Part shown: positions 1 to 64,000 of the stretch, in pieces
How the letters are laid out: every line of letters begins with the position of its first letter
Position numbering within the stretch: position 1 is the stretch's first letter
DNA from: a virus
Lineage: Duplodnaviria > Caudoviricetes
Length of the DNA stretch: 64,000 nucleotides
Reading direction: 5' to 3' (one strand)
IMG/VR virus record: IMGVR_UViG_3300014039_000022
Span: 1 to 64,000 of that record
Translations under genes and position numbers: made by a program
The notes under the pieces: generated by a model
Databases searched by the model: none
What the model was told of the DNA's origin: nothing
Seen by the model: the letters and a program-made list of their open reading frames with translations, nothing else

Positions 1-126
1 CCACGTATGACCGAGATTAGTTTCGAGAGATGTGGAGTTGTAAAACCGATACAATACGTCCACGAGTTACAGCACGCTCTACGCTTGGTTGGACTGAATG
101 ATTTGGCGAAAAACCTTAAAGTTTAG
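1..126 (+). CDS. 3' end of hypothetical phage protein (partial)
   Basis: Frame 1 is open from the window start to TAG at 124-126 and ends ...IQYVHELQHALRLVGLNDLAKNLKV; YVHELQxxL is a common ending in Bacteroidetes phage proteins. Confidence 0.6.
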   Translation, partial: PRMTEISFERCGVVKPIQYVHELQHALRLVGLNDLAKNLKV

Positions 127-130
127 AGTT

Positions 131-502
131 GTGGAAAAATATGATTATATTGAGAATGTAAAGAATGACATCAAAACATATATCAAGGATAATGATATCG
201 ATGTCAATTCCGAAGATTTTGACGAGGAGGTGCTATGCGATGACTTGTGGTGCGAAGACTCTGTGACAGGCAACGCTTCAGGAAGTTACACATTCAGTTC
301 TTGGGAAGCAGAAGGATATATCTGCCATAATCTCGACTTGTTAAAGGAGTGCTTTGACGAATTAGGATATGACAAAGACAGAATGTTTAACGCTGAATAC
401 TGTGATGTGTCGATACGGTGTTACTTGCTGCCTACATGTATAGCCGAGGTTGTAGAGGAGTTAAAACATGAAGAAAATGGCAAGGATAAAGATTATAACT
501 AA
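131..502 (+). CDS. Small, highly acidic protein (possible Ocr-like DNA mimic)
   Basis: ORF 98..502, likely GTG start at 131 just after the upstream stop; very D/E rich; DDLW..DSVTGNASGSY motif. Confidence 0.55.
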   Translation: MEKYDYIENVKNDIKTYIKDNDIDVNSEDFDEEVLCDDLWCEDSVTGNASGSYTFSSWEAEGYICHNLDLLKECFDELGYDKDRMFNAEYCDVSIRCYLLPTCIAEVVEELKHEENGKDKDYN

Positions 503-659
503 ATCAAGGAAAGGTATTGATATTATAACGCGCACGGAAAACATCGAGATAAAAAATATGGATAATCTCGATGGTGAAGTGCGAGCGTATAATACAAAAT
601 ATTACGGTGAAGAACTCATCGAGTGTGGATTATACGATGACTTTAACATTAATTATTAA
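468..659 (+). CDS. Hypothetical protein
   Basis: 63-aa ORF tiled between co-oriented neighbours. Confidence 0.5.
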   Translation: MKKMARIKIITKSRKGIDIITRTENIEIKNMDNLDGEVRAYNTKYYGEELIECGLYDDFNINY

Positions 660-671
660 TTTATTCAAACA

Positions 672-1031
672 ATGGAGACAACAAAAACAAGAACAAGATG
701 GACTATAGAGGAGATGATGTGCCTCTACACTCTCATTCAGGAAAGGAATGGAAAAGGACTTGATGATTTTCTTGAAAGCCATCCGCACAGGACGAGAGAG
801 GCGGTAAGAAAACGTTACAACCTAATCAAGTCAGGAAAGATAAATGTTAATGAGCTTGATACAAACAAAACAGATGGCAATACCTTTACGTCACACACGA
901 CAGTAAATGTTACGTTACCTGACATGTCAGAGAAGAAACTCTTTGACATCGAGGATTATGAACCTTTCAGACCAAATGTATTTGTGAAGTTCTGGAGATT
1001 CATCAAAAGGATATTTGAACACGATGAATAG
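672..1031 (+). CDS. Myb/SANT-like HTH domain protein
   Basis: N-terminal RWTxEE...HPHRTREAVRKRY pattern typical of Myb-like repeats. Confidence 0.55.
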   Translation: METTKTRTRWTIEEMMCLYTLIQERNGKGLDDFLESHPHRTREAVRKRYNLIKSGKINVNELDTNKTDGNTFTSHTTVNVTLPDMSEKKLFDIEDYEPFRPNVFVKFWRFIKRIFEHDE

Positions 1032-2241
1032 ACAGGAGATTGAGGACGAGTCAATCAGATTGATGTCACTCCACAAAAACATGCTCTACACATGGGCTAC
1101 AGGCTGCGGCAAGACAAAACAGGCGATAAACAAGATATCGTCACTCAGTCAGGGGAAAGTGTTGATATGTACCGCAGAGGTGGCGCATATCAACAACTGG
1201 CGGAGAGAGTTCCAGAAGTGGGGTTTCAACAAGCCTTTGGTTGAGGTTGAGGTTATTTGCTACGCCTCCCTCAAGAAATACAAGAACACCTCTTGGGATG
1301 TGCTGGTGCTTGATGAGTGTCACCATATAGCGACAGACATAAGGGTTGACTGTCTTGAGACAATCAAGACGGATTCGGTGATAGCCTTGAGCGCCACCGT
1401 AAACAACGAGACAAGGTACGCCTTGAAGGAATTGTTTGGTGACTTCTATGAGTTCAACATAACATTGAGACAGGCTATAGACTGGGATATACTGCCAAAA
1501 CCTAGGATTAACGTTATACCTCTGCGCCTCAACCTTTCCGGTAACGACCAGACATATGTTGTCACCCGCGGAAACTCAAAGAAGCGCAGGAAGTTTATAT
1601 GTGAGTCTAAAGACAGGTGGGAGTATATCAAAAACAAGACTAAGTATCCAGACCTTGAGTTGACGGTCAAATGCAGCGAGTGGACTAAATACGCCTATCT
1701 GTGCGAGAGGTTTGAGTATCTCAAGAAGAGGTATATAGCCACCAAGAATGAAGCCGTCAAGAATATGTGGCTTCACTGCGGGAGCGAGCGCAAACGTTTC
1801 CTTGCCGAGCGCAAGACTAAATACGCCAAGACGGTTATAGATAGATTTCTTAAGGATTACCGCCACATAGTCTTCTGCGGGGATATCTTACAGGCCGACA
1901 CGCTTGGCGGAACCAACGCGATACACTCTAAGAAAGACACGCCGCAGTCGCTTATAGATGATTTCAACAAGGGAAAGACAAACTCCTTGTATGCTGTAGG
2001 TATGCTTTCAGAAGGTCAGAACCTGCCTGATATAGAGAAAGGCATGATTATACAGCTTGACGGCAACGAGAGGGGTTTCTGTCAAAAATTAGGGCGGGTT
2101 CTCCGTAGCGAGGAACCGGAGATATACATATTATATTTCAGGCAGACACGTGACGAGGAATACCTAAAGAAGGCCCTTGAGGGTATAGACAGGAAATACA
2201 TAAACGAAATGGATTACGATGAGATATGTGATAGACATTGA
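1015..2241 (+). CDS. Superfamily 2 (DExH) helicase
   Basis: Walker A ATGCGKT, DECH, SAT motif III, LSEGQNLP motif V, QKLGRVLR motif VI; start may be ATG 1024. Confidence 0.9.
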   Translation: MNTMNRQEIEDESIRLMSLHKNMLYTWATGCGKTKQAINKISSLSQGKVLICTAEVAHINNWRREFQKWGFNKPLVEVEVICYASLKKYKNTSWDVLVLDECHHIATDIRVDCLETIKTDSVIALSATVNNETRYALKELFGDFYEFNITLRQAIDWDILPKPRINVIPLRLNLSGNDQTYVVTRGNSKKRRKFICESKDRWEYIKNKTKYPDLELTVKCSEWTKYAYLCERFEYLKKRYIATKNEAVKNMWLHCGSERKRFLAERKTKYAKTVIDRFLKDYRHIVFCGDILQADTLGGTNAIHSKKDTPQSLIDDFNKGKTNSLYAVGMLSEGQNLPDIEKGMIIQLDGNERGFCQKLGRVLRSEEPEIYILYFRQTRDEEYLKKALEGIDRKYINEMDYDEICDRH

Positions 2242-2755
2242 TTTGGCGAACAACAGAAACTACACCGAGGCTGAAGTCCTCGGTGTTATGTTTTTGACGG
2301 CCTGTAAGAGAGGGTATCAGGAGGAGTTCCTCTCGATGCAGTCGAAAGGAATGCTCGACATGTTTGGCAACCCCTCGGCAAACGCTGTCGAAGACGTGCA
2401 GAACATACTTTTAGACGCCGACTCTTACATCCCCAAGGAGGAGCGTCTCGACAGGCTGTACGAGGCTATGCGTGAGTATTTTCCTCACGGCTACAAAATG
2501 GCTCCATACGCCTGGAGGGGAAACCGCAAGGATGTGACGCTCAAGTTGAAGAAGTTCTTCAAGATGTACGGTAACAAATATACCGACGAGCAGATACTTG
2601 ACGCCACACGGAGGTATGTCGAGTGCTTCAACGGGGACAACACGCACATGAGGATACTTAAATACTTCATACTCAAGGATAACGAGTCTGATTTGGCTAC
2701 GGTTCTTGAGAATAAGGATGACAATTTGACCAATTTATTCGCGGAGATAAGATGA
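2219..2755 (+). CDS. Crassvirus replication-module protein (possible replication initiator or helicase loader)
   Basis: 178 aa between SF2 helicase and DnaB; helical C-terminal LYEAMREYFP...ILDATRRYV...LKYFILK. Confidence 0.5.
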   Translation: MRYVIDIDLANNRNYTEAEVLGVMFLTACKRGYQEEFLSMQSKGMLDMFGNPSANAVEDVQNILLDADSYIPKEERLDRLYEAMREYFPHGYKMAPYAWRGNRKDVTLKLKKFFKMYGNKYTDEQILDATRRYVECFNGDNTHMRILKYFILKDNESDLATVLENKDDNLTNLFAEIR

Positions 2756-3147
2756 CATACACAAACCAATCAATCAAGGTGAGGATGGTTAGGGAATCAT
2801 ACTACCTTATCGGCGGCACCACAAAATGTGAGTTAAAGATAGAATTGAGGCTCACACCGTGCCAATACAGGGAATATATCGTCTCTGGACGGTCCAACTG
2901 TAAAGAAGATGACACCTACATCGAATCTGTTGGCAAGAAGATAGCCAAGGCGAGGGCTGTAAACAAGGCTTACAGGAAGGCTTACAGACATGCCGTTGAC
3001 TATCTAAAGAAGTGCATGATGTATAATGACGCGTACAATCGCTTTCATCACAAGGTGAGCGATGTCATTTACGGCAATCTTAGGTATATCGAGAGATTCA
3101 GGAATGATACAGAGGATACTAAAGAGTCTGAGGGACAGAAGGAATAA
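2752..3147 (+). CDS. Hypothetical phage protein (N4 gp49/Sf6 gp66-like motif)
   Basis: SNCKEDDTYIESVGKKIAKARA motif; ATGA overlap with upstream gene. Confidence 0.55.
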   Translation: MTYTNQSIKVRMVRESYYLIGGTTKCELKIELRLTPCQYREYIVSGRSNCKEDDTYIESVGKKIAKARAVNKAYRKAYRHAVDYLKKCMMYNDAYNRFHHKVSDVIYGNLRYIERFRNDTEDTKESEGQKE

Positions 3148-3752
3148 CATCCTCAGCGGTAACGTCAACTGCATACCATCACCTTTTGTTAGGTTCCGCA
3201 ATGACTTCCCCGGTATAGAGCAGGGCAGGTATTACCTCATATCGGCTTCTACCAAGGTCGGCAAGACACAACTTATGAACTATCTGTTCCTCTATAACTC
3301 CGTGTTGTACTCTTATTATCATCCGGACAAGGTGCATCTGCGCGTCCTGTATTATAACCTTGAGGAGACGCAGGAAGCCATAACACTCAGATTTATGTGC
3401 CACCTGTTGTATATACTCTCAGGCAAGACCATACGAAAAACACCTAACGACCTCAAGTCCGTGAGGGAGGACAAGGTTATAGACGAGAGTATTCTTGATA
3501 TGTTCGAGAAGGAGCCGTACAAGTCAATTCTTGAATATTTCGAGAATACTGTAACCTTTCTGGACGATAAGAACCCGTATGGTATCTATAAACAGTCCAA
3601 GAAGTACGCTGAGAATAATGGTGTGACATATACAAAGAAGTTGCAGGTGAAGAACAATAGCGGAGAGGTTGTTGACGAGAGGGATGTATTTGATTACTAT
3701 ATACCTTATGACCCCAAGGAGTACGTAATGATTGTGATAGATCATATCAGCT
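3104..3752 (+). CDS. dnaB: DnaB-like replicative helicase, exon 1
   Basis: Walker A ASTKVGKT, YNLEE, Walker B IVIDHIS; the frame is broken by the intron after T3752. Confidence 0.88.
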
Positions 3753-3831
3753 TAAAGATTAGGCGTCCCAGTTAGTGATTTCTGGGATTATTAACGAGCA
3801 AAATCGGTGAAGGCTAAATCTTTTATATTAC

Positions 3832-3862
3832 TTTGCAATCCCGATATATTTGACTAACTTTG
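3832..3862 (+). promoter_or_regulatory. Bacteroidetes sigma-A type promoter for the intron endonuclease
   Basis: TTTG(3832-3835)-N19-TAACTTTG(3855-3862) matches the -33/-7 consensus, 20 nt before ATG 3883. Confidence 0.65.
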
Positions 3863-3882
3863 GTCTATTAATAGATTATATT

Positions 3883-4767
3883 ATGTCAAATTTAATAAGA
3901 GGTTCAAGGAAGTTTGCTTTATTACTAAAGCAAGAGTATGATTCAGGTTTATCAATAGCTTATCTGGATAAAAAATATAATACTGATTGTTATTATCACT
4001 TCAAAAAGTTTAATATACCTAAAAGAACACACAAGGAAAACTTGTTGGTTAAAGAAAGGTTAAGAATTGGAAGGTATAAATTAAATTGGACTTGCGATTC
4101 CATAACGAATGAGACGGAAGCCTATATCATAGGTTTTATGCTTTCGGACGGTTGGAATGGCAAACAAGCTGGTTTTAGACTTAAAGAAGATGATAAGTAC
4201 ATGGTGGAAAGAATAAAAAACTATTTTTCTGAAGAAATACATCTTAAATCCGAAGGAAAATCATTTGGATTTGTAATATCTTCAAACATAGTGTGCAGAA
4301 ATCTTGAGAAATTAGGAGTTGTGCGAAATAAAACTTATAAGGAGTTATCAATACCTTGTATGCCACAAAATCTTTTAAGACATTTCATAAGGGGATATTT
4401 TGACGGAGACGGTTGCATTTTTGTATGTAATAATAAGAATAATAGATTTCTTAAAGGGAATATATGTTCTTCTACAATAAATATACTTAATGAAATACAA
4501 AAAATATTAGTGGATAATAATATCGAGTGCACAATAAATAAAGAGTTAAGAAAAGGTAAAATTATGAAAGTACCTAATGGAGAAGCTTTATGTAAGAATG
4601 ATATGTATAGATTGTTTTTCAGAAAGAAAGAAAGTATATTGAATCTATTCCATTATATGTATGATGATTCTAATATATATCTAAAAAGAAAATTCGATAA
4701 GTTTAATGATAATCTTGATATGCTAATATATAAAAGACATGCTAATACCGAGCTAACCGAATTGTAA
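3883..4767 (+). CDS. Intron-encoded LAGLIDADG homing endonuclease
   Basis: Two motifs, AYIIGFMLSDG and HFIRGYFDGDG; AT-rich; C-terminal YLKRK; lies inside the intron. Confidence 0.92.
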   Translation: MSNLIRGSRKFALLLKQEYDSGLSIAYLDKKYNTDCYYHFKKFNIPKRTHKENLLVKERLRIGRYKLNWTCDSITNETEAYIIGFMLSDGWNGKQAGFRLKEDDKYMVERIKNYFSEEIHLKSEGKSFGFVISSNIVCRNLEKLGVVRNKTYKELSIPCMPQNLLRHFIRGYFDGDGCIFVCNNKNNRFLKGNICSSTINILNEIQKILVDNNIECTINKELRKGKIMKVPNGEALCKNDMYRLFFRKKESILNLFHYMYDDSNIYLKRKFDKFNDNLDMLIYKRHANTELTEL

Positions 4768-4921
4768 CAATTTTCGGCAGTGTAACGCATAGCGGCTGAA
4801 ACTATAAATAGAATATAATGTCGCCACGAGTGTTCGTCATCCCAAGCGGATGAAAATATATGCTGAACTCTATGGAAATATAGAGAACTAAAGGATAAAA
4901 AACCTTTAGGATAACAAAATG

Positions 4922-5427
4922 TAATCTCTCCTGATGGTAAGCAAGATTTAAGGGAAGGTATAAACACTTTATCGAGTTATTTGATACAGCTTAGGAATAA
5001 ATACAACTATATACCAGTTGTAGTACAACAGCAATCAACTGAGATTAGCAATCTTGAAGCGTTTAAGGCAAATAAAATACGTCCTACAGTAGCTAGCCTC
5101 TCGGATAGTAAATACACGGGAAAGGACGCAAACGTAATGCTTGGATTATCAAACCCTTACGCTTTTGAGATGAACTCCTATGCAGGTTATGACCTCACGA
5201 GGCTGAAAGGTAACGCGAGATTCCTTGAGGTTGTAATCAACAGGGACGGGGAAAGCAACGGAATGATAGGTCTGTATTTTGACGGAGCCGTAAACTATTA
5301 CGAGGAGTTGCCTCCACCGCGCACACAGGAATACAATATCCTTGTGGAACGCGTGGTAAACAGGAGGAACGCCTTATTCTTATTGATTTCAAAAGTTAAA
5401 CATTTGATACACAAACAAAATGATTGA
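4922..5427 (+). CDS. dnaB: DnaB-like replicative helicase, exon 2
   Basis: PVVVQQQ, RPTVASLSDSK..DANVMLGL, INRDGE: DnaB C-terminal motifs H3/H4. Confidence 0.88.
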
Positions 5428-6220
5428 ATTACCAACAGAAAGGAAGAAAGTGGAAAACTATAACCCGAAACTAATGGTTTTATTTGGAGGTTATAAGTCG
5501 GGAAAGTCAACGCTGATGGCAAGCCTTGATAGTAACCTCATTATAGACCTTGAGGATGGCTACCGCGCATTAAGCGTCATGTGCGTTCAAGCAAGAACAG
5601 CAAGAGATATATTCGAGATAGCGAAATCAATCAAAGCTAAAATCGAAGAGACCGGTAAGTTTCCCTACAGATTCATCACCATTGATAACGCCACTCGTCT
5701 CGAAGAGGCAAGTTTAAGTTATGCCGCACAGTTATACAGAGCCACTTCGGTTGGACAAAATTGGGGGTATAAACTTGATGCTAACGGTAGAATCTATAAA
5801 GACCCAAAAACTAACAAACCAGTTCCTGACCCTAAAGCTGATGTTAGAATGCTTCCGCAAGGAGCCGGATGGATGTTTATCCGGAATGCTATACGCGCTA
5901 TGATTGATGTATTTAAGCCGTTATGTGACACCCTCATATTGGTATCTCATATAAAGGATAAACAGATTCAAAAGAACGGTCAGGAAATGACTGAATACTC
6001 CATGGCTTTGGCTGGAAAATCCGCTGATATTATCTGTGGTGAAGCTGATGCTGTTGGAATGGTATATCGTGATAAGAATAAAACATATATAACTTTCGAG
6101 GGTGGAGGAGATACTCTTCGAGAGGCAAGGCCTATACATCTTAGAGGTAAAAAGTTTGAAGTTGCCTCATCAGATGAGAACGGCAACCTTACAGTCGATA
6201 TGTCAAAGATATTCATATGA
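5420..6220 (+). CDS. AAA_24/Sak4-like P-loop ATPase
   Basis: GGYKSGKST Walker A, IDLEDG, ITIDN Walker B, ILVSH. Confidence 0.8.
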   Translation: MIELPTERKKVENYNPKLMVLFGGYKSGKSTLMASLDSNLIIDLEDGYRALSVMCVQARTARDIFEIAKSIKAKIEETGKFPYRFITIDNATRLEEASLSYAAQLYRATSVGQNWGYKLDANGRIYKDPKTNKPVPDPKADVRMLPQGAGWMFIRNAIRAMIDVFKPLCDTLILVSHIKDKQIQKNGQEMTEYSMALAGKSADIICGEADAVGMVYRDKNKTYITFEGGGDTLREARPIHLRGKKFEVASSDENGNLTVDMSKIFI

Positions 6221-6594
6221 TGATTACACATCAACTTAATAGAATCGAGCTTATCGGAACTATAGGAAACGTAAGGACTGCAAGAATAGGAATCGACAAT
6301 AAGCGAGTAGCCAATTTCAGCGTGTGTACATGCTTTACATATAAGGATTACGACGGAATCCCAATAGTTGAGACAACGTGGCATAACGTGACGGCTTTAG
6401 AAGGACGTAAAGACATTGATTTTAACGCCATATCGAAAGGATGTAAAATACATGTCATAGGAAGGCTTAAGATGGAGACGTATATCGATGAGGAAAATAT
6501 TGAGAAAGTATACTGCAAGGTTGTAGCCTCGACGGTAGAGGCTATACCTGAAAACGAATGCAACGACGGCTTTGCAGCCGAGGAAAAACAATAA
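6217..6594 (+). CDS. ssb: Single-stranded DNA-binding protein
   Basis: LNRIELIG...VANFSV...TTWHNV...KG..IHVIGRL OB-fold signature; acidic tail. Confidence 0.88.
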   Translation: MMITHQLNRIELIGTIGNVRTARIGIDNKRVANFSVCTCFTYKDYDGIPIVETTWHNVTALEGRKDIDFNAISKGCKIHVIGRLKMETYIDEENIEKVYCKVVASTVEAIPENECNDGFAAEEKQ

Positions 6595-6620
6595 CAAATC
6601 AATCAAACACAAAAAAAATC

Positions 6621-7013
6621 ATGATTAAGAAACTTACAAGGTTTGAAGTGGCCGACATCAAGGCTGTGGCGCAGAGGACTTCAGCGCTGAGAAGAAAAAG
6701 AGAGTCAGTCTATCACAAGATGCTCGCTCTTAATGAGGAGCTTGAAGGTCTTGACCACACAATCCAGCGTTGGGAGGAGCCAATCCTTGGAATTACCGAG
6801 GGTTTGTCTTCCGTAGACGCCCTAAAGAGAATCAAAGATTACGAGCTTGTAATAGACGAGCCTGAGAACCATACTGAAGCCGAAGCGGCGGAAGCCGCCC
6901 AAGTTGAGGCTCAACCGATTGAGACAGAAACACCTGACGACTATACCATACCGTATGCTGGTTTTGATGCAATCGCGGAAGTTGAGGGAAACAGTCATAA
7001 CCCTGCGGAGTAA
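6621..7013 (+). CDS. Hypothetical coiled-coil protein with acidic tail
   Basis: ATG 6621 after an A-rich leader; heptad-rich N-terminal half. Confidence 0.6.
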   Translation: MIKKLTRFEVADIKAVAQRTSALRRKRESVYHKMLALNEELEGLDHTIQRWEEPILGITEGLSSVDALKRIKDYELVIDEPENHTEAEAAEAAQVEAQPIETETPDDYTIPYAGFDAIAEVEGNSHNPAE

Positions 7014-7067
7014 TCCGGAAAATATGGCTACCTTTACAGTTAAACAATAAAAAAAAAGGAATACATT

Positions 7068-7976
7068 ATGGCTTTTAAACACGCTAACAACTCAGAGGAG
7101 ATTGTAAGAAGGCTTTACACCGGTGTGGGTGTCGCCAAGGTAATCGCTGTCAACCCGACAAAGGCGGAGATGGAATCAATCTACGGCACTTCGGTACAGA
7201 ACGAGCCTGTATACGCAGGAACGGCACGCACCGGAGAGAAACAGATGAGGGTGTCTTTCATTCTGTCTGTGAATGTCAACGAGGACAAGCCGATACTGAC
7301 TAACCTCACTTTCTTCCTTAACGACGCATTCATGAAAGGCTCAAACTCGGGGAAGTATCAGGTTATAGACAAGTACGGAAGAACCGCTTGGGCTACACAA
7401 GACGAGATTGACGCCAACAAGATACCTCAATACGCGAGCGGTCCGGCAAGGATAAACAAGGCTTACCGCAAGGTTTATTCCGGCGAGGCCAATCTTGAGC
7501 AGTTCATTCGTGCGCTTCTTTGTCTTGACGACGCTGAATACTACAACTCAAACACCTCTTCCTGGGTTACTCGCACAGGAAGCGAGCTTGACGCTTGCGA
7601 AGGAGTGCTTGAGGACGTGAAGGCTATCATCAACGGCAATATCCAGGAATTGAGGGATATCGTCAAGATGGCATCAAACAACGAGGTGAAGATTCTTCTC
7701 GGAGTGCGCAACAGCAATGACGGAAGACAGTATCAGGCTGTCTACACCGATTTGTTTGTGAAGAACAAATCCAAGATGGAGACGGCAATCAAACAATTCG
7801 AGAGAAGCCTTGACGACCGGGTAAGCAACGGAGGCTACAAGACGAGCGAGTTCGATGTCGCTCCCGTACACGAGTACAAGGTTGTGCCTACATCGTTTGC
7901 TACCGAGGAGTCCAAACCTGAGATTCCGGCGACAGACAGTAACGACGATATGCCGGAGGGGTTCCCGGAGTTTTAA
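7068..7976 (+). CDS. Crassvirus ssDNA-binding/annealing-type protein
   Basis: LYTGVG..KVIAVNPT N-terminus and acidic tail ending DDMPEGFPEF; directly upstream of the primase. Confidence 0.6.
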   Translation: MAFKHANNSEEIVRRLYTGVGVAKVIAVNPTKAEMESIYGTSVQNEPVYAGTARTGEKQMRVSFILSVNVNEDKPILTNLTFFLNDAFMKGSNSGKYQVIDKYGRTAWATQDEIDANKIPQYASGPARINKAYRKVYSGEANLEQFIRALLCLDDAEYYNSNTSSWVTRTGSELDACEGVLEDVKAIINGNIQELRDIVKMASNNEVKILLGVRNSNDGRQYQAVYTDLFVKNKSKMETAIKQFERSLDDRVSNGGYKTSEFDVAPVHEYKVVPTSFATEESKPEIPATDSNDDMPEGFPEF

Positions 7977-7986
7977 TTGAGTCAGA

Positions 7987-9000
7987 ATGGCTTTCAGGCG
8001 TTGCAACATAAGCGTCGGGCTGGATGAGTTGTTGGGCAGGACTACCGAGTTGGATATAACCGGATTCTACCTTAACATACACACCCTCCCGGCGCTTATT
8101 AACAGTCCTGTCAGACAGGACAGGAACGCCTCTGTAAGCGTTTTCTCCCCGGATGGCATAAAGGTGTTCTACAAAGACTTCGGCACAGGCGAGCATGGCA
8201 GCATATTCGACCTTTTGGGGAAGATGTGGAACCGTAGTTTCAACGAGGTTGTCTCAAAGATATGGAATGACTTAAACAGTGTCAATCCCGACTCAATCAG
8301 ACTCAACAAGACTCATAAGGGAGCAATCCGCAGAACCGACTCTGTATTGCAGGTCAGAACACGCCAATGGTTTGATTATGATATGGAGTATTGGAACTCA
8401 TACGGAATAACCAGAGAATGGCTTGAGTTTGGCGATGTGTACCCTATAAGCCATATCCTTATAACAAGAGACAATCACACAAAGGTTATACCCGCCGACA
8501 GACTCGCCTATGTTTATGTAGAGCGCAAGGATAACAAGGTATCACTTAAGGTATACCAGCCTGAGTCACAGAGACTCAAATGGTTGAGCAAACACGACTC
8601 CTCGGTTTGGGACTTGTGGTCCCGACTGCCAGAAGAGGGTGACACCTTGTTTATAACGTCTTCAAGAAAGGACGCGCTGTGCCTTTGGGAGAATACCGGG
8701 ATACCGTCTGTAAGCCTTCAAGGAGAGGGTTATATACCGAAGGAGAAGGTAATCAACCAGTTGAAGCGAAGATTCAAAAGGATAATCATATTCTTCGACA
8801 ACGATTTCGACAAGGAGGAAAACCACGGACATATATACGCGTCAAGACTATGCGGTATGTTCGACCTTGAAATGGTTGAGATTCCGTCGGAATACCAGTC
8901 GAAGGACCCTTCGGATTTATTCAAGAATAAAGGCTCCGAAACGTTCAGGAGGGTAATAAGGGAACTGTTAGTTAAACCAATCAAACAAAAGCAATCATGA
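7987..9000 (+). CDS. dnaG: DnaG-type primase (TOPRIM)
   Basis: SPVRQDRNAS, YKDFGTG, ITSSRKDALC, FFDND, KDPSD. Confidence 0.88.
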   Translation: MAFRRCNISVGLDELLGRTTELDITGFYLNIHTLPALINSPVRQDRNASVSVFSPDGIKVFYKDFGTGEHGSIFDLLGKMWNRSFNEVVSKIWNDLNSVNPDSIRLNKTHKGAIRRTDSVLQVRTRQWFDYDMEYWNSYGITREWLEFGDVYPISHILITRDNHTKVIPADRLAYVYVERKDNKVSLKVYQPESQRLKWLSKHDSSVWDLWSRLPEEGDTLFITSSRKDALCLWENTGIPSVSLQGEGYIPKEKVINQLKRRFKRIIIFFDNDFDKEENHGHIYASRLCGMFDLEMVEIPSEYQSKDPSDLFKNKGSETFRRVIRELLVKPIKQKQS

Positions 9001-9569
9001 AAAGAAACGTAATCGTGGTGTCCACAAACACCCAGTCAAGGAAGGATTTCAACGATGTTGAGGTGACAACGCTTGCGGATGTCAAGAGGCTTCTTGACGA
9101 AGCCGGGATAGACTATACCAATCAGGCTTTCTACGAGGGTGTCAGCAAGGCCGAGTATAAGTCAGACGACTCGATACTCCCGACAAACATGCCTTTCAAA
9201 GGAAGCGTAACCAATGACTTGGTCTTCCAGCTCTCCAACGCGAGCAAAAAAATCTCGTCAGGAGTTGTCGGCAAGGAGAGGCGGGAGTGCTTCGACTACA
9301 TAAAGAGCCACAACCTCTTCAAGGAGGTAAGGGACGCATATGGGCTTATTTATACCAGCGTGTCGACGGAAAACCTCAAGAATTTTATCGCCGACAGGAA
9401 GTTTAAGGAACTGTCTGACGCCAAGAGGCAAGCCGAGGAGTTCTCAAACGGATACCTTCTCAAGCAGGTCGTAGCAGCCCTTACAAAGATGGGCTACACC
9501 GTATGTAAGAGTAAAAACGCGGTTAGAAGTCTCTCAAAATCAGAGATAAGTGACATTCTTGACAGGTAG
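8997..9569 (+). CDS. Putative ubiquitin-like (beta-grasp) protein precursor with C-terminal extension
   Basis: Residues 1-89 show a beta-beta-alpha (TTLADVKRLL)-beta...beta pattern ending KKISSG (G89, nt 9261-9263); first gene before E2-, JAB- and E1-like genes. Confidence 0.6.
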   Translation: MKRNVIVVSTNTQSRKDFNDVEVTTLADVKRLLDEAGIDYTNQAFYEGVSKAEYKSDDSILPTNMPFKGSVTNDLVFQLSNASKKISSGVVGKERRECFDYIKSHNLFKEVRDAYGLIYTSVSTENLKNFIADRKFKELSDAKRQAEEFSNGYLLKQVVAALTKMGYTVCKSKNAVRSLSKSEISDILDR

Positions 9570-9574
9570 ACCTC

Positions 9575-9605
9575 AAGCCATATCTTCGGATATGGCTTTT
9601 TTTTT
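9575..9605 (+). terminator. Intrinsic terminator between Ubl and E2-like genes
   Basis: AAGCCATATC-TTCG-GATATGGCTT perfect stem with cUUCGg loop, followed by a T run to 9605. Confidence 0.85.
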
Positions 9606-9612
9606 ATTTGAT

Positions 9613-10548
9613 ATGAATTGTTTTGACGACATCAAGTCCGCCGCCGAGGATATGTTCGGGACGGATAACGTTGACTTGCAGTGTACGCTTGCTGACAGGC
9701 CGAAACTTGTGATACATTGGGACGAGGTTGAGGTATCAAATGAGAATGACGAGAAACATACAATATATGATGTGTATGTCAAAATCACATTTACAGAAAG
9801 CGCAAGCATTGTCGGGTTTGATATGACGCGCTCGACCCTTACAACCAACGAGATGAGATGCGGCTATGTATTTTCGCATCTTCCGAGACAATATAACAAT
9901 GTCATGAACTATCTCGTCCCATGTTTGGGTGGAGGTCCGATAAAGACCACAATGACTACACTGGCATCAAGTTATAACCCGGATATATTCAGGTTGTTTC
10001 TTGTAGAGCTTGACAGATACATAAGAACCGAATCAATATCTGGCGGCCCGTATATAAGAATGGGAGAAGTGGCAAACAGATACTCAATGGATTATATTAT
10101 CAAAGGTATAGATATAAATAATATTCCCGATAATTATATATGCGACCTGTTTGACTATATAATGTCTGTCAGTCCCGTAAAACCATTGTATCATGACAAA
10201 TATAATATATATTTTGGAATGACAATCCCCCTTGTGTGCAAACTTACCGAATTAACCCTTGATTATCTTCGGCATAAAGACAACTATAAAGACAGCGATA
10301 TTGACTCATACCTTATAATAGGAGCCATCGCTGACGGAAGGCTATATATATCATCGTCTTGTAATCCCATGCTTGATGGAAACAACATGAGAACCTCAAT
10401 ATATTTCAAAGGTAGGAATGTTGAGTTCAAAAAGATAGGCGTTGAATCAAACGAAGACACGTATATTATAATACCGGAGGTGGCGCGGGGATTGATAACA
10501 TTGCTTTACAGGTATTATCTGATTAACAATAAAGAAAATGGACAATAG
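9613..10548 (+). CDS. Putative prokaryotic E2-like conjugating enzyme
   Basis: YVFSHLP...PCLGGG (His 9877, Cys 9922) resembles the E2 H...C-L-G active-site arrangement; context between Ubl and JAB. Confidence 0.6.
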   Translation: MNCFDDIKSAAEDMFGTDNVDLQCTLADRPKLVIHWDEVEVSNENDEKHTIYDVYVKITFTESASIVGFDMTRSTLTTNEMRCGYVFSHLPRQYNNVMNYLVPCLGGGPIKTTMTTLASSYNPDIFRLFLVELDRYIRTESISGGPYIRMGEVANRYSMDYIIKGIDINNIPDNYICDLFDYIMSVSPVKPLYHDKYNIYFGMTIPLVCKLTELTLDYLRHKDNYKDSDIDSYLIIGAIADGRLYISSSCNPMLDGNNMRTSIYFKGRNVEFKKIGVESNEDTYIIIPEVARGLITLLYRYYLINNKENGQ

Positions 10549-11518
10549 CGATTATAAAATAAGAGAATCTGACACCAGATTCAAACTTGTCATATCGGAA
10601 AAGGTTGAATCAAAGATAAGATGGTGGTGTTCAAAACTGCCGGACAACGAGTGGAGCGGAGTGTTGTATTACGACTACAAAGGCTCGTTCAAAAACAAAG
10701 ACATCACATTCGAGGCTGTTGACTTCCTTGTGCTTGATATTGGCACAAGTGAACATACAGAGTTTGCAGAAGACGAGAGGATAATAAGTTACGCTTGTAG
10801 CCAAGGTCTTTTAAATCAGCAAGTTGGATTACTCCACAGCCATAATAGAATGGTTGCTTTTTACAGCGGCGAGGATACACAGACGCTAATAAAGGAAGGC
10901 TCGGCAAGGAATCATTTTCTTTCCTTGGTTGTAAACAACAAGGGTGAGTATGTAGCCGCCATAACAAGAAAGGTAAAGATTAAGTCAAGCGAAATCATCT
11001 CGACTTATAAGACATTTGGTAATTCCGACGTCACCGAGACACGAGACAACGTTGTTGTCGACGAGTTTATAGAGAAGATAAACCTTGATGTCGTCATACC
11101 GAAAAACAGCGAGGAATCCGTGCTTGTTGAACTTGTCGGAAACAGCGTGACTCCGATATCCAAAGAGCATCTGTATTTTGGCGACGATAAGCCACATAGA
11201 AATGATTATCCGACATTATTCAAGGACGAATCCAATATTGTGGATAATGGTAAGATTACTCAAATATATAATAGATTGGCGACAGCCTCTCTTGGTTGGG
11301 TTCCATGCGATAAAAAGTTAAAATTCGACAGAAGCCTTGATAAGATTTCAAACGACGATGATGAAACCATATATAATTTTATCATTTCACAGATTGAGAA
11401 CTTGTCGGTTGAAGAACTTAAAGCACTTTATGACATGCTTTCCAAACTTGATGATTCTGTATATGTGGACATGTGTTTAGAATGCATAAACAACAATATT
11501 GAATACTATGAGTGTTAA
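10538..11518 (+). CDS. JAB/MPN+ metallo-isopeptidase
   Basis: Catalytic E (NEWSG, 10649) and HSH-x7-S-x2-D (HSHNRMVAFYSGED, from 10835). Confidence 0.85.
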   Translation: MDNSDYKIRESDTRFKLVISEKVESKIRWWCSKLPDNEWSGVLYYDYKGSFKNKDITFEAVDFLVLDIGTSEHTEFAEDERIISYACSQGLLNQQVGLLHSHNRMVAFYSGEDTQTLIKEGSARNHFLSLVVNNKGEYVAAITRKVKIKSSEIISTYKTFGNSDVTETRDNVVVDEFIEKINLDVVIPKNSEESVLVELVGNSVTPISKEHLYFGDDKPHRNDYPTLFKDESNIVDNGKITQIYNRLATASLGWVPCDKKLKFDRSLDKISNDDDETIYNFIISQIENLSVEELKALYDMLSKLDDSVYVDMCLECINNNIEYYEC

Positions 11519-12380
11519 TATAACAAATGAGGATATAAACGAAATCCTCGGAACAAACGTGGCGGATAACACCTCCTCCGGAAATACATTTATAGCCGAT
11601 AGTGACAATACGGAAAATAATAATGATTCTGTACAAGATGAACACACAAATAATGTGGATATAAAAATATTATCAGACTACGGTGTATCCGCCATGGCCT
11701 CGCGGAGATACAGCGGCGCACCGTGGTTTAAGGCGTGCTCGGAAATAAACGTTGAGGTTGTGGGCGCCGGGGGAATATCAAGCTGGACAGTACTTGCGTT
11801 GTCAAGACTTAATCTTAAAGGTATATATATCATCGACGATGATGAAGTGTCTGCCTATAATATGGCGGGACAGTTTTTCGGCCCCATGAATATAGGCGGA
11901 CACAAAGTGTCTGAATTAGTCGATAATGTGAAACTTTTCTCCCCCAATATTAATATGAACATGTCACGGTCGCGGTTTTACTCAGACACATCTATACGGA
12001 AATATATCGATATAATTATCACCGGTGTTGATTTGATGGCTTCGAGATGGGCTGTGTATAATAGCGCCAAAGCGTCCGGATTCACAGGCTTGTATATAGA
12101 CGGCAGACTGTCTGCGGATACACTTCAAGTGATTTGCTTTAGGTTTGATGATATCAAATCAAGAAGAAGATATGAGGAAAATTATATGTTTAATGACATG
12201 GATGCCGACACCACAATATGTTCATTCAAACAGACTACATATATGGCTATGATGATAGGCTCTGTGATATGTAATCTTGTAGTGAATTATGCCAACAACA
12301 AGGTTAATCTTGTGGAGTATAACCTTCCGTTCTTTACGGAATATAACTCGATAAAAATGTCATTGGAGGAATTGAGATGA
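11499..12380 (+). CDS. ThiF/E1-like activating enzyme
   Basis: VVGAGGISS nucleotide-binding loop, IDDDEV..YNMAGQFF, K, TGVD..SR, IDGR; candidate catalytic Cys in TICSFKQT (12219). Confidence 0.88.
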   Translation: MNTMSVNITNEDINEILGTNVADNTSSGNTFIADSDNTENNNDSVQDEHTNNVDIKILSDYGVSAMASRRYSGAPWFKACSEINVEVVGAGGISSWTVLALSRLNLKGIYIIDDDEVSAYNMAGQFFGPMNIGGHKVSELVDNVKLFSPNINMNMSRSRFYSDTSIRKYIDIIITGVDLMASRWAVYNSAKASGFTGLYIDGRLSADTLQVICFRFDDIKSRRRYEENYMFNDMDADTTICSFKQTTYMAMMIGSVICNLVVNYANNKVNLVEYNLPFFTEYNSIKMSLEELR

Positions 12381-12871
12381 CAAAAAGCGAGCGCGTAGTT
12401 TTTGCGTTAAGAGAAAAACATTCGTTTCTAAGATATGAGACAATGCAATCAGTGCGGTTTTATGTTATAACCGCCAATGACGGATATTGTTTTGTCAACG
12501 GAGATAAGAATTTGATTCTACCCATGACCTCATATTGCTACAGGAGTAACGACTATAACATATCACCTATGACTAAAAAGGTTATATCTGATATGATTAT
12601 AGACAGGTGTTGTCAAAATCTTGTAGGACACTTTGAGTACACAAGTAATGATGGTGATATATTCTGTGAATATGGCTGTGTATACTCCAAAAAAGGTATC
12701 ATATACTGCATATCTGTTAAAAACACAAATACAGGAAACATAAAAATAATCATAAACAGTATATATAAAAACAGCGATTTTCTTAAATGTGTCATAAAAA
12801 GTTTATTGAGTGCGGAGCGTGTAGTTTATGACGAGATTGTTATTGGCTCAATAACCGATTATATAAAATAA
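12377..12871 (+). CDS. Hypothetical protein translationally coupled to E1
   Basis: ATGA overlap with the E1 stop; AT-rich, Cys-rich 164 aa. Confidence 0.55.
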   Translation: MTKSERVVFALREKHSFLRYETMQSVRFYVITANDGYCFVNGDKNLILPMTSYCYRSNDYNISPMTKKVISDMIIDRCCQNLVGHFEYTSNDGDIFCEYGCVYSKKGIIYCISVKNTNTGNIKIIINSIYKNSDFLKCVIKSLLSAERVVYDEIVIGSITDYIK

Positions 12872-13344
12872 TGGAAAATAAAAAAATAATAGGCGCCACA
12901 GAGAATGTGACTGACGGTATAGAGTTCAAGTCAAAACTTGAGGCGAGGGTTTATAAGGAGTTGGTTAAACTTGGTTATAATACCGAGTATGAGCCTTTGA
13001 CATCAACACTTCTGGATAGTTTCACCCCGTCAAAACCGTGGTGTCTCGATGGCGTCCCGAGAGTCACAAAAAACGGAAGCCCAGAGAGGATAAGGCGTTG
13101 GGAATACACTCCTGATTTTGTCGTAAGAATAGGTGATGATTTCCTCGTGCTTGAGTGCAAGGGTTACTCCAACGACTTGCATCCGTACAAACGTAAGATG
13201 TTCCTCAAAAACATAGATTTGGCGACTCATTGGTACTATGCGGAAATCCATACGCTTAAGGGATTAAGAAAAACAATGGAATGGTTTAACAAAATAACTC
13301 AACAAACGAATGAAAAGTCTTTACGAGATAAGTTGGAAGGTTGA
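12871..13344 (+). CDS. PD-(D/E)xK endonuclease (DUF1064/endonuclease I-like)
   Basis: DGIEFKSKLE, YTPDF, ECKG motifs. Confidence 0.8.
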   Translation: MENKKIIGATENVTDGIEFKSKLEARVYKELVKLGYNTEYEPLTSTLLDSFTPSKPWCLDGVPRVTKNGSPERIRRWEYTPDFVVRIGDDFLVLECKGYSNDLHPYKRKMFLKNIDLATHWYYAEIHTLKGLRKTMEWFNKITQQTNEKSLRDKLEG

Positions 13345-14347
13345 TGAACCTACATACCGCAAGGATGAGGCGTATTCGTATTCAACGATAGCCAGGTTTG
13401 ACAGAGAGGGATTCAAGGGGTTGCCAACCCTTTTTGACAGGATAAGCACACCGTCACTCACTTTCGGCAGCATGGTAGACACGCTGCTTACCGACGGCGA
13501 GGACGCTTTCAACGAGAGATTCGCCGTGGTTGACTTCCCGAAACTGAGCGACTCTCTCATACTGGTGACAAAACGTCTTGCCGATGAGTTTCCCGAAGCG
13601 TTGAACTTGTCAGACATAGACGACTTCGACATCGCCAGGATAGGGGCTGAATGCGGTTATTATGCCGGTAAGTCTTATGAATCAACAAGGGTGCGCAATA
13701 TAAGGAGGGATTGCAACGAGTATTTCGATTCCTTGGTTTGCTGCGGCGGCAAGGAGGTTGTCTCATCGCAGGATTACGCCGACTGCATAGCCTCGGTAGA
13801 CTCGTTGAGGACATCACCAGCCACCGAGTTTTATTTCAGACAGGACGGAATCGACAATATCGAGAGGCAGTATCAGCTGAAATTCAAGGGCGAATACGAA
13901 GGTATCAAACTAAGATGCATGATGGATTTATGCCTTATTGACCACAAGAATAAGATGATAACTCCTTGCGACTTGAAGACATCATCGCATCTTGAGTATG
14001 AGTTCCCGTTGAGTTTTATCAAATGGCGCTATATGATTCAGGCGCAATTATACTATGAGTTGCTGCGTCAGAATGTAGTCAAGGATGACTATTTCAAGGA
14101 CTTCAAGATTAACAACTATATCTTTATTGTAGTCAACAGGAACAGCAGGAATCCTCTCGCCTGGGAATATAAGGATACAAAATCCATAACAGACCTTGCA
14201 TACGGCAGGAATGGTGAGTATCTTTGCAAAAACTGGAGAAACATCGTCAAGGAACTGGATTGCTACCTCAAGGAGAACCCTAAGGTTCCGGTTGGAGTCA
14301 GCGAGACAGAGCCGAACGACATAATTGGTTATCTTAACAAAGTTTAA
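13310..14347 (+). CDS. PD-(D/E)xK exonuclease (RecE/ExoVIII-like)
   Basis: SYS, FGSMVD, RCMMD...DLKTS, YMIQAQLY. Confidence 0.8.
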   Translation: MKSLYEISWKVDEPTYRKDEAYSYSTIARFDREGFKGLPTLFDRISTPSLTFGSMVDTLLTDGEDAFNERFAVVDFPKLSDSLILVTKRLADEFPEALNLSDIDDFDIARIGAECGYYAGKSYESTRVRNIRRDCNEYFDSLVCCGGKEVVSSQDYADCIASVDSLRTSPATEFYFRQDGIDNIERQYQLKFKGEYEGIKLRCMMDLCLIDHKNKMITPCDLKTSSHLEYEFPLSFIKWRYMIQAQLYYELLRQNVVKDDYFKDFKINNYIFIVVNRNSRNPLAWEYKDTKSITDLAYGRNGEYLCKNWRNIVKELDCYLKENPKVPVGVSETEPNDIIGYLNKV

Positions 14348-14428
14348 TTTATTAAATACGCCAGAAAGGATGGCGGAGGGTGCGAGTCCCTTATTGAAAT
14401 AAGTAGAGAAGTAGTTTTACGTATCGTA

Positions 14429-14463
14429 TAATAAAGCCACAGCGTCAATCTGTGGCTTTATTA
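14429..14463. terminator. Probable bidirectional terminator hairpin
   Basis: TAATAAAGCCACAG-7nt-CTGTGGCTTTATTA perfect 14-bp inverted repeat. Confidence 0.7.
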
Positions 14464-14484
14464 AATTTGATAAATAAGAAAGAA

Positions 14485-14967
14485 ATGAGACAAAAAATAT
14501 ATATAAAGAAAGTAAACAGAGGCGCATACGTCCCTGAATTTATAGACAAGGGCGAATGGGTGGATCTAAAAGCATGTCCTGAATATGAAAAACACGAATA
14601 CAAAAAGGATGACTTTGCGTTGCTGCCTCTTGGAGTGGCGATGAAACTTCCCAAGGGATTTGAAGCCAATATCGTGTCAAGAAGCAGCACGTTCAAAAAG
14701 TTCGGATTCATACAGGTAAACTCATTCGGGATTATAGATAACTCATACAGCGGAAATAATGACGAATGGAAAGACCCTGTATATTTCCTTAAAGATGGAG
14801 TCGTTTCTTACGGTGACAGAATTTGCCAGTTCAGGCTTAACCTCAGTCAGAAGGCGACTGTATGGCAAAAAATCAAGTGGCTATTCACAAGCGGTTTTGA
14901 GTTTGTGGAGGTTGATTCCCTTGGAAGCGAAAACAGGGGCGGGTTTGGTTCAACAGGAGTAAAATAG
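14485..14967 (+). CDS. dut: Trimeric dUTPase
   Basis: VDL, SRSS, GIIDNSYSG, GDRICQ, RGGFGSTG motifs. Confidence 0.93.
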   Translation: MRQKIYIKKVNRGAYVPEFIDKGEWVDLKACPEYEKHEYKKDDFALLPLGVAMKLPKGFEANIVSRSSTFKKFGFIQVNSFGIIDNSYSGNNDEWKDPVYFLKDGVVSYGDRICQFRLNLSQKATVWQKIKWLFTSGFEFVEVDSLGSENRGGFGSTGVK

Positions 14968-14974
14968 AAGGTTT

Positions 14975-15484
14975 ATGGCTACAGTTGTATCAATAATACT
15001 TATTGTTGTAATCCTTGCGGTGATTGGAACCAAAAGCCTATATGACTTTAATTTGAAAAATCAGGCAAAGCTGAGTTTCGGCAAGACGTTCAAAAAGACG
15101 GGTACTCCCATAGTCACCCTCAAGGACAGAACAGGCAAGGCTTTTAACTTCCTTGTTGATACGGGGAGCAACCTGTCCCACCTCAAACTTGGGGTTGTGA
15201 AGTCAATCGCTGACGCCGAAAAGGTGAGGCTTGTCGACAAGGACGGAAACGATATGCCTGCAAGGACCATAACAACAGCCGGCGGGGAGGTTATGCCTGA
15301 CGAGTACTACAGACTCACCCTATTCAGCGGAGACAAGATGCTTACAGAGGTGTTTGAGGTATTCGATATTGGCAGCGCGTTTGATGGCTGGGGTATTGAA
15401 ATCCATGGTATCTTGGGAAACACATTCCTTGAGGAACACAAGTATGTGATAGACTTCAAGGATAAAAACATGTACATAAAATGA
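14975..15484 (+). CDS. Membrane-anchored retropepsin-like aspartyl protease
   Basis: N-terminal TM helix; FLVDTGS and GILG motifs. Confidence 0.85.
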   Translation: MATVVSIILIVVILAVIGTKSLYDFNLKNQAKLSFGKTFKKTGTPIVTLKDRTGKAFNFLVDTGSNLSHLKLGVVKSIADAEKVRLVDKDGNDMPARTITTAGGEVMPDEYYRLTLFSGDKMLTEVFEVFDIGSAFDGWGIEIHGILGNTFLEEHKYVIDFKDKNMYIK

Positions 15485-17256
15485 TTCTATTCGGGAAGAC
15501 AGTTTTTACCTACAGTGTCGTCACGCAACGAGACTGTATCGATTTCTCAATGGTGAATACCGAGACAAACGGTATTCGCCATTATGAGATAAGCAGTGTT
15601 TATAATCAGTTAGACAAGATTATATCAAGTCTGATGTGTGGCGATGTTTACTGGTGTGCATATAATGGAAGATATCATGATGAGACAATACTTAATTATT
15701 GTATAATCAATTATAATGAGTTAAAGAATAAGTCTATAGGTGATATTATCTTTCGGATAGACTCATTTGCTGATATTGTGCATACTCATCCTTATCAGGA
15801 CTGGATAAACTATAAGCATGCGTATAAGTTTAACTCTTTTGATTTGGCTCCTCTTTTTTATAATAAAGGTATAGTCCAATTTGAAGATGCTGTATTTGAA
15901 TGTCTTAAAAAGGTTGTTGATAGTAACATAAAAGTACCAAAAGGTTGTTTTTTAGATAGACGCACCTATTCAAGAGAGTTGTCAAAAAGTAACGCTTTAA
16001 TCTATAATGAGCTTCTTGTAGAAAAATCTACAGATGTATTCTTCAGAGAGTTTATAGAAAGAGAATATCCAATACGTGTTATGAATGACAACATAACTAC
16101 TATAGGTACGAAGCTGTTTAAGTTGTTTTATAATACAAAATCAATATTCAAACCTATAGACAACAGATATTCTAGTATATCCATAAACGACATAATACCA
16201 AAAAGTTACAACTTTAACTTTGCAGGAAATAATGCATTCCTTTCAGAGTTAAGGAATATCAACATAAATCCGGATTATGTATTATCTGTGGTTTTACCTG
16301 AAAGAATAGCAACTCTTACATCGGGCGGACTTAAAGGGTTTGCAGAAAAAGGTGTATTTGATAATAAATCAAAACATATCTATTATGTTGATTTCAAATC
16401 AGCATGGCCTTCTGTTGCTATAAACTTTAAAATAACGCCCGACAAGATGAGTCCAGGCGCGTTTTCATATGCGCTAGAAACAATGCTTAAACTTAGGGGT
16501 TGCAATGATTCCGGCAAGACTTATTCAGAGCAATTCAAACTTGCCACTAACTCTTTTATAGGTAGTCTGATGCTTGAGACTTCTGGCGTACACGACTTTA
16601 AGGCGTTTATGACGATAAAGGTCATGTCGGCTCTTGAGACCATAAGCCTCATTGAGTCGCTTGGTGATATTGATGTGTTGCAGATAAACAACGACGGTAT
16701 TGTCTTTATGTCAGACAAGACAAAGAACGCGATTCGTCTTGAACTTGACGAGTGGGAGGAAAAGCATAACATACAACTTAATTTCAAGGAATACAAGTTG
16801 TTTTGCCAATACTCCATAAACGATTGGTTCGCCGTTGTCTCCGACTTAAACATCATTACAAGCGGATTCTTCAAATACGGCTCGTCAAAATACCCGCTCG
16901 CTTCCGCCGAGGCTGCGAGAATAGCCATAACAGACAATATAAATGTCGATGCGGCGATGAGTTACATAGACACATCAATGTTTGAGTTGCGCAGGAAAGC
17001 CCCTGAGGGTAAAAAATTCATATTGAAGTCACCCGATGGACAATACATTGATTCGGGAAGACATATCTCGTTCGTGTTCGCAAAAAAAGGTGTTGATATA
17101 TATCTGATAAACAACGATAATACCGAACCTAAGTTATATTTGAAAAGCACAACATACAGCAGATGTGCATATAATATGATTGATATCATGCTTTACACCA
17201 GAATAGCATATCAGTTATATTCCGAGTTAACCATAACGCAACAAAAGTTATTTTGA
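15481..17256 (+). CDS. Family B DNA polymerase-like protein, divergent
   Basis: Motif A VDFKSAWPS, motif B KLATNSFIG, motif C QINNDGI, ExoII-like AYNGRYHD; several canonical residues substituted. Confidence 0.75.
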   Translation: MILFGKTVFTYSVVTQRDCIDFSMVNTETNGIRHYEISSVYNQLDKIISSLMCGDVYWCAYNGRYHDETILNYCIINYNELKNKSIGDIIFRIDSFADIVHTHPYQDWINYKHAYKFNSFDLAPLFYNKGIVQFEDAVFECLKKVVDSNIKVPKGCFLDRRTYSRELSKSNALIYNELLVEKSTDVFFREFIEREYPIRVMNDNITTIGTKLFKLFYNTKSIFKPIDNRYSSISINDIIPKSYNFNFAGNNAFLSELRNININPDYVLSVVLPERIATLTSGGLKGFAEKGVFDNKSKHIYYVDFKSAWPSVAINFKITPDKMSPGAFSYALETMLKLRGCNDSGKTYSEQFKLATNSFIGSLMLETSGVHDFKAFMTIKVMSALETISLIESLGDIDVLQINNDGIVFMSDKTKNAIRLELDEWEEKHNIQLNFKEYKLFCQYSINDWFAVVSDLNIITSGFFKYGSSKYPLASAEAARIAITDNINVDAAMSYIDTSMFELRRKAPEGKKFILKSPDGQYIDSGRHISFVFAKKGVDIYLINNDNTEPKLYLKSTTYSRCAYNMIDIMLYTRIAYQLYSELTITQQKLF

Positions 17257-17519
17257 TTATGAGAAACAGCGGGGTTATAGAATTGTTCTCGCAGAGGGAG
17301 GAGGCATCAAACCAATACCTCATAAGCGACAGCGACAGGCTGTATTGCGGAGACACCTGTATAGCAGAGTGGGACTATCCGTTGCTTTACGTCAACAACA
17401 ACGCGGAATACAACGGGTATATAAAGACTCTTGAGAATATCCTTGACGAGGATATTGAGGTTATATTTGTAAACAATGCGCCTGTGGGCGCGTCTAAATT
17501 ATCAAACATAAACATATGA
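17253..17519 (+). CDS. Hypothetical protein
   Basis: 88-aa ORF tiled in operon. Confidence 0.55.
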   Translation: MIMRNSGVIELFSQREEASNQYLISDSDRLYCGDTCIAEWDYPLLYVNNNAEYNGYIKTLENILDEDIEVIFVNNAPVGASKLSNINI

Positions 17520-17794
17520 AACGAATAGGATTCAAAGCCGGCGGTGATGTTGAGCCGGTTGAAAGGGAGATTCAGCATCAGGATTACTACAAGACAAAGA
17601 GCGGACTTGAGTGCATAGATGTCGCGCAGGAGTTCGACTTTAACCTTGGAAACGCCATAAAGTATATCTGGCGCGCAGGGAAGAAGTTCGAGAACGGTAT
17701 GTCAATGAGGAATAAAGCCATCGAGGACTTGCGAAAAGCCAAGGTTTATATCGATTACGAGATACTAAAAATTGAAAACAATGGAAGAGAGTAA
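17516..17794 (+). CDS. DUF3310 / T7 gp1.7-like nucleotide kinase family protein
   Basis: H.DYY..GLECID..FNLGNAIKYIWRAGKK..EDLRKA..Y. Confidence 0.85.
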   Translation: MKRIGFKAGGDVEPVEREIQHQDYYKTKSGLECIDVAQEFDFNLGNAIKYIWRAGKKFENGMSMRNKAIEDLRKAKVYIDYEILKIENNGRE

Positions 17795-18047
17795 CGCCCC
17801 TTATAACGACAATAAGGTGCCTGTCATGGTTGACGTGTGTGTCTCGATGACTCTTCACAAGAGCGTGCGCGTGTGCGTAAGCGACTACGAGGAGACAAAC
17901 TACGGACCTGACGAGGATGGCAACCTTGATATCGAGCGCAAGTTCGACACGCCTGTGCTTATAGATGCTGTCAGACGGCAGATAGACCTTCCGTATGAGA
18001 AAGTCAAGGGTTGGTGTATCGACGAGTTCGAGGTGGTGGAGGAGTAG
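17772..18047 (+). CDS. Hypothetical acidic protein
   Basis: ORF tiled in operon; ends GWCIDEFEVVEE. Confidence 0.6.
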   Translation: MKTMEESNAPYNDNKVPVMVDVCVSMTLHKSVRVCVSDYEETNYGPDEDGNLDIERKFDTPVLIDAVRRQIDLPYEKVKGWCIDEFEVVEE

Positions 18048-18050
18048 ATT

Positions 18051-18191
18051 ATGGCTAAACTCAACGACAGGCAGATAGAGCGCTACGAGAGCGAGAGTGA
18101 GTCATATGAGCGCTTCAATAAAAAGAAAAGAAATGATTATAAACCAAACAAGAAGGAGAAACACAAATGGAAGAGAGATTCAAATCAGTAA
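18051..18191 (+). CDS. Small charged protein (46 aa, not in ORF track)
   Basis: ATG 18051 to TAA 18191: MAKLNDRQIERYESESESYERFNKKKRNDYKPNKKEKHKWKRDSNQ; fills the gap. Confidence 0.45.
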   Translation: MAKLNDRQIERYESESESYERFNKKKRNDYKPNKKEKHKWKRDSNQ

Positions 18192-18769
18192 CGGAGTTTA
18201 ACGTCAAGACGCTTGAAATTGCCGGATTCGGCGCGGCTTTGCAAGCCCTTAGGCTTCCTTTCGGCAAGGAATGCAGAAGCGAAATATACTTCGTTAATAT
18301 TGATAGTACATGTGGTTTCGACTCAAAGATAAGTACCGCCTGCGGTATAAAACTTGACCCAAAGGATTTATATTTGATGTCGGCTCTTGTCAAGAAAGGC
18401 GATGAGCATGCCAAGGTTGTACGTGGGATAAACGTGTATGCCGAAATCAACGCGCCTCGCTATTGGTGGCAAGAAATGGATACTTATCGCATTGGTACAG
18501 AAAGACTTAGCAGCGAATCGACACTACATATACAAGGAAAATGCCTATCAGAAGAAGAACTTATTAAACTAAAGGAAAGCATCTCCGAATCTTTCATGCA
18601 GAGAAGGGTGCAGATGTTTTCTTACCAGACACTAAGGAGGATATATATTCAAAGAAGAAACCACAGGCTTCCTCAATGGCATATATTCTGCGACTGGATT
18701 AAAACCCTCCCTTATGCGGACGAACTGATTACGGTTGGTATAGACGATTCAAACAATGTCGATGCTTAA
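18167..18769 (+). CDS. ThyX-like (flavin-dependent thymidylate synthase fold) protein
   Basis: GDEHAKVVR, EINAPRYWWQEMDTYR, SEST, SYQTLRRIYIQRRNHRLPQW. Confidence 0.6.
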   Translation: MEERFKSVTEFNVKTLEIAGFGAALQALRLPFGKECRSEIYFVNIDSTCGFDSKISTACGIKLDPKDLYLMSALVKKGDEHAKVVRGINVYAEINAPRYWWQEMDTYRIGTERLSSESTLHIQGKCLSEEELIKLKESISESFMQRRVQMFSYQTLRRIYIQRRNHRLPQWHIFCDWIKTLPYADELITVGIDDSNNVDA

Positions 18770-18887
18770 CCGCTATGAGGATTACGTGAGGAGGATTCTT
18801 TCCGACAGGAGCATGAGTATAAAAGACAAGGATAGACTGCTCCAAAGGATAGGAATCCTTCTTGGTGACTACACGGATTTGTTTTAA
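18762..18887 (+). CDS. Small hypothetical protein (41 aa, not in ORF track)
   Basis: MLNRYEDYVRRILSDRSMSIKDKDRLLQRIGILLGDYTDLF; overlaps the upstream stop. Confidence 0.4.
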   Translation: MLNRYEDYVRRILSDRSMSIKDKDRLLQRIGILLGDYTDLF

Positions 18888-18956
18888 TCCGGTTGCTTCC
18901 AAGGTGTCAATATTGTCTGTATTGACACCTTTTTCTTTAATAACCACTTAATACGG

Positions 18957-18987
18957 ATTGTCTTGAGACAGATTGTCCGTATATTTG
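18957..18987 (+). promoter_or_regulatory. Bacteroidetes-type promoter for the RNAP gene
   Basis: ATTG(18957-18960)-N19-TATATTTG(18980-18987), 28 nt upstream of ATG 19016. Confidence 0.6.
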
Positions 18988-19015
18988 TCAAACAAAAACT
19001 AAATGTAAATATTAT

Positions 19016-22000
19016 ATGGCTACCAATCAGTGTAACATATACCCAAGAGTGGGTAGAAGACTACGTTCGGTAAATACAGACTCTGGGCATCAAGTCCTCG
19101 GCGACGGTGTCACTAGCGAGGCTGTATACAGTATGATACGTCTGTATAATCTTAACGCCAAAAGAAACGGCAATCCTGGTCTTGTAATAAACGACAGTAA
19201 CTCATATACCGATGAGCAGATAGCGGAAATGGCTTCAAACATAGCTGAATTTATTAACAGCAAGCCGGATATGTCCGATATTGTAAAGACAACTAAAGAC
19301 GCTATGACAAAGGCTTTTGGCGCCAAGGAATTGCAAAATCAAGCGGCTATATCCATGAGGGTTAACGGGAAGGAACTTGCCGAGTTAAAATCCGATGTTG
19401 TCAATCTGTTTATGGGTGTAATAAAACAGGAGAGTAAACGCGTCGGCAAGTCAATAAATGATTATGTCAACTCGTTGACTACCGACAACCTTGCGGTTAT
19501 ATTCGATACCGTAATGAAGAATATGCTTCTTCTTACCAAGAAAAACAAGGGTGACGCCTATGGCAGAAATGATGTTGATTCTGCCAGTAAAATAGACAGC
19601 CTTGCCTCTCGTGTGTTTGGAATCAATATGAGCGGACACTATTATGACTCCATATTCTACGAGATAGCCTCTATGGCTATCCCTATGATAAACAAGATAT
19701 ATAACATAAGCATAAGCAGCGATTTGTCTATAAGGCAAAAAACCGAGTCAGTCAACAATACCGAGGCTAACCTTGAGGATATGGAACTTCCACAGGCTGA
19801 GGGTTGGCAGGTTGACCCAGACGAGGTTAACCCTATAAGCGGAATGGCGTCAAGCGTCAACAGACTGCTTATGTTGACACCTTCATATGAGGTTTCCGAG
19901 AAGACGGAATATATAGCCATAAAAGATATAGAGTTATCCAACGGAGAAAAGATAGGTAAGGATTCTGTAATAACCGAGGAAAAAGCATTGGATATACTCG
20001 ATAATGACTTGCTTAAGAACGACAATGACAAGAAGTTTCTGTCGCCGTTTACTACAATAGCGGAAAATGAGAAGAAAACGACTCTTACAGGACTCCCCAT
20101 GCTTTCAAACCCTCAGTTTGTTGGCAGGAGGGTATTCAATATAACAAATGGATGCTTCTCGGGCGAAGAAATGATTTCAAGACTCGAAAGGGCTGGCAAG
20201 AAATATAAAGTCATAGCTGATGTGCTGCGCAAAAACCCTATGACTCGCAACACTTTCGTATCTAACTTCAATAAATATCATCAGCAGGTTGTTGGAACGG
20301 TAAAGGAGTATCAAAAAGACGGGACGTATGTGTATTCTACGCCCGTTCTTAACAAGTCGAATTCAAAGGATTTATTCGAGACGTTCAAGAGTGGGTTGTT
20401 TTATGGAAGAAACACAAATACTTCCGTATTCAAGACTGTAGGCGATGGCGGCGATGGAACCATTGTCACGATATACTGCAACAGGGTTGATATGTATAAG
20501 AAACTCATAAACAGAGTTGAGGGTATCAGCGATTGTATCACATATTATATCGATAACGGAAGGTATCCTGTTCCCAACGATTTGTTTGCCAATAAGCAAA
20601 TGAATAATCCGGCTATAACAACAGACAGCGCCATGCTTGGATGCATAATCAACATGTTCAACTGGATAGGCGTAAAGATAGATGCCGATACAGCGTCAGC
20701 CATAATTGGTAACAAGGCTGACCTTGAGGCGATGATGAAGGCATTCAAGAATCTTTTCGGGGCGAACGGATTTAGAACCACAGAGAACTCATTCAAAAGT
20801 TTTGCTGAAAACGAAACGATACAGAATAATTATCCTATTCTTTTGCGTATGGCTGACCGCAACGGAGTTGAATCATCATACGAGAATATGTTCTCGTTTG
20901 CAGGAAAGAGGCAGACATCAAGGATATTGCCGTCAAGCGCTACTTCGTTATTTAAGAGGATTCATAATCTAACAGGCGACGATTTAAAGAATTTTCTTAA
21001 TGCGAAATATCTTGAAAGCCCAGTTTTTGCCGGTACCGTAAAGGGCAAAACAACTATATACAACAGGATATTGAGTGACCTTTACAGACTTTCTGATCAA
21101 TCTGAGTTTTATACATCATTGAGAGACAAAATAGATGTCATCCGCAATATGGGCGAAAATGATGTCGAAGCCGAGGTGACAGACAGGAGACAGCATGTGT
21201 TGATGGATATAACAACCTATCTTAATAATCTTGCGAATCCTAAATACGCCGGTACCCCTATACTCGGCACACCTTTTATGCTTAAGGGTGACACGATGCC
21301 AAGGAATAATTTCGCCTTTATTCCTTCGTTTATAACAGGCGATAATAATTCCGCGAGATATTTCAGGCTGCTCCATTATGAGGAAGAGGAGATACTTGAC
21401 GGGATATACAATCTGTTCTTGTCTGATGTTAATATGCAGAAATTGATAAGAAGTTACCAAAAAGCCGGGATAGTTGTGAGGGCTAACGACAAGGAGACTC
21501 TCACAAAAAAAGGCAACGAGAAAAAATTCGGTACGGTAGACTTCCTTAACAAACTGTCAGACAAGGATAAGAGCAGACTTGTAGACAAAGACGGAAATAT
21601 CATGGACGCCAATGTATTCAAGGATGAGATTCTCAAACCTTATCTTGAGAGAGAATTTGAGTCCTTTAAGACATTCCTTAAGGATAACGGCATACTCGAT
21701 GTAAACAATGATGGAGAGTATATCAATTTCAAACAATACATAGGAAAGGCAGAGAACCCACAGGAAAGGCTTGACAAGATACTGTATGACTTCTGGCTGA
21801 ATTATAAGTTCGGTATGATGAATGTGGTTAATCTAACGCAGGTTTCTCCTTTATTCTTTGCCGGAGTGAAAGATATGCAGAAAAGAAACAAAGGTGAGCT
21901 GACAAACGGTTATCAGGTTGTTAGAGATGCTGTAGACCTTGACGGCAAACCTATATTCGGAGACAATTTCACGCAAAGGGTTGGTTATTTCAATGATATA

Positions 22001-25000
22001 TCAATCGGCGTGAACGCCAGGACGAGAGAGGTTATGCGTAACGTCATGTATAACCGTTATCTGAAGACAATGAGCGACAGCGACGCAGCCAATGCGGCGG
22101 ATGCCTATATGAATCAATTTGACAGAAACACCTTGACAGATGGTGAGGCTTACAGGTCGCTCGACTCATACAGAAGGATACTCATGTCTATCGGAGAGCC
22201 ATTTTGGGATACAAACAAAGAACTTGCCTATCAGGAGATAAACAGTATAATCAATACCGCTTCAAATTTTGACTCTGACGGCAATCTCACAACCAAGTCG
22301 CTTACAAGAATAAACAACCTCATGCTTGTGATGCAGCCTATAAAGCCTATCAATGACGGCATTGAAATCGCTGGCAGCAAAAGGATTCCATTCCAGCTCA
22401 AATACGCTGAGGTGCCTATCGTGCCGGAAATGTATCCGAATGGAAGCAAAATGCGTGAGATGGGTATGTGGATGAAGCGTAACAATGTTGACTTGATGGC
22501 TTCATCAAAATGCGTCAAAAAGGGCTGTTTCCTTGAGTTTGATTTGCAATATATGATGGTTGACGGAAGTTATATAGACGCTTCGGGCGAGTTTCTTCCG
22601 GGAATGGATTCTGACGGCAAAGAAATAAAAGGAGACGACAAGCCTACAGCGGCTGAGCAAAGACGTTTCATATCAAACAGAGGAGAGGATAAAAGGGTAG
22701 TCATTGATGATTCCATATCTTTCGATAAGATAATGAGCGAGCAGACAAAACATTTCGATAATAAGACCGAAAAGGTTTACGGCGGATACATACATACGCT
22801 TCCTTTGGATTCGATGCTTATACAATCCAACGTGCCAGACCATACAGACGGAGAATCAATATTTGGTACACAGGGACGTAAAATAATTGATTCAGCCATA
22901 AAGAATGATGTTGTTTACAGAATAGGTTATAAAGACGTGACAGGTGGCAAGTTGAAGACTTATTTCAACCTGTTGAACTCTGCTAAATTCGCGAAATCTT
23001 TCGAGGGGTTCATATCGACATTAAACAATGGTGACAGGTTGACAAGAAACCTCGCTTTCTCATTGCTTAATAACGACAGGACAAACCCAGCCGTCATCAA
23101 CAGGATAATACTTGACTCAAACGGAAACCCTATCGTGCCTTTCTCTGAGATTGGCTGCGCTGACGACATCGAGAGCATGCTTATAAGCATGTTCAGAAAA
23201 GGCGTCATAAGGCAGACTGTACCCGGTGGAAGTATAGTACAGGCATCCTCACTTGGTGTTGGCGACAAATGGGTTGCATCACAGGAACTGAACGCGTTTA
23301 TAGAAGACGGCAAATTGTGTGGATATGAGTGTGAGATACCGTTCGACTTCTCCTACAAGGATAAAAATGGCAAGTTGGTAAAACTCGATTATGATAAATA
23401 TTGCTATCCGGACGGAACGTTTAAAGCGGCTCATCCTGAAACATTTTTTCTTACAGGTCAAACTCTTATAGAAGAGGATTTTCCGGGTATACTCGATTTG
23501 ATTGCATACAGAATCCCTACTGAGAAAGAATACTCTATGATGAGGCTACATGTGAAGAGGGTGACACCAAAAGGTTGCGCAAACTCTATCAAATTGCCAG
23601 CAGAATGCACTACTATAGCCGGTTTTGACTTTGATATAGACAAGCTCTATCTGATGAGACATAACTATCACGAGGAAGAAAACAAGGTTGACCCTTACGA
23701 TGTTTGGACTTACTTTTATACATCAAGCGAGTTCGGAAGAAAAGCAGCTGCCATTCTTAAGGAGAAATCAGAATCTATGTCTGATTCCGAGAAGGACGCG
23801 TTGAGGGAGTCGCTCGGCAAGCAGCCGGATGACAGACTATATCTTCACGACTATTGGAACGAGACAAATTTAGCATCTCTTGACAAATCCAAGTCACAGA
23901 TATACGACGAGACGTTAAAGGAAATGGGTTTGGATAAGGCTGAAATTATTGGTCCAAAAGATGATTTTAGTTATAATTTTGACAACGTTCTCGATATGTC
24001 AACAGACGATATAAACAACGCGCTTGTTGATATATACATAGGTGTGTTAACCAACGAGTCAACAGCCTCTGACAGAATAGCGATAGGCGGTTTCAAGAAC
24101 GCAAGTGAGTCTGCCAGGCTGGCAAGAGTGTCAACCCATGCCAAAGAAATGCGTGATAAAGGCTTGATAACAACCGAGCAATATAACAGAATCAAAGGAG
24201 ACGGTGGTTATGAATATCTTAAGAACATTCTCAAGGAAAATAAAAACCTTGACTATAATGAGGATTATGATTATTCCGACCCAGAGACTTCCGTTATATT
24301 CAAGGAAATGAATCAAGCCGCCGGTGATTTGATTGGCATATTCGCCAACGACAACGTAAACGCGTTTATTTCGTCAAGACTTAAAACCTTGAAATTCAAA
24401 AGTGATAACAGGATTCTGTTTGGCAGTCTTGCTGACTCGGGCAAAATCAAGGAACTTAACGGCAGCACGTCAGATATAAACACATCTGAATTGGGTTGCA
24501 ACCTCCTTAATACGAGTGTTAACAATCTTGATACGCTTAAGGCCTTGTCGGAAATGCTCGCAGCCTCTGTTGATGCTGTTAAAGACCCGGTTTTGAATTA
24601 TCTCAACCTCAATACCATAACAGCCGATGCGGCAGGCATGCTTCTCAGACTTGGTTATACAACGGATGATATAGCCTTATTGTTTAACCAACAAATTATT
24701 AAGAAAACCTGCGAGTATATGCGTTACAACGGAATCAGCAGCGTCTCTACAGCGTTAAAAGCCGTTCTGCGTGACTATTATGGAGTGTCAAACGTCGGGA
24801 GAATGCTAAATTCCGAGTATTCACCTATGGCTTTGACTCAAGATAATCTTATGAAAGGCATAACAAACCCGGATGACGCATCGTCGAAAAACATGCAGAC
24901 AGAGGTTGCCATACTTTTCAACAGGATAATATCAAACTCAAGGGAATTGAGCAATTATATACAATCAACAAGAAACACATCTGCAAATGTTGTCAAATCA

Positions 25001-26446
25001 AGGTTTGCGGATGAAATCTCTTCGATACAGAAAGGAGGAAGGGCTTTTGAGAAACTTTTAATCGAGACTTATGACGGTCTTGAGAACCCAATAACAGAGG
25101 ATTGGAATGATTCTGAAAATCCATGGAGTAAAGATGGAGATAAAAAAGGCTTGCATGACAGCCTTGTTGGATTCCTTGACAAATACTCAGAACATCCTTT
25201 TGAGTATGAGAACATGGTTTACAACATAACAAGATACACCATGGATTATATGATGAGGAAATTCACCCCTTATATGTCAGCGTTTTATACCGAGAGGCTT
25301 GACTATGCCGCTGATATGATTTCCCCTTGGGGACTAAGCGGTGATGTCGCACAGATGATACTGAGGGATATACCAAAGTTAAGGCTGATTAACGCGATGG
25401 GCAGCAGATTCAATCCTTTGCTGGAGTCCTCCGACGGTGTCAGCAACGCCAAGAGGTATATAGCCAGCTTTATCAAGGATTTTATGGGCATGTTTTCCGG
25501 ATTAGAAATAAACCAACGTTGGCTAAACGGTGACTCGCAAGAAAACTTTGCCAATTTCATCACATCCAATGATTTTATGCAATCGCTCGATTTCGTAAAG
25601 TTTGACAAGAATCAGCCGCTTGGCAGGGATATGATGGAATTGAGGTACTCTTATAGTATGTCTCCCGAGGAAAAACTCGCACTCGCAAACAGCTTTAATG
25701 AATTATATGAAAGGTATCCTGAATTTGCGAAAGATATCTTTATGCACTTCTATTATACGAAAGGTTTGAATCCAGCCACAAACAGGCTCCTTGGTATTGT
25801 GAATCAGGATATGCTGTATATAAATGCAGTGGGAAACCACAGTTACGTTGATTTGTTTGACGGAAACAACATCATAAACGAAAGCGACGAGGACACAAAA
25901 TCCGAAGATGTCTACAGGTTTATGATGATGCATTGCGGTGATTCAAACATAGTCGGCAAGATGCCTTTCCACATAAAAGATGTTGCTGTTCTGAGCGAGA
26001 AAAACAATGATATCATATCTGTATCTGGAGAACAACTGGACGCGTGCTGCTTTGTTAAAGGCAAGGAAGAGTTTAGAATGAGACCGCTTATAAATATTGA
26101 CGGTAACATCTACGCCTTGGCTGATGCCTCCTCAATCAATACCGGAGATACAAAAAGATTTGGTGACGGTCTTGTTGTAAACACCATACCAAGTGATTCA
26201 AACGATGCTGTTTATGTACTTGTGAAGAATGAGATATCCGAGGATATCAAAGGGCTTATAAACGACAATAACTCGTATATGTTTGACAGGTTTGACATCA
26301 AAGAAGAACGTATTATAAGAAATGATACAATAACAGCCGATGACAAAATTGTCGATGATACAGTAAATGCCGCTAATAGGGCAGCCGCACAAACAAGAAA
26401 CGACAGCATCGTCGATGACAACAACCAGATAGTTTGTGGAAGTTAA
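19016..26446 (+). CDS. Virion-packaged single-chain DNA-dependent RNA polymerase (crAss type, phi14:2 gp66-like)
   Basis: 2476 aa; catalytic GFDFDIDK (23627-23641), YRIPTE, TDGEAY, KR.K, GTQ.RK, VDAVKDP. Confidence 0.9.
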   Translation: MATNQCNIYPRVGRRLRSVNTDSGHQVLGDGVTSEAVYSMIRLYNLNAKRNGNPGLVINDSNSYTDEQIAEMASNIAEFINSKPDMSDIVKTTKDAMTKAFGAKELQNQAAISMRVNGKELAELKSDVVNLFMGVIKQESKRVGKSINDYVNSLTTDNLAVIFDTVMKNMLLLTKKNKGDAYGRNDVDSASKIDSLASRVFGINMSGHYYDSIFYEIASMAIPMINKIYNISISSDLSIRQKTESVNNTEANLEDMELPQAEGWQVDPDEVNPISGMASSVNRLLMLTPSYEVSEKTEYIAIKDIELSNGEKIGKDSVITEEKALDILDNDLLKNDNDKKFLSPFTTIAENEKKTTLTGLPMLSNPQFVGRRVFNITNGCFSGEEMISRLERAGKKYKVIADVLRKNPMTRNTFVSNFNKYHQQVVGTVKEYQKDGTYVYSTPVLNKSNSKDLFETFKSGLFYGRNTNTSVFKTVGDGGDGTIVTIYCNRVDMYKKLINRVEGISDCITYYIDNGRYPVPNDLFANKQMNNPAITTDSAMLGCIINMFNWIGVKIDADTASAIIGNKADLEAMMKAFKNLFGANGFRTTENSFKSFAENETIQNNYPILLRMADRNGVESSYENMFSFAGKRQTSRILPSSATSLFKRIHNLTGDDLKNFLNAKYLESPVFAGTVKGKTTIYNRILSDLYRLSDQSEFYTSLRDKIDVIRNMGENDVEAEVTDRRQHVLMDITTYLNNLANPKYAGTPILGTPFMLKGDTMPRNNFAFIPSFITGDNNSARYFRLLHYEEEEILDGIYNLFLSDVNMQKLIRSYQKAGIVVRANDKETLTKKGNEKKFGTVDFLNKLSDKDKSRLVDKDGNIMDANVFKDEILKPYLEREFESFKTFLKDNGILDVNNDGEYINFKQYIGKAENPQERLDKILYDFWLNYKFGMMNVVNLTQVSPLFFAGVKDMQKRNKGELTNGYQVVRDAVDLDGKPIFGDNFTQRVGYFNDISIGVNARTREVMRNVMYNRYLKTMSDSDAANAADAYMNQFDRNTLTDGEAYRSLDSYRRILMSIGEPFWDTNKELAYQEINSIINTASNFDSDGNLTTKSLTRINNLMLVMQPIKPINDGIEIAGSKRIPFQLKYAEVPIVPEMYPNGSKMREMGMWMKRNNVDLMASSKCVKKGCFLEFDLQYMMVDGSYIDASGEFLPGMDSDGKEIKGDDKPTAAEQRRFISNRGEDKRVVIDDSISFDKIMSEQTKHFDNKTEKVYGGYIHTLPLDSMLIQSNVPDHTDGESIFGTQGRKIIDSAIKNDVVYRIGYKDVTGGKLKTYFNLLNSAKFAKSFEGFISTLNNGDRLTRNLAFSLLNNDRTNPAVINRIILDSNGNPIVPFSEIGCADDIESMLISMFRKGVIRQTVPGGSIVQASSLGVGDKWVASQELNAFIEDGKLCGYECEIPFDFSYKDKNGKLVKLDYDKYCYPDGTFKAAHPETFFLTGQTLIEEDFPGILDLIAYRIPTEKEYSMMRLHVKRVTPKGCANSIKLPAECTTIAGFDFDIDKLYLMRHNYHEEENKVDPYDVWTYFYTSSEFGRKAAAILKEKSESMSDSEKDALRESLGKQPDDRLYLHDYWNETNLASLDKSKSQIYDETLKEMGLDKAEIIGPKDDFSYNFDNVLDMSTDDINNALVDIYIGVLTNESTASDRIAIGGFKNASESARLARVSTHAKEMRDKGLITTEQYNRIKGDGGYEYLKNILKENKNLDYNEDYDYSDPETSVIFKEMNQAAGDLIGIFANDNVNAFISSRLKTLKFKSDNRILFGSLADSGKIKELNGSTSDINTSELGCNLLNTSVNNLDTLKALSEMLAASVDAVKDPVLNYLNLNTITADAAGMLLRLGYTTDDIALLFNQQIIKKTCEYMRYNGISSVSTALKAVLRDYYGVSNVGRMLNSEYSPMALTQDNLMKGITNPDDASSKNMQTEVAILFNRIISNSRELSNYIQSTRNTSANVVKSRFADEISSIQKGGRAFEKLLIETYDGLENPITEDWNDSENPWSKDGDKKGLHDSLVGFLDKYSEHPFEYENMVYNITRYTMDYMMRKFTPYMSAFYTERLDYAADMISPWGLSGDVAQMILRDIPKLRLINAMGSRFNPLLESSDGVSNAKRYIASFIKDFMGMFSGLEINQRWLNGDSQENFANFITSNDFMQSLDFVKFDKNQPLGRDMMELRYSYSMSPEEKLALANSFNELYERYPEFAKDIFMHFYYTKGLNPATNRLLGIVNQDMLYINAVGNHSYVDLFDGNNIINESDEDTKSEDVYRFMMMHCGDSNIVGKMPFHIKDVAVLSEKNNDIISVSGEQLDACCFVKGKEEFRMRPLINIDGNIYALADASSINTGDTKRFGDGLVVNTIPSDSNDAVYVLVKNEISEDIKGLINDNNSYMFDRFDIKEERIIRNDTITADDKIVDDTVNAANRAAAQTRNDSIVDDNNQIVCGS

Positions 26447-26457
26447 TAATTGATATT

Positions 26458-29400
26458 ATGAGTGATTATTGCGTAAGAAAACCATGTGTTAAAAACAAAA
26501 ACGGAGAACTTGTAGACAGCAAGCTTTGGGATGACCTGTTCAGAATAACAGGAAAAGACAGGGCGAGAACGATTGAGTTATACAAGATAGCCAACAGCGA
26601 CACGTTTATGAAATCAGCCGCTGATGAGGCGGAATACGATATGAATGGGCAGATTACTGCCCATTCATTCCTAAAGTTGGCCGGATTGGATGCCGAGTTG
26701 TCAAACGAGTTCAAACAATTGTCGAAAACGTATGACAGCCAGATTGATGAATCCGATTTGGACAAGACAGTCAGAAGATTCAATTCAGAGCAGTCAAAGT
26801 CAGACTATATTCCAAGCGTGTCTGATGATTCTGACGGGAAACTTAACGTCAGGATAGTCAGAAGGAGCGAGAATGCCATAGGGGAGTTAGCTAAGCGTCT
26901 TGAGGATAATAAACTTACAGGCTTGATATCGAATAGGCTGAAAGAGCTTGGCGTAGCATATGATTTCGTTGGAAGTCTTGACTATAACGGAAGGTTCTCA
27001 ACTCAGAACGCATCGAGAATGTCAGATGGTTTGTATCATCTGATACAGTTGTCTACAAACAGCAAAGATATAAATGACTCTCTTGTCGAGGAGGCGGCAC
27101 ATCTTGCCGTGATGGCCACAAGGGATAAATTTGCTGTCAAGAGACTTATAGACGCGATAGCCGACTTGAGAAAGAGAGAGAGGCTTGACTCCATGTTTAC
27201 CAATGAGGAGATAGAGTTAGCCAAGGCTAATCCTAAAAATATTGATTTGGAACTTGCGGGTATAGTTGTAAAGAAAGCGATGCAACGCAAAACCATAAGC
27301 GGTTGGAATAATCTTGTCGGTTCAGTAAAATCATTTATATACGGAATATTCTCAAAGTTAGGTCTTACCAAGGTTATGCGTGACAAAGCGTTGGCTAAAA
27401 GATACGGAGAGGCTATAGCGAGTGGATTCCTGTTTGACGAGGATAACTTCTCGCTCGACAACGCCTTGGAGAATCCAGTCAAATTGTATTCGCTCCGCAC
27501 GGATAATCAGAACACCAAGTTTGTTGAGCAGACAATGAAGAGACTGTCTATACTTAATAACAAACTTATGCAGGCCAGCTACAAGATGGCCTCAACGAAG
27601 GAGTATATGAGTCTAAGACCTGGCGAGTTGTTGGGAGACCGCAACGAGTTGGAGATGAATGAGGCTTTTGCTTCAACGATAGCAAGCAATGCGATAGACA
27701 CTCTTTGGAATGATTTTCAGACAAACTATGGCGTGTTAAGCAGAATATCAGCCAAGGATTTCCGTATGGAGGATATCTCAAGAACTCAAATCGACAATCT
27801 TATGCGTTGCATCGAAGTTTTTGATTCGTTGAAGGATATCTGCGAGGCATATATGTCTTTGGCGTCAAACACAAGAATCAAATATGAGCAGGCAAAGGTT
27901 ATAAGCGATGATTTAGGCGACAGGTTGAAGCCGTCAGCCGCTATGGAGAGCACACTAAAGATAATAAAAGATATAAACGAAGCCCTCTCTGACGGCAAGA
28001 TTGCTATGAGCCTAATGTCTTACAGCCGCATATTCACAGCATCTTTGCTTGAGTTTACGTATGGAAGGGATAATACTACTATTCCTGCAAAAATGGTATT
28101 CAAAGGATTGAGTACAGAAGTTGAGAAAGAGCATACTGTTGACATGTATGACCTTGCCTCAGCCTATATGAGGGACTTCTCTTATGACGGTGGAATATTA
28201 AGTGGATTCAGTTCTTTTATAAGGTCTAAAAGATTTTCAAAAGATTCCTTAACACAGGCTATGGACAAGATAGCCCGTAAAAGCCGCACCATAGCGATGA
28301 AATACAGGGATGACAGACTATCCCAACTAAGAGATATAAGACACAAACTTAAGGAGTCTGGATTTGACGAGGATACATTCTATGAGAAAGTTGTCGCTCC
28401 GCCTAAGGTTGAGATAAAGGATGATTATTATGTAATCAACGGGAAGCCGATAGCGCAAGTAAGCAATATTGACGGTCTCCCTGTAGTTCATGATGTTGAT
28501 GGAGTTTGGCGTCTTGATGATATAGACACCCAGATACCGGTTGATTATGTAGAAAAAACGCAGAGCGGCTATTATATATCCGAATACAATCATAGGCAAC
28601 TATGGATAGACAGAAGGGTTGCTGACAGGTTGGTAAAGAGCCAATTTATAAAGGAGGCGAAATCAACTATGGCTGTAGACGAGAATGGTGACGAGGTTTC
28701 GGAATACATATTGTTTAAGAGGATGCCGGCAAGCAAGAGAAGGTCCATCTATTATAAATACAGGGATAATACGGATATATGGAAGAGATTTATAAAAGAG
28801 TCATACGAAGACCCGAAGATAGGTAAGCCTTCTGAAAAGTATAGAAATAAAGAATTTCAGCGTAATATAGAGAGATATGGAGAGAAATGGCTTGACTTAT
28901 ATAATGAGATTATGGAGTATAAGAGAGCTGTTGATTCCGAATGCCTGTCCGAGAGGGAGGAGTTTGGCTCATCAGGCGACATAAGCGGGAAGAGGCATTT
29001 TGTTGAATATAAAAGGCCTCAATACAAAAAGAGTTTTGTAGGAAAATATCTTTCTCATAGGCTCGACAGTGTTGATTTGTATGACAGTCAGTTCACCACT
29101 CTTCTATGCGAGGATGTGACATCAGACGCTTTCGGAGATATCACGACAGACACCGAACTCAATGAGTTTAATGACGAACTGTCGCTTTATGCCGATGGTT
29201 TGAGGAGAATACCAATAAACGGAATAAATGATGTGAGTGACATTCGCGAGTTGAGTGATGACTTGGTTGGCAGTCTGTTCGCGTATACCGACATGGCTTA
29301 CAGGTTTTTCGGAGCGCAACAGGTATATTCATCAATGAGCGTGCTTGACTATACCGCTGACAACAGAGGAGGGGGAGACTTCACCAATACGCTCAAACTT

Positions 29401-31581
29401 AAAAATATAGGAGAGCGCGAGCGGAACAATATAATGAATACCTTTATTTACGGCAACGATATACGTGAAAGAGGTTGGCGAAAGGTATTTAGCGTGCTTA
29501 ATAAAATAGCCGGAGTTGTATGTATCAGACTTTTGTGCATAAACTTGTTTTCTGCGTTAAAGAATAAATACGGAGGATTGAGTGTATTCCTGAAAGATTC
29601 GTCATTCTTTGGTGACACATATGATTTCAAGACAAAACATTTGATTTCCGCTTGGTTTAACGACACCTTCAATCCAAGACATTGGGCTGGAAGCGTATGG
29701 AGTAAAATAACAAACAAAGAGGTTAGTTGGGACAGATACCAAAAACTAACAGACAGGTTTGACAGATTCAGAAACCCAAGGGTTAGGAGTGAGTTCTCAA
29801 AAAGATGGAATCCACTCAAGCACCTGACTAATGCGTTGATGGCAAATTATGACCTGACTGACACTTCGCTCATAGCGATAATATATAGAACCTACCTAAA
29901 AAACAGGTTTGTATACGATTCCGACGGAAAGAAAATCAATCTTGAGCAGACTTATAGTTTTGACAAAGATAATAATCCTATACTTAAAGGAGGCTTAATA
30001 AAGGAGGAGCGCAATATAGGATATGCAAGATTGCTTCGTGACGCCAAAGAGGCTCTTGAGGAGATGATAAGAAACAACAATGACAATTCGTCACAGGTTG
30101 TGCTTCACGCAAATGATGATGACAGGATAGCCGCCCTTGCTGATTTTATCAATAAAAACGCAAGGATACTCAACGGCGCTGATGTCAATATAGAGTTGGT
30201 TAATAAGGATGGTTCCTATAAACCAGAGTCGAAACTGCTTAAAATCATTGAAAATGAGTTAAACAATATAAGTTATACTGTTGACGACGAGGCTAACTTC
30301 ATAAACGAGGTTGATGAATACATAGCGATTTCACAGGGCTATTACGGCGCAATCAACGCATCCGAATTTCAAACAAACGAATATAGCGCGGCTTTCGCGA
30401 AGATGAAAGGTTGGCTTATGGCTTTCGTGCAGAGGGATTTCCTTAATAACGTCAATATGTCAACAGGCAAGATGATGTCAGGTATTATGAATACACAGGC
30501 TTTGGCTTTGGCTACGGCGTTTATGCCTAAAGTTGACCCGTCAACAAAAGACTTGACTTTTATCAAGGATTACAGATTCAGGCTTGCCACACTCACTGCA
30601 ATGCTTATTCCTTTCGCGTTAAAAAGCAAAAAACTTAGGAATTATCTTGCCAGAAGTGGTTGGGACCCGTCGCAACTTGCCGCGTTGTCTTTTGGAGCCA
30701 TATCTAATTTAATCAATATCTTCCTTGTCTTGCTTGCTTATTTATTCAGAAGGGGGAACCGCAAGTCTATGGGGGAGAAGATGTCACAACCGAAAGAATC
30801 AAGAACAGGCAAGCATAATAAATATAGGAAGCCTGGTATATTTGGAGATTTCGAGATGTTTGATGACGAGAGTTACCAAGAAGACTATAATCGCTGGGAA
30901 AAGAAAGGGTATCCAAAAAGAGGTTCGCAGAAATCTATGTATAATATTTCCGATATGGAAAGTTTGGATTATCCTCAGTATTATTTGCAGGATCTGCCTG
31001 ACGATGCAGAGGCTGGAGATATAGTCTACGTTATAGATAAGGGTATACATTACAAATACTATGACAGTAATAAAACCAAAGGATGGAAGCCGTATATTCT
31101 TGGCTATTACGAGTATGGTTCTCAGGAGTGGAACGAACATGATGAGGCGTTACAGATGAAAAACATAGTATATGACAAGAATAACCCTATGTACTACTTC
31201 TGCGGATTTGCCTACAAGATGCTTAGGGGAATATCGAGTGAGGCGCTAACCCTTAACGATGCCGTAGCAATGGGTGGCGAGATTGTCGATTTGTCAAAGT
31301 CTGTGATATTCTCAGGCGGATTCAAGGTTTTGTTTGACGGTCTTGAGAATATACTTTCCGCTGAAGAGTCAACAAAAAAGAGTTGGGGTGAGCGGGAAAT
31401 CAACTTCTACCTAAAGAAGTTCCAACTTGAACTCGACGGACCCGGCAAGACTATAGCAAGGGTGAACGGGCATAAAATAACAGTTCTTGACTTCTATTCG
31501 TCACAAGAGGTTGCCGACAGGTATAAAAAGACAAATAGTAATATCGGAATACCAACTCAGGAGCAGTTGTGGTTCAAATGA
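26458..31581 (+). CDS. Giant virion/ejected protein with zincin-like motif and hydrophobic C-terminal segments
   Basis: About 1707 aa; EEAAH at 27088-27102; hydrophobic stretches near the C-terminus; directly follows RNAP. Confidence 0.7.
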   Translation: MSDYCVRKPCVKNKNGELVDSKLWDDLFRITGKDRARTIELYKIANSDTFMKSAADEAEYDMNGQITAHSFLKLAGLDAELSNEFKQLSKTYDSQIDESDLDKTVRRFNSEQSKSDYIPSVSDDSDGKLNVRIVRRSENAIGELAKRLEDNKLTGLISNRLKELGVAYDFVGSLDYNGRFSTQNASRMSDGLYHLIQLSTNSKDINDSLVEEAAHLAVMATRDKFAVKRLIDAIADLRKRERLDSMFTNEEIELAKANPKNIDLELAGIVVKKAMQRKTISGWNNLVGSVKSFIYGIFSKLGLTKVMRDKALAKRYGEAIASGFLFDEDNFSLDNALENPVKLYSLRTDNQNTKFVEQTMKRLSILNNKLMQASYKMASTKEYMSLRPGELLGDRNELEMNEAFASTIASNAIDTLWNDFQTNYGVLSRISAKDFRMEDISRTQIDNLMRCIEVFDSLKDICEAYMSLASNTRIKYEQAKVISDDLGDRLKPSAAMESTLKIIKDINEALSDGKIAMSLMSYSRIFTASLLEFTYGRDNTTIPAKMVFKGLSTEVEKEHTVDMYDLASAYMRDFSYDGGILSGFSSFIRSKRFSKDSLTQAMDKIARKSRTIAMKYRDDRLSQLRDIRHKLKESGFDEDTFYEKVVAPPKVEIKDDYYVINGKPIAQVSNIDGLPVVHDVDGVWRLDDIDTQIPVDYVEKTQSGYYISEYNHRQLWIDRRVADRLVKSQFIKEAKSTMAVDENGDEVSEYILFKRMPASKRRSIYYKYRDNTDIWKRFIKESYEDPKIGKPSEKYRNKEFQRNIERYGEKWLDLYNEIMEYKRAVDSECLSEREEFGSSGDISGKRHFVEYKRPQYKKSFVGKYLSHRLDSVDLYDSQFTTLLCEDVTSDAFGDITTDTELNEFNDELSLYADGLRRIPINGINDVSDIRELSDDLVGSLFAYTDMAYRFFGAQQVYSSMSVLDYTADNRGGGDFTNTLKLKNIGERERNNIMNTFIYGNDIRERGWRKVFSVLNKIAGVVCIRLLCINLFSALKNKYGGLSVFLKDSSFFGDTYDFKTKHLISAWFNDTFNPRHWAGSVWSKITNKEVSWDRYQKLTDRFDRFRNPRVRSEFSKRWNPLKHLTNALMANYDLTDTSLIAIIYRTYLKNRFVYDSDGKKINLEQTYSFDKDNNPILKGGLIKEERNIGYARLLRDAKEALEEMIRNNNDNSSQVVLHANDDDRIAALADFINKNARILNGADVNIELVNKDGSYKPESKLLKIIENELNNISYTVDDEANFINEVDEYIAISQGYYGAINASEFQTNEYSAAFAKMKGWLMAFVQRDFLNNVNMSTGKMMSGIMNTQALALATAFMPKVDPSTKDLTFIKDYRFRLATLTAMLIPFALKSKKLRNYLARSGWDPSQLAALSFGAISNLINIFLVLLAYLFRRGNRKSMGEKMSQPKESRTGKHNKYRKPGIFGDFEMFDDESYQEDYNRWEKKGYPKRGSQKSMYNISDMESLDYPQYYLQDLPDDAEAGDIVYVIDKGIHYKYYDSNKTKGWKPYILGYYEYGSQEWNEHDEALQMKNIVYDKNNPMYYFCGFAYKMLRGISSEALTLNDAVAMGGEIVDLSKSVIFSGGFKVLFDGLENILSAEESTKKSWGEREINFYLKKFQLELDGPGKTIARVNGHKITVLDFYSSQEVADRYKKTNSNIGIPTQEQLWFK

Positions 31582-31631
31582 TAAAAACCAAGCCTTAAGG
31601 CTGATGTTTATAATAAAGACAAAACAAACGG

Positions 31632-31669
31632 AAATAGGGATAATCGTAATGATTATCCCTATTTTTTTT
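31632..31669. terminator. Terminator at the convergence of + and - modules
   Basis: AAATAGGGATAATC-5nt-GATTATCCCTATTT followed by a T run. Confidence 0.85.
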
Positions 31670-31689
31670 ATTCATATCATTGTTATCAA

Positions 31690-34600
31690 CTAAAACATAT
31701 CTGTTATGTCATCAGTTCCGGCTATTATGGTATCTGTTGAGTCGTTTTGTTTTGTCGGTTGAGTTGTGTTGCTTCCGCATTGGGTGTCATCAAGCGCGTC
31801 ATCCTGCTTGATATCAACAACAGGCACGTTCTCATCCTGCTTCACGTTTGATTTCGTCTCCCCTATCTGTGTTATGGCTCCATCAGACTTACCGTCAGTC
31901 CATTCATAAGAATTGATTTTAGACAGACTCATTGGTTCTATGTTTATGAAATTATTATACAACATACTGTTTTTTGTTATCAAAACCTCATTATTCTCGT
32001 TGTTATCATATCTAAACACGGATACACCTCTGCCTATAATTGAGAAGTCAACGTTATCTGTAGACACCGCTTTCGCCCCTTCTGGATTATAAGCCAGCAT
32101 GATTGGTATTATCTCCATAGAAACCACGCTACCTTTCCTTCCTGTAGCCGCCTCTATGCTTGCCTTGTATAGATTAAGTTGCTGCTGCCACTTATCTACA
32201 GATAGCCCGCTGAATCCCTCTATTGTGAATGTCTTGCCATTTCTGTTTTTATACGTAGAGTTTGCACCTGAAGATATTCTGACAGACTTGTAATCATATA
32301 TATGATAGTTTCCGTCTTTGTCAACAGTAATCATATCCGGCACGCACTTTAAACCCTCTATACTGCCACCGTTTTCGTTATATATCGTCTCTTTGAATAG
32401 ATACTCACCTGTGAGTATAGTCTCTTCTCTTGACTCTATTGTTTTTACCACACATTCATTAAATTCATTTATGAGCCACTGTATGTCAGTCTTGCTGATA
32501 CCTGGGAAACTACCCCAACCCTTGTTTTTACCCTTGTCTATCTTGGTGTTCTCCAGAACCCATTTGCGTATCGAATCAGCAATCTCCGACATTGACGCGT
32601 TCTTGTTTTTGGCCCTCTCGGTTATAAACAGCCTGAATAACTTATCTATTGAGGTACCGATAGATTTTGCCACATCCGCGTAAGTTTCATTTGATATATT
32701 TGAATACAAATCATCATCAGCCTTATCCTTAATGAAAGTAGTGGCTCCTATACCGTCACCTTCCGGATTATTCTCTTTGGTTATTCTATACTTTTCTATC
32801 GCCGACACAGCCGCCTCAACCTTTGTCTTCCCGTCTGACGCGTCGCTGGTTTCAGTCTGAATCCTTCCAGATATTTTCTTGCTATTCTTAGGAGTCATAT
32901 CTGTGGCTATAAGCATATCGTTACCTATAACCTTTTCTATCTCATTATTATGGTCGGCCTCTGTAAGATTGTTTCTGTAATTATTATATGTACTCAAATA
33001 ATCATAATCAACTTGAGGTTTGGCTATATTATACCCTCCGACTTTTTTGAATGATTTCATATCCTCGTCGAGTATAGCCTTGGCGAAAAGCCTCTGTATA
33101 TCCATATTTACAGAATCAAGCGTTCCTCTTGATATAGGATTGTCATTTGTTATATCGCTGATGCTTGGATTGACATCAATATCGTTTGAATCCATTACCG
33201 CTCCGAAAAAATCCCTCATGCCTATATCAACAAAGCCTGAGTCGCTGTCATCTCTGTTAGTATATGAAAGTCTCAAACTGATTCCGTCTATACCTTTCGA
33301 CTTATCGTATATAGATATGGATACATTAAACGTAATATATGGATTCTTATCGTTTATCCGCTGCTTGAGGTTTATATGTCTGCCTATATTTTTGTTTATT
33401 TTGTCGATTACAGGCTTTATAAACCTGTTGAAATTCTCGACAGAACCATTATTATTTAATATATCTTCAATCTGGTCTATCAGTTTTTTAATTTCAACGG
33501 CATCCCTTGGTATAAGCGCGTTACGTATCTCTGCAAGTGCTGATTTAATAGGTCTTGATGCGGTTCTTTCCTTGGCTGAAAGAATATTTATTTTACTTAA
33601 CGCCTCAATCACACCTATCTTAGTCTTGTTGCCGTTATTATCCCTTGACGCTATTGTATAATCATCAAGACTCTTTACTAAAAACTTTGTTAAGTTTCCG
33701 TCTTTATCAACAATACCAAGCAACGGTTTTGTACCTTTCTCTTTCAAAACCTCAATTCTATCCTTATCTTCTATACCATAAGTCTCAACGACATCTTTTT
33801 CTTCTGTATCCTCATAATATACAGTCAGTTGGTTGGTTCTTTCGTTGAAGTTATATCTTACTGTTACAAATTTTACATTCTCACCAGACTTAAGTTCATC
33901 TATAATCTGTTTTAAGTCATTTGTGCCTAATGTTTTGGTCAGCACATCAACAACTGTCTCGTTTTGGTTTGATATCTCTGGCTTATTACCTTTATTGTTA
34001 TTATTATTCTCTACCGTCAATCCAGTGGAGACATACGGAATCGTATTGCCATCTTTATCTTTTGTTGTGACTATTCCATTTTTATCAATTATAGAATTAA
34101 CCCTAAGCGCGTCAAGTTCATTCCTTTCCTGTTGCGCGCTAATCCTTGACTCTTGCAGCAACCCGACTTTAATATATGATTTACCGTAAGCCTTGAATGA
34201 GTTTGGCGTGTCATCTGCCACCTCGACGCATACCACTACAGGCCTGTCGTTTGAATCTATCGCATTTGATTGGGCTATTGAATCATCTATGATAAATATA
34301 GCATTGCCGCCTTCTTTCTTTTCCTCAATTTGAGCGACAGCCTCTTCATAATTAGTGGCTATACCGTTATCATCATACCATTTCTTTTCATTCGCTGTAA
34401 GATTCTCTTTCAGCCCGAACTCTATGGATATCCCGTTAAACTTATTAATCCTTACATCCGCTTTTACGAATCTTCCATCGTCGTAAAATTCATTCAAATC
34501 CTTACGCATGGATTCCTGAAGCGAAGCATCTGTCTTATATATATCAGATATTGTCTTATACGTTTCATATAGTATATTCGAGTTGTTATATATCGCTATG

Positions 34601-37600
34601 TTTTCATTTGTAACCTTTCCTTTGGATAATCTTTCTTTAAGTAGACTTTCCATTTTTAATACAGCCTCATTTATGCTCTTAATATTGAATTTAGAGCCGA
34701 ATATATCCTCTGGAAATATAGTATCACCTATTTTTGTCTTGATATAAAGATTTGCTATAGCAACAAAATCATTAAACGTAAAACCGATTGCGTTCTTTCT
34801 CTTTCCGTTTATGTAATCAACAAACTCTTCTAATCCAAACAGTCTGTCGTATTCTTCTCTGTCAGAATTTAATACCTCTCTATCCATTAGCGTAGACAAC
34901 CTTCCTGCATGCTCAAGTTCTAACACACTTTTTTCCGCGCTATCAGATTTGTTTTCCTGCTCAAGTTTTGACCCAAACTCCTCTATGGCTGCCATATTAG
35001 AGGTATAGTTGTTTATCTCGTTAACTATATTATTGACTGTTTCCGTATTTATATTTGCGTCAATAGGTATTGAATACCTATCGGCTATATCCTGTCTAAA
35101 ATTAGAATCAGCCATTATATCCAATATATGCCCGACAGACGTATCCTTATCCCTCAAAGCCCTTGAATAGGCGGTGTCAAACAGATTCCTATACATCCTG
35201 TCAAGAGACTTGTATGCGTTCACATTCTTAATGACACCTATATCTCTTTGTCTATCCTTATTAAGTTTTATCCAATCCTTATAAAATCCGCTTCTTCCCA
35301 AAACCTCGCTTAATACCTGCTCCTCATACACGCTCATCCTCTCGTCGAGGAGTTTGTCAGCCTCCTCTTCAAAAGTCTCGTAATTGGTTGCCCTCAAAGC
35401 TCTTTCTGCTTTGTTTGTAACCATCCTCTTGGCGGCTTCGAGTCTTATGCTATTGTCATAAAGCATCATATTGTTCTGGTCTTTAACGATATCTTTAAAG
35501 TCCTCATCGAATGATTCCATTCTTTGACTAAGTATAGACGCATCCTTAATTTCCGTAAGGATATCATTGGTTATTCCGCTCGCTTTAACAAAATTGTCTA
35601 TTTCTTTTTGTTGAGCGCTTGAATATCTTTCCTTATTAGTAGGATTTAAAAGTTCAGCCATAGATTGAGCGTCAAGACCAGATATTCTATCAGATGTAAT
35701 AACCATATCCTTATCTATTCTTGACAACTCATTAAGTGCAGATTTTGCATCATTTATATTCTTATCTATACGACGCATTTCCGTCTTATATCTAAACAAA
35801 GGCATACTCTTTTTATTCTCTCTTAGCCTTCTCTTTTGTTCCGCAAAAGCACTTAGTATTAGCTTAGCCGAGTCTTTATCTCCATATCTAGCAAGAGTCC
35901 TCTCGGCTTCTGATGAAGTCTCAGCTGCTGTATAACCAAGATTAGACTTATTATAAGCTTCTCTAACATCTTTTGCTATCTCACTTATGCGTTTATTCCA
36001 ATCATCTCGCATAATCATATTGAAAGCCCAGGCATCTTTGGTGTTCTCGCTTATAGCCTCACCAAACTCCTTATTAAGGAACCTTCTGGCATCAGACAGT
36101 TTATTGTATAACTCGTAAGTCTCAGAGGCTCTCTTATGCACCGTATCAAGTATATCCTTCTTTTCCTCCTTGGTTAACTCGATATCGTTTGATATGCCTC
36201 TTTCGTTCTTTGCACGTGCAAATATACCCATCTGCTCCGCGTCAGACTCGCTTATTGTAGAAAGGAACTCAACCTGTTCGCGGAAAGCCTTAGCGCCAAC
36301 TCTTGCTCCAATCCTATCCATCATTATAATACCGGCTATGCGCTGTCCCATAATAGCATCCCTGAAGTCCGCGTCGCTGTCAGGATTGGTCGAAGCCTCG
36401 GCGGCTTTGTTAACCCACGCATACATTTGCTCGATGTCATTCATAGTCGCAAGCTCCTTATGGTTTGCGAGCCATCTGTTAACCTCATCAGCCTCTTCTG
36501 CTGAACGTACAGCCCTTGCCTTATCCTCATGTACAGCCTCAAGATATGGATTCCTCCAGTAGTCACCAGGATTAGCCTTAATATCAGAAAGCCAGTCAAG
36601 GAATATATTATCCTTGCTTGTAACGCCACTTGCCCTTCTGTTGATAAAGTTAGCGGTACCTCTCCCTATGGTTGGATTGCCCAAACCAGATGAGACAGCG
36701 GCCATCATGCCAGAGAATATAGCCTCTTTTGAGAACCAATTCTCTTTCATTACCTTTTGCGCCGCGTCTATATTAGCCCAGTATGTGTCACTGAGGGTCT
36801 CTATCGCGTCTGGATCCGCCATATTAAGCATATACTGCGCGGCATAGTTGTCAGCAAGAGTCTCAAAAGTAGCAGAACCCGCTGTTTGCCCGGTCTCCTG
36901 CAAAACCTCTGACGCAACCTCGGATGTACCCTTTACTCCAGAGACTATCTTTCTTCCAATATTATAAGGAACAGCCTTGGCTACAAGCCTACCAGCCTCA
37001 TTCCTTGTCAGTCTTATGTTAGGAGAATCAGCCAACTGTCCCAAAACAGCCCTTTTGGCGTTATTTTTAATCTGTTTATAGGCTCCACCTACTATGTTTG
37101 AGAACAACATGTCAGAAGCCCCAATAAGCACCGTCTCAAAAGAAAGATTGCGGGCGCCCGCGCGCTTTTGCGCCTCATTAATCATATTGACCACCTCGGG
37201 ATTATTGGCAAGTCTTGATGCTACATCTCTTCTATATTGCTCGTATAAGGCTCTTCTCTCGGCACCTAATCTTGCGCTTAACGCTTCCTGTGATTCAGCG
37301 GGAGCCTCATGGTTAAACGCAACATTTTTATCCCTATATTTTTCGTAGTATTCCTCAAACTCCTCTGGTCCTATGTTGTTCTTTATATATTCGTCGAGAA
37401 AACTATATTGATTCATATTCTCACCGCCATAAATAAGATTGTTTATATAATCATCAAGATTATACTTTGTGCGGTTCATAATATCAAGTGTATCTATAGA
37501 GCCTTCACCAGCACCTAAAGCCATAGCAGGTACAGTCATAGCAACAGTTTTGCCTCCGGCGTTTACAGCCCACGCGGCGGCTCTCGCGAATTTGCTTGCG

Positions 37601-38979
37601 TTATTCATGAATACCCTTCTTGCAAGAGCGCCGGTTGTTTTATTTATAGCCGTACCAAGCATTTTAGACATTACCGTACCAGCCGCAGACGCTCCTGTCG
37701 TAAAACCGGTCTGCTGCACCAAATCAAAAACTGTGTTTAAGTCCCAAAAGTCTGTCTCTGTGCCTGTATCCCTCATAATAGCGTTACTGTTGTAGCCTGT
37801 AGACATTCTCTCCTCCTGCTCGTCAGTCCACCATGAACCCGTCGTTACCAAACCGTTACCCCATTTGGTCAGCGGATTCTGTGACGCTTTATATAAGAAG
37901 TTTTCAAAACCTGACACGCCTTCCACCCCTTCTCCACTAAACGCATTCAGCGATAATATATTTCCAAAAATACCCAATGCTGACACGGCTGTACCTACGG
38001 CGTTTGTGGCCGAGCCTAATATAGCCGCTTTTGCCTTTTGCCCAAAAGTTTGGTTTTTAGACACCGTGTCATGCACTTTAGTATATAACCAATCTGACGC
38101 TTTCTGGCTGCCCAAAATCATTTCCTTGGCATAATATTCAGACATTATATCCTTCATTTCGTTTGGAGTCCAAGGAAGAGCAGGAGTGTTCTGAAAGTTC
38201 TTATAGTCGTTTATTTTATTCAGCTTTGTGTTCTCAAACTCCAAAAACATGTCGTTTGCAAGTTTTGGATTTGATTCAACAAGACTGCTTACGTAACCTT
38301 TATATTCCCGTGACTTTGCCTCTCCATAAGCGGTATCGGTTTCCTTTTCGTCAACAGGTCTGTAATTATCGTTATAAATCGCATTGAATATCTCAGATAC
38401 TCTTTCCGGATTAATATCAGTATCATACCAATCCGACGGTTTGTTAGCCATTTGCGCAAACCAGTCCCTATAACCAAACACTTGTGGGCCTGACAATCCC
38501 CTTACACTATTTTGAAGAAGGTTTCTCTTACCTGCCGGATTCCATTGATACGGAGCCAAATCACCTCTAGTCCAGAGCGGCGCCTTGGCTTCCGTTTCTA
38601 TCATGTTTTGATTAACCTCCTCTTGGTTTGCCATTCCATTAGTACCAAAAGATGTATTAGTTATTTCGTTACTTATATCATTAGTTGGTATAGCGCCGGT
38701 CGAAGGCATTTCCTCTGCTTGAAATAAAGCATTATACACCCCTACTTTTTCGGCGTATGATTTACCTCTGGCGTTTCTGTCATACCAGTCGTTACCCATC
38801 TTATCGCGTATAAGATGGTTTATATATTTGTTACTACCGACATAATCCTCAGATGTATTTGTTGACTCGCTTGTTTCCTTAATACTCTTTATATTATTGT
38901 TATAATAATTGAGGTAATCGTTTTTATCATAACCATGTATATCGGTAAGCCTTATACCTTCAAGTCCTATGTTTGCCAT
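31690..38979 (-). CDS. Giant virion/ejected cargo protein with C-terminal PD-(D/E)xK nuclease-like domain
   Basis: 2429 aa; Gly/Ala-rich hydrophobic N-terminal region, coiled coils, C-terminal PD.I..DKDG..HIYDYKS..QQQLNLY. Confidence 0.75.
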   Translation of the reverse strand: MANIGLEGIRLTDIHGYDKNDYLNYYNNNIKSIKETSESTNTSEDYVGSNKYINHLIRDKMGNDWYDRNARGKSYAEKVGVYNALFQAEEMPSTGAIPTNDISNEITNTSFGTNGMANQEEVNQNMIETEAKAPLWTRGDLAPYQWNPAGKRNLLQNSVRGLSGPQVFGYRDWFAQMANKPSDWYDTDINPERVSEIFNAIYNDNYRPVDEKETDTAYGEAKSREYKGYVSSLVESNPKLANDMFLEFENTKLNKINDYKNFQNTPALPWTPNEMKDIMSEYYAKEMILGSQKASDWLYTKVHDTVSKNQTFGQKAKAAILGSATNAVGTAVSALGIFGNILSLNAFSGEGVEGVSGFENFLYKASQNPLTKWGNGLVTTGSWWTDEQEERMSTGYNSNAIMRDTGTETDFWDLNTVFDLVQQTGFTTGASAAGTVMSKMLGTAINKTTGALARRVFMNNASKFARAAAWAVNAGGKTVAMTVPAMALGAGEGSIDTLDIMNRTKYNLDDYINNLIYGGENMNQYSFLDEYIKNNIGPEEFEEYYEKYRDKNVAFNHEAPAESQEALSARLGAERRALYEQYRRDVASRLANNPEVVNMINEAQKRAGARNLSFETVLIGASDMLFSNIVGGAYKQIKNNAKRAVLGQLADSPNIRLTRNEAGRLVAKAVPYNIGRKIVSGVKGTSEVASEVLQETGQTAGSATFETLADNYAAQYMLNMADPDAIETLSDTYWANIDAAQKVMKENWFSKEAIFSGMMAAVSSGLGNPTIGRGTANFINRRASGVTSKDNIFLDWLSDIKANPGDYWRNPYLEAVHEDKARAVRSAEEADEVNRWLANHKELATMNDIEQMYAWVNKAAEASTNPDSDADFRDAIMGQRIAGIIMMDRIGARVGAKAFREQVEFLSTISESDAEQMGIFARAKNERGISNDIELTKEEKKDILDTVHKRASETYELYNKLSDARRFLNKEFGEAISENTKDAWAFNMIMRDDWNKRISEIAKDVREAYNKSNLGYTAAETSSEAERTLARYGDKDSAKLILSAFAEQKRRLRENKKSMPLFRYKTEMRRIDKNINDAKSALNELSRIDKDMVITSDRISGLDAQSMAELLNPTNKERYSSAQQKEIDNFVKASGITNDILTEIKDASILSQRMESFDEDFKDIVKDQNNMMLYDNSIRLEAAKRMVTNKAERALRATNYETFEEEADKLLDERMSVYEEQVLSEVLGRSGFYKDWIKLNKDRQRDIGVIKNVNAYKSLDRMYRNLFDTAYSRALRDKDTSVGHILDIMADSNFRQDIADRYSIPIDANINTETVNNIVNEINNYTSNMAAIEEFGSKLEQENKSDSAEKSVLELEHAGRLSTLMDREVLNSDREEYDRLFGLEEFVDYINGKRKNAIGFTFNDFVAIANLYIKTKIGDTIFPEDIFGSKFNIKSINEAVLKMESLLKERLSKGKVTNENIAIYNNSNILYETYKTISDIYKTDASLQESMRKDLNEFYDDGRFVKADVRINKFNGISIEFGLKENLTANEKKWYDDNGIATNYEEAVAQIEEKKEGGNAIFIIDDSIAQSNAIDSNDRPVVVCVEVADDTPNSFKAYGKSYIKVGLLQESRISAQQERNELDALRVNSIIDKNGIVTTKDKDGNTIPYVSTGLTVENNNNNKGNKPEISNQNETVVDVLTKTLGTNDLKQIIDELKSGENVKFVTVRYNFNERTNQLTVYYEDTEEKDVVETYGIEDKDRIEVLKEKGTKPLLGIVDKDGNLTKFLVKSLDDYTIASRDNNGNKTKIGVIEALSKINILSAKERTASRPIKSALAEIRNALIPRDAVEIKKLIDQIEDILNNNGSVENFNRFIKPVIDKINKNIGRHINLKQRINDKNPYITFNVSISIYDKSKGIDGISLRLSYTNRDDSDSGFVDIGMRDFFGAVMDSNDIDVNPSISDITNDNPISRGTLDSVNMDIQRLFAKAILDEDMKSFKKVGGYNIAKPQVDYDYLSTYNNYRNNLTEADHNNEIEKVIGNDMLIATDMTPKNSKKISGRIQTETSDASDGKTKVEAAVSAIEKYRITKENNPEGDGIGATTFIKDKADDDLYSNISNETYADVAKSIGTSIDKLFRLFITERAKNKNASMSEIADSIRKWVLENTKIDKGKNKGWGSFPGISKTDIQWLINEFNECVVKTIESREETILTGEYLFKETIYNENGGSIEGLKCVPDMITVDKDGNYHIYDYKSVRISSGANSTYKNRNGKTFTIEGFSGLSVDKWQQQLNLYKASIEAATGRKGSVVSMEIIPIMLAYNPEGAKAVSTDNVDFSIIGRGVSVFRYDNNENNEVLITKNSMLYNNFINIEPMSLSKINSYEWTDGKSDGAITQIGETKSNVKQDENVPVVDIKQDDALDDTQCGSNTTQPTKQNDSTDTIIAGTDDITDMF

Positions 38980-38980
38980 A

Positions 38981-40618
38981 TTAATCGTCTATTGGTGGAA
39001 GATTATTATCTTGTTGTTCTGTATTATTATCATTATTTGTATCAATCGGATTATACTTCCTACCAGAACCAGTATATTTCAGACTCAACTCCAAATATGC
39101 GCGTTTGTTTGGATTTCCGTGTTTTGCATACATAACCGCACTCAGCTCCATTCCTGTTCTGTATAATTCCTCAAGCGCCGAATCTATATCCGTATTATTT
39201 GTTTTTTTCTTAACAAACTCATCAATCTTGCCGGAGAGGCCGCCAGCGCGAACCTTTAAATCCTCATATTTAGACTTGAAGTTTGCAAATCCAGAGTTAC
39301 CTGATTGATTAGTTGCTGTTACGACTATATTAAAATCTGATATCGGACTATATTTCTCCCCTTCACCGGAATTATCTTTATAGTCTTCTTTATATTCCAT
39401 ATCTGATACGGTGTTTCCATCCGGTCTATATCTTGATATTATATTTCCTCTCATATAAGGCTTTAACTCATTTTCGTCTATGCCCATATACGCCATATAA
39501 TATCCTTTCGCGTTAAAAGATTTAGGAACCACATATTTTCCATCCTTGTTTTTTACCTTTGTGTTTCCGTCGATATCAACTATGACTTCAATGTTTTGAC
39601 CGTAAGCGTTAGTGGTTCCGGTTGATGATATTCCGGTGATATCGTTATGTATCGACGCACTTAATGTATTATCGTTATTAAGGTTATCGAGTTGTTCCTG
39701 TGTAATCATCTTTGTCTTTCCTTTTGAATCCTTATAAGTCCATACGGTCTCTCCGTTTATGTTTTGAGACTTATTAAATTCCACGGTGGCACCGTCACCT
39801 GTAAATGTATACCCTATCTTATTGGGTGTTTTTTTAGTGACTGAGCCACCGGCTCTTCCGACAGGAGCGCCAGTACCTTTATATTTTCCATACATTGACT
39901 TATAAGCGTCAGCCTCAGCCTTGATTAACTTGGCTCTCTCCAAAGCCTGTTTGTTAATATTGTCGGTATAAGTCTTGTCGGCAGTCATAATACCTAGAGA
40001 CAAAGCGTTATCAACCATTGCTTTTCTTCTGTCATCAAGGTTGTCATATCCGTATCTCTGTCTCTCCGAGGCTATTATGTTATTCATATCCTCTTCGGTG
40101 ATATTGTCGCCCTTTGATGACATAGCGCTATAAACCTTTGACGCCACGTTATTTGCCGCCTCGTTCATATCATAAGGGGTATAAGTCGAGCCTTCCACAA
40201 CCTTGCTTGCCGGAGTGACCGAGTAATCCACATCAAAGAAGGCGTTAGGATTCTTAGACAGATACTCCCTCTGCTGCTTGACCAACTCTGCCCTCCTTTT
40301 AATTCTGTCAACCATATCGGCGAATCCGGTCTGGTATTCAGCCCTGTATTTACTGAGGTTGCTCCTAGTCTGCCTTGACAATCCTGTGGTTGCTATCTCG
40401 TCAACCATAGAGTTTATCCTGTTTTTGAAGTCAACGTATTTATTGTATTCCTCCTTGTCAACCTCGCTGTCTTTCAAATCCTCAAGGCTTCTGGCGTCCT
40501 CAAGCAGTTTGAGGTAAGCCTCCTCCTGTCTGTCACGTTCAGTTCCGTATACAGCATAAGGCTGCAACATCTCCTGAAACGTCATCGGCTCGTATATGGG
40601 TTTTATACTGTATGCCAT
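38981..40618 (-). CDS. Virion cargo/ejection protein
   Basis: 545 aa; N-terminal YEPMTFQEMLQP and FFDVDYS typical of the crassvirus gene after cargo C1. Confidence 0.65.
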   Translation of the reverse strand: MAYSIKPIYEPMTFQEMLQPYAVYGTERDRQEEAYLKLLEDARSLEDLKDSEVDKEEYNKYVDFKNRINSMVDEIATTGLSRQTRSNLSKYRAEYQTGFADMVDRIKRRAELVKQQREYLSKNPNAFFDVDYSVTPASKVVEGSTYTPYDMNEAANNVASKVYSAMSSKGDNITEEDMNNIIASERQRYGYDNLDDRRKAMVDNALSLGIMTADKTYTDNINKQALERAKLIKAEADAYKSMYGKYKGTGAPVGRAGGSVTKKTPNKIGYTFTGDGATVEFNKSQNINGETVWTYKDSKGKTKMITQEQLDNLNNDNTLSASIHNDITGISSTGTTNAYGQNIEVIVDIDGNTKVKNKDGKYVVPKSFNAKGYYMAYMGIDENELKPYMRGNIISRYRPDGNTVSDMEYKEDYKDNSGEGEKYSPISDFNIVVTATNQSGNSGFANFKSKYEDLKVRAGGLSGKIDEFVKKKTNNTDIDSALEELYRTGMELSAVMYAKHGNPNKRAYLELSLKYTGSGRKYNPIDTNNDNNTEQQDNNLPPIDD

Positions 40619-40619
40619 A

Positions 40620-42929
40620 TTATCTCCTCCTTCTCTTTATTTTTCCTCCATTTTTTCTTCCAATACTTATCGCGCCATTGCTTATGAGTTTATTTAATCT
40701 GTTTAGATTCCAATTTTCCTTTCCGTATTGCCCCGCAATAGTGGCAAGGTTTGTCAGATTCTCAGCTTTTGCCTGTTGCGAAGCGTCAAGTATTCTCTGC
40801 CTCTGCGAAGCCAACTGCATCAAATCATTAACTCTCTGTCTTTCCAATTGCGCGTTTTGCGCCTGTGCTTGCAGACTCATCTGCGCGTTAGTCTGATTTG
40901 TACCTCTATTAAAATCAGCAACAGCCTGTCTTTGCTTGTCGTTGTATTCAAGAGCCTGCCTATACATATCGGACATATTGTTCAATCCTTGCTGCTGCGC
41001 CGCAAGTATTCCACTTATGGCGACACCTCTGTTTCCGCTTGATGTATTCAGTATATTCCTCTGCGCCATCGCGTTCTGCGCGTTAATCCTTCCCTGCATA
41101 TAATTGACATCATAAGGATTGTAAGCAAGGTAGTCGCCAAGAGGCGTTGGTGACACATAGTTTATCCTGTTTGCGGCTCTTGAAGCGTTATCCCAAAGCG
41201 AATAGTCAGGTCTGTTCATACCAAACAAATCACCTATTACGGCTCCGGCGCTTGTCATAAGCGGAATGTAGCGAAGCCATTCCGGATAGTTTCTTGATTT
41301 ATTGGTGTCAACGTCGTTTTCCACAACGTCATTTTTGTCAATCTCGGTATATTCAGGAAGTCCACGCTGGGCCAATCCTGTATTTTTTGCAGCGAGTGAC
41401 ACTATAGGCTCCGGTATTCTATCTATATCAGGTATTTCTGAATTATTAACAAAATCAGTATTGTTAATCAATTCATGAACAGGGCCTATCTTTTTATCTG
41501 TCGCAAGCCTAAGGAAATCATTGTAATCCTTAATGGTATACTTACCCATACGGGAATCTTTCCCTATCGTATTCATCAAGTTGTCAATATACGATTTCTC
41601 TCTTGAAGACGCGCTGCCCTCAATCACTTTTTTTATCAAATCAACCTTTGACTTGTACTTATCGGTTGACTCATATTTTGTCGCCTTATCCAAATCGTAA
41701 GACCTGTCATATTTTATTCCGCCCCTTTGGAATAGATTGCCACCGTATGCATATCCATCAAGTGAATTGTCGTACTGATTCATCTGTGACGCTATACCCT
41801 GCTCCTGGTTTGGTTGAGACTGGTTATCATATTCTTCCTGCTGACTCTGCATATCTGCCATTTGTTGCTCTTCCGCAAGTCTCTGTCGTTGCATTTGCTG
41901 TGCTTCCTGATTAATCCCGTTGATTAACGCGAACTTGTCATCATCAGACAGTCTGTTGAACTCACGCACGAATCTCCTCTGCTCCATACGCTGCTTCGTC
42001 TCATCCTGTATAACCCTCAGTTTATACATCCCATCCTCAAGACCCCTCCTCTCTATAGGGTCGTTAGGCATCTCATACGAGCGTTTCTGTATCTCATTGG
42101 CTATCTCGGCATAAGTCTTGCCAAAATATTTTGAAGGCAAAGAAATGGATTCCAACTGCTTCTTCGTAGGCTTCAACCTATTTGAATAAACATAATCGTC
42201 GTATATAACCTCACCCTCTTCCACAAGGTTTGGTATACCCTGCGGGTCGACACCAACCTGTACCCCATCGTAAGGGTTTGATTCATGCGTTCCTCCATTA
42301 CCCACCATAGTCGTACCGTTTGAAAATTCAGGTTGCAACCCACCAAATGCGAACTTGCGCGGCATAAACCCTCCACAAGCCGCAAGATTCAATATTTTAC
42401 TTCTGAACATATTATCGCCTATTCTCTCCGCGTTCGCGGAGAAGTTATTCAAATACTCATTTGATGCCATGTGGCTCTCGGCATTTAACTCCTCAACCTT
42501 GTTTCTCGCTTTTGAGTCACCCGCAATCCAACCGCCTATACCTGAGCCTAACCCTACAGCAGCACCTGCAAGAGCGCCCCAAGGACCTCCTACTGACGCC
42601 CCGGTCAAAGCGCCGCTTGCTGTGGCTGACAATACATTGCCTACCCTGCCAGCTGTTGAGCCTCCTCTTATTTGCTCATAAGACACCCTGTTATTTAAAA
42701 CCAACGGATTATATGAAGCCATAAGAGAGTCATAGTCGCCCAAATCAAAATTTGTGTTACTCACGCTATCTATATTATCCTTATAACCTGACACATCATT
42801 TGTTTCCGCATTCTGCATTGCGTTTCCTATTATTCCGGAAGCGCCGGATAGCACTGTTGAAGCCTTGCCCATAAAGGAATCGAATTTAGCCTTTCTGGCG
42901 GCTTTCTGCTCGGCTGTTAGTTTACCCAT
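40620..42929 (-). CDS. Cargo protein C1-like (PhiCrAss001 gp45-like)
   Basis: GGTHESNPYDGVQVGVDPQGIPNLVEEGEVIYDDYVYSNRL; Gly/Ala TM-like segment; Q/N-rich C-terminus. Confidence 0.8.
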   Translation of the reverse strand: MGKLTAEQKAARKAKFDSFMGKASTVLSGASGIIGNAMQNAETNDVSGYKDNIDSVSNTNFDLGDYDSLMASYNPLVLNNRVSYEQIRGGSTAGRVGNVLSATASGALTGASVGGPWGALAGAAVGLGSGIGGWIAGDSKARNKVEELNAESHMASNEYLNNFSANAERIGDNMFRSKILNLAACGGFMPRKFAFGGLQPEFSNGTTMVGNGGTHESNPYDGVQVGVDPQGIPNLVEEGEVIYDDYVYSNRLKPTKKQLESISLPSKYFGKTYAEIANEIQKRSYEMPNDPIERRGLEDGMYKLRVIQDETKQRMEQRRFVREFNRLSDDDKFALINGINQEAQQMQRQRLAEEQQMADMQSQQEEYDNQSQPNQEQGIASQMNQYDNSLDGYAYGGNLFQRGGIKYDRSYDLDKATKYESTDKYKSKVDLIKKVIEGSASSREKSYIDNLMNTIGKDSRMGKYTIKDYNDFLRLATDKKIGPVHELINNTDFVNNSEIPDIDRIPEPIVSLAAKNTGLAQRGLPEYTEIDKNDVVENDVDTNKSRNYPEWLRYIPLMTSAGAVIGDLFGMNRPDYSLWDNASRAANRINYVSPTPLGDYLAYNPYDVNYMQGRINAQNAMAQRNILNTSSGNRGVAISGILAAQQQGLNNMSDMYRQALEYNDKQRQAVADFNRGTNQTNAQMSLQAQAQNAQLERQRVNDLMQLASQRQRILDASQQAKAENLTNLATIAGQYGKENWNLNRLNKLISNGAISIGRKNGGKIKRRRR

Positions 42930-42952
42930 AACAATCAATCATTTAATATCCG

Positions 42953-42984
42953 CAAATTTAATGATAAGGTTCAAGTGAAGCAAC
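42953..42984 (-). promoter_or_regulatory. Bacteroidetes-type promoter for cargo genes
   Basis: On the - strand, GTTG-N20-TAAATTTG upstream of ATG 42929. Confidence 0.55.
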
Positions 42985-43000
42985 AAGTGTTTGGTTAAAA

Positions 43001-43030
43001 TTAAGGGTAGGTATATAAACCTACCCTTAA
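43001..43030 (-). terminator. Hairpin terminator after muzzle gene
   Basis: TTAAGGGTAGGT-ATATAA-ACCTACCCTTAA inverted repeat immediately past the stop. Confidence 0.7.
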
Positions 43031-43035
43031 ACCAA

Positions 43036-46000
43036 CTACTTATAGTATTTGAGAATAACGTTATGCAACACAACCTTCTTGCCAAGCGGATTGCCGTCAG
43101 ACAGCTTGATGTAGCACCAGGTGTTTCTTATCCTGTCAAGCCTGTTCTTAGACATTTCATCGCGGGGCAATTGCACCCTCCACAGTCTGAACTTCCTCGC
43201 GTTATCCCTCTGCAACGTATTATATTGCTTTGTGAAGTCAACGCTTCCTTTCTGGTATTCATTCCAGATGTCGAGGTTTCTCAAAGGCAGCCCATCAATA
43301 TAGTTGACATCATCAACCTTTCCGTCGACTATATCAGCCGTATACTCAAGATTTGTGAATATCTTGTCAATCATAGGCTCTGGATTCGCCTTGTATGTGA
43401 CTCCCCATCCTACAGGCTTGTTATCGAAAGTCTCTCCGTAATTTCCGCCGAAAAGCCTGTATATGCCTATCCTTTCCGACGGAGAGACAGCGTATGACTC
43501 GCCGTCAAGGTTGAACACATCCTTCATCCCCTCGTAGGAATAAAACGACGAGAACGCGTCAAGCTGTTCGTTATATGAGAGGCAATACCTTCCGTTTGTC
43601 ACATAGACATCCTTTGTGAGCGAATCATAATATATGTTGAACCTGTCGTTGAAGTCTATATTATCCTTAAACCACTGCGAGAATCCTTTGGCTGAAATAG
43701 ACTGTAATCCATCCCTGCTGAAAGAAAGCATTGACTTATTGATGTCATCCATAAAATATACACCGTTGCCTCCTTTGCATACACCCCACTTGTTCTGACA
43801 GCCGTTTGAGCCTGTAATCATTGAATACCCGTTTACTAATCCGCTGTTTACAACCTCAATAGGACTACCGGATTCAGTGCTTATCTGTGTCGGATTGTTG
43901 TAGTTTATGACACTTATGGCTTTATCCTGAAAGGCTATTACCGAATCATTGAAGTTAATAAGTCGCCTGATGTCGCCTTTGCTTCCGTCAAGACTTAATG
44001 AACTTAACATGTTTATGTTTGTCCAGCTGTCAACCTCGTCTGTGTCAACCTTTGCGTTTGACCACACGATTTGATTCCCAAACCTGTCAAGGTCGTATTT
44101 ACTGTCGAGTATATTATAACTGAACAGGTTGTCCGTCTGGTTATAAGCCTGATTGAACAAGTTATAGTTTGTCGGTCTCGCAAGCGTTATCCTTGAATTC
44201 TTTCTGTTTATGTCGCACCTTCCGTCAATGTTTGTATGCGTCTCCACCATAAACGATGTTATGTCTACAACCGAATTGACATCATCCTCACTATATGGAT
44301 AAGTCTTGAGACAATCCCAACGCTGATAATACGTGTCTCCACCCATCCTTGGTATATCCTCGTCTATAGGATACGGAGATGACGACACAATCCACTTTAT
44401 TTTCTTTATTTGCTCCTCCCCATATCCACCGTATAGGGAGTCATACGGTATATCCCTATACAGTTCCGCAAGGTAAAGATAAGGATATTCAGGTTTTTCC
44501 TCGCCATAGACGGAAATCTGTCTATATCTTACCGTCTCGCCATCCTCTCTCCAGGTTATATTATGGAGGTCGTCAAGCATGACAATATTTTTCCTCAACA
44601 ACTCTCCGTCTATATCCCACGACACAATCCTTGACACCCTCATTGGGATATCAGTAACATCCTGTCCTTTCGCTGAATCGTCGTCAGAATCAAACACCGG
44701 CTCGTCAACGGATAATGTGGCTCCGCTGACATTCACGATATAATATTCTTTATACCTTCTCGTTGAGAACCCGTTGGGTATAGCAACCACGATAGTCTTT
44801 TCCTTGAGTTTATATACTTCGCTGAAAGAATCCATCAGTTTCTTCTCGGCTGATTCCTTCGAGTTATACAAGCCGAGGAATACATAATCATCATCGGCAA
44901 CCCACGCGGGTTCAACCCATGGATAGGACTCTCCTTCGGGAAGGACATCCTCATACTTGACGCCAATCTCAGGCAACCTATAATACGTCATATCGCCGTC
45001 AGTCATAGGTATGACAACATGCGGCGATGACTTATATCTTATCCTTACAGGGTCGTATGAACGGACGTAAACCTCATCGCTGCTATTACGTTCGTATTCT
45101 ACATCATATCCGCCAGCGCCTGTATCTTTGATATACGAGTCTGTAACCTCACCGCTTCTTGTCAGCAATGTATCCACGTCTCCAAAATAATAATCGTTTC
45201 CTCCGCAAGACCTCACTGATTTCGCAGCTTTTCCGTCATATATAATATCAGTGGAAGAGACTGGCACGTTGACGACATTGTCAAAAAACACACTATATAA
45301 CGAGAATCTTTTCGAGGCGAAAACCTTTCTCTTTAAATTTGAAGGTATATAAAGAAATTTAGTGTCACCACTCTCGGTTGGATAAGAGTTTTCTGACATG
45401 CCATTTATGGATTCGCTTTTATGCCATAAGTATATCTTGTATTTATCTATAATTCTTGACGGATACAGGTTGTCATCGCTGTTTTTAAACCAGCCGCTGT
45501 CCTCATACAGATAATCGCTCAATAGCGTCCTGTAATTCTTCGATATATTATTCACCGACTTGACGCTCAAACTCAACTTTGACGCAAAATCACTCAACCC
45601 TTTCTCGGACACATCCAGTTCCATATCGTTCTCGCCAGCCGTAATAGGTATATATCCGACAATGCGCATATTAAGTCCCAAGCCGCTCAAAAACTCCTGG
45701 TTTGGTTCTATGTCTGGCGAATTGAATGTCACTATACTGTCATCTACAAAATACCCGCTGTTTGATAATTTTCTTGAGTAAGAGTTAGATTCGCCGGAAT
45801 AAGTCCTGACGTTCACCTTTTTGTATATACCCCATACGCTTCCGCTGTCAGACAATTCAGACGCATACCGCAACACCTCTTCTGACGCGTCTATCGTCTG
45901 CTTTTTTGAGAAATAACTCCACGAGCCGGACGATATTGATTTCTCTTTACAGAATCTTTTGAAGTCACTCTTTGATATATCATCGGATATATCAGTGTTG

Positions 46001-48504
46001 AGATTCCGTAATATATAACTTCTAACCTTACTCCACATCTTGTTGAGGCTTGTCCTCGACTCGCAGTGTATCGTTATGCTGTCCGTATCTATCCTGTAAT
46101 TGTTATAAGAATAAGACAGTATGAGACAATATCTGTATTTAACCACATCCCAGCCGGCTATGCTTATATTCGCTATCGAATCCCACAACCTGCTGACATT
46201 AGTGTCAGCCCCGTTTTTAGCCCAATTCTTCTTCACGGCGTTTATGTCATCCGTACACATCAACGATATTACCGTCCCCTCCGCGGTTTGTGTGCCGCTC
46301 CCTATAAGTGATGAATCCATTGAAGGTTTGGCATCCTTATCCATCGACTGAATCTCAAGATAAGCCGAGTCGCCAAGTTTTGACGGAACGTCACCTATCG
46401 GTCTCATAATCCAACTTGACACGGCGTATGGTGAGTTGTTTATCCTGTCCTTAAGGCTAAACATGGTTGGGCTTAATACCCCCTGCGCTATCGTATTCCT
46501 TGTGGCTGTCGAAGTCTCCGCTATAAGCACCCTATACATGATGTAATTCCGCGACGCGGCTTTTACCGACTCGTCAAGTTTTAGCGCAGCCGTAGGAAGT
46601 TCAAATCTTGAGTTAATCAAATCAACTTTAGGTCGCAGCGTGCATTTCTTGTCACCAATCCATATAGGTTGGGTCCAATTCCCCTTGTCTGTCTGGAACT
46701 GGATGGCAAACCTGTATATCTCCCCGTATTTAAAATATGAGAAATACTCCTTTCCGCAAAGTGTTTGAGGCTTATATGGATACGAAGTGGATGACAAGTC
46801 CATTCCTATTGACTTGTAGTCAAACACAATCATTGACGCGTCATATATAGACACGGCCTTCCCCTTGTATTTCGGCAATATGGTATTCTTAACCGCATTC
46901 TTCAAGGCGTTTGACAAGGAGTCTCCGGAAAGCCTTATATTACCGAGAAAAAGCCTGTCCTGCTTTGATGTTATCGTCGATGCGACAAACTCCCTGCCTC
47001 CTATATAATAAAGAAGCGAAGGATCGATATTGACAACATTTACATTATTGTCGTATACTGTTATTTTTTTTTGCCCTGCGATATTGTAATCGCCGACTAT
47101 GCTTACTATAGGCTGCGCGTCAAGTGATGTCCTTACGCACGAGTATACCCTCACGTAATCAAATTTAGTGTCAAGGTTGAGCAATTTGAGTCTGAATTGA
47201 CACGCAACATTCTCGTCAGCCTTTGCCGCCCTGTCCTCGAATGTTATATAATGCACGGTGCTGAACCAAAGGAGATTTGTCTCGCTGCCGAATTTATTAT
47301 AATATGAGACTCCATACTGTATCGTTCCAGCCGGAAACAAACCCGATGAGTTATATTCTTTGCGTATGTCTATCCTCGGAACGGAATCAACTGTTGATAT
47401 GAAGTCAAACTGTGCGCTTCCCTTGTCGTAGTTTACTGGCTTCGCTATATTTATAACCCTCGGCTGATTGACTCCGTCAACCCAATAAACCTTCTGCACA
47501 TCCTCTGACTCAAATCTGAATATAGCGTCAACCATATTTTCTGGCGTTATATTCAGCCCGCCTTTATATATTGTATCCACATGCAATTCGGCTCCATAAG
47601 ACTTTACATTATAGATATAGTTCACATAGCCGTCATAAGTGAATATCACAACACTGTCAGAAGTCTCACACTTGCCACAATAAGAGCCGGATAAACCCGC
47701 CTGCGTTTGCGATGAACCACTTGGAAGAGGCTTGTTGTCACTTATGTATGAGTCGTAAGTTTCCTTAAGCATGTAATAATATTTCTCACTCTTTATGTAA
47801 TCAACATTGTCTTCAAGCGATATACTATAGTATGCTGTATATGAATCAGTTATATAAAACTCTTTTGAACCTTTCGGTATGATGTAGTCTTCCGTTTTGC
47901 TGTCAGGTAAGTACCTGCTCCACCATTCGTATCCGCTTGCTGTTATAAGTCCTATACCATCTGAGTCTACTCTAAATACCCCTCCGTCAAGAAAATCCCT
48001 TAATATTATCCCCCAGCTGTTTATGAATATCTTGTCTTTATCCTCTGGCAGATACAGTCTATAATATGGTTTACCATTGCTGACAGCTCCATCCTTGTTT
48101 ACAAATGTTATATAACCCTCGTGGTCTACATCGTCAGACCGCACAAATTCAGTTATTACTGTCGGGTCTACTCTGTAAGTACTCTGCACCTTTATTTTAT
48201 TTATTTTTCCCTCGGATGAACTCACAACAATAGGAATATCTGAATCCGCCGTATAATCGAGACTTATTTTTATCTTGTCCGTATCCAACGAATGGGCAAT
48301 CCTGTTTATCGATGTCTTCACAACGCTGCTTCCGACAAGACAGGCTGCCGGACCTTTCTCGTTTGTTATAGAAATCCCTGTATTGTCAACATTTGGTGTT
48401 ATCCTTATGTTCAGATTATCAAAGGCGTACTCATCAGGCGACTTGCTTATCGAGTAATCCTTAACCATACCTTTGTTTTTCAATTCGGCTACATTCACTT
48501 CCAT
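43036..48504 (-). CDS. Tail muzzle / stabilization protein
   Basis: 1822 aa; KGM.KD.SISK..EYAFDNLNIR, KVYWVDGVNQPRVIN, GDTYYQRWDCLKTYP, RKFRLWR..PR. Confidence 0.85.
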   Translation of the reverse strand: MEVNVAELKNKGMVKDYSISKSPDEYAFDNLNIRITPNVDNTGISITNEKGPAACLVGSSVVKTSINRIAHSLDTDKIKISLDYTADSDIPIVVSSSEGKINKIKVQSTYRVDPTVITEFVRSDDVDHEGYITFVNKDGAVSNGKPYYRLYLPEDKDKIFINSWGIILRDFLDGGVFRVDSDGIGLITASGYEWWSRYLPDSKTEDYIIPKGSKEFYITDSYTAYYSISLEDNVDYIKSEKYYYMLKETYDSYISDNKPLPSGSSQTQAGLSGSYCGKCETSDSVVIFTYDGYVNYIYNVKSYGAELHVDTIYKGGLNITPENMVDAIFRFESEDVQKVYWVDGVNQPRVINIAKPVNYDKGSAQFDFISTVDSVPRIDIRKEYNSSGLFPAGTIQYGVSYYNKFGSETNLLWFSTVHYITFEDRAAKADENVACQFRLKLLNLDTKFDYVRVYSCVRTSLDAQPIVSIVGDYNIAGQKKITVYDNNVNVVNIDPSLLYYIGGREFVASTITSKQDRLFLGNIRLSGDSLSNALKNAVKNTILPKYKGKAVSIYDASMIVFDYKSIGMDLSSTSYPYKPQTLCGKEYFSYFKYGEIYRFAIQFQTDKGNWTQPIWIGDKKCTLRPKVDLINSRFELPTAALKLDESVKAASRNYIMYRVLIAETSTATRNTIAQGVLSPTMFSLKDRINNSPYAVSSWIMRPIGDVPSKLGDSAYLEIQSMDKDAKPSMDSSLIGSGTQTAEGTVISLMCTDDINAVKKNWAKNGADTNVSRLWDSIANISIAGWDVVKYRYCLILSYSYNNYRIDTDSITIHCESRTSLNKMWSKVRSYILRNLNTDISDDISKSDFKRFCKEKSISSGSWSYFSKKQTIDASEEVLRYASELSDSGSVWGIYKKVNVRTYSGESNSYSRKLSNSGYFVDDSIVTFNSPDIEPNQEFLSGLGLNMRIVGYIPITAGENDMELDVSEKGLSDFASKLSLSVKSVNNISKNYRTLLSDYLYEDSGWFKNSDDNLYPSRIIDKYKIYLWHKSESINGMSENSYPTESGDTKFLYIPSNLKRKVFASKRFSLYSVFFDNVVNVPVSSTDIIYDGKAAKSVRSCGGNDYYFGDVDTLLTRSGEVTDSYIKDTGAGGYDVEYERNSSDEVYVRSYDPVRIRYKSSPHVVIPMTDGDMTYYRLPEIGVKYEDVLPEGESYPWVEPAWVADDDYVFLGLYNSKESAEKKLMDSFSEVYKLKEKTIVVAIPNGFSTRRYKEYYIVNVSGATLSVDEPVFDSDDDSAKGQDVTDIPMRVSRIVSWDIDGELLRKNIVMLDDLHNITWREDGETVRYRQISVYGEEKPEYPYLYLAELYRDIPYDSLYGGYGEEQIKKIKWIVSSSPYPIDEDIPRMGGDTYYQRWDCLKTYPYSEDDVNSVVDITSFMVETHTNIDGRCDINRKNSRITLARPTNYNLFNQAYNQTDNLFSYNILDSKYDLDRFGNQIVWSNAKVDTDEVDSWTNINMLSSLSLDGSKGDIRRLINFNDSVIAFQDKAISVINYNNPTQISTESGSPIEVVNSGLVNGYSMITGSNGCQNKWGVCKGGNGVYFMDDINKSMLSFSRDGLQSISAKGFSQWFKDNIDFNDRFNIYYDSLTKDVYVTNGRYCLSYNEQLDAFSSFYSYEGMKDVFNLDGESYAVSPSERIGIYRLFGGNYGETFDNKPVGWGVTYKANPEPMIDKIFTNLEYTADIVDGKVDDVNYIDGLPLRNLDIWNEYQKGSVDFTKQYNTLQRDNARKFRLWRVQLPRDEMSKNRLDRIRNTWCYIKLSDGNPLGKKVVLHNVILKYYK

Positions 48505-48505
48505 A

Positions 48506-49444
48506 TCATTTCCTCCTCAGATACTCTCTTGTTCCCTCGTGTATGAATGATTTGTCATGCTCGTTCACCCTCACCACCATCTGGTTGAGCGAATTAGTCA
48601 ATGACTGCATTTCGTCTATTGTCAACATATGGCATTCGCTCTCATATGCTCCTACAGCCCAGCAATACTCCTGCTGCGTGTTCTGCAAAACCCTCGCGTC
48701 TATCTCACCGGACTCAAAAAGAATCGTGTAGTACTCCTGCTTTATGTACCATTCAAGCGCGCGGGTGAATTTCGAGTTGTCGGGTATTAAAGGCAGACCG
48801 TCCTCGTCTACAGCCACGGCACGATAAGCAACCTCTACATAACCGGACTCCTCGGATGTGAATATCCTGTGGTTCTCAATCTTGTAAGTGAGTTCTCTGC
48901 AATTCTTTGGCTTTCCGTTCATATGGAAAGAATCAGTAGACGACCTCATCGCGCGATAACCTGATTTAAATGAATAACCCGACATATCCACATCCGTATC
49001 CTCTCCGTTGTCTACATCAAGCCTTATACATACGGTTCCGTAAACACCGAAATCGATATCCCTCAAGGAATACAATTTGTCTATGCTTGCGGGATTTGCG
49101 TCCCACTCCAACTGCACCACAAGTTCGCCATAATCATCGTCAAACCTGTTCTGTATGGCATACATTATATCCTTGAGTGTCTCGTTCTTGATGTAATCCT
49201 CCCTGGCTGTCTCATCAGAAGCCTCCCTCACCTGTATGACCTCGTGGAAATCATCAGGAAGGACACCCTTGTATTTGTCTATCTTTACCGTACAGGTCTT
49301 CTCAAGAAACTCACAAGGACACCCCACTATACGTATGAAATCCTCGGTGTAGTCTACAATCGTCTCAAGAGGCAGCTTGCGCAGCATCGGATTCCTGCGT
49401 AACTTCTCAAGGATTAACCTTATGTTTGTGAATTTACTTTTCAT
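48506..49444 (-). CDS. Tail ring protein R1 (tail tubular, P22 gp4-like)
   Basis: ILEKLRRNPML..LETIVDYT.DFI; DEDGLPLIPDN..RALEWYIK; QQEYCWAVG. Confidence 0.8.
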   Translation of the reverse strand: MKSKFTNIRLILEKLRRNPMLRKLPLETIVDYTEDFIRIVGCPCEFLEKTCTVKIDKYKGVLPDDFHEVIQVREASDETAREDYIKNETLKDIMYAIQNRFDDDYGELVVQLEWDANPASIDKLYSLRDIDFGVYGTVCIRLDVDNGEDTDVDMSGYSFKSGYRAMRSSTDSFHMNGKPKNCRELTYKIENHRIFTSEESGYVEVAYRAVAVDEDGLPLIPDNSKFTRALEWYIKQEYYTILFESGEIDARVLQNTQQEYCWAVGAYESECHMLTIDEMQSLTNSLNQMVVRVNEHDKSFIHEGTREYLRRK

Positions 49445-49959
49445 ATCAGAGCGTCAAATTTACCTTCAACAATCAAATCATGGAGTCTCTTCCTAAAAGA
49501 CGGTGTCGTCCTGAAAAGCAGGTACTCCTTATTCTTAACCTTTGCTTTTCCCGAAGCGAATCTTGTCTTGAATACATAACCGCTGTCAAATATCCTCGCG
49601 TCCGGCACATAGTCACCGCTAAGCCTTGACTGGTTTATAGTTTTGTAATCCAAGGGGTATGTAGCCCTTATGACTCCATCCTTGCATATCCATGCCTCCT
49701 TCTTGCGCTTGCGTATCTCTATGAAGCCTATCTTGTCGCCAAGATGCACAACCCCCTTTGCGAGCAGCTTGTCTATCATACCCTTTATTATGAGTGTCAT
49801 AATCCTTCCGTGCTGGTTGCGGTTGAGATATACAGCCTTGGATTTATCCCTATTCCTCACATAGCATTTCCAGATATCCCTCATGGTGTACGCCTTGACA
49901 TACCTGTCGGCTCCTCTGATTCTCAACCCGTTCTTGTTTAACCTCCTACTCTCCTCCAT
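49441..49959 (-). CDS. IHF/HU-like basic DNA-binding protein
   Basis: Basic; VHLGDKIGFIEIRK and FRTTPSFRKRL; usual crassvirus position among tail genes. Confidence 0.6.
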   Translation of the reverse strand: MEESRRLNKNGLRIRGADRYVKAYTMRDIWKCYVRNRDKSKAVYLNRNQHGRIMTLIIKGMIDKLLAKGVVHLGDKIGFIEIRKRKKEAWICKDGVIRATYPLDYKTINQSRLSGDYVPDARIFDSGYVFKTRFASGKAKVKNKEYLLFRTTPSFRKRLHDLIVEGKFDALI

Positions 49960-50743
49960 CCTGCGACTCCTTTACGTATCTCTGCTTCATGTTCTGACGC
50001 ACAAACGACGCTATATTGGCAAGGTCGTCATCGGCATTGTTGTACTTGTCTGCCGGTCTGTAGGCCGCGCCGAGTATATCCTTCACAACCTGCGCTATTA
50101 TATTCGGTATCAACGCGTCCTCAACAGGGAACGCGCAATCGTCTATATCCTTGTCTGGCTCTGTTATGGCGTAAACCTCGGACGGATTCTCAAACACGGC
50201 GTATAGGTTGACCTTACTTACCAACTCAAGACGCTCCACATTGCCGCTCTTGAGGTATAGATGTCTGTCTATCCCTATCGTCGCGTATATGAAGTTCTTG
50301 AGATACTTATGCCAGTTGGTGTACTCAAACCTGTCGTTATCCACGTATGTGGCGACACTCTTGAATAAATCTGTTATGTAAACCTTCGGCACAAACCCCG
50401 GAAGAATCGCCGGTATCTCTGTATCCCTGCTGTATTTGTAGTTGCTTTTGCGATGCGTCTGACTATTCTCGATAATGTAGTCAAGCCCGTCATCGGAATA
50501 TATGTTCGCCTCAAGGTCTTGCGGTCTCACAAGATACAACTTGTCTATCGGTATAAACTGGTAGTTACCCGACGACACATTCGTTCCGTCCTTGGCTTTG
50601 CCGCTGTCGTAAGTCTGCCTCAAAGCCGTTGCGCGGTACTTGTCAAGGAGGAACATAACGTGTTCCTCAGTGACTTGCGTGTCGTCGCTGAAAGCCTTAA
50701 CCATATCGAGGCAATAATAAACCATCTGTCCGTATGTAGTCAT
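49946..50743 (-). CDS. Tail ring protein R2-like
   Basis: MTTYGQMVYYCLD..SDD..TEEHVMFLLDKYRA; C-terminal AYRPADKYNNADDDL. Confidence 0.75.
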   Translation of the reverse strand: MTTYGQMVYYCLDMVKAFSDDTQVTEEHVMFLLDKYRATALRQTYDSGKAKDGTNVSSGNYQFIPIDKLYLVRPQDLEANIYSDDGLDYIIENSQTHRKSNYKYSRDTEIPAILPGFVPKVYITDLFKSVATYVDNDRFEYTNWHKYLKNFIYATIGIDRHLYLKSGNVERLELVSKVNLYAVFENPSEVYAITEPDKDIDDCAFPVEDALIPNIIAQVVKDILGAAYRPADKYNNADDDLANIASFVRQNMKQRYVKESQDGGE

Positions 50744-50764
50744 ATCAAACGTTTGTTAATGATG

Positions 50765-50772
50765 CAAATATA
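50765..50772 (-). promoter_or_regulatory. Bacteroidetes -7 promoter element for the tail operon
   Basis: TATATTTG on the - strand, 21 nt upstream of ATG 50743. Confidence 0.55.
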
Positions 50773-50825
50773 GGTAAAATCAAGCCAAGTATAAACAAGG
50801 TTAATCATGTGTTAACAACAAGAGA

Positions 50826-50855
50826 GTGGGGACCAACCTCACGGCTAATCCCCAC
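50826..50855 (-). terminator. GNRA-capped hairpin after auxiliary capsid gene
   Basis: On the - strand, GTGGGGATTAGCC-GTGA-GGTTGGTCCCCAC followed by a pyrimidine-rich tract. Confidence 0.6.
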
Positions 50856-50896
50856 CAACAAAACAATTATTCGTTATGAAACTGAAAGAAAGTAAC

Positions 50897-51706
50897 CTAC
50901 TGCTTAGCCGAAGCCTTGAGTACAATCACGTCAAAGTCGGTTGAGTGGTAGTCCTGTACATCACCGAAATAGCGCAGATGATATATAGTGGCGTCATACT
51001 TCTTGGTAGGGTCGATAACATAACTGCCCACCTCATGATAGAAAGGCCAACCCTTGTAGTTTGTCTGACCGCCACGCTCACCCATCGCGAAATGCTCCAT
51101 ACAGGCGTACTTCGCGCCGTCAGCCGTCGCCGAGTCAACAGACTCCACAGCAAGGGTGAACTCACTTCCGGAGAGATTGTCCTCGCTGGCGCCAATCTCA
51201 AGTCCGAGACACTTGATGTTGTTGACGTCAAAGCGTGAAGGGTTATACATAGGGTCTTCATCGGTAACACTTACAGCGTTTTCGGCGGTAGCAACAGTAA
51301 GAGCCACAACACCCTTTTCGTTCTTAAGCGTCTTTTCAACTTGAGCCTTAAGGAGGCCTCCAAGAGCCTTAACAATATCGTCGCCATCCGATGCGGCCTG
51401 ATAAGACACGGTAAGGACATTGCTGTCCTCAACTGAGAATCCGCCATACCTGAGTGTAAGTGAGTACCAGTCACCCTTTACTGCCGTGAAACTCACGTTG
51501 GTAAGGGTGGTCTTGTTCTTCTTGAGCATCCCGCCGGTAAGGGTGGTTGTCGATACAATCTCAGTAAACAGAGGGGAGCGCTTTACGGTCCCGTCAGACT
51601 GGGTTATCTTAAGATATGACGCCGGCTTTATCCCGGCTACCTTGGTGTCGGTCTTTACAGCCGTACCCTCAAAGAGGTGAAGCACCTGATTCGTAGAAAT
51701 ATTCAT
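50897..51706 (-). CDS. Auxiliary capsid protein
   Basis: N-terminal STNQVLHLF and C-terminal MEHFAMGERG..YKGWP resemble the crassvirus auxiliary capsid protein. Confidence 0.7.
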   Translation of the reverse strand: MNISTNQVLHLFEGTAVKTDTKVAGIKPASYLKITQSDGTVKRSPLFTEIVSTTTLTGGMLKKNKTTLTNVSFTAVKGDWYSLTLRYGGFSVEDSNVLTVSYQAASDGDDIVKALGGLLKAQVEKTLKNEKGVVALTVATAENAVSVTDEDPMYNPSRFDVNNIKCLGLEIGASEDNLSGSEFTLAVESVDSATADGAKYACMEHFAMGERGGQTNYKGWPFYHEVGSYVIDPTKKYDATIYHLRYFGDVQDYHSTDFDVIVLKASAKQ

Positions 51707-51732
51707 AATCAACTATAGTTAATGTTAAACGT

Positions 51733-52377
51733 TTATTGCCATACTGATTTGGCTAACTCAACAGCCCGAATCAACACCATACGGTGCATATTTTCGGGTA
51801 GACAACAAGTCTGCCTGTTGAGCGTCTCGCCGTCAATCTCGATATTGTCCTCAAGCACTATAGGCCTCGGCTTTTCGACATAGTGTATCTCATAAGACTG
51901 CAACTCCTTCCCCTTGGCCGGTATTATCTCCGACAGTCTGACCGCGTCTCCGTCTGTACGGGTAATCCTTAACGCCCTCTTGCCTGTCGGCCCCCTGAAA
52001 GGGTTTCTTACGGTTCTTAAAAACATATCCTGCTTTACGGGTATGACCTCAACCGGAAGATTATCAACCACCCCGTTCTCAAGGGTTATATACCAGACCT
52101 TGGAAGGAATCTCAACCTTATATGTGGTCCAACCGTAAAGTTCGTCCTTTTCAAAAGAGGTGAAACCCATACGTTTGGTAACACTTGAAAGGTATGACGT
52201 CAACTCCTCCGTAGACTCGAAAGACTGCTCGCCAGACGAGTATAACCCCCTCACGACAAGTTCCTGCGCCTGTGTGAGGAAAAGGCTCTTCTCGTAGTCG
52301 TTGAGACCCGGCGCCTTGTTTGACGCTATGTTGTTGAAGAGCAAGTCGAACTCTATGGAGAAATCGTCAACAGTCAT
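51733..52377 (-). CDS. Tail ring protein (R3/R4/R5 family)
   Basis: FS.EFD.LFNNI.SN.APGL..YEKSLFLTQAQ; NPFRGP; H..V..RAVELA. Confidence 0.8.
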   Translation of the reverse strand: MTVDDFSIEFDLLFNNIASNKAPGLNDYEKSLFLTQAQELVVRGLYSSGEQSFESTEELTSYLSSVTKRMGFTSFEKDELYGWTTYKVEIPSKVWYITLENGVVDNLPVEVIPVKQDMFLRTVRNPFRGPTGKRALRITRTDGDAVRLSEIIPAKGKELQSYEIHYVEKPRPIVLEDNIEIDGETLNRQTCCLPENMHRMVLIRAVELAKSVWQ

Positions 52378-52380
52378 ATC

Positions 52381-53346
52381 TTACTTTGTCTTTGCCTGAA
52401 TCGAAAACAGCAGCTCCTGATTCTTAGGGAGTCCAAGCCACTTTGCCGCAACGGTTATTGTCGGAGCCTCGTTGTCACCACAGAGAGGCTGCCCGTCATA
52501 ATAGTAATACTCACCCCTCCTCGACACAACCTTCTCCTCGACACCACGCATGAGCGTTACCTTGATGCGCAGCAGAGGGTCTGTTATTACCTCAAGGAAC
52601 CTCTTAGGGTTATTGTCTATCATATCCACAATCTTGTCGCGCATGAACTCAACCTTGGAGTTGATATCAACCTGCCTTCCGGTGATTGTGTGTATGATGC
52701 ATCGCAGCACATCCTTGTCATCCCTAACCCTGCCGAACTCCTCGTAGCACCTCATCTTGTTTGACGTCCTGTTCGAGGTCTCGGTGAATACGTCTGAGTC
52801 ACTAACCATAACGTACTGGTAGGTAGCCTTAGGCTTCTCCTCAAGGTCTTTTGTTGAAGGGCAGACTATATCCTTGTTCGCCAGAAGCACCTTGTATTTG
52901 ATATAGTCGGTAGGCACAGACAAATCAAGTATTGTGTCATCCTTACCCAACCTCACCATAAGGTTCTCCCAATAGTTGTCCTCCTTCTTGTAGACCGACA
53001 ACGCGCCGTAATCCAGCTGCATTATCTCCTCGAGGTATTCCTTCTCGGCCTTTGTGAGCGGATTCGCTATCGTGCCGTTCTTAAGCATCGGTACGGTAAG
53101 CATCGTGAAAGCCCCCTCAACCTTTCCGCCGTAATAAGGATGTTTCCTGTCAAGCCCTCCGGTTTCGTTCGGTATGAACTTGACTGTAACCCTCTCGTTC
53201 CTTAGGCAGTTTATAGGCTTGTCAGCCACAACCCGCTTGTCTGCCGCCCTGTCAAGACGCATCCTTGGCTTCCTGTCCGGCTTGCTCACCTCCTGCATAG
53301 GGATGTCAGCCTTTTCCGTAGTGTCTATCTGTATCAACTCTTCCAT
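52381..53346 (-). CDS. Conserved crassvirus protein downstream of MCP
   Basis: CLRNERV.V, LDLSVPTDYIKYKVLLAN; conserved position. Confidence 0.7.
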   Translation of the reverse strand: MEELIQIDTTEKADIPMQEVSKPDRKPRMRLDRAADKRVVADKPINCLRNERVTVKFIPNETGGLDRKHPYYGGKVEGAFTMLTVPMLKNGTIANPLTKAEKEYLEEIMQLDYGALSVYKKEDNYWENLMVRLGKDDTILDLSVPTDYIKYKVLLANKDIVCPSTKDLEEKPKATYQYVMVSDSDVFTETSNRTSNKMRCYEEFGRVRDDKDVLRCIIHTITGRQVDINSKVEFMRDKIVDMIDNNPKRFLEVITDPLLRIKVTLMRGVEEKVVSRRGEYYYYDGQPLCGDNEAPTITVAAKWLGLPKNQELLFSIQAKTK

Positions 53347-53400
53347 AAAAATCTTCTCCTGTTGTTTTCGATTTCAATTCAATATCTCGATTATTAATCA

Positions 53401-53434
53401 AGTCGGGCAAGTGGGTCAACCACTTGCACCGGCT
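53401..53434 (-). terminator. Hairpin after major capsid gene
   Basis: GCAAGTGG-5nt-CCACTTGC core with outer AGTCGG/CCGGCT pairing. Confidence 0.55.
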
Positions 53435-53442
53435 CTTATATA

Positions 53443-54957
53443 TTATTCGCTAAGAAGCGAAGGGATTATGCTTGCGGTTCTCGTAAGGTCGAGTATGCAC
53501 AAGCCGAACTGTCCGAACTTGGTTATGATAGCCTTGTCGTCCTCAAACGAGGCGTTAGGGTTGCCCCATCTTCCTGTGTAAGGGTCTCTAATACCCCACA
53601 TAATGCTTCTCGCCTCGGTAGGCTGCCCCTTCACTCCAACCTTGAAGATGTTAGGGTGACTCATAGTGCCGATGTCGAAGATGTCGTAACGGTATGACTG
53701 GGCGACACCTCCGTTAGGATGCATAACCTTATTCATCACAGGGTCGTCATAGAACGGATCCACCTCTACAGTCAACTCGATGCCGTTAGGTCCCAAGAAT
53801 TTGGTGAATTGGTATCCAGCCTGCAAAGCGTTCTGATGAAGAGGAGAGTTATCCTTCTTGACCACGCCGAGATTGTCACCATTGTAGGTAAACTCAGTCC
53901 AGCCCGACACGGTGTCTCTCACAGCCTTGTGGAACTGGAGAGCGCCCCTCTCGCCCGTTCTGAGGATAAACTTACGCTCGGAAAGCTCAAGTTTAGCCGT
54001 CGAGATAGCAAGCAAAGTATCCTCAAGCACCTTGAGGTTGAACTTGTTGTAGTAAACAACGTTGCCTCTCTTAAGCTGTGCGAGCAGACCGTCACCCTGA
54101 CGGATAACCTCGCCTGACTTACCGTAGTTGAGATACTCGCCATTTGCGTTTCTGTTAGAGGTAGAGTAGGCGTACACGTTATTCTTGTATTCCCTCCAGG
54201 TCTTCTCGAACTCGTACTCCCAGTAGTGCATCCACATCGTGTCTGTGGTTTTCTGCATCTTGCCGCTCTCGGTCTGTTTAACCACAGGTACACCCATGGC
54301 AATCTTGTGTCCGTAAACGTCGCCGGAAACCTCATCCTTGATACGGATTGTGGAGAACTCGTTAGACATCGTTGAAGGAGACACATAGCGAACTCCGCCG
54401 ACACCCTTGGAGAGGCCTCTCTCAACAGGAGCGTAAGCATAACTGAACTTCTCACCGGCAAGCAGTCTCGCTCCCGGCATACCGTCTGTTCTGCCGTTGA
54501 TAAGCTCAACCTCATAGACATAGTTGGTTCCCTCAAGTTTCTCCTTAGCGGTGATTCTCAGAGGGAATACCTCGTTGAGATTGCCGAGGATAACCTCGCC
54601 GTCGAAGAAGTACTTCTCGCCAAACACGAGGAAGAAAGGCTCTCCATTCGCGCCTACACCGGAATCGGCTGACGTCACTACGGTGCCGTCGAACTTCCTT
54701 GCCTCAACAAGAGGAATGTTACGTCTTGAAGAGCCAATTACATCCCACCAGAACTTCTCATCATTCTCGAACTCCTTTGTAGGGAATTTGTTAAGGATTG
54801 ACTCAAGCGACATTCCGAAATTGCGGGAAAGCAACTCAACCATGAAGTCGGCAACCATCTGAGGGCATCTCGGGTAGAGAGTGTCGATGTGGTTCTTCTT
54901 GGTGATGTTAGTTGCCCATCCGCTGAACTCACGCGTTTCAAATTTTTGTAATGCCAT
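53443..54957 (-). CDS. Major capsid protein (HK97 fold, crassvirus)
   Basis: 504 aa; FPTKEFE..WWDVIGSSRRNIPLVEAR, closely resembling PhiCrAss001-type MCP. Confidence 0.92.
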   Translation of the reverse strand: MALQKFETREFSGWATNITKKNHIDTLYPRCPQMVADFMVELLSRNFGMSLESILNKFPTKEFENDEKFWWDVIGSSRRNIPLVEARKFDGTVVTSADSGVGANGEPFFLVFGEKYFFDGEVILGNLNEVFPLRITAKEKLEGTNYVYEVELINGRTDGMPGARLLAGEKFSYAYAPVERGLSKGVGGVRYVSPSTMSNEFSTIRIKDEVSGDVYGHKIAMGVPVVKQTESGKMQKTTDTMWMHYWEYEFEKTWREYKNNVYAYSTSNRNANGEYLNYGKSGEVIRQGDGLLAQLKRGNVVYYNKFNLKVLEDTLLAISTAKLELSERKFILRTGERGALQFHKAVRDTVSGWTEFTYNGDNLGVVKKDNSPLHQNALQAGYQFTKFLGPNGIELTVEVDPFYDDPVMNKVMHPNGGVAQSYRYDIFDIGTMSHPNIFKVGVKGQPTEARSIMWGIRDPYTGRWGNPNASFEDDKAIITKFGQFGLCILDLTRTASIIPSLLSE

Positions 54958-54974
54958 AAAACAAATGAATTAGT

Positions 54975-56138
54975 TTATAAATCAAGGGCAACTATGCCGT
55001 CAAGGAACGAGTTGTCGTCTCCTCCGCCGTTTGCTAACCTGTAACTTCCGTCACCGTTTCTAGGGGTTGAGTTTATCACCCTCTCCAATTCGGCTATACC
55101 CTTCTTTTTCTCTTTCTCAACCTTTGACTTAACCAACGAGTCGAACGACTTGTAGCCGTCCGTAAGCGCGTACACGAGACCCATAACCTTGCGGAACTCA
55201 ACCGGATTCTCCTTCTCGAACTTCTGCACCGCCGAGTATACCCTTCCTGTCTTGCCGTCCTTGTATACAGGCTTGCTTATAGCGTCATAGGCTCTCTGCC
55301 TTGTCGTTCTGTCAAGCTCGCCTATACCCTTGACGACCTCCTTGTCATCCATTATGGATTTCTTGAGGGACTCGTCAAGTTTTCGGTACTCCTCGCGTTT
55401 GGCGTCAGCCTCGCGCTTCGCCTCGTCACGCAAATCATCATAGGAATCCTTGTAGTACCTCCTGTTCGCCTCAAGAGCGTCCTTGGCGTCTTCGATGTCG
55501 GTCCCGTCGGATACAATCTTGTTGAGCATCCTCGTAGCCTTCTCCTTCGAGTAACCCTTGTTGATGAAGTCCTGATATATCAGTGCCTTCCTCAACTCGA
55601 CGCCTTTGTCGCTCTCATCAGTGATGTTCTCCTCCGTGATTGAGTCGAGGTATCTCAACGTGTTTTCGTACTGGCGTATCTCATCAGGCTCGACGTTGTT
55701 GTCAAGAGCCTCAAGAATACGTCTCTGCGATTCGTCAAGACGATTCCTCACCTCCTCCTCAATCGCGTCCGAGAAACCCTGCGCGTCATTGATTTTGTCA
55801 AAGAACTCATCATTAACAGAAGAGAGCGGGCCGTCCTCCTTCAACGCCTTGGCGATGGAAGAAAAATTGTTGGGAGAAGCGCCTGTCGCCTTAGTAGACG
55901 AACCCTTCCCTTCCTCTGTATCTTTCTTATCGCCACCTACGCTCTCCGAGCCGAATATACTTTCTATCGAACTCTCGGTGACATTCTCTTTACCTTCCTT
56001 TTCCTCCGGCTTTTGAGACTTCCCCTCCTCCTCGCTTACGCTCGTCTTTTCCTCACGCTCGGTCTCCTCGCCGCCACCAAACAAGTCGTTGATTTCAGAC
56101 TCGTCCAGTATGCTTCCAAAATTAAAATCCTCTCCCAT
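54975..56138 (-). CDS. Conserved acidic protein upstream of MCP (putative scaffold)
   Basis: Acidic low-complexity N-terminus, helical core; usual crassvirus position. Confidence 0.7.
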   Translation of the reverse strand: MGEDFNFGSILDESEINDLFGGGEETEREEKTSVSEEEGKSQKPEEKEGKENVTESSIESIFGSESVGGDKKDTEEGKGSSTKATGASPNNFSSIAKALKEDGPLSSVNDEFFDKINDAQGFSDAIEEEVRNRLDESQRRILEALDNNVEPDEIRQYENTLRYLDSITEENITDESDKGVELRKALIYQDFINKGYSKEKATRMLNKIVSDGTDIEDAKDALEANRRYYKDSYDDLRDEAKREADAKREEYRKLDESLKKSIMDDKEVVKGIGELDRTTRQRAYDAISKPVYKDGKTGRVYSAVQKFEKENPVEFRKVMGLVYALTDGYKSFDSLVKSKVEKEKKKGIAELERVINSTPRNGDGSYRLANGGGDDNSFLDGIVALDL

Positions 56139-56163
56139 AGTGATATTTGTTTACAATTTGACG

Positions 56164-56195
56164 CAAATATATGTTTGCGCCGAACCAGACGCAAA
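56164..56195 (-). promoter_or_regulatory. Bacteroidetes-type promoter for the capsid operon
   Basis: On the - strand, TTTG-N20-TATATTTG, a perfect -33/-7 consensus, 25 nt upstream of ATG 56138. Confidence 0.75.
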
Positions 56196-56230
56196 CATGT
56201 TAATAATCCGTTAATACCAGCATTAACGAA

Positions 56231-56692
56231 TTATTCAATGGTGATGGTTATAGACTCACCCCTGTCTGAGGCTTCCTTGAGTTTGCCATACAGCGTCTCA
56301 AAGCACCTCTGGCTGTCTGTCAATATATTCCCGGAAGCCTTGCCGACAAGAATACAACCCTCGGTATGAGTCTCGTTTACGCCCCTGTGAATCAACACGC
56401 CGCTGAATCCCTTGACATCAAGAAGTCTCGGAAGGAATCCTCCGCAGAACTTATTGTAATACGCCTTTGACGCAAACCTCGGTGACTTTACCTTCAATGT
56501 GACGTTATATCTTCCGGTAGGTATGGCGGTCTCAGCCTTAACCTTAACCTTGTTTATATCGACAAGACTGTCTGTGGATTTCAATCCTCTGTCTTTGTCT
56601 TCGAGGGTATCGCACACATGCGTTCCATTGATGCTTAATGTACCAATGGTTACCTTGTCTGTCTTTTTGACACGCTTAACTCTTATTTCCAT
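56231..56692 (-). CDS. DUF5675 family (L,D-transpeptidase-like) protein
   Basis: TIGTL, CDTLED, TAIPTGRY, GVLIHRG..HTEGCILVG. Confidence 0.85.
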   Translation of the reverse strand: MEIRVKRVKKTDKVTIGTLSINGTHVCDTLEDKDRGLKSTDSLVDINKVKVKAETAIPTGRYNVTLKVKSPRFASKAYYNKFCGGFLPRLLDVKGFSGVLIHRGVNETHTEGCILVGKASGNILTDSQRCFETLYGKLKEASDRGESITITIE

Positions 56693-56981
56693 TCCTTGTA
56701 TTGTTTATGCGGAGAAGGTCCCTCTTATACCAGACCTTCTCCTTGAAGCCAACCAATTTCCTTCCCGATACTATCTTGCCCTCCCTTACAAGTCTGTCGA
56801 ATGTAGCCCTGCTGACATTCAAATAGTTATACGCCTGATACTTACTCATAGGCCGGTCCGCGACAGCGAATCTTCTTATAAGTCCGGATAAGGTCTCCTC
56901 ATCCTGCTTCGACAATTCCGAGTTGCCGCTGTCTATCTCGTTGATGATGCAGCACAACCCGCTCCTTATACTTCCCAACAT
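56676..56981 (-). CDS. HTH (excisionase-like) DNA-binding protein
   Basis: MSKYQAYNYLNVSRATFDRLVREGKI. Confidence 0.75.
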   Translation of the reverse strand: MLGSIRSGLCCIINEIDSGNSELSKQDEETLSGLIRRFAVADRPMSKYQAYNYLNVSRATFDRLVREGKIVSGRKLVGFKEKVWYKRDLLRINNTRNGNKS

Positions 56982-57021
56982 ATCGAAAAGGTTTATTAGC
57001 AAATATAAACAATACCTACAA

Positions 57022-57435
57022 CTAAATCAAATCCTCCCAGTTTATAGGGACTCCGCCGCCTATGCAGTCGGCATAAAACCTCGTGAACACCATACCCTCA
57101 TAGCCGTCGGGGTCATTCATTATATCGCCTATATATAAAGCCAGCCTGTGGTCGTCAGCTATGCCGGAGCCGAAAAAGTCAGCCTTGCACATATTGGCGA
57201 TATAGACGGCGTCATATATGTAGTCGTTATCTATACTTACAGACCAGTTGCGCAACAGTTGCTCAACCCAATCCTTGGAATAAGGGTTGATGTATTCCTT
57301 CCTGTTGTTTACAGTCTTGTACATCCTCGAGCAAGCCCACTCGCACATCCTTTTCGAGAAGTGCCATCCGTATGACTCTATGTATTCCTCCATTCCAGAA
57401 GGCAGTTTAGCGTTGTAATCCAATCTCATTCCCAT
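57022..57435 (-). CDS. Conserved Bacteroidetes phage protein
   Basis: YGWHFSKRMCEWA, YIANMCKADF, DPDGY..F.RF.ADC..G.PI.WED. Confidence 0.7.
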   Translation of the reverse strand: MGMRLDYNAKLPSGMEEYIESYGWHFSKRMCEWACSRMYKTVNNRKEYINPYSKDWVEQLLRNWSVSIDNDYIYDAVYIANMCKADFFGSGIADDHRLALYIGDIMNDPDGYEGMVFTRFYADCIGGGVPINWEDLI

Positions 57436-57501
57436 ATCAAAACAATCAAAAAGAAACAAACAAAAGAAGGGGTAAGTTAGATTTAACCCACCCCTCCAAC
57501 T

Positions 57502-57687
57502 CTACTCGGCTTCGCCCCGCCTTGAGCGTTTGCGCCCCATAGCCTTCATGGCCGCACGATAACCGTCATCGTAACCACATTCGTAGGAGTCATCATCATC
57601 CTCGTCGTCGTAATCGACATCACTTACATTTCTTCCACTCCTTCTCGAGCGCGTGGCGTTCTCACGTATTTCCCACATTCTTGACAT
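57502..57687 (-). CDS. Small acidic/basic low-complexity protein
   Basis: D-rich core, YECGYDDGY, R-rich ends. Confidence 0.65.
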   Translation of the reverse strand: MSRMWEIRENATRSRRSGRNVSDVDYDDEDDDDSYECGYDDGYRAAMKAMGRKRSRRGEAE

Positions 57688-57690
57688 AAT

Positions 57691-58218
57691 CTATTCCTCC
57701 TTTGTTAATTTGGACAGACGCTCAAGCAGCAGTTTGTTGTTTTCGAGCAATTGGTTTGTGTTACTTTCCATAGAGACTATCCTTGCCTTGAGTGACTCGA
57801 TTTCCTCGCGTTGGCTCTGCCTCTCCGCAAACTCTGGGTTTATGTCCTTGAGTATGTTGTCGTATACAGCAATCAAAGCCTTGTGCTTCTCGTAGCCGTC
57901 TATTATATCCGCACTCTTCTTCTTGAGCGACAGCACCTCGCTGTTTATGGCATCCCTGCTGTCGGATATAGCCACGCAATCCGCACCCATATAGACATCT
58001 GCTATATCAAGGTTGGAAGGCAAATCCTTGAAGTTATGGTTGACACCGTTGACGTTTACTGTAAGGTTGACAACCATTTCGTTCTGCCCGAAAGCCTGTG
58101 GTATGGAATACTTTGGTTTCACCTGCGGAGCCGCAGTTATCACACCTGTCTCTATGTATGGATTGTCTCCCTTGTGGAGAAGATAAACCTGCCCGTTCTG
58201 TCTTGCCGATTGAAACAT
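57691..58218 (-). CDS. Conserved coiled-coil phage protein
   Basis: MFQSARQ.., LPSNLDIAD, C-terminal coiled coil (INPEFAERQ). Confidence 0.7.
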   Translation of the reverse strand: MFQSARQNGQVYLLHKGDNPYIETGVITAAPQVKPKYSIPQAFGQNEMVVNLTVNVNGVNHNFKDLPSNLDIADVYMGADCVAISDSRDAINSEVLSLKKKSADIIDGYEKHKALIAVYDNILKDINPEFAERQSQREEIESLKARIVSMESNTNQLLENNKLLLERLSKLTKEE

Positions 58219-58247
58219 CTGTCCTTGTTTTTAATAATTCAAAATAA

Positions 58248-58580
58248 CTATCCTATAAGTTGCAGCACACCGCTGTTTGAGTCGTAATACATAATGTATA
58301 TACCCGCACCCTTGTAGTCAGCCACGGTCACATTGGCTTCGTCGTAGGTTGTTATATTCTTAACCCCAGAAGCCGACGTGAGCGTGAGCGGAAGCGTAGT
58401 TGTAGTTCCGGAAGGGACAACCTGTGACATCTTCACCAGTATCAAACCGCTGAAAGCGTTGCCAAAAACCCTCCTTGACGTAACGGTGAAATCAACGCTT
58501 GAGGTGCCGACAGTCACCGATTCCGTCTCTATGCGAGGTATGCCGCCTCTGTTGCTGTAGAAAAGATATTGGTTAAGCAT
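58248..58580 (-). CDS. Small beta-rich phage protein
   Basis: NRGGIP..VPSGTTTTLP..GIYIMYYD..LQLIG. Confidence 0.65.
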   Translation of the reverse strand: MLNQYLFYSNRGGIPRIETESVTVGTSSVDFTVTSRRVFGNAFSGLILVKMSQVVPSGTTTTLPLTLTSASGVKNITTYDEANVTVADYKGAGIYIMYYDSNSGVLQLIG

Positions 58581-58606
58581 AACTTATTCCTCCATCCTTT
58601 ATTGAC

Positions 58607-59497
58607 TTAAGCCCACAAACCTTGTGTGTTGTAGCCGTAAAGATTAGCCGCATAAACAGAAGGCACAGCCGTAAGTTGCGGATAAGGCACTGCAACGGTA
58701 GGTGGCTGAGCCGCCTTGATGGCGTTGACATCAGCGGCTATCGGAGATATCACGCTCGCCACATACTGCTGGATTGCCGCCGTCTGCTGCGCGTTGTTGA
58801 TGTTGCTCAGAAGTGTAGACCTCTCCTCCCTCAACGCGTCAATCTTGCTCTGCATCTCCCTCTTCTCCAAGTCGCAGAACTTGTCGCTAAGGAATGTCGT
58901 CTGGGCGGCAATCTGCGCGCTTATAGTGTTGGCGCTGCTGTCTATCTTGCCGCCAAGCATGCATGTCTGCTCCTGTGTTGCAATCCTGTTCTCATAACCC
59001 TGCTGGGTCGCAAGCAACTTGTTGTCGCAGCAACACTGGGCCAATTGTGAAGCCAATTGGTTGTTACCCATCTGTATCGAGTTGATAATCTGCTGTCCGT
59101 TCATTCCGACAGCGTTACTGATGTTGTTGAGGCTTGCCTGTACGGCATTGATGTCGCAGTTGAGAGTGGTAGCCAACTGACTGACAGCGTTACCGTTGCC
59201 GTTTACTGCCTGAAGCAATACGTCTCTGCCGTAATCATTGTTTAACTGGCTTGCAAGCCATTCAGACTGGTTGCCGTTGCGACCGTTCCAGCCGTTGCCA
59301 CCCCATCCCATAAGGAAGAAAAGGAATATAATCCACATAAACCAACCGCCCTCGCCAAATCCGTTGCTGTTATTCTTCATACAAGCCAATACGGAAGGGT
59401 CTATACCCCTCTGCTGTAGAAGCGGAGCGAGCATGCCAAGCATCCCGAACGAGCCGTCCTGCCCGAATACATAAGTTTTTGTTGAATCCTCTGCCAT
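58607..59497 (-). CDS. Gly/Asn-rich TM plus CCC-motif coiled-coil protein
   Basis: WFMWIIFLFFLMGWGGNGW TM segment, LAQCCCD, Q/N-rich coiled coil. Confidence 0.75.
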   Translation of the reverse strand: MAEDSTKTYVFGQDGSFGMLGMLAPLLQQRGIDPSVLACMKNNSNGFGEGGWFMWIIFLFFLMGWGGNGWNGRNGNQSEWLASQLNNDYGRDVLLQAVNGNGNAVSQLATTLNCDINAVQASLNNISNAVGMNGQQIINSIQMGNNQLASQLAQCCCDNKLLATQQGYENRIATQEQTCMLGGKIDSSANTISAQIAAQTTFLSDKFCDLEKREMQSKIDALREERSTLLSNINNAQQTAAIQQYVASVISPIAADVNAIKAAQPPTVAVPYPQLTAVPSVYAANLYGYNTQGLWA

Positions 59498-59541
59498 AAT
59501 AAATACATTTTAGTGTTAAACATTATCTGTAGCTACGAAAG

Positions 59542-59549
59542 CAAAGGTA
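59542..59549 (-). promoter_or_regulatory. Bacteroidetes -7 promoter element for the CCC cassette
   Basis: TACCTTTG on the - strand, 44 nt upstream of ATG 59497. Confidence 0.55.
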
Positions 59550-59596
59550 TAAAACGTATTATGGAAAGAATAACGTTACTCAACAAAAACAACAAA

Positions 59597-59625
59597 CCCA
59601 CCCTCGGGCTTCGCCGGGAGTGGGA
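59597..59625 (-). terminator. GC-rich hairpin with T-rich tail
   Basis: Imperfect CCCAC/GTGGG hairpin followed on the - strand by TTTGTTGTTTTTG. Confidence 0.5.
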
Positions 59626-59650
59626 GTCGTTGGCTAGGTTGAGCATCAAG

Positions 59651-60220
59651 CTACTCAACCTTTGTGACGTAGATGTCGACAAGGGTGTCAAGACCGTTAT
59701 TGAGCGCCATCTGAGAATCCCTGGTGCAGAGATATTTCACTCCGTTGTAAGTATAATACTTATCCTTGAATATCTCCATAGGTATGACAAACTCTATAGG
59801 GTCGTCAACAGTGCCTGCAGCCTGCAATTCCACAACCTCGTACAGGGCTGCCGTATCAACCCCCGGGTATTGATTCTCAAGCACAACAGATATATCCTGC
59901 CTTACTCTATATATTTTCTCGGCATATCCTACAAGCTGTCCGGTTTTTAGTGAAGAACCTATGTATTTATCCCAACTATAAATAAGAAGAGGCTTTGATA
60001 ATGCTTGTTTGTCGGTTATGTCAGTCTTTGAATTATAATCATCAAGCAACATGTTTTTAAGTTGTTTGTCTACCGAGTCGACACTGAAATTGTCATCGTT
60101 ATACTCGACCCACCCATCTGAAAGAATCATATCTTTAGTCGGGTTTGTGATTATACATCCGTCACCGTTTATTAATATAAACGACTCATCCTTTACTATT
60201 CCGTTCTTTATATACAGCAT
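59651..60220 (-). CDS. Tail-associated protein with CBM5/12-like repeats
   Basis: W..Y..GQLVGY..IYRVRQ and GT.DDPI..KYYTYNGVKYLCTR patterns. Confidence 0.55.
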   Translation of the reverse strand: MLYIKNGIVKDESFILINGDGCIITNPTKDMILSDGWVEYNDDNFSVDSVDKQLKNMLLDDYNSKTDITDKQALSKPLLIYSWDKYIGSSLKTGQLVGYAEKIYRVRQDISVVLENQYPGVDTAALYEVVELQAAGTVDDPIEFVIPMEIFKDKYYTYNGVKYLCTRDSQMALNNGLDTLVDIYVTKVE

Positions 60221-60241
60221 ATCATTTGATATTTATTTTTT

Positions 60242-61063
60242 TTAATCACTTGGTTTAGGCTCGCCCTCAAAAGCGATACCATTCGGAGAGACAAGAAACT
60301 TCTTTTTAACGCTGTCATACAAGCCATATATATCCTCTCCATTTATTGTGGCAAACATTGGCACCCCGTTAAAAAGGTATTCCCCTGTATCACCATCTTT
60401 TATTGAGAAAGCATACAGTCTAGCCCACGAGCGTACCGTTGTCACATATTCAGACAATGAATAATTATATTCTCTTGGATTGCCGCGGAAATTGACGGCG
60501 AAAAGATAGCACGAGTAATCTGTGCTTTGAGTTTTTATGGACGTGGTTCTGTTTACAATTTTTGAATCACTCCTTAAAACACCGTCACTTGCCACTGTGA
60601 CAGTGTTGTCTTTCAATGACAAATCTATTACATGGCTTACTCCTGTCTCAAGTTGCCCAAACAATGCTATCGGACTATATGAAGCCCTCTCACCAATCCA
60701 CATGCCGGCAACCTTTTTTGTATACATACTGTCATTAGTGCCATAACTGTCACTTCCGGTTGGAAACAACACGCCGAATATCTGCGTAACATTCGCACCT
60801 GTTTGAGTTGAGTTACAACTCCCCATAGCAAAATGCAACACATCGTTTTGCATCCCGGTAATTGAATTGTCTGGATATTTAAACTCTATATGATATATGT
60901 TTTTAGCATTATCAACAACACCCGTATCTATATATGCGCCCGATGCCGGTACGAACACACCGCTTGTACCTCCGTTGGTTATATATAAAGCAGGTTTAAG
61001 TTCGCTCTCGTCTATATAGTCGACTTTGCCGAGCAGTTCCCTTCTTCTAAGTAACGCGCTCAT
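60242..61063 (-). CDS. Putative receptor-binding / lectin-like beta-sandwich protein
   Basis: LRRR N-terminus, YIDTG, YLFAVN, GLYDSV motifs common in Bacteroidetes phage tail proteins. Confidence 0.5.
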   Translation of the reverse strand: MSALLRRRELLGKVDYIDESELKPALYITNGGTSGVFVPASGAYIDTGVVDNAKNIYHIEFKYPDNSITGMQNDVLHFAMGSCNSTQTGANVTQIFGVLFPTGSDSYGTNDSMYTKKVAGMWIGERASYSPIALFGQLETGVSHVIDLSLKDNTVTVASDGVLRSDSKIVNRTTSIKTQSTDYSCYLFAVNFRGNPREYNYSLSEYVTTVRSWARLYAFSIKDGDTGEYLFNGVPMFATINGEDIYGLYDSVKKKFLVSPNGIAFEGEPKPSD

Positions 61064-63162
61064 ACCGCTGATTTGAATTTATTCCATACCACAAGGAATC
61101 CCGCGGTTGTTCTTGTTATATGGAACTCAAAAACATAACCGGCCGAGAGGGACACAGCCTTTCCGTCTGGCCATAAAAGATATGACGGCCACGATACTGT
61201 CGGAGGGGTTGTGCCGATTATAATCTGTATCATATATTCGTGCAAATATGTGACCGTATACCCCGCGGTAATTAAACTTATACTTATCGTTCCTGACGTG
61301 TATCCGGAAGCATCGATTATACTCATGACATTAGGTGTTATACTTACACTCTCATCGCCCCTTATTGTAAGGTGGTTGAAAGACACCTTCTTACTATATC
61401 CGTCAAGACTTTGATGTTTAGTGAGAAATCCGCTGTCATTTGTTAGTTGCGATGTCTTCGTCGGGATTTCCGTCGTATCCGGCAACGCTCCTACCTCTTT
61501 TGCTGTATATGTAGGCTTCGTCGCGGCTTTCGCCCATGCCGGTACAGTAGGGTCTGTCTCTGTATAGTTTTGCAGCGCCGAATCCACCTTTGCCTTATAT
61601 TCATTCGTAAAGTCGTTTGTTGACAATGATTTTCCAGACACTTTGTCAACCTTGTTTGACAACGCTGTATTCACAACCTTGTTCTGCACTGGATTTGTTG
61701 ACGTTGACGACAACGCGGTATCAACCGTGACATTCGTTCCAGCCGATATTGATATATCGCCATCACCAAGCAGAGAGTTGCCGTTTATCGTCTTTATGTT
61801 TTCTCCGCTGACAAGACTGTCCTGCTTGTCGTTTGTAAGTTTTGTCACCTGGTCGTTAACTATCGTAAGACTCTTATCCATAGAGGACGTTTTGCTCTTC
61901 AGACTCGTTATATCGGAATTGATTGAATCGAAGTTTGAGTTAGCTATAGTCTTGTCAATCTTGGCCTCATTCAATGCTGATAAAGCCGAACTCGTGGCAT
62001 ACTCGCCCTTCGGCTGTATACCCAAGGCGTCAAGCGTGTTGTTCCCAGACGCCAGCGTTACATTATTTATCGAAGGCTTGTTAGACAGCTCACCGTAATC
62101 ACTTGTTCCGGAACCCCCGGAAGAAACCATCAAGTCATACGTATTCTTTGACGTGAGGGTCTTCGCGGTCTTGTCTATTGTTATAATCCTTACTGTGCTG
62201 CTTATTTTCCCCGTCTCGCCGAACTCGTCCGTAAAAAGCATATAACGCACATTTCCGTCTCCTCCGTTTGATTCGCTGATATCAGACACTATCAACGTGT
62301 TGATAAAGAAGTTGTTCTCATTTTTGCTTGAGTTATATCCGGCGCTTCCACATGAAGAGTAATCATTGATATTCTTAAAATACGTGTCGTAATATGTAGC
62401 CAAATCACTTCCTGTATCCTTGTTGTAAGCCTCATTGAATCTGGTTAATATTATATCATCAAGCAGAGGCATCCTTTTGTTTATGAGCGACGTATATTTA
62501 TTAAATTCTGTCTTTACGACATCGTTCGCTATTGGATTGCCAGATGACAACATCAAAACGCGGTCAACCTGGCTTTCCTTTATAAACTTGCTATCGTTTT
62601 CGAGTTCGCTTATCTTTGATGGCACAGAGGGTATGTCTGCCTTTCTGGCATAATCATCAAGAGAAGACTTGTCAGCCTTTGAATCCAGCAAAGACTCCGT
62701 GTCTTCCTTTGTATAATATTTTGTGGAATCAAAATTATCTACCGCCTCAATCTTGGCGTCAATCTCCTCCTTTGTGTAGTGTTTTTCAAGTAATTCGGAT
62801 TCAGCGACAAAACCACTGTCATTGCTTAACTGCGAGGTACTATACGGGATATCTGACAATTTGGCATATCCGGAAAGAAAAGAACTTAAATCCTTATATG
62901 TACCGTCGTCAGAAAGAAACAATATGCCCGAACCGTCAACCCTTATGTTTTCCGCCTTGCGTATAGCCTCAATCTGCGCGTCGGATAGTTGCGTACCTTT
63001 TGATTCGCTGACTTGCGGTGTAATCCATTCCAAACCATCGTTGATGAATAACGTATACGTCGAGTCTGTATTCTTTTTAATCCATAGCACATCAGCGTTA
63101 TCAGGTTGCATTTCAGATACAACCACCTCACGCAGTCTCTTTATTTTGTCTTTTACGTTCAT
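61060..63162 (-). CDS. Tail fibre-like protein with repeats
   Basis: Three P-x3-S-x-L-x-NDS-x-F repeats, two SxNP(V/I)xNxVV repeats, KPSINNVTL, LVSGENIKTING. Confidence 0.75.
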   Translation of the reverse strand: MNVKDKIKRLREVVVSEMQPDNADVLWIKKNTDSTYTLFINDGLEWITPQVSESKGTQLSDAQIEAIRKAENIRVDGSGILFLSDDGTYKDLSSFLSGYAKLSDIPYSTSQLSNDSGFVAESELLEKHYTKEEIDAKIEAVDNFDSTKYYTKEDTESLLDSKADKSSLDDYARKADIPSVPSKISELENDSKFIKESQVDRVLMLSSGNPIANDVVKTEFNKYTSLINKRMPLLDDIILTRFNEAYNKDTGSDLATYYDTYFKNINDYSSCGSAGYNSSKNENNFFINTLIVSDISESNGGDGNVRYMLFTDEFGETGKISSTVRIITIDKTAKTLTSKNTYDLMVSSGGSGTSDYGELSNKPSINNVTLASGNNTLDALGIQPKGEYATSSALSALNEAKIDKTIANSNFDSINSDITSLKSKTSSMDKSLTIVNDQVTKLTNDKQDSLVSGENIKTINGNSLLGDGDISISAGTNVTVDTALSSTSTNPVQNKVVNTALSNKVDKVSGKSLSTNDFTNEYKAKVDSALQNYTETDPTVPAWAKAATKPTYTAKEVGALPDTTEIPTKTSQLTNDSGFLTKHQSLDGYSKKVSFNHLTIRGDESVSITPNVMSIIDASGYTSGTISISLITAGYTVTYLHEYMIQIIIGTTPPTVSWPSYLLWPDGKAVSLSAGYVFEFHITRTTAGFLVVWNKFKSAV

Positions 63163-63544
63163 TCCTTATCTTTTTATCGTGTTTATAAACAGCCACGGAC
63201 ATGACCAAACCAAGCGTGACATAGTGTATCATAAGTATGCTGAAGTCCTTTACCGGTATACCGATATAATAATCAATCACGTTGATTATATTATCAATCA
63301 TTATGTAGTAAAGCATAAACCTGTGGTATATGCAGAACCTGAACGCCTTTGACGCGACAAGCATGAAAAGCCACGGTATGAGCGATATCCCTGATACATA
63401 ACTTAAAACACTTGTATCATAACCTAAATACGCTCCGGTCGTGTTAATCATACAGCATATAACCATAGCCGCCGGAGCGTATTTAAGCATTATCACAAAT
63501 AACTTGTTTACTATGTGCGCGTCAAGAATTTTTGATTCGTCCAC
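63128..63544 (-). CDS. Multi-pass membrane protein
   Basis: About four hydrophobic segments; FRFCIYHR motif. Confidence 0.65.
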   Translation of the reverse strand: MDESKILDAHIVNKLFVIMLKYAPAAMVICCMINTTGAYLGYDTSVLSYVSGISLIPWLFMLVASKAFRFCIYHRFMLYYIMIDNIINVIDYYIGIPVKDFSILMIHYVTLGLVMSVAVYKHDKKIRNERKRQNKETA

Positions 63545-63647
63545 CGCTGCAATACTTATTCTTGTTCAACCCAGCCTTTGGCGTCATCGGTTTTGGTCTG
63601 CCTGTAGTCTTTTTCTTCTTGCCTTTTGTTTTTGTCTTTACAGCCAT
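63522..63647 (-). CDS. Small basic protein (41 aa, not in ORF track)
   Basis: ATG 63647 to TGA 63522: MAVKTKTKGKKKKTTGRPKPMTPKAGLNKNKYCSGGRIKNS. Confidence 0.6.
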   Translation of the reverse strand: MAVKTKTKGKKKKTTGRPKPMTPKAGLNKNKYCSGGRIKNS

Positions 63648-63663
63648 AACATTAATGTTTAAC

Positions 63664-64000
63664 CTACTTCTTTTTGGTTTTCTTTAAATTCCTCGCCACC
63701 CATACAACCCAAGCGACGGCGAGAGCCGTCATTATCACGCCGAATATAACCCAACCCCACCACGTAGTAATCAAATCTCTGCCATTACCGAAGTGGAGCA
63801 GCCAGCCTATCACCGCACCGATATGCACAAAGACACAACCAAGCATCGAAGCCACAAAGTCTTTGATGTTAGGAGTGTTGTCATTCATTTCTTTAGCCCA
63901 TGCAAACAACGCCGTCAGTATATATCCCGGAATTGGCAAAAGCAAAACAAGAGACCATGAATATTCCTGTATATTTCCGATTGGCAACGAAAACAAGAAT
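63664..64000 (-). CDS. Membrane protein, 5' truncated by window
   Basis: Several TM segments; frame is open to the window edge. Confidence 0.6.
   Translation of the reverse strand, partial: FLFSLPIGNIQEYSWSLVLLLPIPGYILTALFAWAKEMNDNTPNIKDFVASMLGCVFVHIGAVIGWLLHFGNGRDLITTWWGWVIFGVIMTALAVAWVVWVARNLKKTKKK

Follow-up and report, generated by a model that had tools for sequence, protein, structure and literature searches.

Conserved terminal cysteines suggest an end-to-end link between three giant virion proteins of a crAss-like gut phage

The stretch of viral DNA analysed here (64,000 nucleotides, hereafter the window) belongs to a crAss-like gut phage and encodes a trio of giant proteins, a gp47-like protein, an RNA polymerase and a gp49-like protein, which constitute Crassvirales virion cargo. 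The pattern of cysteines at their termini suggests that the three are tied end to end as one thread. Three things are observed directly: the cysteines themselves, their conservation across the order, and their loss where polymerase and gp49 are fused in related phages. The best explanation, and a probable one, is that the facing cysteines of the gp47-like protein, the polymerase and the gp49-like protein, in this order, form inter-protein disulfides and thereby a single thread. No phages are more abundant in the human gut than crassviruses, which have to store and inject about 0.75 MDa of cargo protein, including the polymerase that starts the infection. No paper describing a terminal-cysteine rule for Crassvirales was found in the literature.

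The cargo genes of the window are the following.

19016..26446, + strand: virion RNA polymerase of the gp50/gp66 family, 2476 aa, in the middle of the proposed chain
26458..31581, + strand: gp49/gp65-like polymerase-associated cargo protein, 1707 aa, last in the proposed chain
31690..38979, - strand: gp47-like giant cargo protein, 2429 aa, first in the proposed chain
38981..40618, - strand: cargo protein 2, gp46-like, 545 aa (Pfam crAss_CARGO2, E 9e-20), outside the proposed chain
40620..42929, - strand: cargo protein 1, gp45-like, 769 aa (Pfam crAss_CARG1, E 2e-43), outside the proposed chain

The polymerase, the 1707-aa protein and the 2429-aa protein are homologs of gp50, gp49 and gp47 from crAss001, respectively. 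The polymerase contains the catalytic DFDxD motif (GFDFDIDK, residues 1536-1543), in which D1538, F1539, D1540 and D1542 are invariant across the polymerase alignment. Its family profile matched PDB 6VR4 chain A (phi14:2 gp66) over the catalytic region with an E value of 5.9e-21, a structure that a PDB sequence search with the single polymerase sequence did not match, and tblastn retrieved annotated crass RNA polymerases, with crAss001 gp50 at E 6e-42. The gp49-like gene begins 12 bases past the polymerase stop codon. Since its homologs open identically (MSDYCVRKPCV-type beginning), the ATG at 26458 was taken as its start and a TTG at 26434 was dropped. In tblastn, the 1707-aa protein matched the 'RNA-polymerase subunit' genes of cr126_1, DAC15 and cr85_1 (E 9e-32 to 6e-11), with matches running from residue 1-5 onward. 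In blastp, the 2429-aa protein matched DAC15_61 (E 6e-51), crAss001 gp47 (8e-6) and IAS gp058 (2e-4); its gene is convergent with that of the polymerase and adjoins that of cargo protein 2, a synteny identical to that of crAss001.

The corresponding proteins gp47, gp50 and gp49 of crAss001 (PMC10172136) and gp67, gp66 and gp65 of phi14:2 (10.1101/2020.03.07.982082) have been identified in virion preparations by mass spectrometry, and these two phages are the only ones for which virion packaging of this polymerase family and its activity on entry are known (PMC10172136; 10.1101/2020.03.07.982082). Both studies are silent on cysteines or links among the trio (PMC10172136; 10.1101/2020.03.07.982082), and in crAss001 the cargo was left unresolved by cryo-EM and no link between cargo proteins was reported (PMC10172136).

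The original prediction had placed four cysteines at the termini of the trio, all of which were confirmed in the translations.

19031..19051, + strand: polymerase N-terminal motif CNIYPRV, with the Cys6 codon at 19031-19033
26414..26443, + strand: polymerase C-terminal motif DDNNQIVCGS, with the codon of Cys2474, third residue from the end, at 26435-26437
26470..26490, + strand: gp49-like N-terminal motif CVRKPCV, with the Cys5 codon at 26470-26472
31771..31791, - strand: gp47-like tail motif DDTQCGS, with the codon of Cys2401, 28 residues before the end, at 31777-31779

The N-terminus of the polymerase, which contains Cys6, reads MATNQCNIYPRV, and both it and the N-terminus of the 1707-aa protein fit the shared pattern C-x3-P-x-V that had been claimed for them. 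This match holds for short Cys-centred motifs and does not extend to homologous docking domains: a domain common to both N-termini was rejected, as hhalign aligned just 7 residues with a probability of 1.3%. In the gp47-like protein the cysteines are residues 1584, 2176, 2212 and 2401, none of them near the N-terminus. Unlike those of many relatives, the three giants of this phage contain internal cysteines (19, 9 and 4 cysteines in total), hence an argument from terminal cysteines as the only ones fails here. With cysteines placed uniformly, the joint probability of the four placements is about 4e-6, a post hoc figure; the real test of the observation is conservation, and the terminal cysteines are conserved (see below). 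Of the remaining 47 ORFs in the window, only two have a cysteine in the first 8 residues and only two in the last 6, these exceptions being helicase-, primase- and JAB-like proteins and one 151-aa ORF without family match. Cargo protein 2 contains no cysteine and cargo protein 1 a single internal one (residue 188 in the 772-aa TTG reading), on which grounds an extension of the chain to these two proteins was rejected for this window.

Alignment of termini across Crassvirales homologs (66 polymerases and 20 gp49-like proteins) revealed that the cysteines are conserved far outside this clade. A cysteine is present within the first 8 residues in 64 of the 66 full-length polymerase homologs (3.3% expected by chance) and within the last 4 residues in 65 (1.7% expected by chance); all 66 have one within the last 14. 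The two polymerases without the N-terminal cysteine, P0050 and P0059, are truncated gene calls whose relatives open with MSCVN or MGCVN. Only three cysteines are invariant in the polymerase alignment of 9 homologs, and C6 and C2474 are two of them. D2467, seven residues ahead of the C-terminal cysteine, is likewise invariant. The N-terminal cysteine occurs in 19 of the 20 gp49-like homologs, the exception being an N-terminally shorter call, and a C-terminal cysteine in none. Across 19 gp49-like proteins aligned down to 28% identity, C5 never varies, and P9 and V11 are each shared by at least 90%. Overall, the conservation of the terminal cysteines holds at 20-30% identity. In the 2429-aa protein, the Q-C-G is kept in all five close homologs (60-100% identity), one of which has two cysteines in total over 2433 aa. 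The gp47-like cysteine lies 0-5 residues from the end in other clades, and the alignment indicates that it moved by about 25 residues within a flexible tail.

The trios of crAss001 and phi14:2 are homologous to that of the window and share with it the gene arrangement and the same four terminal cysteines; the proteins of this phage differ from theirs by an identity of only about 24-27%, by more internal cysteines and by the 28-residue extension past the gp47-like cysteine. In phi14:2, crAss001 and DAC15, few or no cysteines other than the terminal ones occur in more than 5,000 residues. Phi14:2 g067 has one cysteine, its last residue, g066 has two (C3 and C2179 of 2180) and g065 has one (C3), an arrangement with a null probability of 1.7e-10. 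Similarly, the lone cysteine of crAss001 gp47 is third from the end and that of gp49 is Cys5, and gp50 has three cysteines, among them Cys5 and one located 9 residues from the end. The rule also fits DAC15, cr126_1, cr116_1, the IAS virus and 12 IMG/VR loci. The three phi14:2 genes share one direction and follow the order of the proposed chain, g067>g066>g065.

Natural gene fusions bear on which ends face each other. In the Intestiviridae crAss002, cr8_1 and cr3_1, the polymerase is fused with gp49 according to blastp (crAss002 gp33, cr8_1 gp93 and cr3_1 gp24). These fusion proteins keep the N-terminal cysteine and have no C-terminal one, and in their gp47-like partner the cysteine at the last or penultimate position is retained. 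The inferred junction, placed only roughly by blastp and by the distance to DFDID, is free of cysteines for hundreds of residues around; an HMM of the gp49-like N-domain, employed for the same placement, yielded no significant match. Cys2380 of cr8_1 was discarded as a junction cysteine, its position being in the polymerase body. Conversely, seven Suoliviridae fuse gp47 with the polymerase (e.g. cr1_1 gp076 and cr118_1 gp14). In these fusions the N-terminal cysteine is absent and the C-terminal one is kept, and the separate gp49-like protein keeps its Cys3-6, which is the sole cysteine in three of them. The modules are ordered gp47-like, polymerase and gp49-like from N- to C-terminus in the fusions.

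The fusions support the link, because the joined polymerase-gp49 ends have no cysteine and the ends that remain free and facing keep theirs in both kinds of fusion. A different pairing is conceivable, in which the polymerase N-terminus bonds to its own C-terminus and the gp47 C-terminus to the gp49 N-terminus, or in which the cysteines form homodimers or anchor the proteins to portal, capsid or tail. Structural proteins of crAss001 do use many inter-subunit disulfides, found in purified virions both at the portal vertex and in the tail (PMC10172136), which also speaks for a disulfide chain. We regard such a pairing as improbable, however: the polymerase-gp49 fusions lose exactly the facing pair of the chain and keep the other two cysteines, the gp47-polymerase fusions keep the other facing pair, an anchor to a third protein ought to survive fusion, and both gene order and fusion order agree with the chain. 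The predicted order 2429-aa protein, polymerase, 1707-aa protein and the linkage of their facing ends are thus strongly supported by conservation, by the depletion of cysteines in relatives, by the gene order of phi14:2 and by the fusions.

The fusions also bear on a role of the cysteines in processing, as nucleophile or recognition residue for the cleavage of a leader or tail peptide, as an acylation site or as a leftover of polyprotein maturation. In the phi14:2 preprint, cleavage of fused polyproteins and a zincin-like protease domain in gp65-like proteins have been proposed (10.1101/2020.03.07.982082), and the N-terminal cysteine is always preceded by a leader of 2-5 residues. A cleavage nucleophile, however, requires a cysteine at the junction, and the polymerase-gp49 fusions are without one. 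Moreover, no signal peptide or lipobox precedes the N-terminal cysteine of the polymerase or the 1707-aa protein, and searches for intein or protease families came up empty. Processing is therefore a very improbable role. For the zincin-like domain, the 1707-aa protein gave no Pfam or PHROG match; the gp49-like alignment contains an invariant E211-E212-x-A214-H215 block, which is not a canonical HExxH.

The only solved analogue of such a junction is the pre-ejectosome of the cyanopodophage A4 (Anabaena phage A-4L), in which cryo-EM identified a disulfide between gp27 Cys1715 and gp26 Cys5, with the C-terminal helix of gp27 sitting in a cleft of gp26 (PNAS 2025; PMC12002296). The bond was presented as a structural detail and not as a rule (PMC12002296). 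In the A4 genome, gp27 (1717 aa) has a single cysteine, third from the end, and gp26, encoded directly downstream, opens with MSKHC. The trio resembles this arrangement in the cysteine near the C-terminus of the upstream protein (polymerase Cys2474; gp47-like Cys2401, 28 residues in) and in that around residue 5 of the protein that follows (polymerase Cys6, gp49-like Cys5). On the other hand, A4 affiliates with another family, the Saffermanviridae, has one link between two proteins and lacks an RNA polymerase, whereas three proteins are concerned here. PDB sequence searches, for which each of the three proteins and the profiles of the gp49 and polymerase families served as queries, returned no homology to gp26 or gp27, and blastp gave no match to gp27. 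The gp49-like N-terminus was modelled with AlphaFold at a mean pLDDT of 58, with the highest values over about residues 11-150. In this model, Cys5 is located on an unstructured overhang preceding a beta-hairpin at residues 10-20, and Foldseek with this model returned nothing at E <= 0.001. As no relation in sequence or fold was found, the precedent is an analogy: the likeness to A4 is one in the way of working, not in descent.

The facing termini might also dock without a disulfide, through a shared metal ion (e.g. zinc with acidic or other ligands) or a non-covalent clasp of a peptide in a groove. The invariant Asp seven residues before the polymerase C-terminal cysteine and the acidic residues ahead of the cysteine in both C-terminal motifs are in line with such docking, assembly occurs in a reducing cytoplasm, and the joint loss of cysteines at fusions is explained equally well as by a disulfide. 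Nonetheless, docking of this kind appears unlikely, since most relatives have one cysteine per terminus, too few for a classical Cys4 site, since the bond in A4 is a disulfide, and since a shift of about 25 residues, as in the gp47-like tail, is more easily reconciled with a tether than with a precise metal site. A single Cys4 site common to all three proteins is excluded, as fusions leave just two terminal cysteines. Against the disulfide chain itself stand the 28 residues between the gp47-like Cys2401 and the end of the protein and the redox conditions: both the cytoplasm of the anaerobic hosts and the gut lumen are reducing, and the disulfides known from crAss001 come from purified virions.

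At each junction of the ordered trio, the upstream protein has a cysteine on a flexible tail at its C-terminus, and the downstream one has a cysteine among its first 3-6 residues. In the disulfide chain, these two would bond to each other once the particle is assembled, and the linked trio would run from N- to C-terminus as a single thread of about 6,600 residues. Such a link might serve packaging at equal stoichiometry and ordered threading through the tail, and might be opened by reduction in the host cytoplasm; all of this is speculative. A covalent head-to-tail chain, if true, would give the cargo its order, stoichiometry and polarity. Among known systems, a near one is the virion RNA polymerase gp50 of N4-like phages, which consists of one polypeptide of about 3,500 residues and is ejected together with gp51 and gp52 (PMC13434306). 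Like the crassvirus polymerase, it is a giant enzyme that is carried in the capsid and expelled into the host; unlike the crassvirus trio, it is one chain, and its polymerase fold is unrelated (PMC13434306). A possible match of the three crassvirus proteins to three parts of the N4 enzyme (its catalytic core and the domains N- and C-terminal to it) has been raised in the same paper, which dates from 2026, does not mention cysteines or disulfides, and describes the structures of the ejection proteins as still unresolved (PMC13434306).

More broadly, and tentatively, terminal cysteines may constitute a grammar by which separate ejection proteins of unrelated podophages (Crassvirales and the Saffermanviridae phage A4) act as a redox-cleavable polyprotein of fixed stoichiometry, a polymer that would be pulled through the tail and released by the reducing host cytoplasm, with split-with-cysteine and fused-without-cysteine forms being interchangeable. 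The chain, if true, would provide a sequence rule for spotting linked ejection proteins in uncultured phages, and it would explain why identical modules sometimes occur fused. The disulfide thread would be the split-gene counterpart of the fused polyproteins of other crassviruses. The fused giants of Intestiviridae and Suoliviridae have the same module order as the proposed chain of this phage, and a peptide bond stands at one junction where this phage would have a disulfide; in contrast to them, all three genes are separate here and the gp47-like gene lies on the opposite strand. As a point against the chain, three of the Suoliviridae fusions share a conserved cysteine at about residues 2020-2040, which is missing from cr1_1 and cr50_1; it was considered as a junction remnant, and it lies closer to DFDID than any known polymerase N-terminus.

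The three giant virion proteins of the window are the Crassvirales cargo trio, i.e. a gp47-like protein, the virion RNA polymerase (gp50-like) and a gp49-like protein. Their ORFs are:

19016-26446, plus strand, RNA polymerase (2476 aa)
26458-31581, plus strand, gp49-like protein (1707 aa)
31690-38979, minus strand, gp47-like protein (2429 aa)

The assignment follows from the gene arrangement, which is gene by gene that of crAss001 (gp50 and gp49, convergent with gp47, then cargo 2 and cargo 1), from the Pfam matches of cargo 2 (crAss_CARGO2, E 9e-20) and cargo 1 (crAss_CARG1, E 2e-43), and from blastp, in which the 2429-aa protein matched DAC15_61 (6e-51) as well as crAss001 gp47 (8e-6). The 2476-aa protein contains GFDFDIDK and matches annotated crass RNA polymerases with 24-27% identity (tblastn), and the profile of its family matches the phi14:2 virion RNA polymerase 6VR4 (E 5.9e-21). 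The ATG at 26458 was set as gp49-like start according to homologs beginning with MSDYC. The convergent gp49-like and gp47-like stop codons are separated by a hairpin of 17 pairs (31630-31666), which has runs of T on either strand and resembles a bidirectional intrinsic terminator.

The original prediction had proposed a head-to-tail chain, 2429-aa protein > polymerase > 1707-aa protein, on the basis of matching cysteine motifs at the termini. All residues it named are present where it placed them: polymerase Cys6 and Cys2474, the latter third from the C-terminal end, gp49-like Cys5, and gp47-like Cys2401, 28 residues from the end. With the cysteines of each protein placed uniformly, the joint chance of the four placements is about 4e-6, a post hoc figure. 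The proteins contain 19, 9 and 4 cysteines and are less cysteine-poor than those of relatives. Elsewhere in the window, terminal cysteines occur in helicase-, primase- and JAB-like proteins and in one 151-aa ORF without family match. The cargo block (31690-42929, minus strand) is cysteine-poor, with 0.16% in the gp47-like protein, 0% in cargo 2 and 0.13% in cargo 1 compared with 1.0% for the window.

The claimed likeness of the motifs holds over a short range: DDNNQIVCGS (polymerase) and DDTQCGS (gp47-like) share a hydrophobic-D-acidic..Q..C-G pattern, and CNIYPRV (polymerase) and CVRKPCV (gp49-like) share C-x3-P, but the N-terminal regions lack deeper similarity. In an AlphaFold model of the gp49-like N-terminus, Cys5 lies in an unstructured overhang ahead of a beta-hairpin that belongs to a moderately confident domain. 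In this phage, 28 residues follow the gp47-like cysteine and finish with a conserved G-T-D-D block, whereas in the neighboring clade the cysteine comes after this block, 1-5 residues from the end. Judged from the sequences, its position is thus shifted inside a flexible tail, as would be expected of a tether.

The terminal cysteines are far more general than could be told from one phage. Among 66 full-length polymerase homologs, with identities down to 22%, 64 have a cysteine within the first eight residues (expected 3.3%) and 65 within the last four (expected 1.7%); the two without an N-terminal cysteine are truncated gene calls. Only three cysteines are invariant in the polymerase alignment, C6 and C2474 among them. 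C5 is the only invariant cysteine of the gp49-like family (19 homologs), with P9 and V11 at least 90% conserved, and a C-terminal cysteine occurs in none of 20 gp49-like homologs. The pattern is striking in cultured relatives. The 5,398 residues of phi14:2 g067, g066 and g065 include four cysteines: one at the very C-terminus of g067, two in g066 (C3 and C2179) and one in g065 (C3). In crAss001, the single cysteine of gp47 is the third-last residue (C-terminus CNS) and that of gp49 is residue 5 (within CAIIPQVR), while gp50 begins with MSKRC and its C-terminal peptide reads ICGANTLYEL. DAC15, cr126_1, cr116_1, IAS virus and 12 IMG/VR loci behave in the same way. A role of these cysteines in processing is considered very improbable.

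The order of the proposed chain recurs in phi14:2, where the co-directional genes encode the gp47-like protein, the polymerase and the gp49-like protein. Natural fusions join either pair of neighbors. In the Intestiviridae crAss002, cr8_1 and cr3_1, the polymerase and gp49-like modules form a single protein of 4245-4422 aa, which keeps the N-terminal cysteine and has none near the inferred junction or at its C-terminus; the gp47-like protein, which is not part of the fusion, still has a cysteine as its last or penultimate residue. In crAss002 gp33 (NC_055828, 12821-25558) the N-terminal cysteine follows an internal Met33. Translation from this Met gives MSCTPSNP, in line with the M-x-C with which other crass polymerases begin, and the start was probably annotated 32 codons too far upstream. 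Seven Suoliviridae have a fusion of the gp47-like and polymerase modules (4272-4946 aa), which lacks an N-terminal cysteine but still has a C-terminal one, 1-3 residues from the end. Their gp49-like protein is separate and retains Cys3-6, its sole cysteine in three of the seven. Hence, both facing polymerase and gp49-like cysteines are missing where a peptide bond joins the two, while the facing pair at the unfused junction is retained. This pattern fits a pairing of the gp47-like C-terminus with the polymerase N-terminus and of the polymerase C-terminus with the gp49-like N-terminus. It counts against a single four-cysteine metal site and against anchoring of each end to another virion protein; pairings or partners other than the facing ends are accordingly regarded as improbable. 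Gene order, fusions and cysteine conservation together lend good comparative support to the predicted chain order and to a link between facing ends.

A precedent for the chemistry exists in cyanophage A4, in which cryo-EM revealed a disulfide between gp27 Cys1715 and gp26 Cys5, with the gp27 C-terminal helix in a cleft of gp26 (PMC12002296). In the A-4L genome, Cys1715 is the single cysteine of gp27 (1717 aa), and gp26, the next gene downstream, starts with MSKHC, the same terminal-cysteine grammar as in the crass trio. PDB sequence searches, blastp and a Foldseek search with the gp49-like N-terminal model found no homology between the trio of the window and the A4 proteins. In crAss001 virions, disulfides link subunits of the tail as well as subunits at the portal vertex (PMC10172136); the same study includes data sets of reduced and non-reduced crAss001. 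Neither this study, nor the phi14:2 preprint (10.1101/2020.03.07.982082), nor the 2026 N4 paper, in which the structures of the crass trio are called unresolved (PMC13434306), mentions cysteines or links in the trio, and further literature searches found no report of such links. We consider it rather likely that the trio is joined as a putative disulfide chain; docking or a metal clasp of the facing ends without a disulfide appears unlikely. Joint packaging, ejection in a set order and release by reduction would be possible consequences of such a chain. A thioredoxin gene of cr8_1 (locus L019, NC_055877, 25783-26052), a few genes away from the cargo block, could be relevant to the redox handling of the proposed links.

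Directly upstream of its cysteine-bearing tail, the gp47-like protein contains the motifs PDMITVD, IYDYK and QQQLNLY (residues ~2104-2308; 32056-32670, minus strand). This C-terminal part resembles a PD-(D/E)XK nuclease; Pfam PDDEXK_1 gave E 0.01, below cut-off, and matched four of nine relatives (best 2e-4). Residues 209-217 of the gp49-like protein (26458-31581) form an invariant block, L-x-E-E-x-A-H-x-A, which is not HExxH and is matched by no family model. It may be a remnant of the zincin-like site that has been described in phi14:2 gp65 (10.1101/2020.03.07.982082).

The polymerase of cr116_1 (locus L006, 6506-17371) and of the homologs P0070-P0074 is annotated as two pieces because an insert encoding a 215-aa protein splits the gene at the catalytic DFD|xD. 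Stop-codon reassignment is known in some crassviruses, and the 24-70 in-frame stops (table 11) in the giant genes of the Suoliviridae cr114_1, cr53_1, cr109_1 and cr56_1 (loci L017, L021, L024 and L025) are consistent with it.
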